Below are positions 1 through 64,000 of a stretch of 64,000 nucleotides of DNA, piece by piece. A model generated the notes under the pieces. It saw only the letters and a list, made by a program, of their open reading frames with translations, ran no database searches and was not told the origin of the DNA. This stretch comes from Trichodelitschia bisporula. Lineage: Eukaryota. Each line of letters begins with the position of its first letter. Position 1 is the stretch's first letter. The translations under genes and the position numbers were made by a program. The DNA is taken from the NCBI GenBank assembly GCA_010356995.1, contig ML996689.1, positions 514,691 to 578,690 of the forward strand, given 5' to 3'.

Positions 1-8
1 TCGCATTC

Positions 9-149
9 TGTTAAAATGAAGTGTGAACTTGACTGAGTTGCTTGATCGACTAGCAGTGGGAAGTGAGCTGACTATATACCTCGCCAGGAAACGACCCCTC
101 TCTCCCGGCTCCACTCCAGCCACCCCAGGTTGCCGCCACAAATTCAGCA
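9..149 (-). repeat. 3' LTR (141 bp) of Ty1/Copia family A
   Basis: TG...CA ends (tgttaaaatg...aattcagca). Near-identical to 8330-8470. Adjacent ctcccactc (150-158) reads as a polypurine tract on the minus strand, downstream of a Copia RNase H ORF. Confidence 0.85.
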
Positions 150-328
150 CTCCCACTCAAACCGAGGTGGATGGAAGTGCACCAACAGTGAGCTCCCACT
201 GCCTCCCATGTCCCGGGATGGAATAAACTCCAAGAGAGACAAAAACAAGAAGGGGTTGGCAGTGTCTGGCCTCATTAAAACCTCAAAAACCAGGTGGGAA
301 AAACGAGGGAAAAGAATGCCAGAAGCGT

Positions 329-1064
329 TTACCCATTGCTTTCCCGCCCAAAGCGACACTCCAGCCCCAAGGCTTTCCTGAAAACCAGAAAGCGATCCTT
401 TGGCAAGGTATTGGTGAGTCCGTCAGCGATCTGCTCCTTCGTCGAGATGTACCGCATGTCGATGACCCCCTCCGCCTGCTTCTCGCGTACAAAGTGGTGC
501 TGGATGGCGATGTGCTTCGATCTGGCGTGAAATTGGGGGTTCTTTGCCAGCGAGATGGCGCCTTGGTTGTCTCCGAAGATGACAGTGGCTGCTGGCTCAT
601 CGTGTTTGAGAAGCTCCTTGAGTAGGTTGCGCAACCAGACAGCTTCCTTTGTTGCTTGCGTCTGCCCCATGTATTCCGCTTCGCATGATGACAACGCAAC
701 AACACTCTGGCGCTTCGATGACCAGCTCACTGCTCCACTGCCGAGGTTGAAGATGTATCTGGCCGTTGATCGCCTCGTGGATGAATCCCCAGCCCAGTCA
801 GAGTCGGTGTAACCAGCCAGAGCCTCCAGCGATCCGCGGTACACAAGTTCCACCTCCATGGTGCCCCGAAGGTAGCGAACGATCCTCTTGACCGCCGTTT
901 CGTGCTGGGGTCCGGGGTTCGCGAGGAAGCGACTGCAGATGGAGACAGCGTATGCGATGTCGGGTCTAGTACCAAGCATGGCGTACATGAGGCAACCGAT
1001 CGCTTTGGCGTACCAGGTCTTGAGGCTCTGAGGGGCCTGGAAGTCATCGGGTGCTGGCACGATC
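329..1064 (-). mobile_element. Ty1/Copia pol fragment (RT C-terminus + RNase H), truncated by an LTR insertion
   Basis: Motifs IGCLMYAMLGTRPDIAYAV, GYTDSDWAGD, SWSSKRQSVVALSSCEAEY, DNQGAISLAKNPQFHARSKHI, QIADGLT. Confidence 0.93.
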
Positions 1065-1095
1065 TGTTAAAAGGGGATGTGTGGTCAATGGAAAC
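1065..1095 (-). repeat. 31-bp terminal fragment of a family-B LTR
   Basis: Reverse complement matches 7861-7891 with one mismatch. Interrupted at 1096 by another family-B LTR. Confidence 0.75.
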
Positions 1096-1270
1096 TGTTG
1101 AAAGGGTGATGCGTGATCAACAGAAACGTCACTGCATCACAAGTTGGACCGAAGGTCTGTCCATGAACAAGTTGCTTAATTGTCAAAGAGGTGGGGATCC
1201 CGAGTCTACTTATACCCGAGCCCTGTGGCTGAACCTGGGTAAGGCTGAACACAGCCACCGCTTTCCAACA
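1096..1270 (-). repeat. 3' LTR (175 bp) of Ty1/Copia family B
   Basis: TG...CA ends. Adjacent ctcccccctc (1271-1280) is a minus-strand PPT. Homologous, in inverted orientation, to 7718-7891. Confidence 0.85.
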
Positions 1271-2193
1271 CTCCCCCCTCAGACGAAACCCAGTGAAAAG
1301 GCGAGGGGTACGCTCACAAAGACACGAAGCTCCCATATGGACAGACGGCCAGGCCTCGTTAAAACCCTCTGTGAGGGAAAGAGTGCCTGGACTTACACAA
1401 GGAGGGGCGGCAGATAGATCGATCCTCATGGTTCCCTTCTCCCCCTCACCTGGTGCGAGCCCATTCAAGACCCAATGCCTCCCTGAACTGTTCGAAGCGA
1501 TCCTTTGGCAAGGCTTTTGTAATAATAATAACTTGATTACGCCCAGGCTTGTTTTAGCTAGCCGTATGGTCGGGTCTCACCACTTTAGGAGTGGGTTTGA
1601 CCAATTTCTTTGGTTCTACACGGCAAAAACCCTCCCTGGAAGGGTTGAGGAAAAGCCCTGGAAGTCGTCCTTTGGAGAGGAGCATTTGAGCCCCACGCCT
1701 TTAACATATGTTTATCGTCTTTTCTTTGCACCATTCTTGTGTGTCCCAAGCGAGAACTTGGCTGCACGCCGAGAAACTGAGAAACACTCCATATCCCAAT
1801 TAAACCCCAAAAACGCCGAACGCCTACAGCAACGCAGATCCCGTAATTCTAGATCATGTGACCGAAAGAGAGAAGGAGAGGAAGGAAATTGAAGAATACC
1901 AGGTGTTGTCCGGAGGCCGCCAGGGGGGGGGGGGCGGCGGCTCCTCTTTGGGGGAGATCCGGTTCCTGGTAGCAAGTGTGGTGTTGAATCGTTGAATCCG
2001 CTCTTCTTATTGAGCTTTTCCGGCTCTCTTGGGGTTCCTGGGGGGTTCCGGTTGCGGGNNNNNNNNNNNNNNNNNNNNNNNNNNNNNNNNNNNNNNNNNN
2101 NNNNNNNNNNNNNNNNNNNNNNNNNNNNNNNNNNNNNNNNNNNNNNNNNNNNNNNNNNNNNNNNNNNNNNNNNNNNNNNNNNNNNNNNNNNNN

Positions 2194-5100
2194 GCGGAAT
2201 TCTTTAGCTAGCCTGAATTGGCCGATGAAGCCTCTGTTGATGATGTAGTTTGTGACTGCCTCTAGACCTCTCTTAGTGTTGATCATTTTGTTGTAGTCAA
2301 TCGTTCTTGCTAGCTCGTAGAGCTCGGAGCGTTCCGCTCCGAGCGTGCAGCTCATGACCATATGCTTGGGTGTTTGTCGCCCAAATCCGCAGGGGCACCG
2401 GGGGGAGTCAAATGTCGGGACTCCTACTCTGAAGAGGAAGTCTCGCAGTCCAATGCATTCAGTGCGTAGTTGTGTTGCTACGGCGCTGTTGGCCTTCAGT
2501 AGTCCACCATGGAGGTTGGGGACGTATTCCTTCCAGGGGGTGTGCCAGGCTGGTGCCTGTTTGTGTCCGTTGGTTCTCCACCGGGCTTCCCATTCTTGGT
2601 TCTCCCAGTCGCGGAAGATCGTTCTTGGCGCCTGGGAGGGGTCTGCCGCTGCCACGATCGCCTTCGCTTCCATGAGCATTTTGTCTTCAGGGTATGTGGG
2701 TTCTGGGGGCCTCCGGCCTCTTCGCGGGGTAGTTCCGGCCCAGTAGGCCCGTGTGCGTTTCCTGATGAATTTCTCCACGTCCTCGTCGTGGTGTTCAATT
2801 GATTGCCAGTAGGCTATCTTTCTTAGGTACAGACCTAACGGGGGAATTCCAGCTTCCTTTTCCAGTGCTGCTGTTGGGGCCCTCCGGAACCCCCCTGTGA
2901 TCCTTCGGAGGCACTTATTCTGTACAGCTTCAATGATCTTCAAAGTCGTTTTTGGGAGATCGTAGGCCCATACCCTGCAGGCATAGGCCATGATTGCTCG
3001 GACCGTGGACACATAGATGAGGCGTGTGAGGTTGAGGCTTGGGCCTGCCACCGAGGTGGATAGCCTACTTAACGCGTTGAAGTTTTTCATCGCTTTTTCG
3101 GCTGTCACCTTGACGTGGGCTTTCCATTTGAGTTTTGGGTCGACCCATACTCCGAGGATCCTTAGGGACTGAACCGGAGGGGTTGCAATTCCCTCGATGT
3201 TTGTTGTGGCAGTGGGCGTTTGTCTTTTGTTTGTGAAATGGATCAGCTTGTATTTTTCTGGGGCAAAGCTTGCGCCGTGTCTGCTCGCCCACTCGATGCA
3301 TGTGTCGTGAGCTTCTTCTAGTCTTCTGCAGTTGGCTTCCGCGGAGGTTCCGAAAGTCATGAGGTATGTGTCGTCTACAAACCCAAAAGCCGTGGTGCGG
3401 TGGCGATTGGGCTTCTCGAATGTTTCCAGGAGTCCTTTTGCGTAGATGAGGAAGAGGATGGGGGAGAGGGGGGAGCCTTGAGGGATTCCAGTTCGCGTTT
3501 GGATAGGGTTACTTTTGAACCCGCTGAAGGTGAGGGTAGTGGTTCGTTCCGTGAGGAAGCCGCCGATGAACCGGACAATTTTCTCAGGGATCCCGGTTTG
3601 CCTCAGTGTATGAAGCATTCTTTCGTGGGAAACTCGGTCGTAGGCCCCTACTAGGTCCAAGCTGAGCACTGTGACAATGTTTGCTGGGTTTCTGGCCCAT
3701 GCGGCCCTAATGGTCCTTGTTAGAAGCATCAGGGCGGAGCCCGTGGGTCGCTTCCTCCTTGCTCCCATCTGGGTGTCCGGGAGAAGCTTCTTTTCTTCCA
3801 TGAGGTCTGTTAGGCGATCCGCCACGATTCTTTCAATTAGTTTGCCCATCGTCGCCTCCAGTGCGATCGGCCTGTAGCTTTTGGGGAGCGTGTAGTCTTC
3901 CTTTCCTTCTTTCTGGATGACCACTGTGGTTGTCTCCCGGAAGGCCCTCGGGAAGTACCCGGCTTGGAGGCTTTGTGTGAAGACTCGCGCAAGTCTTGGC
4001 GAGATTGCTTCCTTCGCGCTCTTTAGTGCTTCGTTTGGGATGTTGTCCGGGCCTGGGGATTTCCCATTGGCAGCCCATTTTATTGCCGTTTCCACTTCTT
4101 CCTCGGTGACTTCCAGGTTGAAGGCGTGTCTTTGAGTGCGGACGTCTTCCGGAAGAATGTCGGAGAGGTCCGCCTCTACTGGCGGAGGGAAGAATCTGTC
4201 AGCTAGGAGCGTGGCTTTTCGGTGGTTCTCGGTTTCTAGGGGTTCCCCTTCGCGGCTGTGGAGGGGGGGAATGTGAGGGGCTTGCGCGGGTTTTCCGGCG
4301 CGCTTCCGGGACCATTTTGAGAGTATCCAGAGCCCGGCGTTGTGTGGGATGTCTGGGTCTGATGTGGTTTTTTGGACAAAGCTTCTCCACTTGTGAATGG
4401 AGTCTTTCCGAATTTGTTTCTTGAGAGCTCCGGTGGCCCTCCGGAAGGCGTTTTTGTTTTCTTCGGTGGGATGGCGGCGGGCTCGTTGCCAGGCTCTCCG
4501 CTTTAGGTTGATGAGTTGGTCGCTCGTGGGGGACCAGGCGGGTCTTGGCGTTTTTGTGAGTTTAGCCTTTGGGCAGTGCGCTTCCAGCGAGGCCTGGATC
4601 GCTTCTCTTATCGTGGCGATTTCTTCGTCTATGTGGCTTTCTTGCTCCTCCCGGGGGGGGTCCTGGGGTGGTCCGGGGGGCTCTTCCAATCTCCTCCTGG
4701 TTTCCAGCTCGAATTCTTCTTGATTGAGTTTCTTGATGTTGTACCTGCGGCGGGGAGCTGCCGAGGTGCAGGTTAGGTCAAGAACGGTCCATATTGGTAT
4801 GTGGTCATCGTTCGTTTGTGACCAATTCTCTTGTAGCTGGCATCGAATAAGCTTCCTCTTTAGGTTTGCCGTCATGAGGGTGAGGTCAAGCGTTGTAGCA
4901 CTTGCGCCTCTCCTCCATGTGGGTATTCCTATTGGGGAGGCTAAGACTAGCTGAGCTGTGTCGATCACTTGGAGCAGGTCGCGGGCGTGGCGTGAGGGGG
5001 CTGTGTGGGTTCCGCCCCATCTCCGGTGGTGTGTGTTGAAGTCTCCTAGTAGGATTGAGTCTCCTCGGGTTGCGTGTGCGTTCAGGGCCTCCTGGATGCA

Positions 5101-5541
5101 CTGGAGTGATTCTGCCTGTGTGCGTCGTGGGGGGTTCTGGCTCTGGGATTGATCCGCCTGGGGATGGGGGTCCCTCCCCGGGTGGTAAGCATTGATGATC
5201 TGGATTGGTCCGGTGGGTGTCCGGATGGATATTGCAACTGTGTCGGGGGAGCAGTGGGTGATTTCCCACCCGTTGGTGTCAATGGTTTTGCTGACTAGCA
5301 TGCATACTCGGTATGTTGTGGTCCAGGCTGCTACATTCGTGTAGCCTGGCGGCGTGAAGGTGGTGTTTCCCTGGGCGTTTCGACCCGGTTCCTGTACTGC
5401 TATGATGTGGTGTATGTGGGGTTGTAGGCCTAGAAAGAAGAGTTTGTGCAGTGATCCGTTTGACTTGTTGCAATTGAATTGAACTATGCCAAGGTGGGTG
5501 CTGCTCTGGTGGGGGGCTGTGTTGGCGGGTGTGCTATTCAT
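2194..5541 (-). CDS. LINE ORF2: AP endonuclease + reverse transcriptase + C-terminal CCHC (stop probably in or after the N gap)
   Basis: IIAVQEP, LLGDFNTHH, TLDLTL, DDHIPI (APE). KSPGPDNIP, YRPIAL, GIPQGSPLSPILFLIY, FVDD (RT). CPCG..QTPKHMVMSC. No RNase H domain recognisable. Confidence 0.93.
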
Positions 5542-7425
5542 TTGCGGGCTAGCTGGCTGCCAGCGGAAGCTATCCTAGTGGGTTCCAAGGGGCCTTGTAG
5601 AAAGCCTGTAATCTCTGGTTGGCCTATGAGGCCTTCCGCTTGATAGCTCTGGCTTTTTCGCGGCCTTCCCGGTCGGCGGGTTGTGTTGCTGTCCAATCGC
5701 TTTCGCTTTCCTGGGGAGGTTGACCTCGCTGGGATACTGGTGTTTTGCGTTTGGGGTCCGAGGGAGTTCCGGGCTTGGAGCGGGTCCCGACTCTGCCTTC
5801 TTCTTTCCTTTCTTGTGTCTACCACGGGTGTGAAGCCTTCCTCCTCATCCTCCTCATCCTCCTCGTCCTCCTCGTCCTCCGCATCCTCCTCGTCCTCCTC
5901 GGATTCCGAAGGTCGTTCGGACCGCGCCAATCCGCTGCACACTATGGTGTCAACGTCTCTCATTTCTTGGTCAGGGGGTTCCTCGGCTTCGGCTTCAGCC
6001 TCTGGGGGTTGCGGCTGAGTTCTTGGATTAGGTCGTTTCCGGGTTACCGCTGCGGTGGTTGTCGCGGGTGCCTTTGGGTTTCCAGGTTTCTTCCGGAGGC
6101 CTATCCGGGTTGCTGTCGGGTGAGGGGGGGGGGGGCGTTGCTTGCTGGAAGATGGATGGGTTTCTGATTCGGTGTGTTCGTTCCATGAGCGATTGTTTGA
6201 GCCTGTTCTGGTGGATCAGGGGTTTGGTCCAGCGGGGGCAGGTGGCTCTCTGCCAGGCTTTGTGGTCTGTGCCTCTACAATTGACGCACAAGGTGGCTTC
6301 CGGGGTCATGCAGTCGGCCGTTCGGTGGGGTCCTCTGCAGCATCCGCAGACCGCTTCCTTAGTGCATCTGTTGGTGGTGTGTCCCAGGCCGTAGCAATTC
6401 GAGCATTGGCGGATGCCAACTGATGCGTCCCAGACCATCACTTCCTCGTAGATGCTGCCTCTGAATCGGAGGCCCTTTCGGACCACTGCTTCCTGCATGT
6501 CTTTTTTGGCAAAGTAGACGATGATCGTGCATGCTTTTGGGCCTGGGCCGTCCGGTCTCCAGTTTTTGCGTGGTTTGTCCCCTCTGTGACGCTGGATCCT
6601 GGTTATTGCAAGGGGTCCAGTGTATGGCCGACACTCTTCCTGGATTTCCCTGATGAGGTCGTTATTTGTGGCCGTTTTGGAGTGGTCGATGTCGACGCTC
6701 AGAGGGAAGTACGAGATATGGACTGGGAAATCCTGTGCTTGAATTCGCGCGTTACATCGCGGTCCTAGCTCGGATCTCTCCCGGAGGACTCGCTCTTTGT
6801 CCGCGAGGTTCATCATGGTTATCAGGTACGTCCCGTTCTTCAGCTTCCTTAAGCCGGCGACGTTGGGGATGGATTGCATTACTTCCTTGCAGAAGAGTTC
6901 TGGGTCTCTGGCAAGTTCGTTCGGTGTGATGGCCACCGTGGCCGACGTTTCATCGTGTCGTTTTGGGGAAGACTTCCGCAGGAGTTCCGCCCATGTTTGT
7001 GAAGCTGTGGGGTTTGGGGGTGGTTCCGGGGGGTTTCCGGGCTTCTGTTGTAAAGACTTTTCCAGTAGCAAAGTCAGTTTATCGATTTTGGCAACGAGTC
7101 TGGGGCTTTCGGGGGCGTTCCGATGGGGTTCCAGCGTTAGGCCTGCGTGGCGTAGCCTCAGGCAGAGATTTCTTTCCACGGTTTCGTCAACTTGGGTCTT
7201 ATTCTTCTCGGCTTCGGCGTGCAGTCCAAGGAGCCTGTAGACAAACGGCATTATGGCCGTATATCTTTCTTTGTATTGGGCACAGTCCAGGGGGGTCAGA
7301 GGTGGAATGCTGGTGGGTTGCGTGGTGGTTGCGGTCGTGTGCATGGAGTTCGGCTGGGGTGCAAAATTTGCGTTTTGCGCTTCGCCATCGACCCAGACGT
7401 CTCCCGGGGGAGTTCCGGGTGTCAT
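5538..7425 (-). CDS. LINE ORF1 (gag-like, three CCHC knuckles, acidic tail); frameshifted at a C12 run
   Basis: CSNCYGLGHTTNRC, CGCCRGPHRTADC, CVNCRGTDH. The frame of the 5538-5963 ORF stays open back to the homopolymer at 6124-6135. Start is 7425 or 7548. Confidence 0.8.
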
Positions 7426-7717
7426 CCTGGGCGGATGGGCCCCAGTATGCTGAATCCGTTCGAGTTTGGAGTATTTGAGCGATTCTGAAGGCTTGAACTC
7501 GAAAAAATTATCTTCGCCAAGCTTTGATGTTTTTTTGGTCGCAGACATATACCTTTGTGGCAAGGCTTTTGTAAGGCCATCAGCAACCCGCTTCTCTGGA
7601 GGTCAATCTCTCCGGATGCCTGCTTCTCCCTGACGTAGTGGTGCTGAATGCCTATGTGCTTTGTTCTCGGGTGAAACTGCGGGTTCTTGGCCAGGGCGAT
7701 CGCTCCTTGGTTGTCGC

Positions 7718-7891
7718 TGTTGGAATGCGGTGGCTGTGTTCAGCCTCACCCAGTTTCAGCCACAGCGCTCGAGTATAAGTAGACTCGGGGTCCCCACCTC
7801 TTTGACAATTAAGCAACTTGTTCATGGACAGACCTTTGGTCCAACTTATGATGCTGTGATGTTTCCATTGATCACACATCCCCTTTTAACA
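7718..7891 (+). repeat. Family-B LTR (174 bp), inverted relative to 1096-1270, no TSD
   Basis: tgttggaatgcgg...ccccttttaaca. Flanks gtcgc and ccgca do not match. Confidence 0.85.
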
Positions 7892-8329
7892 CCGCAAACG
7901 AAGAGGTGGTGGAATGGGGTACTTGCGAGGCCGGGAATGCGATAGATACGGGCCACATGGGTCCGCTTGATAGACGGGAGGAGCCGCTAGGCTAGTTCGA
8001 GGGGAGCTAGGCGCCGTCTATCACTTCAACCTTTTGCCAATGTTGGTCTGTTGACGACAAGCTGTGGAGTTGTGGATGGACAATCGTTTCTCCTCGATGG
8101 GGATGAGGCCTTTCCTTCGTAGTTGGAATGGCCGCACGCTCCCGCGGGCTCAATTGTTCCACAATACTGTATGTTTCTCGAGTCCCGCGCTGAAGACACG
8201 ATACAATATGACAGATATGATGTCGTCTGCTCAACTCCAATCGAGCCTTTAATCCAGCACCAGGACGCTTGCTAACACCCATCTTACACATTATCCGGCC
8301 ACCTCTTCCACAGAATCAACTACGTATCT

Positions 8330-8470
8330 TGTTAAAATGAAGTGTGAACATGACTGAGTTGCTTAATTGACTAACAGTGGGAAGTGAGCTGACTATATAC
8401 CTCGCCAGGAGACGACCCCTATCTCCTGGCTCCGCTCCAGCCACCCCAGGTTGCCGCCACAAATTCAACA
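8330..8470 (-). repeat. Solo LTR of Copia family A with 5-bp TSD
   Basis: TG..CA, 141 bp, matches 9-149. TATCT at 8325-8329 and 8471-8475. Confidence 0.9.
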
Positions 8471-8537
8471 TATCTCCTCTATCAGAACAGTCTGTATGCT
8501 CCATCTGTCCCTCACTGCGCTGCCAAANNNNNNNNNN

Positions 8538-10109
8538 AGCTCATGACCATATGCTTGGGTGTTTGTCGCCCAAATCCGCAGGGGCACCGGGGGGAGTCAA
8601 ATGTCGGGACTCCTACTCTGAAGAGGAAGTCTCGCAGTCCAATGCATTCAGTGCGTAGTTGTGTTGCTACGGCGCTGTTGGCCTTCAGTAGTCCACCATG
8701 GAGGTTGGGGACGTATTCCTTCCAGGGGGTGTGCCAGGCTGGTGCCTGTTTGTGTCCGTTGGTTCTCCACAGGGCTTCCCATTCTTGGTTCTCCCAGTCG
8801 CGGAAGATCGTTCTTGGCGCCTGGGAGGGGTCTGCCGCTGCCGCGATCGCCTTCGCTTCCATGAGCATTTTGTCTTCAGGGTATGTGGGTTCTGGGGGCC
8901 TCCGGCCTCTTCGCGGGGTAGTTCCGGCCCAGTAGGCCCGTGTGCGTTTCCTGATGAATTTCTCCACGTCCTCGTCGTGGTGTTCGATTGATTGCCAGTA
9001 GGCTATCTTTCTTAGGTACAGACCTAACGGGGGAATTCCAGCTTCCTTTTCCAGTGCTGCTGTTGGGGCCCTCCGGAACCCCCCGGTGATCCTTCGGAGG
9101 CACTTGTTCTGTACAGCTTCAATGATCTTCAAAGTCGTTTTTGGGAGATCGTAGGCCCATACCCTGCAGGCATAGGCCATGATTGCTCGGACCGTGGACA
9201 CATAGATGAGGCGTGTGAGGTTGAGGCTTGGGCCTGCCACCGAGGTGGATAGCCTACTTAACGCGTTGAAGTTTTTCATCGCTTTTTCGGCTGTCACCTT
9301 GACGTGGGCTTTCCATTTGAGTTTTGGGTCGACCCATACTCCGAGGATCCTTAGGGACTGAACCGGAGGGGTTGCAATTCCCTCGATGTTTGTTGTGGCA
9401 GTGGGCGTTTGTCTTTTGTTTGTGAAATGGATCAGCTTGTATTTTTCTGGGGCAAAGCTTGCGCCGTGTCTGCTCGCCCACTCGATGCATGTGTCGTGAG
9501 CTTCTTCTAGTCTTCTGCAGTTGGCTTCCGCGGAGGTTCCGAAAGTCATGAGGTATGTGTCGTCTACAAACCCAAAAGCCGTGGTGCGGTGGCGATTGGG
9601 CTTCTCGAATGTTTCCAGGAGTCCTTTTGCGTAGATGAGGAAGAGGATGGGGGAGAGGGGGGAGCCTTGAGGGATTCCAGTTCGCGTTTGGATAGGGTTA
9701 CTTTTGAACCCGCTGAAGGTGAGGGTAGTGGTTCGTTCCGTGAGGAAGCCGCCGATGAACCGGACAATTTTCTCAGGGATCCCGGTTTGCCTCAGTGTAT
9801 GAAGCATTCTTTCGTGGGAAACTCGGTCGTAGGCCCCTACTAGGTCCAAGCTGAGCACTGTGACAATGTTTGCTGGGTTTCTGGCCCATGCGGCCCTAAT
9901 GGTCCTTGTTAGAAGCATCAGGGCGGAGCCCGTGTGTCGCTTCCTCCTTGCTCCCATCTGGGTGTCCGGGAGAAGCTTCTTTTCTTCCATGAGGTCTGTT
10001 AGGCGATCCGCCACGATTCTTTCAATTAGTTTGCCCATCGTCACCTCCAGCGCGATCGGCCTGTAGCTTTTGGGGAGCGTGTAGTCTTCCTTTCCTTCTT
10101 TCTGGATGA
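8538..10109 (-). mobile_element. 5'-truncated copy of the same LINE (RT to CCHC)
   Basis: Near-identical to ~2349-3920, with about 8 substitutions seen by eye. Homology ends at 10109; the 3' end runs into the N gap at 8528-8537. Confidence 0.93.
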
Positions 10110-10968
10110 GTGGCTTGTGAGTTACGCTGGCAGCCGGCAACTAGCCCACAGTTTAGGCACGCACGAAGCCAGAACCGCAAATCATGGCAAGGATGAACTG
10201 CGGTGACAACAGCCAAGTCGTTACCCCCTGATGTACAAAAATGGGGCGTAAAGAGGTGCTTAGAGGGCGTATGGGTGTCGGACTTCATTTTCTCGATATT
10301 GATTCGAAGCTCTGGGAGTTGAGGTTACTGTACACGCTGCTTCAATCGTCACAGTATGAGAGCGAGTGTTTTGGATGGAATACACGGAATGCACCTTGAG
10401 GCGTCTTGATTAGCTTCGCTTCTTCTTGTATTTATTGCAGTTGTTCATGTTACGGTCACTCATGCAATCTCGAGATCTTCCAATGGAGAAAGAGGGAGCT
10501 CTGTCTGTGAAGGCACGAATATCCCGTAACGAGAAAGGATGGTGAACATATGGCGTAGGGAAGGGGTGTTCATCGCGGAGTCCCTTCCACTCACTCCGGA
10601 CTCTTGAACAGCACAGTTGACCCGGGCTGTTTATTCCTCATTGCCATATTTTACCATCTAACGCCATCACTACCGCTCGCAGACTTCGCCATACTTTACG
10701 CTCTTATCTCAATCTCTGTCCAACTTCAAGCACCCGTTAAACCTCCGGGCCCTCGGCCAGTGACGCCCTCCAGACGCCACTTAACGGCCGGTGCGATTTC
10801 GGAGGTCCTTAGTGTTGGAGCAACACCTCATTACTAGCATCGAAGGTTAGCCCAAAGGCTCTACTCTTGCGCTACTCCTAACGATGTATCAGTCGAGCTC
10901 TAGTCCCTGCCGCGGAGCATCCTTCGTCCCCACCGGCTCTCGCCTGATACCTAGGAAGCCCAAGCAGG

Positions 10969-12441
10969 ATGGACCTACTCAAAGACCTGGGCCCGGAGCC
11001 CCTCGATAAATTCCTTGTCCCCAAGCCTTATGAGGCAGACCAAATTCTGCACCTGTTTTCGGGCCACGCGTTTATTGAGCGGTTCTACGTCCTCACCCGC
11101 ACCCTCCATGACGGGCTTCCGAGGCCCCCTTGGTCCAAAGACGAGAATGCAAAATCGAGAGAGTGGCCAGCCAACGCAGACCTATATACCCAGCAGATGG
11201 TACCGCGAAACCCGGACATCCGAGCCCGCATTGTCAGCCTGGTTAAACCGTGGAAATACGCTTGCTCGATGGATGCCGATATTCTCGCTCCGTACAGGTA
11301 CGCAGGCGTAGCAATCATCAAGCTGTATGACTGGCGGTTTGCGACTGAACCACGGCGCTGTCAGAAACTGGTTCCTTGGGGAGACGATAACCAAAGGGAT
11401 TTCGTGCGCGTTGCTTTACCTTCGCACCAGGAATCAATTGATGCTATCAAAGATCAAGCGCTTGGTAACGCGCATTGGCTCCATCGCAGGCCCAATGACA
11501 GAAGACTCTGGATGTGCTATATGTCTAGAGCATACTCGCTTCGCGAGAATTTCGCGTACCTGAAGCTGAAGAGCCTTCAGGGAAAGCACATTCCTGAAGC
11601 GATTGCGTCATGCTTCTACTACATGGTCGCGCCAGAATGCCAGTCACTAAAATTTGCGGCTCTAGCAGAAGTGAATAGAGAGTTCTACATTTCAGGATTT
11701 ATCACAAAAAAGGTCAACGGCTTCAACATCACCCAGCTCGTTGGAAGAGTGCCCAAGGAGTCATGGCAGGGTATCGTCGACCAAGCCTTGGATGTCATGC
11801 GCCAGATCAACATGCTCGATGCCTTTTGGCCATGGCCACAGCTCGACAACATTATGGTGTGTCGGGATTCGAGGGAGAGAGGCGGCTATCGTGTTGTCAT
11901 GCATGGGTTTTCACACCTCTACACTCGGATTGGCGAGAAATCTTGGAGCTGGTGGTACGCGATCTGGAGATCAGATGGAATAAATCGCCTCGCGTTACTT
12001 TTGGGATGGTTGACGCGAAAGCTTGGCCACGAAGTTCAGATCTGCCGTTCCGATTTGTGGGACCGCTGGGTCGATTACGTCGATCGTGATCGTTTATATC
12101 CGTATCCCGATTACAGATGGGCGGATGAGGAAATGGATCCGGATTTTCGCCAATACCGGCTTCGCAAATTGGTAGAATGGGGCGTCAAAAAGGAGGGAGA
12201 TGCAGATTTTGAGCTTGATCGCAGTGACAAGGACTGGTGGGTATCAAAGGAAGAAGAAGAGAAGGTTAAAATCATGGTGGAAATGCTCCGACGGACGCCC
12301 AAGCGTAGGAAACGGAACCACAGTCCAGACAGCGATATCAACGTGACGGAATGGAGAGCCGAGGACAAAGATGAGGATGTTGAGAAGATACCTTTGGCTC
12401 TGACACCTTGGTTGAAGCCCGAATGGCTCTCGCAGTTTTGA
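10969..12441 (+). CDS. Fungal protein-kinase-like fold protein, probably a pseudokinase
   Basis: 490-aa intronless ORF. AIIKLYDWRFA and E.FAYLKLKSLQGKHIP resemble a fungal kinase-like family. The catalytic loop and DFG positions look degenerate (WPQLDN, HGF). Confidence 0.6.
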   Translation: MDLLKDLGPEPLDKFLVPKPYEADQILHLFSGHAFIERFYVLTRTLHDGLPRPPWSKDENAKSREWPANADLYTQQMVPRNPDIRARIVSLVKPWKYACSMDADILAPYRYAGVAIIKLYDWRFATEPRRCQKLVPWGDDNQRDFVRVALPSHQESIDAIKDQALGNAHWLHRRPNDRRLWMCYMSRAYSLRENFAYLKLKSLQGKHIPEAIASCFYYMVAPECQSLKFAALAEVNREFYISGFITKKVNGFNITQLVGRVPKESWQGIVDQALDVMRQINMLDAFWPWPQLDNIMVCRDSRERGGYRVVMHGFSHLYTRIGEKSWSWWYAIWRSDGINRLALLLGWLTRKLGHEVQICRSDLWDRWVDYVDRDRLYPYPDYRWADEEMDPDFRQYRLRKLVEWGVKKEGDADFELDRSDKDWWVSKEEEEKVKIMVEMLRRTPKRRKRNHSPDSDINVTEWRAEDKDEDVEKIPLALTPWLKPEWLSQF

Positions 12442-15400
12442 GAGAGAAGTTGGATTGTCTCTGCTGATGGGTGAGGTATCGTAATTGGCAGAGAAGAAGC
12501 AGCGAAGAGAGTGGTGTACACTATTGCTTGGAGGCCTGTTGCGTTTATCACCGGAGACTCATTCATTGTTACACATGGTAGATCGGGTTGAGTACGGAGT
12601 TTCTATTGCAAAGTTTTCATGAATGGCTATCATTTCCGAGCTTCGACGGGGAATCTCTCGCCTCGCTGCTTGCACCGTACTATGCTGGTTGATCAGGTAC
12701 ATGAACTCTGTGCCGAGTTCGCATCTCACAGTACAGACAAAATGAAGCCGGTAGTCTCCTCACCCCTGGGCGAGTACCGCATCCAATACACCAATCCATG
12801 CACCCATGACGTCCTATCCCGGCCTCCATCATGGCGCCACAAGCGACGGTATCATTGGCCATACCAACAGCGGCGCAGCATCAAACCAGCTCCACCAACA
12901 AACCAACAGGAGGCACAACCATCACCCACGCCGCATGTCTTGAGTAAACGCGGCGGCAGTCGGCCCGAAATGCATTTAACACCGGCTCCGCAAGGCCTGA
13001 TGACATTGGACACCTGACTCGCAGCCGGTGCAGAATACGCAACCCGGCGTGCCAGGATGGCGCGGGTGGAGTTCGTGGGACTGCGCTAATCGGACGCACT
13101 TCCCGCTGCAGGAGCGGGAAGGTGGGTTGGGTTTTACACCGGGTCAGGGTTCGGGCGGTATGGTAAGTTTCGGACCGGGGGATGGGGGGCGGGCCGCGGA
13201 CCATTCGAGTTGCCTTTCCGGGTTGCCTCGTTCAGCCTTGCCGGGGGGGGATACTTCGTGTAGATGAGTGGGCTTACGGGCCTATCGGGGGTTGGGTATT
13301 TGAAATTAAATCGGGGGATTGGGGGAGCTCGAGGAGGAATTTTATTGATGGGCGTTGGGATCCTGGAGGTTGAATTGGGAGTCGTGATGCCTCGACGGAC
13401 TCATGGTTCGAAACAGGAGTTACTGATGGCTTGTCTTGAGTGCCGCAAGGGCTCCACGGGGCTGGCCTGGCCTGTCCAAGACGGGCATTTTCTCCATTGT
13501 CTGGCAGGACCGTGCCACGGGACAGAGTGCTTCCGATCTATTTGGTCGCGTGGTCCGCTGCCTTCCGGCCAGCTGCCCTTCGTGGGATTCTTCAATTTAA
13601 AGGCAGCCTTTCTCCGATCGGCCCTCCGAATGCCGTCCGCAAGGGCTAACTCGGAGATTCGAACGGCGCCTCGCCGCAGAAATGGGCGCCTTATCCTCGA
13701 AGTTGGCGGATACGATAGGCTCCTTCACTCCGACGCTCATAGAAAGCGTTGTTGTACGTGTACGCGGCTCATGGCTATCGAACGGGAAGTCTGCGACCGG
13801 TAAGATGACGTATTAGGAGTTAGGAGTAACCAACTCGTCATGCTAGCGAGCGATATCCATATCCGCAGCGAAGGACCGCCGTGGCTTGAGGCCGCTGATG
13901 GATTGATATAGTCACCCGCGCGAACGCAACGGTGGAGCGAGCCCTGATAGCGTTGGTGGGTGTTGTATCAGGGCTTTAGGGCAACGGAAAGGCATATTTT
14001 CCATTTCAGGGAGGGGAATCCCACGCTCTCCGTGGATCTTTTGTTGGATGTCGTCTCGCGCGGGATGAGATACGGGTCTGAAAAGCAACACCAATCGTGG
14101 TGACATCAAAGCGGGGGTCGCATTCGTCAGCGAGGGGCTCTTGGATCAGCCGTGGGAGTCGCCTCGACTTTCATCCCGACGTGTTGCGAGAAGTTTGGGC
14201 ATCGTGAAAGGAATTTCGGAATGAAAGGAGGACGGACTGCTAATGAATAACTGTACGCCGGAACTGGTGTGCGACTCGGCAACGGGCGACTGTGTGGGCC
14301 AATGATCTTGCCGCCGGACAAACCTGACGGGTGCACCAGCACATGCTTCTCCAGTCACTATGGGTGTTACGTGCAGCAAAGCTTCCCCGATCCGGTTGAT
14401 GCATAAATGCACACCGCGATGTTCAGCCTTAAAAGCTTCCCTACTCTTCCAACTTCCCATCGTATCAGCTAGCGACATCCCCCAAGTCATATTTGCTTTT
14501 CTCTGTTTCGGTACAAGACCGCATGCATCCCACACTTGGCGTATCTTCGCGTACCTCCGCGTATCGACCAGGTCAACCAGCTATTCTGAGCTTATCGTCT
14601 CCTAAATGACATCAAAAATATCGTCCAGACCGAGACGCCCCGATCCATGCTTGCATGGTGACGAAGCTGCCCGCTTGCGGCCAAGAGCTGTTCACGATGC
14701 AAGGATGGTAAGGCTGAGCTGTACACCATCAAATCAGGCCCAATCTGCCCTATGAGGGCTTCCTCGATACCACACTAGACGGCGGGAGGAGGCGGACATG
14801 AGGGGATGGAGGGCAAACTGAGGTTGGATCTCAGTGGGTTCTCCGCTAGCTATTGGGGAACGGCAAGGACTTCTTGAGTGCAGTGCTCCCGAGGGTTACA
14901 GTACTGATACCAGAATGATAAAACGACCTTGGTGTAGAGGACATATGCATAAACAAGGGTGCTGGCCCTATGGACCCGATGCACATGCGGAATGATCCGT
15001 AGTTACGGTTCATCCACTGCCGGATGAGAAATATTGCAGCTTGACCGGTCAGTGATGGATATCATGCACCTAAAACTAGCCTAACGGCCTTTAGAACATC
15101 ATCTTAAGAATTCTAGAAGACGACATGGCAGATGACTTCAAGCTGCCTTTCCTGCGGGACTCGTACCGTTGCTCGACCATCCGCAAACGTAACCATCATA
15201 AACGCATGCATGGTTTGAAAGCAGACAGGAATCAGGCGTGTTAGCTGAGTCGTCAGTGAGCTGACAGTGCGACGAATCCGACGAATCCGGCTAACAGCTT
15301 CACAGGCAGAAGTTTAAGAAGTATGCCTGTAACAAGTCCAGACCAACCTGCGAATTGAAAGCCCATTGGTATTCATCAGAGTACTTAGGCCATGTCCTCC

Positions 15401-16548
15401 CCGGAGCCAACTGCCTGTTTTCTTCGCCCTCCTTCACGGCTTCAGTCACCTTAAGGCATAGTCGTTGGGATCGTCCGATAGGCTCGCCAGCGAGAGACGG
15501 ATTTGAGCTCGAGGTCGGTCTTGAAATACCCTGGTGGAAAGACGTTGGTCCATTTTGGCATATTTCAGCTGCATTCCGCAGCCAACCGCCAGCCTTGTCC
15601 TACCTCGATGCCCCGGCGAGGGGCCGGACAATAGAGGAGCTTAGAAGGGAATGCCTTACAGGCTGGTATACAACGCACATCCGAGAAGTGACTAGTGCGA
15701 GTGGCTCGCTGGCTCGACTGACGTCAAGGAAGATAAAATAAATAAACAAAGCGAAACGTGTGATCTCTCTAATACTAACTGACTGAAGTAGGGGGGAAGA
15801 CTACTCCGCTACGTACATATAAATATATCCCCCTCTGCTAAGCGCTAAGGCGCTATCTTATATCTTCCTACCCTGTCCTACTATCCTCCTTCCTCCTAAC
15901 CTAAGATGCTATCTTCTAACCCTGGTACTGCGCACCACAGACTATCGAAAACACATCCGATGCGATCGGGAATGGATTAAGGTGGCCCCTAATTAATTGA
16001 ATCAGATAATTAGCAACTCCCATGGCTATTAGAACTAACGGTTGACTTGGTCCCGTTAACTGTATACCGGCTGCCGATGGACTTCGTATTGAGGATAGAG
16101 CTAATGCCTAGCAGAACGCTTCTCGTCAGTGGTTCTATTGTCGGTTACCGCGTCTTGTCATCAAACGAATGACCTATTCAGATTGATAGATACATGAGTG
16201 CTTTGATATTCCGCGATGTGCGAGTGCCAAGGGTCGCACGTCATGGCGACAAGTACTTCGAGAGCGATATGGACATTCTCTGATATGCTCTAAACACACG
16301 TCGGCGATACATAAGATGTCTGAAGATCTCCTCGTTTGAGCTGTAGTTCTAGAAACCAAGTTATCATCAGTGTTGAACGTAGGTCTTGCCAGTCACATGC
16401 GGAACTGCTCGGCATCGCCAAATAGTGACCCCGCATCCCCACATTTTGCCGACATGGCAGAGTACCTTGCAATACTTCATCCGACTCACCCTTCTCGTTT
16501 CCAAGCTTAAAATCTAGAAGCCAGTTCAATTAGTACTTTCAAACCACA

Positions 16549-17433
16549 ATGTCCGGCTTTCCCTCTATCCAGCCGGCGTTTACCGTCTTGGTATGCATCC
16601 CAACACTACCAAACCGCAACCTAGACTGATATCACAGGTCGCCATCGCGAGCCCCCTAGCCATTGGTACACCACAAACCATAAGCAGGAAGACATTCACT
16701 AACCGTGCCAGGTTCGGCCTCTCGGGGTACTCCACTTGCAGTCGTGGTCCGTACCGAACCGATCCGATATCGGACTGAACTGACTTCCCGCCGCAGCCGA
16801 TGACCTCCGGCACCGTCAAGTCGGAGCCGGGCTTCGAGCCCGCGCTCAACGCCGAACTGTGCGTTACCAGCTGAATTCCCTGGCTTAGCTGATAGCGCAG
16901 GGACGGCGTCGGCTACGACTATATCCGCACTGACGGCAGTGGGACGCACATGCGTCTGGATGTGCGCTCACAGCTCAAGTATGCCCCTCTTGCTCCTTGA
17001 TATCAGAAACTAACTGGGTAAGGGATACGAGCGGCAGTGTGAGACTGGTTTGAATTGGGTGGATGCGTGTACTGACTCCGTAGCTCATCGCTATGTACTA
17101 TAAAGGTGCCGTGCGGCTGTCCCCTGAGACGGTGAAGGTGCTGTCTGGAGCGCCGGACGCGAAAACAACAGAGTTTGGCGACTCGGGTATGTCAGACCCA
17201 GATTTTGAGAATGTGCCCTTTCTAACCTTGGAAGTTGTCAATTTTAGCTTTGAGGTACGTATTCGGCCCTCCCCGCTCTTCAGTGGTAAAGAACTGAGAC
17301 GCATGGGTCCCAGACCGGTGCCGAAAGGTTCAAGGCACTTGAGACCATGACTTTCGTGGGGGCAGGAAGGTTTGTAGTCAAGAAGGATGGCCTCGCGGTC
17401 GAGTACAAGGTCAGCCGTGTGATTGCTGGTTGA
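16549..17433 (+). CDS. DUF3237 (UPF0311) family protein, 9 exons, ~167 aa
   Basis: Manually spliced: MSGFPSIQPAFTVL-VAIASPLAIG...GYDYIRTDGSGTHMRLDVRSQLKDTSGSLIAMYYKG...FSFETGAERFKALETMTFVGAGRFVV..VEYKVSRV. Eight GT-AG introns. Confidence 0.8.
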
Positions 17434-18569
17434 GTAAGTCCTTTGTGGGTTAGGTATTTAGAGGATTTAGGGCAAGAACAAGAGGCCAACCGGAGAATTC
17501 AGAGACTACCTTCCTTCATAGATTTCTCTTGCCTCCATTTGCAAGATATACACCAACGTACCGGCTGGTTGAAGTGATGTCGACACCCCCATTCCGCTGC
17601 TGGCACCGAGTATCGCCTTCCGATTGCTCTTTGAGCCAGTCGAAACAATGTTTCCAACACAGCCCTGACGTTCTCGGGCCATGGAGCAAGAGTTAAGGGA
17701 AGGAGCACCCAAAGGCCTCTTAGAACTAGTATTCTGCGACACCTGTAACAACTGGAAACCAGCCCGCACTCACCATTTGCAATGATTTTGATCGCTGCGT
17801 GAGGCGCATGGACCATTTTTGTTCGTGGGTAGGACGCCTGGGGAGCGAAACCAGCGTGAAGTAATTTCTGCAGTTCACCTGCTACGCAATTAAATTTAGG
17901 AAGACATCCAGACCTGATACCAACAATCAACCAACTCACAGTCCCATGCACGTCGTCCCAACCACTTTTCTTTCTAATTCGAATTCAGAGCATCCCAAGA
18001 AGCTGCCGGGTGGCAAGTCTGGAGGTGGAGTCGATTATGAGGCTGGCAGGTCAAGAATATGACACGCATAAGGCCTGTCGTGGCATATTTGATGGTGATG
18101 AAGTCGATGATCGAGAGCACAGCCACATGGGATTGGTGTTTCATTAGGTCATGAATCGGCTTTGGTGGCACAGCTGGATCTCTGCCAGCTTCAAGCACCC
18201 GGCTCCGGCACCGCCAGTCAGATGCCGTAAAATTGGTGCACAACGCCAATTCCAAGGCGCGAGAGACGCCAACCGAAGAAGCCCTAACATAGGCTTTTCC
18301 ACTTCGGGTAGGGATGTGGCGGTGCAGAGGTCGGACGGCGACTTGGCGGAGGAGGTTGGCTGAGGAACGGGGAATATCTTGCTGGCGTCCGACTTGCATT
18401 GCCTTGCCAATGCGATGCAAGTCAGCGGTTATATCGCATCGTACGACTCTCTGCCCTAGTTCTTCGCCTCTTCTCTCTTCTCCATCCTCCATTGCAAGTG
18501 TTGCATCCTGGTTGTCCCTCCAGCCATCTCCATTTACCCCCAGTCGACTGCACCGCCATTCGCGACACC

Positions 18570-21061
18570 ATGGCCGCGACCAACGACGCGACGACGTCGT
18601 CTGATCTTCAGGCCTCCGCTGCAGCAATTGACTCCGCAAAGTCACCCGCCGCGCTCACCTTGGAACATGAACGTACCGTCGATCTCGGGTCCTCGTACAC
18701 CGCTGTTCCCGTGAATACACTCAACACTGCTGGGCCGCGCAACGACGGGCGCGAGCTTCAGCTCATCTGCGGCCCACTCATCAACTACCGGCGCATGAGC
18801 GGCGCCAACACGGAGAACCCTACATGGCATGGCAGCGTGTTGATTGTCACCGCTCCTGGACAGACGCAGCCCCAACTGACGCTCAAGTGCCTCGGGCGCG
18901 TCAGCGTCGGGACTGGAGCGACCAGTGATGCCACAGTGCTACCTTCGGACGGGGAGCTGCCGCAGCCGCAGACCATCCAAGGCCAGCGACTGTACGAGGA
19001 CCCGAAGCGTCAGTTCTGGCGGTTTGTGATCCAGGCGCCGATCCAGAAGTTCGAGGCTAAATGGGAGTACGCCATTACGCCGCTCAATATCTCCCTCGCT
19101 GGCAAGCGCTTCATCGTTCCGTCCAACATTCAATCGATGCGTATCCTGTTTCACTCTTGCAACGGGTTCAGCGTCGGCACCAATGTCGAGGAGTGGAGTG
19201 GCCCTGCTCTGTGGAACGATGTCCTCCGCATGCACAACCAGCAAGCCTTTCACGTCATGATTGGAGGCGGCGACCAGATCTATAACGATAGCGTGCGTGT
19301 GGATGATGGCCCGCTGCGCGAGTGGACGGAGATTTCGAATCCAGTGCGCCGGAGAGAATATCCCTTCGACGAATCTCTGCGCGCCCGATGTGACGAGTTC
19401 TACTTCAACAACTACGTTACTTGGTACAGTGCGGAGCCGTTTAAGACGGCCAATGGCTCGATTCCCCAGCTGAATATCTGGGACGACCATGACATCATCG
19501 ATGGGTTCGGCTCGTATACGGACCACTTCATGCGATGTGCTGTCTTCCGTGGTATCGGAGGCGTCGCGCACAAGTATGTATCTAGCACCCCTCTCGGACT
19601 GAGACATCAAGCTTTGGCCAAGCCTCTTACATTGCAAGCAAAAGCTTGATCGGTGAGCCATGCTGACTTCCTAGATACTATCTCCTATTCCAACACCACA
19701 TGGCCCCGCCGAAGACCACATTCACTACTGGCCCCGCCACTCCTCATTCCGCGTCTGGCGAGTCTCCCCAATCGATTCCACAGGACAACATATGGGTGCT
19801 CGAGGACGAGCCGGACCCATCGTACATCGTCGGCCTGCACCCCGGCCCGTACGTCGAGGAATGCAGCCGCTCCATCTTCACGCAGCTGGGTGCACGCATC
19901 GCCTTCCTCGGTATTGACGCCCGCACCGAACGCACGCGCCACCAAATCAACTATGAGGAAACGTACGACCTAATCTTCAAGCGCGTCAACGCCGAACTCG
20001 CCGCAAACCGCAACATCAAGCACCTGATCCTGCTCCTCGGCGTGCCAATCGCCTACCCGCGCCTTCAATGGCTCGAGAACATCTTCAAAAGCCCCATCAT
20101 CGCGCCCATCCGCTTCCTTAACAAGCGTTTCGGCCTCGGCGGCGGTCTGTTCAACAAGTTCGACGGGCAAGTCGATCTCCTCGACGATCTGGACGACCAC
20201 TACACGGCGCGGCAGCATAAGACCGAACGCCGCGCCCTCGTCCACCGCCTGCAAGAAACGGCCAAAGTCACCGGTGTGCGCGTCTCCATCTTAGGCGGCG
20301 ACGTGCACCTCGCGGCCGTCGGCCGCTTCTACAGCAAACCCGCGCTCGGCATACCACCCCCAAACGACTGGCGCTACATGCCCAACATCATCTCCTCCGC
20401 CATCACAAACAAGCCGCCGCCCGCCGCCGTCGCCAACCTCCTCGCCCGCCGCAACAAAGTCCACCACCTGGACCACGAGACCGACGAAACCCTCCTCGAG
20501 ATCTTCGACCACGACCCGGGCCACGGGCCAGATGCCAAGCCCGCCGTTAACCCAGGGAAGAAAACGGCGGAGGCAAATCACGCCACTATGCCGAGCCGCA
20601 ACTACGCCATCATCGCCGAGTCCCGCGATCACGCGCTGCCGTACGAGCCGCCGAGGCCGGCAACCGGCGCTGCCCCCCAGGACAGCAATGGGAATGGGCT
20701 TCCCCCGCCTAACCCTGCCTACCTCCAAGCCGAAGGGCACGGCTCCACCTCCGCCCTCAGCGAGGGGTCCCATGCCGCTTCTGCCACTCCGACGGCTACT
20801 ACGGGTGCCACGGCCCGCACCGGGCGCGGGAAGAAGATGAATCCGCGGAAGCCGATGCACGAGGGCGAGGTCGACGCTGGCGGCTCGCACCCTGCAGCCA
20901 CGGGGCTGGTGCGCTCGGGCCTTGGCGGCGAATTCGGGCTCGATGTGGCGATCCGCGTCGAGGTGAGCAACAAGGATCCGATGGGGCGGACGGAGGGGTA
21001 TGGATTTGCGATTCCGGGTCTGGATGTCACCGGTTATGCGGAGGAGGGATCGAGGTGGTAG
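18570..21061 (+). CDS. PhoD-like metallophosphoesterase domain protein
   Basis: FHSCNGFS, MIGGGDQIYND, NIWDDHDIIDGFGSY, LGGDVHLAA. Intron 19574-19674 joins the two ORFs. Confidence 0.85.
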
Positions 21062-21151
21062 GGCTGAGGATATACCCCCGTTTTTCTTATCTTGGTCGAT
21101 CTGTAGTATATGCCGCTAGGGAACTCTAATACAATGCATCTGCGCAAGAGG

Positions 21152-23245
21152 CTACAGCCGCACCTTCTCCGCCTGTAACGCCTCCCACTCCGCGGGCCCG
21201 AAGGGCACATACGCGTCCTTCCCGGGAGGCAACCAGAAAAGCCGATCGCCTGCCGCGCCCACCACCGCTGGATCTACGCCCTCGCGCTTCAACCGCCCTT
21301 TCTGCATCTTAAGCGTGCCGGTATAATCCAGCGCGGGAGTGACGCGGATGAAAATCGGGACCGCATACCGCGGCAGCTGCGCCAGCGCATGGCGCGCTAG
21401 ATCCGCGAAGTCTAATGTCCCCGGCTTATCTTCGGCGCCGACGCTCACGCCCTCCGCCGGCACGATGGCTGCACAGCCGCACCGCCCGTCTGCGTGCGGT
21501 ACGCTTACGCCGAACACGTTCGCCTCCGCCACATGCGGGTGTGTGCCGATTACATCGGCCACTTCGTTAGTCGAGACGTTTTCGCTCTTCCACCGGAAGG
21601 TGTCGCCGAGGCGGTCAACGAAGTAGACACGCCCGTCGGGGAGCTGGCGCTGCATGTCGCCGGAGCGGAACCAGCTGCGGAGTGGTTAGGTAAGGGAATA
21701 TTTCTGAGCCGATCAGGCTGGAGTCACTTACAGGTCGCCCTTCCGAAACACGTCACGGATCTTACGCTTCTCGCCCGCGGCTTCGTTGCGGTGGTACCCG
21801 GCAAAGCCGAGACCTTGCGCATTCGGGTCCAGCGCGTGCAGCGTCTCGCCCGCCTCGCCGTCTCTGCACTTAATCGCCCAGCCGTCCGGCCCGCGGAGAA
21901 TCTCCTCCGTATCCGGATCGATGCGCACACGGACCTCGACATTACCCTTATTCAGCCGCCAAAGCAGACCGCGGAGGCCGATAGCACCCTGAGTGAACGG
22001 TCCCCGATTCGGGTTATACGTCCCGCCCATGCCGTCGGTAGCGGCGTACAGCTCGTTAATCGTTTCGATGCCGAAGCGCTCGCGGAACACGGGCCAGACG
22101 TCGGGGCGCATGCCGTTGCCCCACGCCATTTTTACGCAATGATCTTTATCCTGCGGGGACGGCGGTGCATTGATCAAATATCGGCACAACTCGCCAACGT
22201 ACTGGATCATGTTCGCCTTGCCGGCGCGGACTTCGGGCCAGAAGCGCGCGTGGCTGAATTTGCGGCCCAGGATGATGGCGGCACCGGAGTGGATTACCGG
22301 CGTGACGCATAGACCGTGGGCAGCGCCATGGTACAACGGCATACAAGTGTACATTCTGTCGCCCGGGCGGAGTTGGAGATAGGCGGCGATGGAGCGGCCG
22401 ATGAGCAGCTCGCGGCCTTTGATCATCGGAACGCCTTTCGGCAGGCCGGTGCTACCCGAGGTGTAGATAAGCGAATTAAGGGAAGTGAGATCAGAGGTTA
22501 GATTGCGCTCGGCAGGCAGGGGAGTCGTATCGGAGAGAGCAGAGAGGAAGGTCCAAGAGTAGTACAAGGTTTGGATCTAGTGCGGTTAGGGAAGTGATAG
22601 GAGCAGAGGTGAGAAACACGTACGCCCTTCTCTTGAAGTTCGGCTCCGCATGGCTCGATGTTGGCCCTGAAGTCTTCCTCTCCGAGAAGATAACGGCAGC
22701 CACAGAGCTGGGGAGTTAGTGGCGAAACTATGGGGCACGTAGAAACCGACCTCGACGCAGTGCACCAGACTCTTGCTCGTCAGATTGTTGTTGATATAGC
22801 TCGGACACGCACCGATGCCCTCCAGCGCAAACCACAGCATCAGATACTCGGGACTGTTCCCGCCATCCACCGCCACAATCTCGTCCTTCTGCACATCAAG
22901 GTCCTTGAGCAGCCAATTCCCAATCCGTGTCACATGATCGAAGAAGTTGCCGTAGGTATGTTCGCGGCCTTCAAACATGATGAACAGATCATTGGGTCGG
23001 ATCCGAGCCTGGTCTTCCAACACGTGGTACGTCAGGATCCGGCCCGCCTTGGTGCTCTCCTCCATGAACTTGGCGGTGGGCTTCGCATCCGGCGCGGCTT
23101 TGGCCATCCTCAGGTCGTGCGAGATGTGGAACTTCGCATCGAGGTACGCGGCAGCCGCAGTTGTTCCCGCAACCGCAGCAGCAACGGGGAGAACTATCCC
23201 AGTCAGTAAGGCTGTAGCAGTGACAGGGGAGTGCGTACAAGCCAT
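21152..23245 (-). CDS. FATP/FAT1-like very-long-chain acyl-CoA synthetase (multi-exon)
   Basis: YTSGSTGLPKG AMP-binding loop, YTCMPLYHG, QYVGELCRYL, YAATDG, DRLGDTFRWKSENVST. Confidence 0.9.
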
Positions 23246-24065
23246 ATTGCACAACGAGACGAACACCTAGCAACGACCGTTGAGACGAGAACGAAGTACC
23301 GAATGCCGACTTCTAGTTCCACATTATCAAATCCCGGGAGCAGAAAACCAGTATTTGAAAGTCCCCTTTCGCGCGTATTTCGTTGGACCTAGGCTCAGAG
23401 GTCTTGACCCCGCGTTTTGGCGGTGGCGTCGGTTTAGCCCCGCTCATGCACGCGATCTGCACCCCGCCGGCTCATGGAGTGCGGATGACTTAAGCCGTGC
23501 GGAAGCAACAACCTCCTAAGCGGCGACATATGGTGGATTTGGTGGGATATGAGCCGCGGTGGCTACAAGTATATGCGCCTCTATGCAATCATCATTCTGT
23601 CTAGATGGTGGAAGGATCGTTGGTATGCTCAATTCATATAAGGTTACGGGCAGCAATCCAGATAAAGTGAGGAAGTACGGCTACATCCGTAGCCACGACC
23701 TCCTATGGAGGCGCATCGAAGGCACATCGGCTCTCGGTTCAGGGTAGGCCCGTAATTTAAGAAGTCCGGAAGACCCTCCTTTCTCGCAACTCGGTCCAGG
23801 CTTGAATAAAGAGGTTGGAATTATGAAGATGGAGTCAAGTGCGTCAGATTATTGATGATGCAACGTTGCAGCCTTGGTGCCTCGAGCATGGGTATTGCTC
23901 CATGACAACGAGTCGGAGGGGACCCATGTTTATCCGAAAGGCTACTCCGCATTCAGCCCTTTGTTTACATTGTACCTCCCATTCTCCCCACCATATCACC
24001 ATCCGATCATCACCGTCGCAGCTTCCCATCAATCCTTCAGACTCCACGCATACCTCACCGCAAAA

Positions 24066-24880
24066 ATGGGCACCATGTTCGAACCCTCTCTCTCAACCAG
24101 CGGCATGCGCCCGCACCACCCCGGCGCACCCTCAATGGCCGACCAACTCCCAAGCATAAACTTCGGCTTCGAAGACCTACGCGACCGCATGTCGCGTTTC
24201 ACAGTCCGCTTCGACGAGTTTATCGAGCGCGGCCGCAAGCGCGTCCTCGAAGAACGCAACCAGTTCCGCATCAATGTTGCCGAGCTACAAGGTCCGTCTG
24301 CCTCCTCTCTGCTCAATCCTCGCTAACAAAAACAGAGGACCAGCGCATGCGCAAACGCGACATCGAAATCGAGACCCTTAAAGCACAGTCCCACGCCCAA
24401 GCACTCGCGAAGGAAACAGCTGAGACGGCTGAGATGCACGCCGCTATCGCGACGCTGACGACGCACCACGAGGGCCTGACGGAGCGGCGCGATGCGCTGC
24501 GATCTGAGCTTAAGAGCCTGCAGACGACACTGACAGCGCGGCGGGACGCCCAGGCGAAGCATACGCGATACCTGCACTCGCAGGCACGGTTCAATGTGCC
24601 GGAGATGCAGTTCTGGGAGGACTATCTATGTCTGCGGATCGAGGGTGCGGGCCAGGAGGATCGGCTCAAGTTCATATTTAGCCATATTTGCGAGCGGGAG
24701 TGGGAACGGGAGGCATGGTTCGAGCTGGATACTAGTAGTCACGAGTACAAGGTGCTCAAGACTTATCCGAAGCTGGAAAAGGATGAGGTGGAGCGGTGTG
24801 TGGAGAAGCTTAATGAGGGGCGGGAGTTGGCACCGTTCTTCAAGGCGATGCGGGAGGTGTTTGTCAGGGCCTTCAAGTAG
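24066..24880 (+). CDS. SPC25: Kinetochore Ndc80-complex subunit Spc25
   Basis: LPSINFGFEDLRDRMSRFT, a coiled coil, and RWD-like FWEDYLCLRIEGAG.EDRLKFIFSHI..FFKAMRE. Intron ~24292-24336. Confidence 0.88.
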
Positions 24881-26317
24881 CGCTAAGATTTGATGCGAGT
24901 GGGATGATTTGGATGGCATATAGTAATGCAGGCACTGGAGCTTATTTATTTGGCGAGCCTACCTTTCGCGTTCCTTTTGTCTAGTACCCCACCGTCCGCT
25001 CCGCTCACTACACTCGAAGGCTCTCAGTCTCCTTCAGCAGAGAACGCCGCGCGAAGTCTCATACGGGCGCTCCCATCATCAACCTCCAAAACCTAGGTTC
25101 AGATCCCCGGCCACGAAATTCAAACGCGCGTACATGCGCTTGTGGTGTAGACCAAGGAGGGTCCGTGAAATGGGGATAAAGCGGAGATGGATGCGGAGAC
25201 GCTCACAAGTTCGACATTTACGTCGACTATGAGCTCGGCCAGTTCATCGAGACCCTTAGCTTCTTCAATCGCCCTCTTCAATTCCAAACCGAAGCCCAAG
25301 TGCACCCAGTGAGAGCAATTCAATATATGCGGCCTGTATGCCAGCATATGCAAAATGAATTTTACGTCCAATACGGCCCTAAAGGTTCCTGCAGATGGCC
25401 CAAGAGCTACTCGAAAAAGTGTCGAGCCGCCCCCCCAGAAAGTTATAGCCGCGCATCAGCGGCCTTCGCTATCGGAGGGGCGCTCTCGACTTTATCGTGC
25501 GGCCCCTTGGCCCACTATCCTAGCGAGCAAACTGCATTACGAGCTCATTGAGAGACTCATCCAAGCCAAAAAACCCCGCGTGGGGGAAAAGACTCATGAG
25601 AAAACCGCTCCCTCCGGATGTTTCCCCGGGGCGCGTTACGTGAAGACGTCGTGTGAGCCAGTACATATGTGGGCTTCGATTGTCAGCGAATCCTGCCCTT
25701 GGTTGACGCACCAACCTTTCACAGCGACGAGGTACTGCGTGCGTAGCGCGTTGCGCGTAGTGTCTTTGAAACCCTCCTTGTCTACTACTAGCTATTCCCG
25801 CGAAAGTATTAGTAGTGCTTGATCACAGAGGCTATCACCCGTATCTTACTTACCGAGCAATTGAGTCAATTGAACCAGCAGGCAATTTGATGGTGCGCGC
25901 CGCAGGTGCCGTACGTCGTGCGCCAAGCTCCAAATGTACGAAGCTTCAGGGAATCATGCGCAGGGAAGTCACTTAAGGGTTAACAGAAAGGTTGTAAGCC
26001 TCATCCCAGTGTTTGTAAACACCGCCATCGGGAGGAGTGGGAGGTACAATGCTTACGACCCCTTTCGGCTAACCCTTGATCCCTTCGTCTGTTTTCATGG
26101 AACGCGGTAAGGGTGCCCGGGTCAATCAAGCGACCAATGGCTGTTTCTATGCAACTGTTGAGAAGCCAGATTCCAAGGAAAAGGAAGGAGGCCAATATCC
26201 CCCGGCCAAGCGTTGGACTGGTGAAGAAAACAGACCCTGTCTTTGCAAGGTCTTATCCCGTTAAATAGTGATCTGGAGCGCATCAATTCCACCGTTCCTC
26301 TCCCTTCCGATCCGGTG

Positions 26318-28146
26318 TCACTTGGGCCTTCTGCGTCTGCGGCGTTCTGGCACCCCAATGTTTCCAGTGACTTTCGAAGTGGTACGGGCATACTCATCAT
26401 CGCTGATGACGTTCACCTTCCAAAAGTGAGTCACCAGATCATGATCCCAAACCTCACGGCTCAGGCGTTCCTCTGCATCATAATGCTGCTCCACGACATA
26501 TTGGGTGCGAGCATGAAGGGCGTCGACGGCACTTCTGTTGTGAGTGGATCCCTCCACGCGTGTCTCGAAGACTTCCCCGCAGTCTTTGAATGGACATAGG
26601 GCGCGACGAGGCAGCGGCGCCTTGCAGAAGTGTGCCAGCGTGTGAGTTTTCAGGACTTCGAGATCTCCGGTGTGGAAGTCGCATTTCAGTGCGCTCCAAT
26701 TGGGGCACTCGTACCGGGCCGTCTGTTCGTCGCCGGGTTCCATAGAATGCCTCGAAATGAGAGAAGGGAGGGAGTGCTGTACTGACCCAGTCGGCCGCGC
26801 AACCGTTGGCATCTAAGCCGAAGATGTTGCGACAGACGCCTGAACCGAAGATATAGTAGATGTTGCGACAGAAGCGCGAACCGATGACGCAGTAGATGCC
26901 GCCGTTCTTGTGCAAGTACCTCGGCCACCTCTCAGTACGCTGAAACCAGCGGGTAGCTCCACTTTTGCGGGTGTAGAGAATTGTAGCCAGACAGACGAAG
27001 GGATCACAAACCTGGGTCCAGGTCATTTGGAGACGAGACAGATTGGGGACTGGACGGACGGGACTGAATGACCTGCTCCGAGTCAGCTGAATGCGCAAGC
27101 CATGTGCCGATGGAAGAATCGAAGTTCGGATAGCTGAGGATTTGGCCGGCAGACTCAAAGGTTCCACTGGCCTGCGGCGTGCCCTGGCGAAAGAGCTTCA
27201 AATCAATTTCTGCTGCCGGGTCTATCAAGAACTCATCGCTGAGAAAGGAGTCGTCCTCATCCTCCTCCAGCTCAATGTTCTGGGCCAAACATTGTCGCCG
27301 GAGCTCCTTGGCCGAGCTCTCGGCGGCCTGAAGCTGATCCTGTAGCTCGGCGAGCTCCTTCAGGTGAGCCATCCTAAACTCTTGATCGGAGGTCCCCAAA
27401 GGCAAGCCTTGCAATTTACGGTCCTCTCTGCGCCCTGTCTCCTCAAGATACGTCATTCGACGGTCGTAGAGGCGCTCCTTGAAGATCTTCAGATCACCGG
27501 CCGATTTGTAGTAGTCACCAACAATCCGTGGCTCTTCCTGGACCAAAGTCTCCGACGGTGGCACTGGAGGTAACTGAATGGAACTTAAACCCAACTCCTG
27601 GTAAGCCTGGGTCACTTCCTCTACTTTGCGTGCAAGCCTAGATTCCAGAACACGAAGGTCACTTCCCTCTTTTGACATCGCCTCATCTGTGCTCTGAAGG
27701 TGTTGACTGATGTCCTTCACCAGGTTTGTAGTTTCCAGTAGGTCCCCGGAGTGGCTACGCAGGTCGCTAGAGCTATTAGTATCCAGCTTCGCTTCAAAAT
27801 CCAGGAGTGCCTTGTGCAGGTGTTTTCGTTGAGACTCGTGCTTGTCTCGTAGTCTCTCGACTTCAATGAGTTTCGGGATAGCCAGGTCAAGCAGCAGCTT
27901 GAGCTCAACGAGACAAGGAAACAAGGGCAAAAGCTGTGTTGCAGCGGGCGTTGTGGTTGTAGCGGACACCGTGGCTGCAGCGGGCACTGTGGCTGCAGCG
28001 GGCACGGTAGATGCTGCGGGCACGGTAGTTGCGGTTGATGGACGACAAGGAAGAATCTCAGCGGGTGCTGTAGTGTTAGTACGGGTATGTGGGTCCGCAG
28101 GACCACTCGCTAAAGGCGACAGGTGAGGCTCGACTTCCGGGGTCAT
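26318..28146 (-). CDS. Hypothetical coiled-coil protein with a downstream Cys/His-rich domain, interrupted by an in-frame TAG at 26813-26815
   Basis: 380-aa ORF with TVPAAA repeats and a coiled coil. A likely intron near 26935-27011 leads into SVATS repeats, the TAG, then YECP..C..H...HF..CPF..C. An upstream ORF (28076-28558) is in another frame. Confidence 0.45.
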
Positions 28147-29154
28147 TTGTGATATCTGACTGACCAGTGGGTTGCATGTGCGGGCCCAGATTGGAGGACG
28201 GGGTGTTGGGCACCACAGGTGGGGTACTAGAGACGGCCTCTACTGAGGAGCGTTGAAGTTGAGCCATTCCATTGTTAGGGGACCGGGTGTCTTGTTTTTG
28301 CTGATTTGGAACATCGCGGGGTCTTCTACGAATCATCGAAGTGCTGTTGTAATCGGAGAGGCAAGGCCGAGCCTTAGATCCTGCTGTCCTTGTAGTTAAA
28401 TCATGTTCAGGAGGAGGTATATTAGACAAACCTGCGATTGCATCCCGGCTATTTAGACGTTCCCAGTCTTCGTTCAATTCACGGTTTGTCGGGCCATGCT
28501 TCCAGCGGCGAAAAACCCACTTCATAAATTTGCGTCCTGCTGTAGGCACGTGCTCCATAACGCAGGTGAGTGGCCTGGAGGTCCCTTGAGGGCATGGCGG
28601 GAAGTGAGGCGAGCGGGAAGTTCGGATTATAAGGGAGAAAAGCCTACCAGGTTCATGGACATTGGAGTATGATTTTGGGGAGACAGCCCCGGGCGTTCAG
28701 CCCTTACAGTCCCAATTTCAGAAAAATAGATGGAGTGGCCGGTTGCGGCTTAAAAAAAACTTCAATGCAAAATTATTACGCACAGAACCTGCCTAGAAAT
28801 AGAGGCGCGCGGCACTTTCGCAAGTTCACTATCCGATCCGAAACAGGGGGGCTTTAAACGAACCATAAACGCTCGACACCACATGCACTTGAGTGCAAGG
28901 CTCCCCCGCATCCCACGATCCTTGCCACGGAATATATGTCCCTCATCGCTAACCATGTTCTCATGGATAGCTGCAAGAAGCATGCAGACACCAAGCTCGT
29001 GATATGAGGTGCAGCTATGGTCCCAAAAGCGGACGTCGTGGTTCGCATCTCAAGCAGTTTGGCAACACCATGAAGAATGCGGCTCTGCTCGCAGCAAAAT
29101 TGATAAATATGGGAAGAAGTCGCTATCTGATAGTTTACCTTTCACAGCGTCCCA

Positions 29155-30220
29155 ATGTCGTGGATTTGGGATCCTGCTCGGCAGGAACAGTACTTCTATT
29201 CCCATGAACAGCAACGCTACATATATCAAAGCGAATACTATCAAATAAGAAATGTGGAGCAGTAAGCACTTGCAGTGGGTTGTCTCGCTTGTACTGACAT
29301 GTTTAGATATGAGACTCCTCAAGACTTTCCACCTGTGAATGCTTCAGTAGCTTTCAATCAGGTACCCCCGGGAGCCAGCAACTATGGAATAGGAGCGTAC
29401 CAAATGGTTCCGTTCAACTCGAACCCGAGCAATGTGTACTATGGGTCATCTGGAAATGTAAGAACTGGTGTTCCCTTACCATATCTGCCCTTTACTGACC
29501 CAACTTAGCTTCTGAGGAGTCACCGCGACCCAATCCATGGAACTCCAGAGCGGGGGCAATACGAGCAATTGGATGATCGTAAGTATACCCGTTCTCATTT
29601 ACCTGTCTCTGACAGAAGGGGGTAGGATATCGGATTCCGCAAAACCAAGCAGATTTCTTCGTTCGAGGACGCGTATTCCGAATGCTTTGGTCAGAACCAC
29701 ACGGCGGTTTCGAATCACGCACGGTGTATACAACCACATCTCGGTACGGTTATACGCCGGACACCCGGTTCGGCGAAGGAATCTACACCAAGATTCGCTG
29801 GTTCGTGGTAATTCGGCCTGGCAGACCCGGTGACAACTTCAGCAACTGCTTGTAAGTTTTGCTCTCATCTTAGTTGCAGGATGCGTTATTGACTCTGTTA
29901 GGCCTATTCAAACGTATGGTGGGCAAGGGGTGGGCAAAGAGGGAGTGACGAAGGGTGATCACAGTATCATTCACACGGGGCGTCCCGCACCACGCCATGC
30001 CCCAAATGAGGAGCCCGCTTACTACGAGACGGGCATGCGTGGACCTATCGAGGTTGTAGCCGATCGCCGCAGTGACAGTCTTGATGTGATGTCTAGACTC
30101 CACTACGCAAGGACCTACACCGTGGAACACAATGTCAAGGTGTGGGGTTTTGGCCGAGTTCATGAAGATTCTCTGGATCTTTTGTGGACCAACTTCACAG
30201 AGGTGCAGTTTCAACGGTGA
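29155..30220 (+). CDS. DUF6590 domain protein (5 exons)
   Basis: Spliced: MSWIWDPARQEQYFY...DFFVRGRVFRMLWSEP...GEGIYTKIRWFVVIR...CLPIQTYGGQGVGKEGV..DHSIIHT...LDVMSRLHYARTYTVEHNVKV..FGRV. Confidence 0.8.
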
Positions 30221-31799
30221 TATGATGGCTGACGATAGCGCCAATATGTCTCACTCTTTTGCTTCCATACTCTATCCCACATTCGGGATGGTTCACGGTC
30301 ATTTTTTGGATGCCGAATATTTCCTTGCTCTCAGACTTTGCGGCCGAACCTCACAAACTCTCCTCATTCCTTGAGAGGGGTTACCTCTTTGATATGAAGC
30401 TACACATCCAATTGCGCCTTCGTTCGTACGACTTGATTGATATACGCACTGGCGGAAACTGACTGATGAATGCCAGCGGGAGCACTTTTCCTTCTTTGTG
30501 GAGCCTGGTTTGATGACTTGACGCGCCAATGAATCATGATACTGGGTTCCCCATTATCAGATCGACTGTTTCTCCAACCTCCCTGATTGTTGCCTTATGC
30601 TCGGTCAATATCCCGACCGCTAACCATAGCAGCCAACCCATCCTCAAACACTCATAGCCAGGATTTCACTGGACAGGGATTACAAGGTATTCCTGCCACA
30701 CTCATTCCACAGACCTGAATCCCTACGATTATGAGGCTAGCCGTACCTCCAGATCATGTTGATAAGGCTGCAAGAACGAATTACCACCAATCGACCTAAC
30801 AATCAGATTCCATTCTCCGTCCAATCCGCGTCGCTCGAAAGTCCCAAACGGGGCATGCAGCTACACCGAGGGACCGGGGAAATTATTGCAAGGGACGTTT
30901 TTGAGGCAACCAATAATAAGGCAGCAGGAATTCCGGGGGCGAGGATTACAGGTGACCGGGGCTTAGCTTCGCACGTCAAGTACCGTACGAAGTAGTACAA
31001 CCGCCATCAAGATCACTGATACGGTCAATTTTCAGCCGGATTTCCAGAGGTGCGGGCGTGGCCGAGAGAACAAATACACCAACGTTAATCACGCTGTACA
31101 GCAACACTGCCCTTCCCCGTCTTCCTCTACGGTAGGCAAGCGCCCTTCAGCGGGCCCAACCGTTTCCGTCCGCAACCTCAAATGCTGGCAACACAGCCCC
31201 ACTTGTTGTGTTCAGTGCACCGCATGAGACACGTACGACTGAAAAAGGGTTTGGGCGCTTGCACAGTGTGTAGAAGTGTTTCGAGCCCCGCCTTGATTTC
31301 TTTTACCTGGAAGGAATGCATTATTTCACGTTGCATCCTTTCTGTGCTCCCCTTAGAAGCGGGGCGACAAGCTTTGCAGCCGAAGGCGCCCATGAGTGGA
31401 TTCTCGAGAGACAGTTCGTTTTGCATCCACCTGTGATGTTGGGCTCAAGATGCAGTTTGGACCCGAAACTGATGAGGCAGAGGGCAACGTGGGCCGATCA
31501 CATAGGGGGGGGCAGGGTCCCTATTGTGCCCGTGAAGCTGTCGGGAGCTTGTCTTCATGGCCGCACACAAACCGGGCATAACCAAATAGCCTCATCATGG
31601 TCGAGTTGACACATTCGTGCCACGGGTGTTGGGATCCAAAAGGGTAGCCCAGTACATGTGCGCTCACCGCTACTGGAGAGAAATGGCTGTCGTCTAAAGC
31701 GCCTGCGTTGCTACTGTGGTACACTGCAAAGAATTCCATTCGATAACCCTATACAGTCATCGATAAATGGCTGATGAGTCGTATCGGCGAACTTTCTCT

Positions 31800-34700
31800 C
31801 TACTTGCCCAGTTTGACCATCACATATGGAATCTCCACGTCTTCCTCCGTCGTGTCCTCCGCCGTCACTTCGAGAATTAGGTTCTGCGCGTGAGCTGGCA
31901 CCGGCTTGCGGCTGACCGTCTCGACCAACTTGCTGAGGCTGTACACCATTAGCATCACGTGACACATATATGTTGACTGACTTACGACAGCGGTAACCGG
32001 TCCTTGACTTTGCTCGGTGGGTAGAAGCTAGCGTACAGCAAGCTGACACCGCTGCTAATCATGCTAATTGTCAAGCCCTTCTCCTCGAAGTGGTTGATGA
32101 GCTCCTGCAGCGTGATGTTTTCAACCTCGAAACGATCCCAGATTTTGTCGATCGTGACTTCGCCATTGTGACCTTTGTACGTGCCTTTCGGGCTAGCGAT
32201 GGGCTCGCTGAAGCCGAAGAACGGCAGCGCCAAGTTGACGAACCCGTTCTTGTACTGCTCAATGTCCGTCTTGCCGTCGACAATCTTGTACAACTCCAGG
32301 TTCACGAGCCCAGTCACAAGGGCCGTGGTCGTCGCGATGGCGGGGATGATTTTACCCGCGATAAACTTGGTTTTATGCTTATCAGCCTGCGCGATCTTGT
32401 AGTTTTCGGCGCGGAGATTCGACGCGGCAGTGATGAAGTCGATATGGTGATTGGTGTCATCGTCCTTCTCGAACTCAACCGGCGTCAGCTTGAAACCAGC
32501 CAGAGACTTAGGCGGCGGGAGCATCTCAACGATCTGATCAAATGCTTGCTCGTCTGTGGAGCTGCCTGCTCCCGCGTTGGGATCGGGTTCCGCATCGCTC
32601 GCCTGGATCTTGACACCAGGGTCCGGCTTGAAGTCCGGAATGATCAAGTTCTCCAGCACCTTGGCGTACGTATCCTTTGCAACGTGGTCCGCCTTGATGT
32701 TGTAATTGAAGGCGTGAAGGCAAGCAGCTGACTCCAGGAAGGCAAAGTGCGTCGGGTTGTTGATGTCGAATTTGAGCGGATCAGGGGCGCGCTTCGGACC
32801 AGACCAGAAATCCTGGCCACTTGAAGTCTTCGCATCCTTGGGAAAGTTGTATAGCAGCTGCTGAATCGCGTTATTGTACTGCTTCTCGAACTGGTAGCGG
32901 GCCCACTCAATGCAGTCCTCAAAGGTAAGAGGCTTCTCAGTGACCAGATAGTCGCGCAAAGTCTCGAGGGTCTGCTTCTCGTTGCCGGAGTTCTTGAGCG
33001 CACTTGCCAAATAATTCGGCTGCGTCAAGTACAGGTTAACGATTTCAGCCGGACCTGCGAAGTAGGTGTGAAAAAGATCCTTCGCCCAGGCAATGGTATG
33101 CTCGATGCGGTTGGGGAAGCTGCGGAGCGTGCACATAGGGAAGGACTGCTCAGGCGGATCTTGTGAGCTCGAGTAGGACTCAGTGATGCTCGGAAGCACG
33201 ACCTGAGTGTTGCCTTTGGTCCCCAGGGTGCCACTGTCCAGAAGGGGCTTCCGGAAAAACACGCACCGACGATCGACATATGTACGGGCTTCAACGTTGT
33301 CCAGCGCATTCGTAACTCCGTGCAGCTTATTCCAGAAGTCCTCGTGGAAGATGTGCTCAGTATCTGGGCCAACGCGGTCACGCAGCGTCGAGATCTTGCC
33401 CCGGAGATCAGGGTTCATGGCCTGGACAGCCTGAGCAGCGCAGTCACTCTTCAACTTGCCAACATCCTTCGGCCTAAACAGGAACTGACGGTTCAGATTG
33501 CTTCGCTCGATCTGGTCCATATCGGTGACATGAATCAGACCCCCTGCTCCTGTCCCCAGGCCCATCATGGCCCAGTTCTTGAGCATCTCGCAGCCGATGG
33601 CGCCGGCACCCACGAGGAACTGCTCAACATTCGCAATCTTTTCTTGGAATTCCTTGCCGAACACCGCAATCTGGCCATCGTAACGGGTCCCTAACGCCTT
33701 GCAGGTCTCTTCTGAGCGAGTGACGGAGTTGGGCAGGGATTCTAGGGAGTCGAAGTACAGCCATTGAACGATGGGATGGAACTTTCCGGACACTGACTTG
33801 AGCACTTCCTGCGCCGCCAGACCACCAAAGAAAGCTGCCATAGGGCTGAGATCACCTTGCGCTTGGTAGCTGAGCTCCTTGATCAGCTTTTCGTCGAGTT
33901 CGACGGGCTCGTCCTGCTTTGCGTTGATGTCCTGGACAGATTTGTAAACCCAGTTGGCATCGGCTTCGTTGTGCGCACGAGGGAAATGGCCGTGTGCGGT
34001 CGCGAAAGCATGCAAGGCTTGAACACCAAGGTGGATCTGGGCTGGGCGGTCAAACTTCGCAAAGTCCGAGATCAGGATCTCAGGCTTCTTGATCTGTTCG
34101 CTGAGGGGGGCAAAATCTATGATCTTGGGCATCTTGACCTGGGTAAACAGTCCACCACGCTTGTAGACGCCGTACTTGGAGGCATCGCCGATGGTGAATG
34201 TGTATGGGCCTTTGACGGTAACCTTCAGGGGCGGCGCGCCGTTGAGAGCTTCCATGCCTTCAACTTCGCTGAAGGTGACGAAATCGCCATCTTCGAGCCC
34301 ATGACGGGTCTCATCGAAAGCAGTTACGACACCTTCCTGGTCGATACCTGCAATGATGCCGCTAGTTGGGTTCTCGCCAGTCGGGTCGCCACAGGTGAAA
34401 TTCTTGCCGAAGTCGGTAAAAATGTGACCAAACAGCCCGTACGTGTCGGCGATAACAATGTAGATACCATTGGCGTGGCAATAATCAGCGATGATCAGCT
34501 GATCTTTTAACGGGGTATCCGTCAACACCACCACCTTGTAGCTCTTCAACTGTTCGAGGTGGGAGGTAAGATCTGGGTACAGGTGCTCTTTGACGGGTGT
34601 GTAGGGGTTGAGCTCTGAAACGCGGGGCACGGTAACGGCGGCGCGAGGTTTGCCGACATCTTCGGGATGGAGGAAGAACTGCGAAGAGAGATCTGCGATG

Positions 34701-34997
34701 GCGGCTGGGCGCGGATCAAACAGCGTAAGAGACTTGACGCCAGCAAGCGCAATGTTCTTCGCAATCTCGACACCCAGTCCCCTCAGACCGACGACCAGGA
34801 CATCGGACTCTCCCATCCGCTTCATGGCCTCATGGCCGAGGACGTAGAGTTGCCGACTGTAGAGGGATTCATCGATCTCGCCGCGCGAGTCTTTGAGCTG
34901 TTCCGCGGCGGCGGCAGGGCTATCGACTTGCATATCCTAAATGATAACATATGAGCGCTGCCCGCTCAGCGGCGGGCTCAAGGCGACTGACCGTCAT
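31800..34997 (-). CDS. UBA1: Ubiquitin-activating enzyme E1
   Basis: [37 protein letters not shown], catalytic [21 protein letters not shown]. 6-nt first coding exon; last exon [12 protein letters not shown]...YVMVKLGK. Confidence 0.97.
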
Positions 34998-36241
34998 TGT
35001 TTTTTTGCTTGAACCATTCAGGCCCTGATATGGCAGCTTTCTTTTGGACCCCAGTTTGCTGTACGCCCACGGAGGTCGCTCGGGGCGCTATTTGTGAGAA
35101 GGCGGAGGGTGAGCTCGTTAGAAGCTAGTGAACGCTGGCGAAAGGCGGGGTGGCGGGGTACTGTGGGAGTGGAAGCCGGTGGGCAAATGGAGGTTCAAGT
35201 AGCAGTACAAGTAAGGTGAATCGATCTGGTAGGTGACAGAAGATATTAGAAGGCAGATTCTCAGTGTGTCAGCCTACGGGAAGAGTGAACGAGGTTACAG
35301 GTTGATGCTGTAATCACGAAGGCAGCAGTTGCAGCTGCATGCTTGGCTTGTCGAGCTGGGGTGGCGCGGGGTGGAGGGGAATGGATTATTGTCGGTCCGG
35401 AGAAAACGCGGGTCATGATGAAACTGCCACGACTGCCCACGCTGCCGTCACAGATAAATCTTGAAAGTAGTAGTCAAAGCATGTAGGTGAATAAATAGTC
35501 TGGAGGAAAAACCTTATATTCGCTGTTGAACCGGCCGCTCTGTCTGTAAGGTGACAACGGAGAACTTTTCGAGGTTCTCATCTGTGAGCAAATGAGTAAG
35601 CCGATGAGTCACATGGGATCTCAGGATTCCAAGTACAAAACTTTGACCCTCCTGTGGTATACTGAGCATGACATCTAATTTCGCCGACTTCTATGCCCGT
35701 CAAGTCCATGTTCATCCCTACGCCTCAGCACTCGCACTGTGCAGGCCAAATCGTGCAGGGAACATGACGGAGTCCAAAGGGTTGCGGATGACATGTGCTC
35801 TTGGGGTCGGCCCAACGTCCGTTGCGAATGTCCCTGGCTGCTCCTGGCAGCGAGCGAATTCCGAGATGAAGGGTGTATGCAGACACACGCCATATACATG
35901 GGAGGCCGGAATATCAAAGCCAGTAGTTCCAGACGGTATGTCTACTTCTGTTCGCCTCAATCGCTTGCCGTGAATTCACAGTGGAAGTGCAGGCAGAACG
36001 CGGAAACGCCGTTGACGCGCTATGCATGCAAATCTCTCGATTAAGCCCGTACACCTTAAGCACTCTGAGCCTCCATTTCCGTGCACGTAAACTCATGCCA
36101 TGCCGAACGCTTCTGTATTTTCGGTTCCAGTTACAACTCTAAGCTGAGGAAGGCGCCGAATCTTCAGAGGAATTCAGAGCCATGGGCCTTAGACAGCTGA
36201 TGTAAGAAACAACCAAGGACTCCGCTTGCCCTTAGACCCAT

Positions 36242-36989
36242 CTAAAACTTCATCTCGTGCGGCTTGTCACCGCTCCTCAACGAGAAAGTGGTGGAGAGGT
36301 AGCTGTCCATGAACTGAACCTTCTTGATGACGGCAAGCAACGGCTTGTCGATCGCCTTCTGGTCCGACACGCGATCGCTGGCGATCTTCTTCTTCTATCT
36401 TTGGTCAGCGGGTCCATGTACCTCTGCGATGATGCATACCTCGGGCTTCTCGCCCTGCTTGAAGAAAGCCTCCTCGCCCTTCTTCTTATCATCCTTGTCC
36501 TTGCCGAAGTAGCCGTCCGCAGACACCTTGTCCAACAGCTTATTGTCCACGCCAGAAACATCCACGTGAGTGCTAGTCGCAATGACATAGCGCGCGTTCA
36601 CCCGCCGGACGGGAACACCGTTGACTTTGTAGGGGCCGGTAACGAGCAGAACGCCCTGGCCGATGTGCTTGAGCAGGACCACGCGCTTACCACGGAAGCG
36701 ACCAGCGAGCAGGATGAGGACGGTGCCGGGGCGAAGAGACTCGCGAATCTTCGTGGGGCGGATAGATTTGCGGACCTGTAATCCAGCGCATTAGCTGTGC
36801 CTCATGGGATTTTGGGGCTGCTGTGCGCCGAGTGTGATATTGGCCGCGACGCGCCAACCGCACACAGCGCACAGTGCCCCGCTGTTCATAGAGATGCCAA
36901 TTGCATACCGTCTTCGGCTGGCTCACTTCCTCCGCAGGGTAGTACTTCTGAGCCTTCGGCTCAGATCCAGACTTGGTGGCCGCCGACAT
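36242..36989 (-). CDS. RPL6: 60S ribosomal protein L6 (eL6), 3 exons
   Basis: [69 protein letters not shown]. Confidence 0.96.
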
Positions 36990-37243
36990 TCTGAAGTGTT
37001 GTTGGGGGGATAGAGGCAGTGGAGCCCGCTGTTCGATGGTGTCAGTCGAAGGGGAGCGCGAGGTGCGGGTTCGTCGGTGCCGGTACCTGTTCGTTGGGGG
37101 TTATCGCGTCCTGTTGGAATGACTTCGCCCGAGAGTTTGAATTTTGGATGTACGGGCTCGCTTGAGAGCGGGAACTGCCGAGCCCACACGCCAAGGCGAA
37201 ACGCCGCTTCTCGGGGAAACAAACGGGCCGAGGATCAGGCGAG

Positions 37244-37259
37244 TAGCCACATGTGGCTA
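37244..37259. promoter_or_regulatory. 16-bp perfect palindrome in the divergent RPL6/RPN13 intergenic region
   Basis: tagccacatgtggcta is its own reverse complement. A regulatory function is inferred only. Confidence 0.4.
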
Positions 37260-37670
37260 GTGAGTGTGGCGGTGCAACAAGGCTCCGAGCTCGGGAAGAG
37301 TTGTGACAGAATCATGACCTCGAAATCCGCTGCAAAGGCTGTCCCTATAGCAGTTCGCCCTCTTGCAGGTACGCAAAGATGACAAACGCCACGGGATCCT
37401 TCTGCCAGAGCAAGAATTTTCTTGTCGACAGTGCTTTACTGCCTTCCCGTTGTTACACATGACTTCCTGTGCTAATACCACTTGAGGCCTGCATGCCTGA
37501 CTGCGGAAAGCCATTGGTGCCTGACGGTGGATCTTGCCTAGACTGGTGAGCTCGATGAACGACGACCTCATTCCAATAAATCATCTTCTACTTCCCGCCA
37601 CCCAGTGTATCTCTCTGCTTCTCAACCGCCGATTACTGTCCACAAAATTTCGACATCGCACATCATCGCC

Positions 37671-39196
37671 ATGTCAATAGAACCCATAATCAGCTTCAAG
37701 GCCGGTGTTTGCGAACTCGACGTAAGCTCTACGCGCAGTCCCGCTAGCTGTTGTTAACATGTGCAGACCGGCTTCACCCCTCCCAAAGTCAAGTGCCAAC
37801 CTACGCCCGGGTACATCTACCTCTATACCGGGGAAGATGGTACGTCCTACCTCCTGTGCTCCTCACTGCCTCTAATGCATCCAGAGCTCCTCCACTTTTG
37901 CTGGCGCGCGCGGTCGAAGCTCATCACTGATCCCGACTTGGACCTGATCATGTTCCCCGGCGACGCTACCTTCCATCCATATACCGGTCGTGAGGGAGGT
38001 AACGACCCGGAGGAGGTCACATCACCCACCAACGGGCGCATCTACGTCCTCAAGTTCTCATCCTCATCGCTGCGCCACCTCTTCTGGTTCCAGTCCCTGC
38101 CGCAGGAGTTTGTGAACGTGCACTCGGAGCGCGATCTCAAGATCGGCCAGATTGTAGATCTGCTCCTTGCGGGCGAAGAGGTCGATGTTCAGGCTGAGCT
38201 CGGGAGTCTTAGCTCTCACGGCCATGGCCGCCACGATCCCGACGACGAGGACGATGGCGATGACGAAGAGATGGAAGACGCGCCACCGGCGAACCCTCGT
38301 CCACGTGGCAACAGCACGGGTGGTGCAGGTGCAGGAGCCACAGGCGGCGACGTGCGGGAGGAAGGAGAGCAGGCGCGGGAGGGCGGCGCCGACGGCGGTA
38401 GAGCGTAGGTGATCCCTCCATTACATCCGCATCGTGCTCGGCGCTGGAATACGGGCCTGGAGTAAGCTGGAAAAGAGCACGAGGTTAAATGACCGTTATG
38501 ATCTGTTGCAACGCATGGCATGTATTGTTATTGCAGTAATGTCGGCCCTCGCAGCGCTGACGCAAGCTTCTACCCATGCGTCCGAGTTTACAATGCTGCA
38601 CCGTGTATTGTGTTACCCAGCTAACAGTCCCATGTAGAGCCGCTCCTCTCCCCACCGACGCCTCGTCTCTGGTCCAAAACTTCCTCAACTCGCTCAAGTC
38701 CGGCGGCGGTGGTGGCTCTGCACGCCAAACCGAGACTCCGTTCGCCACACTTGCCCACCTCTTCAACGCCGAGACTTGCCTCCCAGTCATCTCCAAGCTA
38801 AGCTCTGCGGAACTTGACACGCTCCTTCGCACGCTGCCACCGGAACTACTGCTCCTGTCGCAGGAGTCGGCTGCGGGCCTTGATGAGCCGGAGCCAGATG
38901 CTTCGTCTGCAGCAGCGGCGCTGGAGGCGCTGAGCACGGAACAGAAGCGCGAGATAGTGACGCGGGTGGTTCGGAGTCCGCAATTTCACCAGAGCTTGGA
39001 CAGTTTGACGATTGCGTTGCGAGAGGGCGGGCTGCCGAGTGTGGCCGAGGGTCTGGGAATTCGGGTTGCGAATGGAGGCTTTGTGCGGGGTGGGAGTGTG
39101 CCGCTTGGAGGTGGGGAGGCGGTGCAAGCGTTCATCGAGGGGATCAAGGAGACCGTCAAGAAGGAAACGGAGGAGGAGCGGATGGACACTTCGTAG
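37671..39196 (+). CDS. RPN13: Proteasomal ubiquitin receptor Rpn13/ADRM1 (Pru + C-terminal DEUBAD-like domain), 4 exons
   Basis: IISFKAGVCE, PTPGYIYLY, LLHFCWRAR, TNGRIYVLKFSSSS.RHLFWFQ. C-terminal VVRSPQFHQSLDSLTIALREGGLP. Confidence 0.9.
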
Positions 39197-39514
39197 TGTG
39201 GATTTAGGTGCCACTTCTAGACGTGTATATGGGCGGTAAGGATTGGTTACGTGCTTCGGCAAGCATTGTTGCGGTGATTGTCTTAACCGTAAATGATGCC
39301 AATAGGCTTCAGATCATGGTGGGTTCTCTCCTGATTATCCGATGGAAATCTAACTCAATTCTCAGCCCCGCGGAATGCTAACAGCTACTCAAATACAAAG
39401 CCATCCTTCTAGAATAGCCGCTAACCCATCAGCCTAGACTCCACTTATTGCTGACCCAATCATAGAATGGTGCACAAATCCAACGTCTTCATGCTGCCAT
39501 AGTCAAACCCAGCA

Positions 39515-41865
39515 TCAACCTTGGCCTGCAGCCCCAAACCCATGCAACGGCCACTCCTCCCACTCCTCCCCCCACCCAGCGGGCATCGTCTCTGGCAGCC
39601 CCTCCTGGCCAGGCAACCACCCCTCCAACCCTCCAACGACAATACCCGGTTGCGCCGGCGTTCCTTCCTCCGCATCCGAGACCTTAGCCATACCTGCCTT
39701 GCGCTTAAACGGAAAGGGCAATGGGCTCAACCGGCCCTTCATCTCGAGCTCCCTGTCATCATCAGACCCCTCCCGCGGATCAAGCCCCGCTCTCGCCCGC
39801 GTCACGACGTTGGATACAGACTCGAACATCGTGCGCATCAGCGCTGCGATGTCGCGGTTCTGCGCTGACGACCGCATGTACCGTCTGTACTGCTGCGTGG
39901 CGTCTTGCAGCAGATCCAGATCTCCCGCTGCCGTGGGGTGTGTGGGCTTGTGCTGCATGTTGAAGTATAGAACACTAAATGGGGGGAGAAGTTGGACGGC
40001 ATTAATCCTGGGGAGGTTAGATGTGGTTTGGCGTTAGTTGGGAAGAACGTACCAGCATCCTACCGCGGGCTTTAGCTCCGCTGTCTCGCTCACGGCCTTC
40101 ACGGTACGCAGCAGTCTTCGCGCGTGGGTGATCCGCAGGTTGATCTGGTTGCGCACCGGCGCGAAGGGGTGGCGCTCATAGGCCTTGTCTGCGCGCAGGA
40201 TGCGCCACGATGCATTGAGTGTGGTGAAGAGACTGAGCAGCAAAGTGTGGTACTCCATGTGCATCAGTAAGACGGCCTGGTACTCGGCGCTGTCGGCAAA
40301 GATTTCGTTCTCGGGTTGATAGTTCATCTAGGGTGGCACTGTCAGCTCCTGCTCTCGTTGGGGGCAAGCTACCAACCGGCACTGAGCTCCGCCACTCCCC
40401 TATCCCGGCATATATTCTTCCCAGGCTCTCTGCAAGCGCTACTGCGTCGACTGGCGGATCTCGGATAGCGTTTAAGAATGCGTTACATTGGCGCGTGAGC
40501 GAGAGACGGATGCAGAATACAGGGTGTGCGGAGCGAACGGCTTCTCCAGGTAAGGGGACGCTCGAATCTGGGAACTGTAGGTCATCGCGGTACTGATTCA
40601 GTGCGAGCGTGCTGGATGGTTAGTTAGCTTGACTAGCTCACTGTAAGAGGAGGTATTGTCTCACTTCTCTAGGATATAAAGACACCAAGTCAGTTTATCA
40701 GCTGCAGCTTGAGTCTCGGCACCGTCCATCACTATCACTTTCGGACGCACTCTCACGAACCACGGCCGATGCATCCTGATACCCCAGCGACACCACTCCC
40801 AGGCCAGCTCGGCCTTCTTTAGCTGAACCCAGTACAGCGCCTGCGAAATGATATTAGCCTCAACAAGGAGCCGCAGTTTCAAGCGCTGACGTACAGTAAG
40901 GAAAAGAACCTGTATCACTTTGATATTTCGGACCCGGAAGACCAGCAGAGGAGCCGTAGCTATCACCTGTGTGAAAAGCTCATCGCGCAACGTGGCCGTT
41001 TCAGACTGCATGTTGCAGTCATTGCTCCCAGCTGCACCAGTGCAAAGCACCAGCTTCACGAGGACATTGAACAAGCGGTCATCAGCATTCTCACCAGCAA
41101 AGTACAACTGAAGAGAATCGCGAAAGGAGTTTTCATCGAAGACGGGGTAGATGGGTGCAATTTGCTCGAAGAAAGCTGTAAGTGGAGTCAGCGTGTTGGT
41201 ATTCCCCATGGCATCAGACATACCATCCACAAGGGGCTCGCAGATTCCCGGCGGCGGGAGTGCCGACAGAGCGGTTGGCGGTGGGATGTCGAGGTCAGTG
41301 TCGACGCCGGACATCATCGGCGTGAGGTATTGGAATAGCCGGTTGGAGAGCTGATCACGCTCAGGCGGCCCGGCTGGCTCACCCCATAGTGCTGGCGGAT
41401 AAGCTTCATCCGAAGAGAACTATGATCGACCCACCATTCATCTCCTCCTCAGTAGCCATATCACTCGGGCTGGAAGCCGCTGTCGACGTTCCTTCCTCCC
41501 CTTCCGCATCTATCCCCCCCTCCCCTCCTTCCTTCCCACCCTCTGGCCTCCGCTCCCCGTCATCGGATTTCCCCCCCTCCCCCTCTGACTTCTGCGCCCG
41601 CTCCTCCGACCTCCGTGGTTTCTTCACCGTCTGCAGCCTGAGCGGAACGAACTCGCAGCGCGCCCCGTAAATACGGCAATTCATGCACGGATGGCTCTGC
41701 GCCTGTCCCGAGCACTTCAACTGCCCAACGTCAGCGCCGTCTACCCAGCTCGCTTCCACGTACCCGTTTGCTCCTGCAGTGCGTGCATGCCTGTGCCGTG
41801 CGCTTATACCTTCTCGTGACAATGCGGGCGGGCGGACGCGACGACTCGCGCGGTGGGTCGTCCAT
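39515..41865 (-). CDS. Zn(II)2Cys6 fungal transcription factor (multi-exon)
   Basis: AQACTHCRSKR|..KCSG....PCMNCRIYGARCEF. Middle homology region FFEQIAPIYPVFD...WCLYILEK. Exon boundaries approximate. Confidence 0.85.
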
Positions 41866-42777
41866 GATGCTGTACGGTCCTGTACGTCGTCTGAGTTTGC
41901 AGGCGGTGGGCAGCAAGGTAAGCGATCACAAGCAAGAGATACTTGAACGTGCTGTATTGTCTATAGCGGGGTCAAAGTACCATTCGCCAGCCCTAGACGA
42001 GGCGGCGATGGCTATAGCCATCTGCTTCAAACCTGAAACTCGCGTTGCATGGGCGGTGCTGGTTTAGTCCGTCTCAGGCCTGGGTGTGCCCATTCGGCCG
42101 CAGATACGAGTATTTCGGACAAAGTAGTCACAACGAACGGCTTTTCCGGTGGTTTGTGGTACGATGTCCGGCAGAAGGGATGGAATGCTTGCCTTGAAGA
42201 GTGCCATGAGGCTAGGCTGCTGCGCTCGTACCGGATATGAGCATTGGCCGCGCGGAGATGTGTCCAGGTCGAGGAGCTGAGTGTTGCGGATTTCAATATC
42301 AGCCCAGATTGATTGGGTGCAGATCGGCTCAGCCGTGAAGATGTGCCTATATGACCGGTAAGTAGTTCGTATCGCGACTACGCCAGTCCACTCGGAGATC
42401 ATGACACATCTCGCAGCACGAGACGGCTGCAGAAGTTTTTCCGAAACGCTAGATCGAGTGTCTCGCATGTATTTCATCCTCCTCACACACCGCACATCTG
42501 CTCCTTCTCACATGTTTCTGTTTCGCGGTCGTATTCGGTCGTGGTCGGGTATCCCGTCCCCATTTCAGTCGAGTATCTCAAGCCCTCCGGGTATCCCTGG
42601 TCGATCACGCATCTGAGAGAGGTCATATGGCTTCATGTATGCGGCCTTGTAGCCTGCAGGCCGCGGTGTGCTTCTCTAGTATTAACATTAGTCTGTCTAT
42701 ATAAATATCCAGCTGTTTTCCTATGTACTGAGCTGGGAAACTCCCCTCCAAACCCAAGCAGTTCACCCGCCCTCTTG

Positions 42778-44529
42778 TTATTTGATCGACATCACGTAAA
42801 ACGACCCGTTGTTCAGTGGATTCCCATAGCTGTACCCCGTGCCAAACATCACGTACTTGTCCTGCACCGCAATGCCCCCGCGCAGCACCGAGTCCACCGG
42901 GATCTCCAGTAGCGAGACACCCGTCCCCTTGGCCAGCGCGATGAGCTTTCCACGACCACCAATCTTTCCGCCTGCCGCACCGACGAGCACGACATCATTG
43001 ACGATCGTTGGCGGTGTGTACGAGAAGTCATTGTACGGCGTCTGCGTCTCCCATGTGATCTGACCCGTCTTGATCGTCATTGCACCCCACGCACTGTTAT
43101 TCAGGGCCACCCCTGAGGGGACGAGATGCCAGGGCTCGGCACCGTAGTTGATAGATGTGAAGTAGATGGACGTGTTGTCGGCCGCAACACCCCAGCTGAT
43201 ACCACCCTGATCACCGTCCGGACTCGTGGCTACGGACCACTGCAGCACACCCGTGTCCGCCTTCAGCGAGTAGATGATGCCGCTCTTCTGGCCCGCAACC
43301 ACGGAATCAACGCCCGTCGTGCCGTCTCCGAGAGATCCGGGAATGAAAACGGGCGCCATGCCGAAGTCGGCATCTGGTCCAGGATCCTGCGGACACAGCG
43401 TCGTAGATTTGGGCGGCTTACAGGCGCTAGTCCAGGCATCGAGGGGGGAAAAGCCATTGGACCACTTGATGGTGCCCTTCTCCATATCCAACGCGAGGAT
43501 GGCGTCCTGATACACATCTTTCGGTAGGCAGTCGGCGGTGGAGTTTTCACACTTCTCGAACCCAGCCGGGAACTCGTAGATATTGCCCGTGGCGACGTAA
43601 AGTTGCTTGCGGCCCGGGTCGATTGACGGCTGGGAGCCCCATATAGCGGATCCTGACCAGCCTTCGTCGAGCGGCAGAGTGTTGGTGTTCCAGACGGCCG
43701 TAAATTTGTTCGTCGAGTGGTCAAACTTGTACGCAGCGATATTGCCGATGAACGAGCAACACTCGTAGCTTGGGATGTACTGGGTGGCAATCTCCTCCTG
43801 GCTGGCAGCGCCGACGTACAGGGTGCCGTTGTACAATGTCGGGCTCTGGGTGATGATGGCAGCAGGATGCTGGTGGATCTTAACCACGCCCCTCGTGGCG
43901 CCGGTTTTGACGTCGGCGGCAACGAGCAGGGCGCCGCGCTGGGTGCCGTAGTAAAGAACGTCGCCATCCAGCTGAGGGCTTGTACGGGATGAGTTTGCGC
44001 AAATCCGGGTGCTAACGGTGTCGTTGGTCATGTACTGAGAGATGACCGCCGTCACATTGGTCTGCCATACGACCTTGCAGGTGGTGTAGTCGAGAGCGAC
44101 GAACAGGCCGTTCCAGGTCGGATAGTAGACGATGTTTCCAGAAATGACAGGTGTAGCGCTGACACCACCCTGAGCATAGGTGACATGGCAGTGTTCAGTG
44201 AGGGACGGTATCGAAGCGGAGTTGATATCGGTGTTCAGCGAAGCCCAGCGATTGTTGAGGTTGTTCGCACCCCATCCTGTCCATTCGGAGGGTTTTTGGA
44301 CGGTGACAGGAAAGACGACGTCGTTGTGCGGGCCATGCGTGCCATTGGCGCCATTCGGAGTCCCACTGGCACTCGAAGAGGCAGTCGCGGCCTTGTGGTG
44401 ATGGTGCTGACGTACGAGCACCACTGGCAAGGCTACGATCAGGGCGATCGCTATGGGGATGGCGAGCAGGAAGATCATGGCAATGTCAGCTCTGACCCAA
44501 AAAAAAGTCGGCTTACCCGCTGGTTTCAT
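42778..44529 (-). CDS. PQQ-like beta-propeller (quinoprotein / polyvinyl-alcohol-dehydrogenase-like) with N-terminal membrane anchor
   Basis: WTGWGANNLNNR, VSATPVI..NIVYYPTWNG, SRTSP, GSAIWGSQPSID, GPDADFGMAP, GQKSG. Hydrophobic IFLLAIPIAIALIVALPVVLV. Start codon uncertain. Confidence 0.8.
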   Translation of the reverse strand: MKPAGKPTFFWVRADIAMIFLLAIPIAIALIVALPVVLVRQHHHHKAATASSSASGTPNGANGTHGPHNDVVFPVTVQKPSEWTGWGANNLNNRWASLNTDINSASIPSLTEHCHVTYAQGGVSATPVISGNIVYYPTWNGLFVALDYTTCKVVWQTNVTAVISQYMTNDTVSTRICANSSRTSPQLDGDVLYYGTQRGALLVAADVKTGATRGVVKIHQHPAAIITQSPTLYNGTLYVGAASQEEIATQYIPSYECCSFIGNIAAYKFDHSTNKFTAVWNTNTLPLDEGWSGSAIWGSQPSIDPGRKQLYVATGNIYEFPAGFEKCENSTADCLPKDVYQDAILALDMEKGTIKWSNGFSPLDAWTSACKPPKSTTLCPQDPGPDADFGMAPVFIPGSLGDGTTGVDSVVAGQKSGIIYSLKADTGVLQWSVATSPDGDQGGISWGVAADNTSIYFTSINYGAEPWHLVPSGVALNNSAWGAMTIKTGQITWETQTPYNDFSYTPPTIVNDVVLVGAAGGKIGGRGKLIALAKGTGVSLLEIPVDSVLRGGIAVQDKYVMFGTGYSYGNPLNNGSFYVMSIK

Positions 44530-45912
44530 ATGCGTCCAGTAGATTAACGAGGCATAAACAGTGAAAGAAGAAAAAGCATCCCGTTCAGTCTGCCGACGGC
44601 CCCCTGGACGAAAGTCCGGCGGGGCTCTGATTGGGTCAAGATAGCGGCAGCTCGTGCCTGCTTGGCAGCCTGCCCGCTGTGGGTGGAGTGTGGCTGTCAT
44701 CGTAAACCAAATATCAAGAGGCTGCATCGCCACTAGCTGCTTTGGCGCCTCGCCGTAAAGATGGCTTGAACTTTATCGCACCAGAGCGCGAGAGGACGGT
44801 GCGGAATGAGAGGACATTCGGAAGGCGAAAGGACGAGTGAAGGGAATAGCTCGAAGACGTCGAATCTGAGACTTGAACTGTGATGAGATGGCTCGCATGC
44901 TGAGTGGTGGACGGGAGATTGACGTTTGACCAGTGAGGCACTGGGTCTCCTGCCGAAAGGGGATGCGCCGGCACTCCGCATATCTTCGCGCTAGTACGAG
45001 TATCCTTGGCTGTGGAGCGTGGTGGTGACGGGTGCCCTTGATCTGATAATCTGATATTTTCGTTGTCGAGGAACACAGAAAGCGCTGGCCATCACGACTC
45101 ACGCGGGTCAGCCACATCGATATCAAGGAGGCCGTTCAACGCTCTAGGCGATGAAGTATCGTAACCACTGCGGAGGCCATTCCGGAGCATAGGATCACCC
45201 ATGTGTTTGATCGACCCAAGGAAGTCACGCGGTATCATGCCGCGTTGGGCGGCAGATCGTGCGCCTCCAGTCCACAAATACATGGCCGTAGATTTCCCGA
45301 TCAAGTTGTCTTCCGCAGCGACAAGAGTTACGTGCAGGCTGCACGCTGTATTGGATAGGAGCAGGTCGCCGCCTCCAGTCGGCAAGCAAGCGGATTGTCA
45401 GACAACCTGGAGAAGCGGGGCCGAGTTTCGTGGATAATCCCGCGAGGTGCAGAAGAAGCCGGGCCAACCTTATCGGAGTGCGTGGGATGCGCGGGCGCGT
45501 GGCGGCGCGTGATGGCTGGCATAGTGGGAACTGAGGCTTCGAGTGGATGTTTGGCTTGACGTCGGCCCTTTCCGACCCCCGAACACCTCGATGGGTGAGG
45601 TCAACGCCATGTGGCGGGTGGAACCCTGTGGCTTGCCGCGCTCCCGTCTCTAAGGTTGTCGCGACCACCTCCCCTACAAGCTTGCCCCCCACAACTACCA
45701 CGCCGACATGCAACGGCTATCTAGGCCATATCTTGGGCATCTAGATTAGCTAAACTCCCATCTCGTATCAAGATATACTTGCTGCCCTCTCGCGTAAAAC
45801 AGGATTTCTCCCGTGCCTGCCTTCTCGGCGAACGGCCCAAGGCTTGGTTCGAATAACTGCATCACCGGTGTCTCAGCAGTCGTCCATTCATTCCATTTCC
45901 GTTCACTATTAT

Positions 45913-47316
45913 CTATGCTGTCCAAGGCTGGCCCCCAGTTGAATCCAATGGTGTTACCTCTCCCACTCCCTTCCTCTCCCCAGGCCCGCGCCGGTCCTTA
46001 GCTGCCCCCTTCTTCGGGCCGTCCGTCCTCGCCAACTCCGCGGCATCGGGTATGTCAGAGACATCGACATCATCGTCATCATCAAACTCTCCGGGGACCG
46101 TCTCGTGTCCTTCGATCGTCACCTCGGCTTCATGGGCAGACTCGGCTTCATAGACCGCGTCGGCATCGTAAGCCGACTCAGCCTCCGGTACAGCTGAATC
46201 GGGATCCGGTACCGATGAGTCGAGGTTTCCCTTCGCCACGCGCACATTTCTGTTCTTCGCCTTTTCTCCCGGACGCTTCTTGGAGGCGAGCGTGCGCGTC
46301 GTCGCCGTAGTCCCGTCGCAGTACATCACCCAGCCCCCGAGGCTCATCTGCTTAATGACGGTGCTGCGGGCCATTTTAGTCCCGTACCGGCGCTCCTCTG
46401 CCAGACACAGCTTGCGGCGCAAGAAGTTCTGCGTTGCGTTGGGGAACATGAAACTGAAGATCTCGACGCCGGCCGGCATGTGCGGCGCGAGCCGCGCGTT
46501 GACGTACTCGATGTGCAGCACGGGCTTGCCGGTACTGAAGGTGGGGCTCACGAATGACTTGTAGTCCTCGCACTCCTCCATCTGAACGCACTCCTCGTTG
46601 ACGGCAAATTGAATCTCGTTGTCGACCTGCTTCAGGATGGCTTGCGCGTTCTTCAGCCCAATGGCCATATTGTAGCGCCGAGCCTCTCGCGCCAGCTTGC
46701 GCAGATAAACTATCGCATCGAGCTTGCTCAACTGGCGCGTGAACCCGCCGCCCTTCTCGTTGTCGTACCCGTCTGCTCTCATTAGCTGCTGGCTCTTTCA
46801 CAAGCGGGACAACTCACCCATGTTGTCTGGATCGATACCGTCGCACCCCCGCCGCGACGCCAGCTTTATGCGGTCCTTCATGATATTCATAACGTTGCGG
46901 CTCCGAACGTCCAGCCACTTCTCGCCCGGCCACATAGGCAGCGGAGCTCCCATCTCCGACGTGCGGAAGCGCTTGAAATCTGGCCGCCAGTCCTCGCTCG
47001 TGCCCGCGCTGAAGTAGCAGATGACCTTCTTGCCCATGCGGTGCAGTTGCTTGATCGTCTCCGGCGGCGTCTCCCACAGATCGATATCGTACGCATCCAC
47101 ATTCGGGCTCAGTACCGTGTTCGCATCAACCTCCAGCACGCCCGACAGCACGATCTGGAATTTGGTGTCTACGGGTGGGTGCCAGATGCGTCGCGAGCTG
47201 GGAAACCAAGCAGAGGTAACATTGCGTGCATCGGCGGAGGCCGAAATGTTGCGCGCATTCGTGTCGGCCAGCGCTGTGCCCGCAAACAGCAGAGCGAAGA
47301 GCGAGAGTTGCACCAT
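45913..47316 (-). CDS. GH114 endo-alpha-1,4-galactosaminidase-like secreted protein
   Basis: Signal peptide, YDIDLW, KVICYFSAGTSEDWRPD, WPGEKWLDVR, GCDGIDPDNM|DGY, IGLKNA, FAVNEEC, KPVLHIEY. One intron near 46774-46818. Confidence 0.9.
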
Positions 47317-50253
47317 ATGTAGTAGCTATAGCGCTCGCGCGCAGTATCCCAATCGGGCAAAGCAATTATGAAGGTAAGAAGAGCGAGTGTTATCAGTTTC
47401 AGGCGGACAGATTCCCGCGCCCGGCGCAGTTAAATCCCCAGTGCGCACGAAGTCGTCACCGTGGAAGCGAGACCCGGAACCTCCAAGGCTTTCGATTCCC
47501 ATGCTCGTCGATCGACACCACTCCAGCTTACCGAAACCATCCAGCGGCAATATAATTTCGTCCTTCGTGCTTGCTGCGTACGTCCTCCGGCCCATATGCG
47601 GCTAGCGGGGGCCAAACCCCTCATTTACACAAATTGCGCAGCGGAGCGCGCGCCCTGATGACGCTGCAATGTAGGGGCTTAAAGCTTCGCATATAGGATC
47701 GGCCTGCCCAGGGCCCGCACGACCGGTTCCCAGGGCCATGTGACTATTCATTCTTTCAGCACGTATGTGCGTTGGCCATCCTCGTCTGCTTTGGGCACAG
47801 TCTACCAAATCCGGATCCATCGGCTATGATGGCCGCAGGGTGCATCGGGCCGAGCGTCACACCGCGTGGGCATATCCGAATGGCCAAGGTGCCGAGCCCG
47901 TAACGGGTACCTGCAGTGGCCACGTAGGCCCAAAGCCCTGATCTCGACCGCCCCATCCTACGACCCACTTCCCAAGTCGCCGCGCGCATGGCCCGCATCC
48001 ATATTAGGCGAGCCAAACCTCCCCTTGGCAGGCCCTGTCAGCTGGTAGAACCCAGATTCAGGATATCCCTGGCGGCGATATTGCCGCCGATGCTGGGCGG
48101 CATATGACTGCGCGCGGGTAAGGGAATGCCCCGTTGCCGTGGCCCTCTTATAGTGCCTAGCAGAATGTGATGCCGTCGGGGTATTTGGCGAGCCAGGGCC
48201 AGGGTGGGTTGTGGGGTTGAATGTGGAGTGATGCGGGGTGAACGCGGGGGCATGTTGGATATGAGAACGTTGCCACTGCACCTGGCATGGGAATAGGGGC
48301 GATACAAGCAGCTGTGTGCTTGATGGGGTTCAACATGTGTGGCGTGTGACACTGAAATCCTGGAAGGATCGCGGATATCGGAGCTTCCGCCGATGTTGTC
48401 ATGGCTTGCGCTTGCCCACTCTTTGATCTTGCAATGTTAACCTGTCAAGGCGCCATGGGTGTGGGCGTCCATAACTAGTGGTTATCGACCCGTGTCCAGA
48501 TGGCTGTCCCAGATCGGCGCGTGAAAGTGGCTCGGGATGACCTCCGCACGTCATCTTAGATATGCAGGTCAAGCGCTCCCGCTGGCATCCAGCGGGAATG
48601 GACGAATGCATTGACAATAGTGCATGAGGATACCCTCCTCCAGGACAGCCATCCGGAATGGTATAATGAGAGCTGAGATAAGAGCTGCATATCTCCGTCA
48701 AGAGTGTTTCGCCCTCCAGATCGAGAGAAGGAAATGTAGCCGCATCCAGATGCACAACCATCATATTTTACTGCTGCAAGTTCAATGATCCGTGGGTACT
48801 TAACCATATGCCCACTGTTTTCCAACTCCAGTGTCATTGGGATTGGAACTGCTCAAATGGTTAAGGGGGAAGTCCTCGAACAGATGGCCATGGATACCAC
48901 AGCACGGCGGCAGACGTTCCGATGTCGATGGCTCCTTCGGAAGATGTGGCTGGTCCAGATGAGGAACCTGATAGAAAGGCCGGGTGCTGTCGATCTATTG
49001 TCTCCATTCCATAGCCTAATATCGGCATTGCAAGATCCAAAGAGATCACCTTTTGACCGGCCTTCATGGTGCTGACATCCCAACCTTCCCTACTAAACGC
49101 TCAGAGAAGGCCCGCTGGAAAGCCCGGATACCCTAACCCATCGACTTAACTGTAGCAATCCCTCGTGGCTTGAAACTGCAGCGTCGATTTGACCTCTCCT
49201 GCGCTTCGCTGAACCTATGCTAAGCATCGTTTAGCAAACCGTTCCTACCCACAAACTCAGAGCTGCTCCAAAGTGGCAGCCAGTTTCATCAACACCAAGA
49301 GAGCAAAAGCACCTGTGAGAATGCAAATGCCTCAACCACAATAAGCATCCGCTGTGACTTAAATCAGAAGCTTGCTGCTGATGAATCGATGTGTAGCCAA
49401 GATATACCCAGGACGTTCGGCAACGGTAATGTTTATCTCATATAAGGACTTGTGGCGTATGGATGCCAAAGATTGGTAGTGGGATTTGAGTCCGTAGGGA
49501 CAGGCTTGGGGCTGAGGATATATGCATAAACGTCATGGAATCTTGGAATGGAGTGAACTTCGACTCACATGCTCAGGGACTAAAGAAATTGGATGCCTTA
49601 TCGACACCCAGGTTCTGCCTTCCTGACCTGAGCTACGCATTATCATGCCATCTCTCATATCATATCACATCCGCGATTCTACAGAGGGACTTGGGACCCG
49701 TCCCGGAGACTGCTTGAAAACCATGTGCCCGGAATACCATCACTTAAAAGCGGCCTTTATGCTCTGATGCTCTGATACTAACCGCCGCCCTAACTCTTAA
49801 AGTACCAAAGATATACGCAAGTATCAAGCTCAGAAACTTTGAGTGCCACTCCATGGCAGCAGAGCTGCCTCTGCCCCTTGAATCCAGCGCAAGAAGCATT
49901 GTGCTTACATCAGCTTTGACAACGATCAATCTTGATGAGGCTGCGCTGGCACCCCGCACTGCTTTCACCAACACCATTCCCTGTCTCTGTCACGGATCTC
50001 CCTCGCCAACCATGGTGATGGCATGTGCCTCACCCACCGACGTGTTGCCGGGGTCAGGGCCTCCTGCCATAGCAGAGCCTAGCCCAACCGAGGGCTCCTG
50101 CCTAGGAGCGTGGAGAGATATTTGTATCGCAGTTCTCTTGACTTCTCCCATCCTCAAGCAATCAACTTTTGAACATACTCAACCTACCTTTGCCGGTACT
50201 GAGCCTCTGTGACAGTCTCAATCACCTTTGATCCATTTCCAGTTATCGCTATC

Positions 50254-51858
50254 ATGCGCCTTCTTCATACCACCTCCTACAAATTGAAGTCCTTCAGTGG
50301 TCCTCCTGACCCATATTGTATTATTTCCCACAAGTGGAGCCAGACACACGATGACATGACTTTCCAGCAATTGAATCAGATGCACTCCGGAGGCGACCCC
50401 AAATCCATGGAGCATCCAGGATTCGCAAAAATCAGAGGAGCCTGTGGGACTGCCTATGGGGCGGGCGGCTATCAATGGATATGGATCGACTCCTGTTGTA
50501 TCAACAAGGAAAGTTCAGCTGAGCTTGGTTACTCCCTCAACTTCATGTACCGCTGGTATTGACAAGCTCAGTTGTGCATAACCTACCTCGACGACGTCGA
50601 TGACTGGGATTTATCGGTCAGTGCCATATGGGGCCAGCACAACAAGATACAATTATCCGAGGACATGAAGGCCCGGCTCCGGAAAAGTCGTTGGTTCACA
50701 CGAGGCTGGACACTTCAGGAGTTGGTGGCTCCCCGCCCCGGCTGCTTGCAGTTCTATGGGAAGCACTGGAACTTGCTCGGAACCAAAGAGGGGCTTCGTG
50801 ACGTGCTCCTGGATAGCACGGAAATTCCCGTAATGTACTGTCGGACTGGGTGCAATGTGAAGAGTGCAACATCGCGCAGCGAATTTCCTGGGTGGCCCAT
50901 CGAGCCACAGCAGTCGAAGAAGACATGGCATACTGCTTGATGGGAATATTTGGGATCCATATGTTACCCAACTATGGTGAAGGTCTCGAATATGCGTTCT
51001 TGCGGCTGCAGGAGGAAATTCTAAGGAGGAGTGCGGATCAGACCATCTTCCTCTGGACGCCGGATCGCGAAAAATACAACCAAGGTCTGCTGGCAACCAA
51101 GCCGTCATCTCTCAGAAGATTGAGGGGATCCCTGTTGACGCTATACTCTGAATTAGCATTCACGCCGTCCCTTGGACCACGCGGTTTACAGGTTTCGGCC
51201 CTGTTGGAGGAACCCTCGACTGAAGGCAGCCCAGCGTCTTGGATGATCTGTCTTGATGTGCTGCGGAACAATAAGCGGATTGGCTTGGAGCTTGAAATGG
51301 ACCATACTAGCTCCAAGTTCGTGGCAAGGTTAGGGGCATTTCGACGCTGTGATAAAAAGACAGATGCCATTTCATCAACCTTGGAGTTAGGAAATAGAAG
51401 ATTCACATGACAGATCATTTTTGTGTCTCAACTGCCAGTCTTTGAACCTACGAGAGTGGAGAATTGAGCGGAAACTTCATTCGCATACCAGGCGCCAACC
51501 GAGTGGACATGTACCTCGATACGGTGGATCTGCAAGCAACGACGACAACAACAGAGAGACCTGTCTTTTGCAAGGGGGGATCGCGCTGTATCGCCATGAG
51601 TACCGTTCGGGCGTTCTTGAAATATTATATGCGGTATGCTTTGGGTTGAAAGGAGAGGATAATGTACCGTGGTGTACAGTCACACCAGCGGTGGAGGGGC
51701 GTCTAGAAGAGAGATATCAAGCAGTGGAAAGACTGAACCATCGATACACCAGCTCGGATGCAGAGTTGATGGCTTGTGGACACAAGGTCGTATGTGAGCA
51801 CATGTATATGCCAAGAGGAGGAAATGCAAGTTTTTACCTCAATCTTGATTGTACGTAG
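50254..51858 (+). pseudogene. HET-domain (heterokaryon incompatibility) pseudogene
   Basis: MRLLHT, YCIISHKW, WIWIDSCCINKESSAEL...MYRWY*, SRWFTRGWTLQELVAP, EDMAYCLMGIFGIHM.PNYGEG..AFLRLQEEI. Stop at 50560-50562, frameshift ~50830, further stops from 51408. Confidence 0.88.
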
Positions 51859-52296
51859 GGAAAATTGGACACCCAAATAATGCGAGAAACGCGAGATGAA
51901 TGACAATGGCTATGTACATGAATGAAGAAGCCTGAGGATGTATATCGTGAATTTCACGTAAAAGCCATCGTAGAAAGGGGAGAGTTGCGATGCAAGTGTA
52001 CCCCGTACGCCCCTCACAAATTCCCCGGGCGCCAGCAGCGACTTGGCAAGATTGCCTCGACCCCCTGCGCCAGTCGGCGTCGCAGACTCGCATCTCGCAG
52101 ACGCGCCATGTACTCCTTGCACCCATCCGTCTCAAGATACACCCAACCATCGTCTCCCTTTCCGACTCGACATCTGCACCTCGTCCGGCCATGCACCATC
52201 CTCTCACTCATCTTCCTCCTTCTCTCCAACTCCGCTAAACCCCTCAGAGAAGGAAGGACGCTTGTTCTGTAAACGTCTCCTGCTGCAGCTGCTGCA

Positions 52297-55200
52297 ATGC
52301 CGCGCCTCTGGCTTGATGCGACTCAGGACGATCAGTTCAATGATGGCCATCAGCAAGCCCTTCCCGACCGCTCATCTAACACCGTTGCTAGACCTCCAGC
52401 ACCACCGTACCTCCCTCAGAATCGCGCACCTCGTCAGCAGCACCGTCACGTTCTCCCCCTCCCCCCGCTGCACTCTCCTACCCCCCCCGAACGCCGTCGC
52501 TCCTCTGCGACGGTTCCTCATGCACCCTCTCCGACCGCAAGGGAAGCTAAACGGCGAAGCGAACGCAATGTAGCCTCATTGTCGTCGCCAGAGGTCATCT
52601 CGTCTCTCATCGACTCCCTCTCCTCCATCTCTATCCCCGCCGACGGCCACTTTGAAACGTCAACTCCCGTTCATGGTGCTCGCACTACCCCTGCTTCGCC
52701 TGTAATTCGGCCAATGCGTTCGTTTGGTGGAGAATCTGGAGGCAGTTTCGGCATCGACTACGGTGCCTACAAACAATCGCTGCGAGACGAGTTCGTCGAG
52801 CCGGACGACGCTGCCGAGCCGCCCGTTATCCGCACGTCAAAACGACCATCTGGCTTCTCCGACGTCACGGCTCCAAGAGGGAGGAAGGGTTCGGCCGCAT
52901 TGGGAGCATACATTCGATCTGGCGCTGCGCGAAGTTCCTCGTCTCTGATATCATTTGGTCGCGACGACGATGCGGCAAGTTTTACCGGGTTCAGCATCGA
53001 CAACACCACGCGCCGCCGTTCCATGGCTAGCGTGAGCAGAGAATCCTTTGAAAGTCGACGTAGCGCCAAAAAGGGCCATCGCAGTTTTACCGCTCTGGGT
53101 TCTAAAGATCGCCGGCGAAGCAAGGAAACAGACCCGAAGACAGATATGGGGAATGTGGGCGCAATAATTACGGAGTACCTCTACACTCCCAAGACCAACT
53201 TAATGCCAGGCAGTCCCACAAGTCCCAAGCGGCCGATGGCGTTCGACACAACCATAAAGGAGGAAGGTTCACCACATGAAGAACAGGCACCGCCTAATAG
53301 GTTGCCGAAGAAAAGAGAAGAGAGACTTTCTTTGATCGACACAACCAATCTTCCCAGCCCCGGGTTTGCTCCGCCTGTCCCCTCGCGCAGATCCTCACTG
53401 CGGCTCCAGGATGCGCCGACCCCTAACAACAGGCGATCGCATTCGCCGCGAAGATTCAGTGGTATATCCGCGACCAAGAGTGTGACTGTGACGGAGGAAA
53501 ACGAAACTCGATCTCTGCGCGTGCTTAGCACAATGGACGGCGACGATACGGAGGTCACAAAACGCATCAAGGAACTTAAGGCACGCAAGGAGCAGCGCGA
53601 CAGGGAATCTAGCCAGTCCATAGGGCCGGCATCGGCGGACCCTAGATGCACGGACCCAGGCGGTACATCCCCTCTATCTGACCACAGTCCTGCCGATGCT
53701 TCTACAAAGGCTCGGAAAGTCCTCGGACTGGCCTCTATCCATATTCCTCCTCCTGGACCACTCCCGGAGAAGCGCCCTTCCCGGGACAGCGGGATTTGCA
53801 GCGCCCATCTCAAGGCCGAACCCGAGCCAAATCGTCCCGGAACACCGCTAACACCCACACCACTTCCCATCAACTATGCATATGTCGTCCAGTCCTTGAA
53901 CTCAGACTCCCCTCCACCGGGTAAGCCAAGCTCGATCAGAGGCTCGATTCGTAGTACGGCCCCGAGCACCACCAGCCAGACACATCGCACTCACGCCGTT
54001 GGCGGCCGCTCCGCTGTCTCTCGCACCACAACTTCAAAGTCCTTATTATTGGAGACATCTCCACCGCCGCGCGATCCGCCTCCAGCACCTCCGGTAAACA
54101 TCAGCACCAATGCTGAAGTTACCCACGATCCCTCCGGGACAACCACACCCGTTGATCGCCAGTCGACCGAAACCTTTCCCACGCCCCGTGATTCGGCCTC
54201 ATCCGTTTCAACGTCCAAGCCCCGGAACTCAGCCTCTCTCCGCAAGCAGCGACGCCGCTGGTCCCACCCGGACCCTTCTTCGACCCTCGAGCGCCGCTCT
54301 AGCATGCGTTCAACATCTGCTTCTGGTCCTAAAGTCCCCACTCCGAACGTTGATACCCTTGCGGTTAAGCATCCCGAGACGGTGCTTGAGGAGGCGAACT
54401 ATGGTCGACCGTCCAGTGCCGACTCAGATATGGCAGTCCTGGCTGCGGTGCGGGCTTTTGTGGAACATCCACGTCTAAGTCGACGGATCCGTCATCCGGT
54501 GTCCGGCCGAGTCATAGCCTTCTCAGAAGTTGGGGATGTCAACGGTCATGCAGTATTTGTCTGTGTCGGCATGGGCTTGACAAGATATGTCACGGCATTT
54601 TACGATGAACTGGCAAGCGCATTGGGCCTCAGGCTCATAACACCGGATAGGCCTGGCGTTGGTGAAAGCCATACTGACCCCACTGGGACGCCTTTGAGCT
54701 GGCCTGGTATGTTCTCTAGACTGAATATATGCATTTGCTAACCCTGCTACAGATGACGTTCTTGCCATATGCCAAGCCCTGCATATACCTAAGTTCTCTA
54801 TTGTGGCTCACAGTGCTGGCGCAATCTATGCTCTGGCCACCGCTCTGCGCATGCCGCAGCATATCCGTGGTCGTGTACACCTCTTAGCACCCTGGATTCC
54901 CCCATCTCAGATGGCCCCGGTGGGGCTTGCAAAAACAGACCCACCTCCCGGAGCACAGCTACCTAAGTCTCAGCGCTTCTTGCGCGTCCTTCCGGCCCCC
55001 TTCCTAAAAGTTGCCAACTCGACCTTTCTCTCCGCCACAAGTGCTTCTCTCAGCCCTAACACTACCGGTGGCAGTGGCGGGCGTAAAAAGCGCAAAAGCC
55101 TACTCAGCAGTAGGGAAAGCACGCCATCCCCCTTGCCACCGCGCCCGAGCGCCAACCCACCGCATCGGCCTGGGCACACACGCCGCGAGAGCATTCTGCT

Positions 55201-55720
55201 GATGGACCAGCAAAACATGCCGGATGGCGAGGCAATGAAGGCTGCACGTAGTACACGTGACCTACGCACCGCAGCTAGCGCAGTTGGCTATTTGGAGAAG
55301 GAAGCGGCAGCACAGTCGCACAACTCCAAGAACTTCGAAGACGATCCAGCGTGGCGTGCGGCATATGACGACCGGCTTACGTTAGCCATCTGGGAACTGG
55401 CGACGACACATGCCAACCCCGCGGTCGACCTGCTTGTGTGCTTGGAACGGCACCAGCCGATCGGGTTTCGCTACCAGGATATAACTCGCGCTGTGGTGAT
55501 ACATCACGGGTCCGAGGACAAGCGCGTGCCTGTAGAGAATGTACGCTGGCTTGGACGATGTATGCGCAGGTGTGAAGTTCGTGTTCTTGACGGGCAAGGA
55601 CACGGGCTCATGGCATCTGCGCTGGTAATGGGAGGTGTGTTAGAAGAGATGGGGCGGGAGTGGAGGGATTGGGAGAGCGCGGTACGGAAGGGCATGGAAG
55701 GGAAGAAGCGCGAACTGTGA
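52297..55720 (+). CDS. Alpha/beta-hydrolase-fold protein with long Ser/Pro/Arg-rich N-terminus
   Basis: GRVIAFSEVGD, LRLITPDRPGVG, VAHSAGAIYALA, HHGSEDKRVP, GHGLM. Intron ~54707-54752. Confidence 0.88.
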
Positions 55721-56382
55721 GTCCTTGGTTACGTGTTATTTCGCTGTCAATGCTGTTGTTCCTCTGTTATCGTGCCTCCTGTCGTGGCGCCTTCAATGTT
55801 GGCATTGCGGCGTTTTGGGGGGATCTACATTTGGAGGTGGCGAGGATACCCTTTCTCCTATTTCGCGCATCGTATTCCCCGATCTCTTTGTCTGGGTAAA
55901 CATTTTTGCTTTCTTTTCACATTTTAATATCGGGCCTTGGTTTTTGCACGCCGTTCCTTGCGCCATGATGCATTATGTGGACCGCGGATGGGCGGCGGGT
56001 GGGCGGAGGGAAGTGAGCCTGCAGCAGGTATGATGCTCTGCAAATAGCTTTATTACTACTGCGCTGCAATATTCATAGCGGTGAGGCTGCACGTTGTAAT
56101 ATAAAGGACGAGTAAGTCCATCAAGCTCTACAAAGTGCTCCGACTCCTCGGCCACACGTCTCCAAATCCAGAAATATCCAAAACTTTTGTGGCTGATTCA
56201 CCTTGCTTAAGGTTGTTCAGCCTGCACTAGGGACTTCTATTGTCACCGGATGGGTGTGATGGCAACATTGTAGTATACAGTGGAGTAAGAGATGTATACG
56301 GATGTATGCTCAACAGCGTTCACCTCAATTTCAAATTGAACGATGCTCACTTTAGGATGTCTACTGGACTTACGACATGGCT

Positions 56383-57850
56383 TCAACCCGAACTGCGCCT
56401 CTTGCTTTGCAGATTATCACATTTGATATTTGCCCCACCCATTCCCTCCCACAGACAACCCTACTCCAACCCCCATGAATCAGTCCCACCCCTATTCTGA
56501 AAGGACAAAAGCCCAACCTCATCTATCGGAGGTGGGGGAAACAGCTTATGCCAGTAATGCCACAACAGCACAGTGACAGCCGTGAGTGGTAGCGCAAACA
56601 CCCAAAATATCCAAATCTTCTCCGACATGTGCCATTTCCCAGGTTGGCCATCTGAAGGGGGCGTGTAGTTGAAGAAACTGGTGCTGAATATAGCCTAGAC
56701 AGGTCAGGATACGAGAAAGAGGAGACTCTGTGGAGCGAAAACCCACCGAGATAAACGTCGACGGCAAAAACGCCAGCGTCATAAACGCAATCGTCCGCAT
56801 CGCCGAGTTATCCTGCCGCGCCGCATGGCCAATCTGAACGGAAATCCGGCTGTCATACTGCGCAACGATATTGAACGACTGACAATTAGCATCGCATCAT
56901 TATGTCAGCCGGCCAACTCACAAGGTTAATCTCGTTCGACAACCGCTCCTTATTCGACTGCTCCCGCAGCTTCAGCCCCTTGAGCAGGTGCTCCGCAAAC
57001 CTTAGCTGCTGCAGATGCGCCCGCCGCACCGCGCCCATGCCGCCGCCCGGGACCCGCACCGCAAAGCCCTCATGCCCCGCGATTATAGCATGCACAGTGC
57101 TTACCGCCAGATCCAGCGTCTCTGCCACGTGGATCGCATGGCGTGCTACATCATGTAGGCGGGGATAATCCGGCGACGGCCGCGTGCCGCTCGGGCGGCG
57201 CGTCTCGATGTCGCGCAGCAGGTTGCGGATGCGCCATACGGCGGATTCCTGCAGTGAGATGATGGGGTAGGTGAGGAGGCGGGCGTGGAAGGCGTAGGGG
57301 TCTGCGAGGAAGGCTGTTGTGAGGTCTGCGAGGTAGCATGGGGGCTGGTTGTCTTTGAAGTCGTTGCTGAAGGCTTCGGGGGGGTCGAAGACGAGGACGG
57401 TGGTTCGTCCGGGCTCCCAGCGGGTGAAGATGTTGAACTTTTGCCAGAAGTAGTCCTTTTTGTGGGGATTGCTGCCTTGGACTTGCTTGATTAGGAAGCG
57501 GAGCCAGGTATCTATGGTGGGTTAGGGGCGGGATCTCCCGAGGCGAGGCAGGAACTGACTGTGGCCATCGAACTTTCCATCGGCGTCGAAGGTGTCTTCG
57601 CATCCAAAGTAGCCGTTAGCTCGTCGTACGCAGTGTGTCCACCAGAGAGCTGGCATGCGGAACGCTTCGCAGATCGAGACTCGGCATTGGGTACAATCGC
57701 GGATCAGCGCTGCTGGTGCGAAACTTGACGAGGCTTAGCACTAAACATGACGACTTCACGAGCTCTTCTCACATTATAGTAAAGGATGCGTTCCTCCCCT
57801 CCTAGAATTCGCTCAGCATCTCAACGACATCCAAAAGTTGGTTAGTTTAC
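56383..57850 (-). CDS. Fungal CorA-like (Mg2+ transporter-like C-terminal TM pair) protein; 5' end unresolved, possibly disrupted
   Basis: RLHDVARHAIHVAETL, SNKERLSNEINL, AARQDNSAMRTIAFMTLAFLPSTFISAIFSTSFFNY, IWIFWVFALPLT. TAG at 57802-57804 in the putative upstream exon. Confidence 0.7.
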
Positions 57851-58878
57851 TCTGCCAATGCCCTTTATTGATAGATGCCTTTCTGACACAATGCGCTTAG
57901 TCCACGACTCTCCATCTGTTCTTCCTTAGCAGCTGGACTAACTACCCTTGCTCATTCACTTACTCTCCTCGAAGATCGTCAGATGCGAAAATCCTTTACA
58001 GTCTTTCTCTAGCATCGCGGAAACTTCAGCTAGTGCAGCTAGTGATACTAATGATGTGATAGAAAAATAAGCTTGTGGTCATCAGCCACCGTCAAGCTGG
58101 TGATATCTCCGCTCGACAGTTTATACCTTGACCGCTCCTCAGCCGCTTATGCACGCCACCTATATCCCATGTTCCCGGTGGGACACTCGTGGCGCACAAC
58201 AGCCAATATGCGACAGGTCCACGCGCACAAAACGCCCTGCACAGCCCGCAGGCAGGGCGGTAGCGGTACTCGCCGCAAAAGCGCCGCAGCAGACAAGGAG
58301 GCATCCCCGTAGGTCTCGCGTCAAAGTAGATCATTAAGCGATGCCCGCCCACCGCAGACCGCAGCCCCCCTATGCGGCTCTGCGCTGTGCAATCACCTTC
58401 CATCTCCGTCATCACCCCCCCGTCGAGAATGGGTAAGGCGCGGTCTCGACAGGTCGAGAGGCCGAACCCTGCCCCTTGCTTCTAACTGCGGTCCAATGGG
58501 ATGGAACGTGGTCCGATTCTGTGTTTCGATGCGCAGGCTGCGAGGCCAGTTTTGAGGTCGCAGACACCGGCTTTTGGGGCTGATAGGGGTGTGTTCTTTG
58601 TGCTTTGATTCCGGCTGTGGAACACGCCGAAGGCTGAAGAATGGATATTCTTAGCCAAGCAACTTTTCGTAACCCCGCGCCGAGAGAGCATGTTGGCCTG
58701 TGGTGGCTTGAAAGAGTCACCGGGGGCAAGGCGACGGTGGTTCGCGATGCGCTCGTCGTCGCTGGGGTAAATAGCTGCGCCGCCGCATGTGAGCCTTATC
58801 GTACAACGAAGCATTTTCCAGGGCAAAAATTCGTGTACTCTGATATTCATTGCTGCAATCAGCCTTGCCAACATCATC

Positions 58879-60714
58879 ATGGTTGGTCAGAAAGACAAAC
58901 ACCCGCTGCAGCGTCGGCTACGCAATACGCCTGTTTGCATTCTGTGCGCTCGCCCAAAGGAAGCCGAGAAGATTGCGTCCACACTAAAAGCGGGGGAGAA
59001 GGTAGCAGGGCACCAAATCTCGCCCACCTACAAGGGACTCACGTTTTGGTTCGGGGCCTTCACCCTAGCCGACGGCAGCGAGCTTGCATATTATGTCACG
59101 TATTCGAGAAGACAAGGAGTCCAATCCTTCATTGTCGACGCGAGTATCATATTGCACACACTGCGACCCCGATATGTGGTTCACTCTGGGGTCTGCGCCG
59201 GCTTCCGGGATCCCGAGGGAACAATCCAGTTAGTCGAACCTCCAGCCCAGAACGTCAGCTGATGCAAGGCAGACTTACAGATGTGATATTCGGCGAGGCT
59301 GGCATCAACTATGAGGAAGGCAAATGGGAAGTCCACGGCGAAGAGATGGTTTTCCTGCCGGATTGGGATACCGTCCGGGTGTCCGCCGGGGACATGCAGT
59401 CCTTTGCCGAATACCGGCCCAGGACCCACTACGGCGACTATCTTACCGGCTCGGCAGTGAGAGGAGACGCCGAGCGCGTTTTCAAGCAGGCTAAATCGGT
59501 GGGTCATCCGCGCGGGGTTTCTGGACTGTCTAACTTTCGAAGCTTGGCCGAAAGGCAATTGCGCTCGATATGGAAGCCAGCGCATTCATCAAGCTCTGCA
59601 GCGCTGATTACCATCAATTCTTCAGCGAGATCACCTGCCTTGGGGTCATCAAGGGTGTCTCTGATTTCGGAGACGCCCACAAGTCCGCCGATCAAGATGG
59701 CGGTGCCTACGATACTGCGCTGGAAAACACGGCTGTGGCGCTGCGAGACTGGATCACTCACCAAATAGAAGCCATCACCTGGAAGCCGAACTATGGTGAG
59801 CATGATGTTGCTCATCCAGCCGGTTGCTGACGAATTCAGACGATGAACCAGCCGCGGACCTTGTTCCGGGATACTACAACAATTTTGTCCACTGGCTCGT
59901 CCAAACGCTAGATTTCCATCAGGAGGCGAAGCTGAAATCAGATCCAAACATCCGGGTAAGTGATGCCTTCCGGGTAAAGAGTTGTCCTAACCGCTGCCAG
60001 ATCCCTGGCTGTGAGATCTTAGGCCTGAAAGTTGTCATGCCTCCTGAGAACGACCCCGTGTCCTTTTCGCAGTCGGCTTTCGATCGCGAGGTTCGCAAGC
60101 AGTACAACATGGTCCACCTCTTGATTGGACAGGTGTGTGTCTCTTCTCGTGAAGATTTGCCGCTGACTGGGGACCAGGATGAGAAGGCGAGAGACGTGAC
60201 GTATAAGGCCGGATACCTCATTGACTTTCCGCGCACCATCAACTCACTGGTGAAATACGAGGACCGCGTCTGGCAGGCCGAAGTGTTTGCCGCTATCCTC
60301 AGCCAACAGCCTTACTTCTCGGTCCCAGAAACCACTAAGATTCGTCCATTCGCGAGTGTTTGCTCCTTCGAGAAGTTCCAAGCCTTCATGGAGGAGCAGA
60401 AGGACAGCGAAGATCCAATCGACAAGTACATGCGGCCGGGGGAGTCCGGGGACGAGCAGACGACGCTGGGACAGCCTCCTACCGGCCCCCAAGGTTCGAA
60501 AACTCGAGAGCCAACGGTAGTGGAGGAAGTCAAACCAAAGGCTGCTTCATCGACTCTTGATACAGAGTCTCGCTCAAAATCTCTTCCGCTACAAGCTCTT
60601 GGATCGGGCGAGCAAGCTCCTACGAAGGCGATGCGTCACAGAATATCGATGCCGCGCTTCCGGTTTTTCGGCCGTCGGCTGCATTCTGCGCCCGCGGAAG
60701 GGATGGCAGCTTAG
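58879..60714 (+). CDS. PNP_UDP (nucleoside phosphorylase / MTA nucleosidase fold) fused to a C-terminal STING-like domain, 6 exons
   Basis: Introns 59229-59272, 59499-59542, 59796-59839, 59956-60000, 60133-60177 give one open frame. PNP motifs HSGVCAG, ALDMEASAF, VIKGVSDFGD..K are clear. The C-terminal ADLVPGYYNNFV, LKVVMP, LIDFPRTINSL, EDRVWQAEVF are STING-like by eye. Confidence 0.8.
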
Positions 60715-61371
60715 CAGTTGGTGATCAGGAACGCCGCTCTGAGGTGTTAAATCGAGCTGGAAGTTCGTGGTTATGGTGAGCCGTTAGTGGGCCTAGATGA
60801 TTTGTTACTGCGTACCAAGATGGTTGTACTGACGTCTTTTTGGAAGTGTTTGGAGCCTTGAGAGGGTTGGATGAGATGCAAAGTGCTAGATTTATTGATT
60901 TTGTTGAAGAGCTGCGGAGTTAACGTGGAGATGATGTGATCGGTAGTGACGTGCATGCCGTTCAACCCTGGGGAAGGAGTAAACGACACCAAGATGGATC
61001 CTGCAGACCTTGAAAAGCTTCATTCCACATCATTCCTTTCACAAGATGTTGCCAGACACGCCAGACCACTAACCTTACAGCATTACTTTCTCATCAAACT
61101 TTGTTCATGCTACAGTACGCTGACTCTGGAAGCGAAGAAAATTTGCTCTCAGTTCCAATACCTCAAATGCGGCCCCTTGGAACATTTTTGATAAGATACG
61201 AGTATGGGATGTCGCATGTCATCGTGTGCTGCGGACGCGCATGAATGATGCTTTAGGGCTTGCTGGTTGCAACGGCCCTCGACTCGTCCATGGCTTGCAA
61301 GTGTGGGCGGGGCAACCTCTCTCCACTCTCGACCACTTCATCATACTCTATATCATCTCCTCTCCCGGAAA

Positions 61372-62308
61372 ATGTCTACGATGCGCGCTCTCTTCATCCT
61401 CTCTACCCTTGCATCTTCAGTATTTTGCTGGGGAAATCTCGGGCATCGCACCGTCGCTCTGCTGGCAGAGCAAGACTTCACGGAAGAGGCGCAGGCCTTC
61501 GCAAAGCAGCTGCTGAACGGGACGGACATCGATACGGCGGCCATCTGGGCAGATAAGTACAAAGACACGCCTGATGGGCGACCGACAGGAAGCTGGCACT
61601 TCGTCAACGCAAACGACACGCCTCCGCTCGCTTGCGATGTCGTTCCGCGCCGGGACTGCGCGCAGAGCTGTATTCTCAATGTCATTCCTAACATGGTGTG
61701 TCATTCATGAGTTACGGTACCGTCCGATGCTGACCTCCTAGGCTCGGCTCCTGAGGAGCCTAGATACGACATTGCCTGAGAAGATGGAGGCTTTCAATTT
61801 TCTCATTCATCTGGTTGGCGACCTGCACATGCCGCTGCATGTCGAGGGCCTCGCGCGTGGCGGAAATGATATTCATGTCACTTTTGCCGCCGAACCCACG
61901 ACTCTGCACATCATATGGGATGTCCACATTCTGCAGAAGCGCGCCGCCGAGTATGGCACCGACGAGCGCGCAGCTGCAAAGCGGTGGGCACAGGAACTTC
62001 ACAACAGGAGCTACGATTTGACCTCAAGGGCTGCCGGGTTGCAGCATTATTTGTCTGACCCGCACCCTGTTGATCTTGCCCAACCTGAGGAGGAAATCCT
62101 CGCGTGGGCCCAGGAATCCAACTCGTGGGTTTGCAGATATGTCTTGAAAGATGGGCAGACCAGTGTTTCCGGCCGCGAGCTCTCTGGTGGCTACTATGAG
62201 GGCGCAGTGCCCATCGTCGATGAGTTGATTTGGAAAGCTGGCAAACGATTGGCATCGTGGATTAATGCATTGGCGGCGGAGCAGTCCCGGTCACCGGTCG
62301 GGCCCTGA
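61372..62308 (+). CDS. S1/P1 nuclease (secreted)
   Basis: Signal peptide then WGNLGH, WADKYK, WHFVN, FLIHLVGDLHMPLH, GGN, LHIIWD, AGKRLASWIN. Intron 61696-61741. Confidence 0.93.
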
Positions 62309-62765
62309 GCAGACCGGCCCTAGGCTCTCCACTTGAAATCCGTATTCCGCATCGAAACAGTTTCGAGGTGATGAAAGTGCCTTGCAACTTTGCTGCACTC
62401 TGAAAATGGCGCTGCACATAGGAAGTCCCTTGGCAGCCAGGAGCAGCTCAACATTGACTGGGCCAACCACTGCAACCTCGTTGCTACGGTGGCCACCACT
62501 GCTGTGGTCACACAACTTCCACAGCCACCTTTCGCACGAAACCAGATGAATGGTAAAATTCCGTTATCGCTTCGCTTCACACTGGCTGCGGCGCCACAGT
62601 GGGCGACGGCGGACGAAGAGACACTTACCTGCGACCTGGAGCTCAGCCTCTTCTCCCATTTCCTTCATGAACGCGCTTTTTCGGCGCTCAATCCCGCAAA
62701 GTCGAGCTCACCGACCAGGTTTAGCCCTTTTAGTCCCAATCTCAAGTCATTTCTCTTCTTTCATC

Positions 62766-64000
62766 ATGGCAGGCAATCCAAGAAAGCGCACAGTCAACCG
62801 GACGGAATGGCTCGAGGAACCTAGCTCCAACGGAAAGCGCTTCTTCATCCCGAACACCTGCAAGTGGATTCGGACCGAACAGCCTTTTACATCCTGGCTC
62901 CGTAACGAAGACTTGTCGCCTTTACTATGGGTTAATGGGGCTCCTGGCAGTGGCAAGACCTTTCTCGCGCAGAACATCGTTGAATATATCACGGAGTCGA
63001 ACCCGCGTGCGACCGTCCTCAGTTACTTCTGCGATGCATATTCCACGCCGGCCTCGATTGCTCGTGCCTTCACCGCCCAGCTTCTCCGCGATGAACGGGT
63101 CGCCGAAGAGGCTCGTACTGATATTGCGCACGTCCTGGGGAGCCAGCCGGGACTAACGGATAATGCCGGCTTCCCGCTATGGGAGAAGCTTACTTCGCTG
63201 TCCCAATGGAATCGGTTAACCTTCATTGTCATTGATGGCCCAGATGAGATGAAGAAGGCTTACTTGGACGGCTCTGAATTTGACGTCCTCGACCGGCTTC
63301 TTCAAATCGTTCTCGTGAAGCCTGGGGCCGGAAGCGTCAGGGTCTTGGTCTCAAGCCGCCCGGAACCACACCTCCACGCGGTGCTTAAGCACTTCTCGCG
63401 GATGACACCCTCCGCCGAAAAGGTCTCCGAAGACATGGAGCGCTTTGTATCGGCTGAGATTACTCGATTCCCACAGCTGCAGCCACATCGAGAAAAGATT
63501 ATCAAGACGATATGCCCCGAGGCCGACGGGATATTTCTCTGGGCTGGGCTTGCGATCAAGGCCCTCGCTGCTACGGGCGCCGAGGGCGATATCATGCGCG
63601 ATCTCGATTACCCGACACTCGACAATCTGTACACCAAGATCCTCCAAGACACAGATGAATTATCACCTTTCGATCTTGACCTCCGCAAACATATCCTCGA
63701 AGCCATTACCGTGGCGGTCCGTCCACTTAGGGTTGTCGAGGTCATGAATGCGGTGCTTCTCTCTACGAACGCCTTGATTCTGGATTTTAGGACGAGAGCC
63801 ATCAAGGTCTGCGGCACGTTGGTGAAAATCGAGGATGACGAAATCAAGCCCATCCATTTCTCGCTCCGGGACTTCCTCCAGAAGCAACCAAAGCCCCTTC
63901 AGATCGAAAGCGCACATTTGCACATGACGCAAGCCTGTATCCAATACCTGAGTCACCCCGCCTTCACCAAGTTCTACGATGCACTACCAGATGTCGATCA
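62766..64000 (+). CDS. NACHT-type NLR (STAND NTPase), partial; runs off the window
   Basis: Open frame absent from the ORF track: NTCKWI, LLWVNGAPGSGKT (Walker A), FIVIDGPDE (Walker B), LVSSRPE, ADGIFLWA, CGTLVKI, IHFSLRDFL. Confidence 0.92.
   Translation, partial: MAGNPRKRTVNRTEWLEEPSSNGKRFFIPNTCKWIRTEQPFTSWLRNEDLSPLLWVNGAPGSGKTFLAQNIVEYITESNPRATVLSYFCDAYSTPASIARAFTAQLLRDERVAEEARTDIAHVLGSQPGLTDNAGFPLWEKLTSLSQWNRLTFIVIDGPDEMKKAYLDGSEFDVLDRLLQIVLVKPGAGSVRVLVSSRPEPHLHAVLKHFSRMTPSAEKVSEDMERFVSAEITRFPQLQPHREKIIKTICPEADGIFLWAGLAIKALAATGAEGDIMRDLDYPTLDNLYTKILQDTDELSPFDLDLRKHILEAITVAVRPLRVVEVMNAVLLSTNALILDFRTRAIKVCGTLVKIEDDEIKPIHFSLRDFLQKQPKPLQIESAHLHMTQACIQYLSHPAFTKFYDALPDVD

Follow-up and report, generated by a model that had tools for sequence, protein, structure and literature searches.

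A PNP-STING gene of Trichodelitschia bisporula lies in a four-gene neighbourhood conserved across fungal lineages

In a 64,000-nt stretch of Trichodelitschia bisporula DNA (the window), a gene fusing a PNP_UDP domain to a STING domain (PNP-STING) is accompanied by genes for a CorA-like membrane protein, an S1/P1 nuclease and a NACHT NLR, and the same four-gene neighbourhood recurs in other fungal lineages. This conserved neighbourhood is our main new result, and we did not find it described in the literature. We favor, with a probability of roughly 0.55, the reading that these four genes have long been linked and inherited together in filamentous ascomycetes, as an immune cassette centered on PNP-STING; functional coupling among them is inferred from gene position.

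Fungal PNP-STING proteins have been published. The Rousset et al. 2023 preprint contains a Pyrenochaeta example, and the available text of the Li et al. 2025 preprint calls these proteins "standalone", presents an AF3 homodimer model of a Zasmidium cellare relative, places their STING domains nearer to those of bacteria than to those of animals, and reports no cGLR in fungi. The protein in the window belongs to the same family and has the same two-domain architecture, with relatives P0002 and P0012 carrying both PF01048 and PF20300. Whereas the accessible portions of these preprints treat fungal PNP-STING as standalone, here a conserved block of four genes is built around it; those portions make no mention of an NLR, nuclease or CorA-like neighbour, and the terms "NLR" and "NACHT" occur 0 times in the accessible text of Li et al.

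Layout and transcripts of the four-gene region

The order, orientation and spacing of the four genes are as claimed in a preliminary description of this DNA (Table 1), with gaps of 657 nt from PNP-STING to the S1/P1 gene and 457 nt from there to the NLR gene, where about 660 and 460 had been given. Its domain assignments (PNP, STING, S1/P1, NACHT and CorA-like) were all confirmed by Pfam, fold and structure matches. A tblastx comparison with the loci described below revealed no additional conserved ORF in the intergenic spaces of the block. In the window the block is flanked by a hydrolase gene and a HET pseudogene; the latter is real, as had been proposed, and lies outside the conserved block. 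LINE-like elements are present in other parts of the window.

Table 1. Features of the PNP-STING region, in window coordinates.
Feature	Position	Strand	Details
HET pseudogene	50203-51410		in-frame stop 50560-50562 and frame change between HET-domain pieces
CorA-like membrane protein gene	CDS 56461-58015	-	421 aa; six CDS introns: 56694-56745, 56879-56921, 57512-57559, 57724-57772, 57801-57849, 57916-57963
Divergent intergenic region between CorA-like and PNP-STING start codons	58016-58878	.	863 bp; presumed shared promoter region
Antisense transcript over whole PNP-STING CDS	58210-60863	-	spliced contigs of X1 and X2
PNP-STING gene	58879-60714	+	537 aa; five GT..AG introns of 44-45 nt
PNP-STING exons 1-3, predicted PNP_UDP (Cap17-like nucleosidase) domain	58879-59795	+	introns 59229-59272, 59499-59542
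PNP-STING exons 4-6 (first part), predicted bacteria-like STING domain	59840-60420	+	in-frame introns 59956-60000, 60133-60177
PNP-STING disordered C-terminal tail	60421-60714	+	family alignments, translations; stop codon at end
S1/P1 zinc nuclease gene	61372-62308	+	one intron, 61695-61740
NACHT NLR gene, 5' part (411 codons)	62766-64000	+	continues past window end

In the transcript-like contigs (X1 and X2), all six CorA-like coding introns are spliced out to give the full-length ORF, an additional 5'-UTR intron (58072-58126) is seen in X1 only, the S1/P1 intron is spliced, and one contig at the NLR gene extends 2044 nt past the end of the window. Over PNP-STING these contigs show only antisense-spliced RNA, in which the five sense introns are retained and two minus-strand introns (59202-59278 and 60757-60815; CT..AC joints, donors GTAAGT and GTACGC) are removed. 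This RNA is represented by X2 contig 3 (2518 nt) and X1 contig 1, and because its longest ORF is 147 aa, it is probably non-coding.

Conservation of gene order across loci

Seven metagenome loci from 5 lineages, two of which (L004 and L007) are related, were collected with one peptide pattern from the STING motif, GYLIDFPR, and their neighbours were located by tblastn with the neighbour proteins of the window. The counts that follow cover these loci and leave out the Cadophora, Aspergillus brasiliensis, Staphylotrichum, Pyrenochaeta and Zasmidium neighbourhoods. CorA-like sequence lies upstream of PNP-STING on the opposite strand in all five lineages with a left flank, the same head-to-head arrangement being present in L003, L004, L005 and L007. 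The NLR gene lies downstream in 4/4 lineages with enough right flank, and a further NLR start, of 18 codons, stands at the end of L002. Between PNP-STING and the NLR gene, S1/P1 is intact in three lineages, a remnant in one and absent from one.

Recurring neighbours keep their order and orientation across the loci. Flanking genes, in turn, differ in every locus (HET/DJ-1/SDR and APH/HET around L004; EMC1 and MFS/Zn_clus around L007), with no cross-matches among the flanks of the window, L004 and L007. As the same neighbours recur in loci selected for STING only while the flanks differ throughout, the adjacency of these genes exceeds chance. Co-occurrence of the neighbours had been put forward as a check in the preliminary description, and the loci do carry CorA-like, S1/P1 and orthologous NACHT-TPR NLR genes in the same order.

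Segments of the loci are 28-62% identical to the window at the protein level (tblastn), and L004 and L007 share 71-75% nucleotide identity that is confined to the block. Across 7 segments covering all four genes, this pair has dS values of 0.76-1.71 and omega values of 0.008-0.19, which indicates purifying selection on all four genes in the one lineage pair tested. Identity that stops at the block edges, next to unrelated flanks, would fit relocation, and, together with the LINE-like elements elsewhere in the window, it could be read as the mark of a passenger of horizontal transfer or of a large mobile element, whose gene order is shared without function and still unbroken. We consider this quite unlikely, since the dS between L004 and L007 and the protein divergence from the window point to long separation, omega of at most 0.19 in every gene shows that each is maintained, and there are neither direct or inverted repeats of note at the block edges nor any transposase-like ORF within the block or next to it.

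Three of the 5 lineages have an intact cassette, and in two it has partly decayed. In L002/3, PNP-STING is intact, the CorA-like gene is cut after its N-terminal part and S1/P1 is a frameshifted remnant; in L005, the CorA-like and NLR genes are kept, only the last ~50 PNP residues and the STING domain remain of PNP-STING, and S1/P1 is absent. This piecemeal decay means that members can persist without each other and are not strictly interdependent. The earlier proposal that the genes form one defence module is therefore partly supported: conserved linkage and purifying selection speak for it, the loss or breakage of members in two lineages speaks against strict interdependence, and the contigs with only antisense-spliced RNA over PNP-STING give no sign of co-regulation.

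Domains of PNP-STING

The exon borders of PNP-STING coincide with the points where tblastx conservation with the other loci ends, and all five intron positions are common to the window and L004. The existing T. bisporula annotation holds this gene only as a 210-aa fragment. The C-terminal tail ends in a family-conserved basic/Ser/hydrophobic motif, which in the window is RHRISMPRFRFFGRR (about 60634-60678), followed by the stop.

An AF2 model of the STING domain (pLDDT 81.8) had STING structures as all 50 of the Foldseek matches listed (best E 5.7e-6). VIA Z scores were 10.1-12.0 to bacterial STINGs versus 8.4-9.0 to animal STINGs, and the best structural matches were TIR-STING filaments. For SfSTING and Larkinella STING, Z was 12.0 and rmsd 2.8-2.9 Å over 132-138 aligned residues. 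A 'YYxNF' helix aligns with the same helix of c-di-GMP-binding Cap12 (8hy9), and the STING half matches the STING part of the PADLOC CBASS effector model PDLC00729. Against PF20300 (gathering cut-off 27.1 bits), the window translation with its two in-frame introns retained scored 23.9 bits (E 4.5e-5), and among homologues P0002 scored 39.5 bits, P0012 28.5 and P0008 18.3, with no match in P0015. From the structural model, the STING half is predicted to have a bacteria-like cyclic-dinucleotide-receptor fold. Bacterial, animal and choanoflagellate STINGs are receptors with an immune role.

Identity between the PNP exons of the window and the corresponding parts of the loci is 47-62%, and PF01048 (PNP_UDP_1) scores above cut-off in homologues P0002, P0015 and P0012. 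The motifs 'LDMEASAF' and 'GISDYGD' of P0015 align with 'VEMEASAI' and 'AISDVAD' of the MTA/SAH nucleosidase 3dp9, and through P0015 the window motifs 'LDMEASAF' and 'GVSDFGD' correspond to the same nucleosidase motifs. We take the Glu of 'MEA' and the Asp of 'SD' to be the catalytic residues of the nucleosidase. The best PDB sequence matches of the PNP half are MTA/SAH nucleosidases; among defence models, P0015 matches PADLOC PDLC00759 (the CBASS 'PN-superfamily' effector; 1.8e-8) and PDC-M60C (3.4e-17). By these sequence comparisons, the PNP half is a predicted Cap17-type nucleosidase domain in which the catalytic motifs are kept. According to the available part of the Rousset et al. 2023 preprint, Cap17-type PNP domains are ATP nucleosidases, and a fungal NLR PNP domain is among them.

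The neighbouring proteins

The S1/P1 protein matches PF02265 in two segments (1.3e-16 and 4e-36; 61.6 and 125.6 bits) that cover profile positions 1-94 and 102-257 of 258. In the window, L004 and L007, a signal peptide was called by eye, as a hydrophobic leader directly precedes a mature 'WGNLGH' with its N-terminal Trp.

The NLR has matches to NPHP3_N (4.2e-26, 92.5 bits), NACHT (1.4e-7, 32 bits) and GPIID_WHD (24.3 bits) and a 'GAPGSGKT' P-loop. The orthologous proteins of L004 and L007, each of ~800 aa, combine NACHT with TPRs (TPR_10, TPR_12); in the window the repeat region lies past base 64000. Ahead of NACHT/NPHP3_N the window protein has ~45 residues that are basic and NLS-like, and ~45 residues also precede NACHT in L004, L007, L005 and homologues P0042 and P0043, whose precomputed Pfam lists contain no effector domain. 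With so short a leader, this is an NLR without an N-terminal effector domain. The block NLRs form one narrow orthologous family and are not arbitrary NLRs: over ~800 aa, P0042 and P0043 share 44-45% of residues with the NLR of the window and 43-44% with those of L004 and L007, and the next database match reaches only 24% identity.

An effector-less NLR adjoining a death-type effector gene is likewise found in the fungal NWD2/HET-S pairs, which differ from the present block in having two genes versus four and an amyloid-like NLR N-terminus versus a basic, NLS-like one. We compared the first 50 aa of the NLRs with the termini of their neighbours in ten local alignments (window, L004 and L007; 200 shuffles each). 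Nine of the ten showed no shared motif beyond shuffles, the score being reached by 38-169 of 200; the exception, the L007 PNP N-terminus (6/200), was not repeated in the window or L004. With no shared NLR/neighbour terminal motif above shuffled controls, the block does not resemble an amyloid signalling pair of the NWD2/HET-S type in this respect.

Homologues of the CorA-like protein (P0038-P0041) include P0038, which is identical at 196/403 positions. The CorA-like protein has the CorA fold, with an alpha/beta N-domain, stalk helices that are long and a pair of TM helices at the C-terminus; the AF2 model of P0038 (pLDDT 69.9) has T. maritima CorA as the top Foldseek matches (E 4.4e-10, TMt 0.5-0.58), and the ESM Atlas places the protein in 'CorA-like Mg2+ transporter' clusters (scores 0.97-0.99). 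The exon pieces of the window gene have no match to Pfam CorA, even at E<=10. After TM1, at the site of the GMN signature, GMN is missing: the window protein has 'AIFSTSFFN' (S-T-S) and P0038 'AIFSMSFFN'. Ascomycota hold a large CorA-like family in the ESM Atlas. To our knowledge, no CorA family member is a nucleoside carrier.

Extracellular action is typical of S1/P1 nucleases, and some members of the PNP_UDP family are salvage enzymes. Together with the MTA/SAH nucleosidases among the PDB matches of the PNP half and the spliced S1/P1 and CorA-like transcripts in the contigs, this could describe a nucleic-acid/nucleotide scavenging unit, not an immune one, in which the nuclease releases nucleotides, the membrane protein imports them, a STING-controlled PNP salvages the bases and the STAND ATPase regulates. 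Such a role is very unlikely given that the PNP half matches the PADLOC CBASS PN-superfamily and PDC-M60C defence models, the solved STING matches listed are all STING receptors from bacteria, animals or choanoflagellates, NACHT-TPR proteins of the block's type belong to the NLRs of fungi (Dyrka et al. 2014), the CorA-like protein is without a GMN filter, and S1/P1 has been lost in 2/5 lineages.

Search for a linked cyclase

No nucleotidyltransferase, SMODS, Mab-21 or OAS Pfam match was found in 82 ORFs of at least 130 aa from the rest of the window, and no CD-NTase-like match in the cluster ORFs or in 37 ORFs of at least 110 aa from the 20-kb loci L004 and L007, in an ORF-based scan that smaller or heavily spliced genes could escape. 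As in the preliminary description, no cyclase was found in the window; its likening of the block to a CBASS-like operon did not hold, as with no cyclase in the window, L004 or L007 the block is not a CBASS operon. CBASS systems with STING or Cap17 effectors (TIR-STING/Cap12) follow the same logic, in which a sensor of cyclic nucleotides is joined to an enzyme that arrests the cell, but encode the CD-NTase with the effector. No CD-NTase was found linked to the fungal block, whose genes are eukaryotic, contain introns and have promoters of their own, and in which the partners are an NLR, a CorA-like protein and S1/P1. Our searches did not find the PNP+STING combination in bacteria.

Discussion

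Sensor and effector both lie within PNP-STING, which could accordingly respond to foreign cyclic dinucleotides on its own, as receptor and effector in one, its neighbours being fast-evolving defence or stress genes that share an island, perhaps with shared promoters, and are uncoupled from it. The "standalone" description, the homodimer model and the absence of any reported fungal cGLR in the available text of Li et al. (2025) fit this reading, as do the intact PNP-STING beside broken CorA-like and S1/P1 genes in L002/3, and the HET genes flanking the L004 block and HET pseudogene near the window block, as in an immune-gene-rich region. We regard it as possible, if doubtful, because three gene families keep their order and orientation at dS 0.76-1.71 while all flanks differ, and because the NLRs are one narrow orthologous family without an effector domain of their own.

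In the immune cassette that we favor, a 3'-5' cyclic (di)nucleotide would bind the STING dimer; since no cyclase is linked, this ligand probably comes from bacteria or from some other source outside the cassette. Binding would lead to STING oligomerization and activation of the PNP domain, which would cleave ATP/dATP and so stop the hyphal compartment from growing or kill it. Lacking an effector domain, the NLR may provide a second sensing or regulatory input and act in trans through PNP-STING and/or the CorA-like channel, so that NLR and PNP-STING together could correspond, split over two proteins, to the PNP_UDP-NACHT-TPR receptors that are common in fungi. Those receptors (Dyrka et al. 2014) contain the same modules, a PNP effector, NACHT and TPR, but here the PNP is on a separate neighbouring protein, fused to STING, and the NLR starts with NACHT.

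The CorA-like protein may be a membrane effector or conduit, and the secreted S1/P1 an accessory that the cassette can do without, acting outside the cytosol to process or clear signals that consist of nucleic acid or 3'-5' cyclic nucleotides. As S1/P1 is secretory and PNP-STING and the NLR are cytosolic, any biochemical link between them would be indirect at best. Type III CRISPR systems include membrane effectors of the CorA family that are linked to a nuclease degrading the signal. The likeness, drawn at fold level, is that of a CorA-fold protein without a normal Mg2+ role near nucleotide-signal components and a phosphodiesterase or nuclease; the fungal protein differs in being one of a large family in Ascomycota.

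Among eukaryotes, a STING gene in a conserved, operon-like neighbourhood is likewise known from the choanoflagellate cGLR-STING syntenic pairs in the available text of Li et al. (2025). There the neighbour is the ligand-making cyclase, whereas the fungal block has no cyclase and other neighbour families. Since the same three neighbours accompany it in distantly related fungi, the "standalone" fungal PNP-STING is probably one part of a larger immune unit of linked genes.

Results

The window carries a block of four genes, which encode a CorA-like protein on the minus strand and PNP-STING, an S1/P1 nuclease and a NACHT NLR on the plus strand. The order, orientation and spacing of these genes are as the preliminary description had read them, with gaps of 657 and 457 nt between the three co-oriented genes. 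The HET pseudogene that it had placed upstream is also present, as HET-domain pieces that are disrupted by an in-frame stop and by a change of frame (Table).

Our gene model for PNP-STING, built from the DNA, has six exons and five GT..AG introns of 44-45 nt, and encodes 537 aa. It is supported by P0002, a 537-aa protein of Cadophora sp. with an equal architecture (PF01048 and PF20300), by the identical removal of intron 5 in the public model P0003, by exon borders that fall where tblastx conservation with other loci ends, and by canonical introns at all five of these places in the metagenome locus L004. P0003, a 210-aa Trichodelitschia bisporula hypothetical protein encoded letter for letter by window 60025-60714, takes in just the final 210 residues (part of STING and the tail), and the fusion is therefore invisible to searches of annotated domain architectures. 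On stop-to-stop ORFs, the prok_STING Pfam match (59806-60714; E 4.5e-5) scored 23.9 bits against a cut-off of 27.1. When 1.84 billion representatives were scanned in full by HMMER with the STING domain, 30 proteins came back at E<=1e-3, many of them last-exon fragments. In those inspected, the fungal-type motif 'YYKAGYLIDFPRT' is present as such or as a variant; P0026, a 2667-aa protein in a subtilase-family cluster, is not among them.

We modeled the STING fold from the window's read-through translation and a 30-sequence family alignment. The model had a pLDDT of 81.8, with low confidence confined to two retained-intron stretches, and 50 of the 50 Foldseek matches listed from the PDB were STING proteins (best SfSTING, E 5.7e-6; target TM up to 0.73). 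VIA-align gave Z-scores of 10.1-12.0 to 13 bacterial STING entries and 8.4-9.0 to human, rat, coral and choanoflagellate STINGs; as the bacterial scores are the higher, the modeled domain is bacteria-like. The identification as STING rests on this fold comparison, since a PDB sequence profile search with family alignment A1 was weak (E 1.2 to Cap12, plus a spurious match at 0.036). The STING half also matches the STING part of the PADLOC CBASS TIR-STING effector model. The PNP half passes PF01048 in homologues and matches the PADLOC CBASS 'PN-superfamily' effector model (1.8e-8 for the homologue P0015) and PDC-M60C; its 'DMEASAF' and 'G[IV]SD' motifs, which align through P0015 with those of MTA/SAH nucleosidases, are both kept in the window.

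The C-terminus of PNP-STING consists of a long disordered linker and then a conserved basic/Ser/hydrophobic motif (alignments A1 and A5; for example 'KKRSSIFGFLKR' and 'RKRSFPSLLNRL', with 'RHRISMPRFRFFGRR' in the window), which recalls the signaling tail of vertebrate STING. The motif looks like a basophilic-kinase site or an amphipathic patch that binds membranes, and it is a candidate site of docking, membrane binding or phosphorylation. In metagenome locus L003 (about 4300-4560; protein P0019), the basic motif is replaced by a WW domain (PF00397, E 8.3e-6), whose 26.2 bits fall slightly short of the 26.9 cut-off.

The CorA-like protein is identical to P0038 of Lepidopterella palustris at 196/403 positions. 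Its exon pieces had no Pfam match, even at E<=10; the top PDB matches of a P0038 model (pLDDT 69.9) were all T. maritima CorA (E 4e-10), and the ESM Atlas has the protein in Ascomycota 'CorA-like' clusters. The loop after TM1 has S-T-S or S-M-S at the GMN position of CorA. As modeled through its homologue, the protein has a CorA fold, yet it is not a canonical Mg2+ channel. The S1/P1 nuclease matches its Pfam profile over the whole length (within the stop-to-stop ORF 61249-62308), and in the window, L004 and L007 a hydrophobic leader lies directly before 'WGNLGH', so that by eye we read it as a putative secretory enzyme.

The NLR has a P-loop NACHT domain and a winged helix (NPHP3_N/NACHT/WHD Pfam matches on the stop-to-stop ORF 62550-63998), and its L004 and L007 orthologues are NACHT-TPR proteins of ~800 aa. 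Its start was set at 62766 from the N-termini of relatives. The part of the ORF upstream of this start ('FRYRFASHW...') resembles the STING tail and was set aside because homologues put the NLR start at 62766. About 45 mostly basic residues stand ahead of the NACHT domain, and the protein thus has no effector domain. This short N-terminus is conserved, with two basic clusters ('RKR ... KRKR') about 10-15 residues apart and an 'EW[LI]' element that is repeated shortly ahead of the NACHT domain; the clusters resemble a bipartite nuclear localization signal. Among proteins >720 aa in a collection of 5.8 billion, of which the best 8000 candidates by shared words were scored, the only close relatives were P0042 and P0043 (44-45% identity; NACHT+TPR, no effector domain), and the next match was at 24%. 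Over ~800 aa, each shares 43-44% identity with the NLRs of L004 and L007. By sequence comparison, the cassette NLRs are one narrow, orthologous family of effector-less proteins.

Metagenome contigs were scanned with a single peptide pattern, GYLIDFPR (alignment A2), which samples family members carrying this motif and not those with variants of it; 7 of the 46 pattern matches encode a relative (L001-L007). L006 equals L007 (99.97%), L002 equals L003 (99.2%), L004 and L007 share 71-75% nucleotide identity, and the others can be aligned as protein only. These identities define five lineages, plus L001, which at 1446 nt is too short for neighbor scoring. Using tblastn with the window's own neighbor genes (Table), we found CorA-like sequence in 5/5 lineages having a left flank and the NLR in 4/4 lineages having enough right flank, with a further hint in 18 codons at the end of L002 that match the NLR N-terminus. 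The S1/P1 gene is intact in three of five lineages, a frameshifted C-terminal remnant in one and absent from one. These counts come from the window and the metagenome loci, and not from the gene neighborhoods of P0002 (Cadophora sp.), P0008 (Aspergillus brasiliensis), P0020 (Staphylotrichum), P0038-P0041 and P0042-P0043.

The genes around the block differ between loci, so what is conserved is the block itself rather than its surroundings. The flanks are HET, DJ-1 and SDR, then APH and HET in L004, and EMC1, then MFS and Zn_clus in L007; they match neither one another nor the window. The window's left-hand genes (HET, and the 822-aa ORF with its alpha/beta hydrolase, which separates the HET pseudogene from the cassette) had no tblastn match in any locus. 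The HET pseudogene is outside the conserved block, and the L004 block is flanked by intact HET genes (3-1985 and 18320-20374). No further conserved ORF was found between the cassette genes, and no flanking repeats marking a mobile element were found around the block. All four genes are under purifying selection between L004 and L007 (dS 0.76-1.71, omega 0.008-0.19, seven segments). We estimate a probability of roughly 85% that this linkage is ancient and has been selectively kept.

Between lineages, the cassette decays piecemeal. In L002/L003, the CorA-like gene has no similarity past its N-terminal two-thirds and the S1/P1 gene is a remnant; PNP-STING is intact and has gained the C-terminal WW domain. 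In L005, the PNP half is reduced to its final ~50 residues ahead of STING and the S1/P1 gene is gone; the CorA-like gene and NLR are kept. A weak element, 'TGCGGCTGAAA', occurs in the CorA-like/PNP-STING intergenic region of L003 (1671-1681) and of the related loci L004 (8692-8702) and L007 (8541-8551), and only partially in the window (58139, 58632) and L005. Two 7-mers are common to all five of these regions, where simple shuffles predict 0.13.

The cluster ORFs, 82 ORFs elsewhere in the window and 37 ORFs of L004/L007 yielded no cyclase-like domain. The preliminary description had seen no cyclase in the window, and our ORF Pfam search of the cluster and the rest of the window agrees. It had also compared the four genes to a CBASS-like operon, a likeness that fails, as no linked cyclase was found in the window, L004 or L007. 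What holds of its defense-module reading is the linkage: in the comparison of PNP-STING gene neighborhoods that it had proposed, run here on metagenome loci, the same neighbors recur with their order and orientation while the flanks differ. An NWD2/HET-S amyloid model does not hold here, because between the NLR N-terminus and the neighbor termini no shared motif exceeded what shuffles give.

Sequencing runs X1 and X2 provide transcript-like contigs from one sample, which are RNA only by guess and from which expression cannot be ranked. They contain ten canonical splice joints, seven in the CorA-like transcript (whose six CDS introns are all removed), one in S1/P1 and two on the minus strand over PNP-STING. 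The contig spanning the whole PNP-STING CDS retains the five sense introns and is spliced at the minus-strand joints 59202-59278 and 60757-60815, so that an antisense RNA exists. A spliced sense PNP-STING mRNA was not seen in these contigs, which cannot exclude one. The antisense transcript appears to begin in the PNP-STING/S1-P1 intergenic region, near the start of the S1/P1 transcript contig (60991), which suggests a bidirectional promoter between the two genes; the antisense RNA could silence PNP-STING as a toxic effector. A single 5008-nt X2 contig runs from 60991 through S1/P1, the 457-nt gap and the NLR to 2044 nt past the window end, so that the S1/P1 and NLR transcripts either overlap or read through, alternatives that the contig cannot tell apart.

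Coordinates of features in the window and of cassette genes in metagenome loci
Feature	Locus	Coordinates	Strand	Evidence or remarks
LINE-like ORF 1	window	1852-5574	-	reverse transcriptase and endonuclease/exonuclease/phosphatase domain
LINE-like ORF 2	window	8515-10140	-	reverse transcriptase only; looks like a truncated copy
HET pseudogene	window	50203-51410	+	in-frame stop 50560-50562 in conserved HET core; frame change near 50817-50940
822-aa ORF	window	52273-55720	+	proline/serine-rich, no Pfam match; runs into alpha/beta-hydrolase segment (weak Abhydrolase/Hydrolase_4 matches)
CorA-like CDS	window	58015 down to 56461	-	spliced ORF 421 aa
Antisense transcript over PNP-STING	window	58210-60863	-	X1/X2 contigs; longest ORF 147 aa
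PNP-STING exons	window	58879-59228, 59273-59498, 59543-59795, 59840-59955, 60001-60132, 60178-60714	+	model built from DNA
PNP-STING tail motif	window	about 60634-60678		alignments A1, A5
PNP-STING tail motif	L004	10600-10678		alignments A1, A5
PNP-STING tail motif	L007	10470-10546		alignments A1, A5
S1/P1 nuclease	window	61372-62308, intron 61695-61740	+	intron spliced in contigs
NLR conserved N-terminus	window	62766-62900
NLR conserved N-terminus	L004	12715-12860
NLR conserved N-terminus	L007	12711-12860
NLR conserved N-terminus	P0042	residues 1-45
CorA-like; PNP-STING; S1/P1; NLR	L004	6751-7765; 8857-10375; 11029-12037; 12784-13905	-; +; +; +	tblastn
All four genes	L007		as in L004	tblastn; order as in L004
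CorA-like; PNP-STING; NLR	L005	247-1095; 2263-3008; 3791-4678	-; +; +	tblastn; no S1/P1
CorA-like; PNP-STING; S1/P1	L003	475-931; 2419-4015; 4880-5125	-; +; +	tblastn; S1/P1 weak; contig ends before NLR

Discussion

The PNP-STING protein is already known; what seems new is its conserved cassette. In the available text of the Li et al. 2025 preprint, fungal PNP-STINGs are 'standalone genes', no cGLR is reported in fungi, and the words NLR and NACHT are absent. The accessible part of Culbertson & Levin 2023 has bacteria-like STINGs in five eukaryotic groups, fungi not among them, and a 2025 review of fungal cell death has STING in a reference only. The available portion of the Rousset et al. 2023 preprint shows ATP nucleosidase activity for PNP domains of the Cap17 type, one of them from a fungal NLR. 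In the accessible text of Dyrka et al. 2014, PNP_UDP accounts for ~20% of the N-terminal domains annotated in fungal NLRs, and PNP_UDP/NACHT/TPR proteins are listed. We found no description of a PNP-STING neighborhood in the literature covered, which did not extend to the supplementary tables of Rousset et al. and Li et al.

Functional coupling of the four genes into a single immune module seems to us slightly better than an even bet, and any single step of a mechanism is less probable than that. By analogy with TIR-STING filaments and Cap17, PNP-STING would be a ligand-gated ATP nucleosidase, whose ligand presumably has its source outside the cassette. The NLR may act in trans through PNP-STING, the CorA-like protein or both. 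Nuclease P1 cleaves 3'-5' cyclic dinucleotides, and the S1/P1 nuclease of the cassette may be a dispensable, extracytosolic accessory for signal processing.

A bolder and, in our judgment, improbable version of this module is a STING pathway without a cyclase. In bacteria and animals a CD-NTase or cGLR stands upstream of STING, whereas here the NLR would take that place: the effector-less NACHT-TPR protein would detect a pathogen cue and switch on PNP-STING and the CorA-like channel, directly or indirectly, possibly when the conserved basic tail at the PNP-STING C-terminus docks, and the secreted S1/P1 nuclease would tune an extracellular nucleotide signal. If true, this would join the NLR and STING branches of innate immunity, physically and genetically, in a single conserved block of eukaryotic genes for the first time, and would be a new mode of STING activation.

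The under-annotation of this gene in T. bisporula means that surveys resting on annotated domain architectures will undercount the PNP-STING family. Recent work cast fungal PNP-STING as a standalone orphan receptor of genomes that lack cGAS-like enzymes, which puts its activator and downstream targets in question. The block supplies three concrete candidate partners, one specific NLR family without effector domains, a membrane protein with a CorA fold but no GMN, and a putatively secreted nuclease, and these turn the question of PNP-STING activation into a few knock-out, co-expression and binding experiments. The cassette would be a rare fungal case of operon-like conservation of an immune cassette, and it suggests that some 'domain-less' fungal NLRs act via next-door effectors without amyloid motifs.
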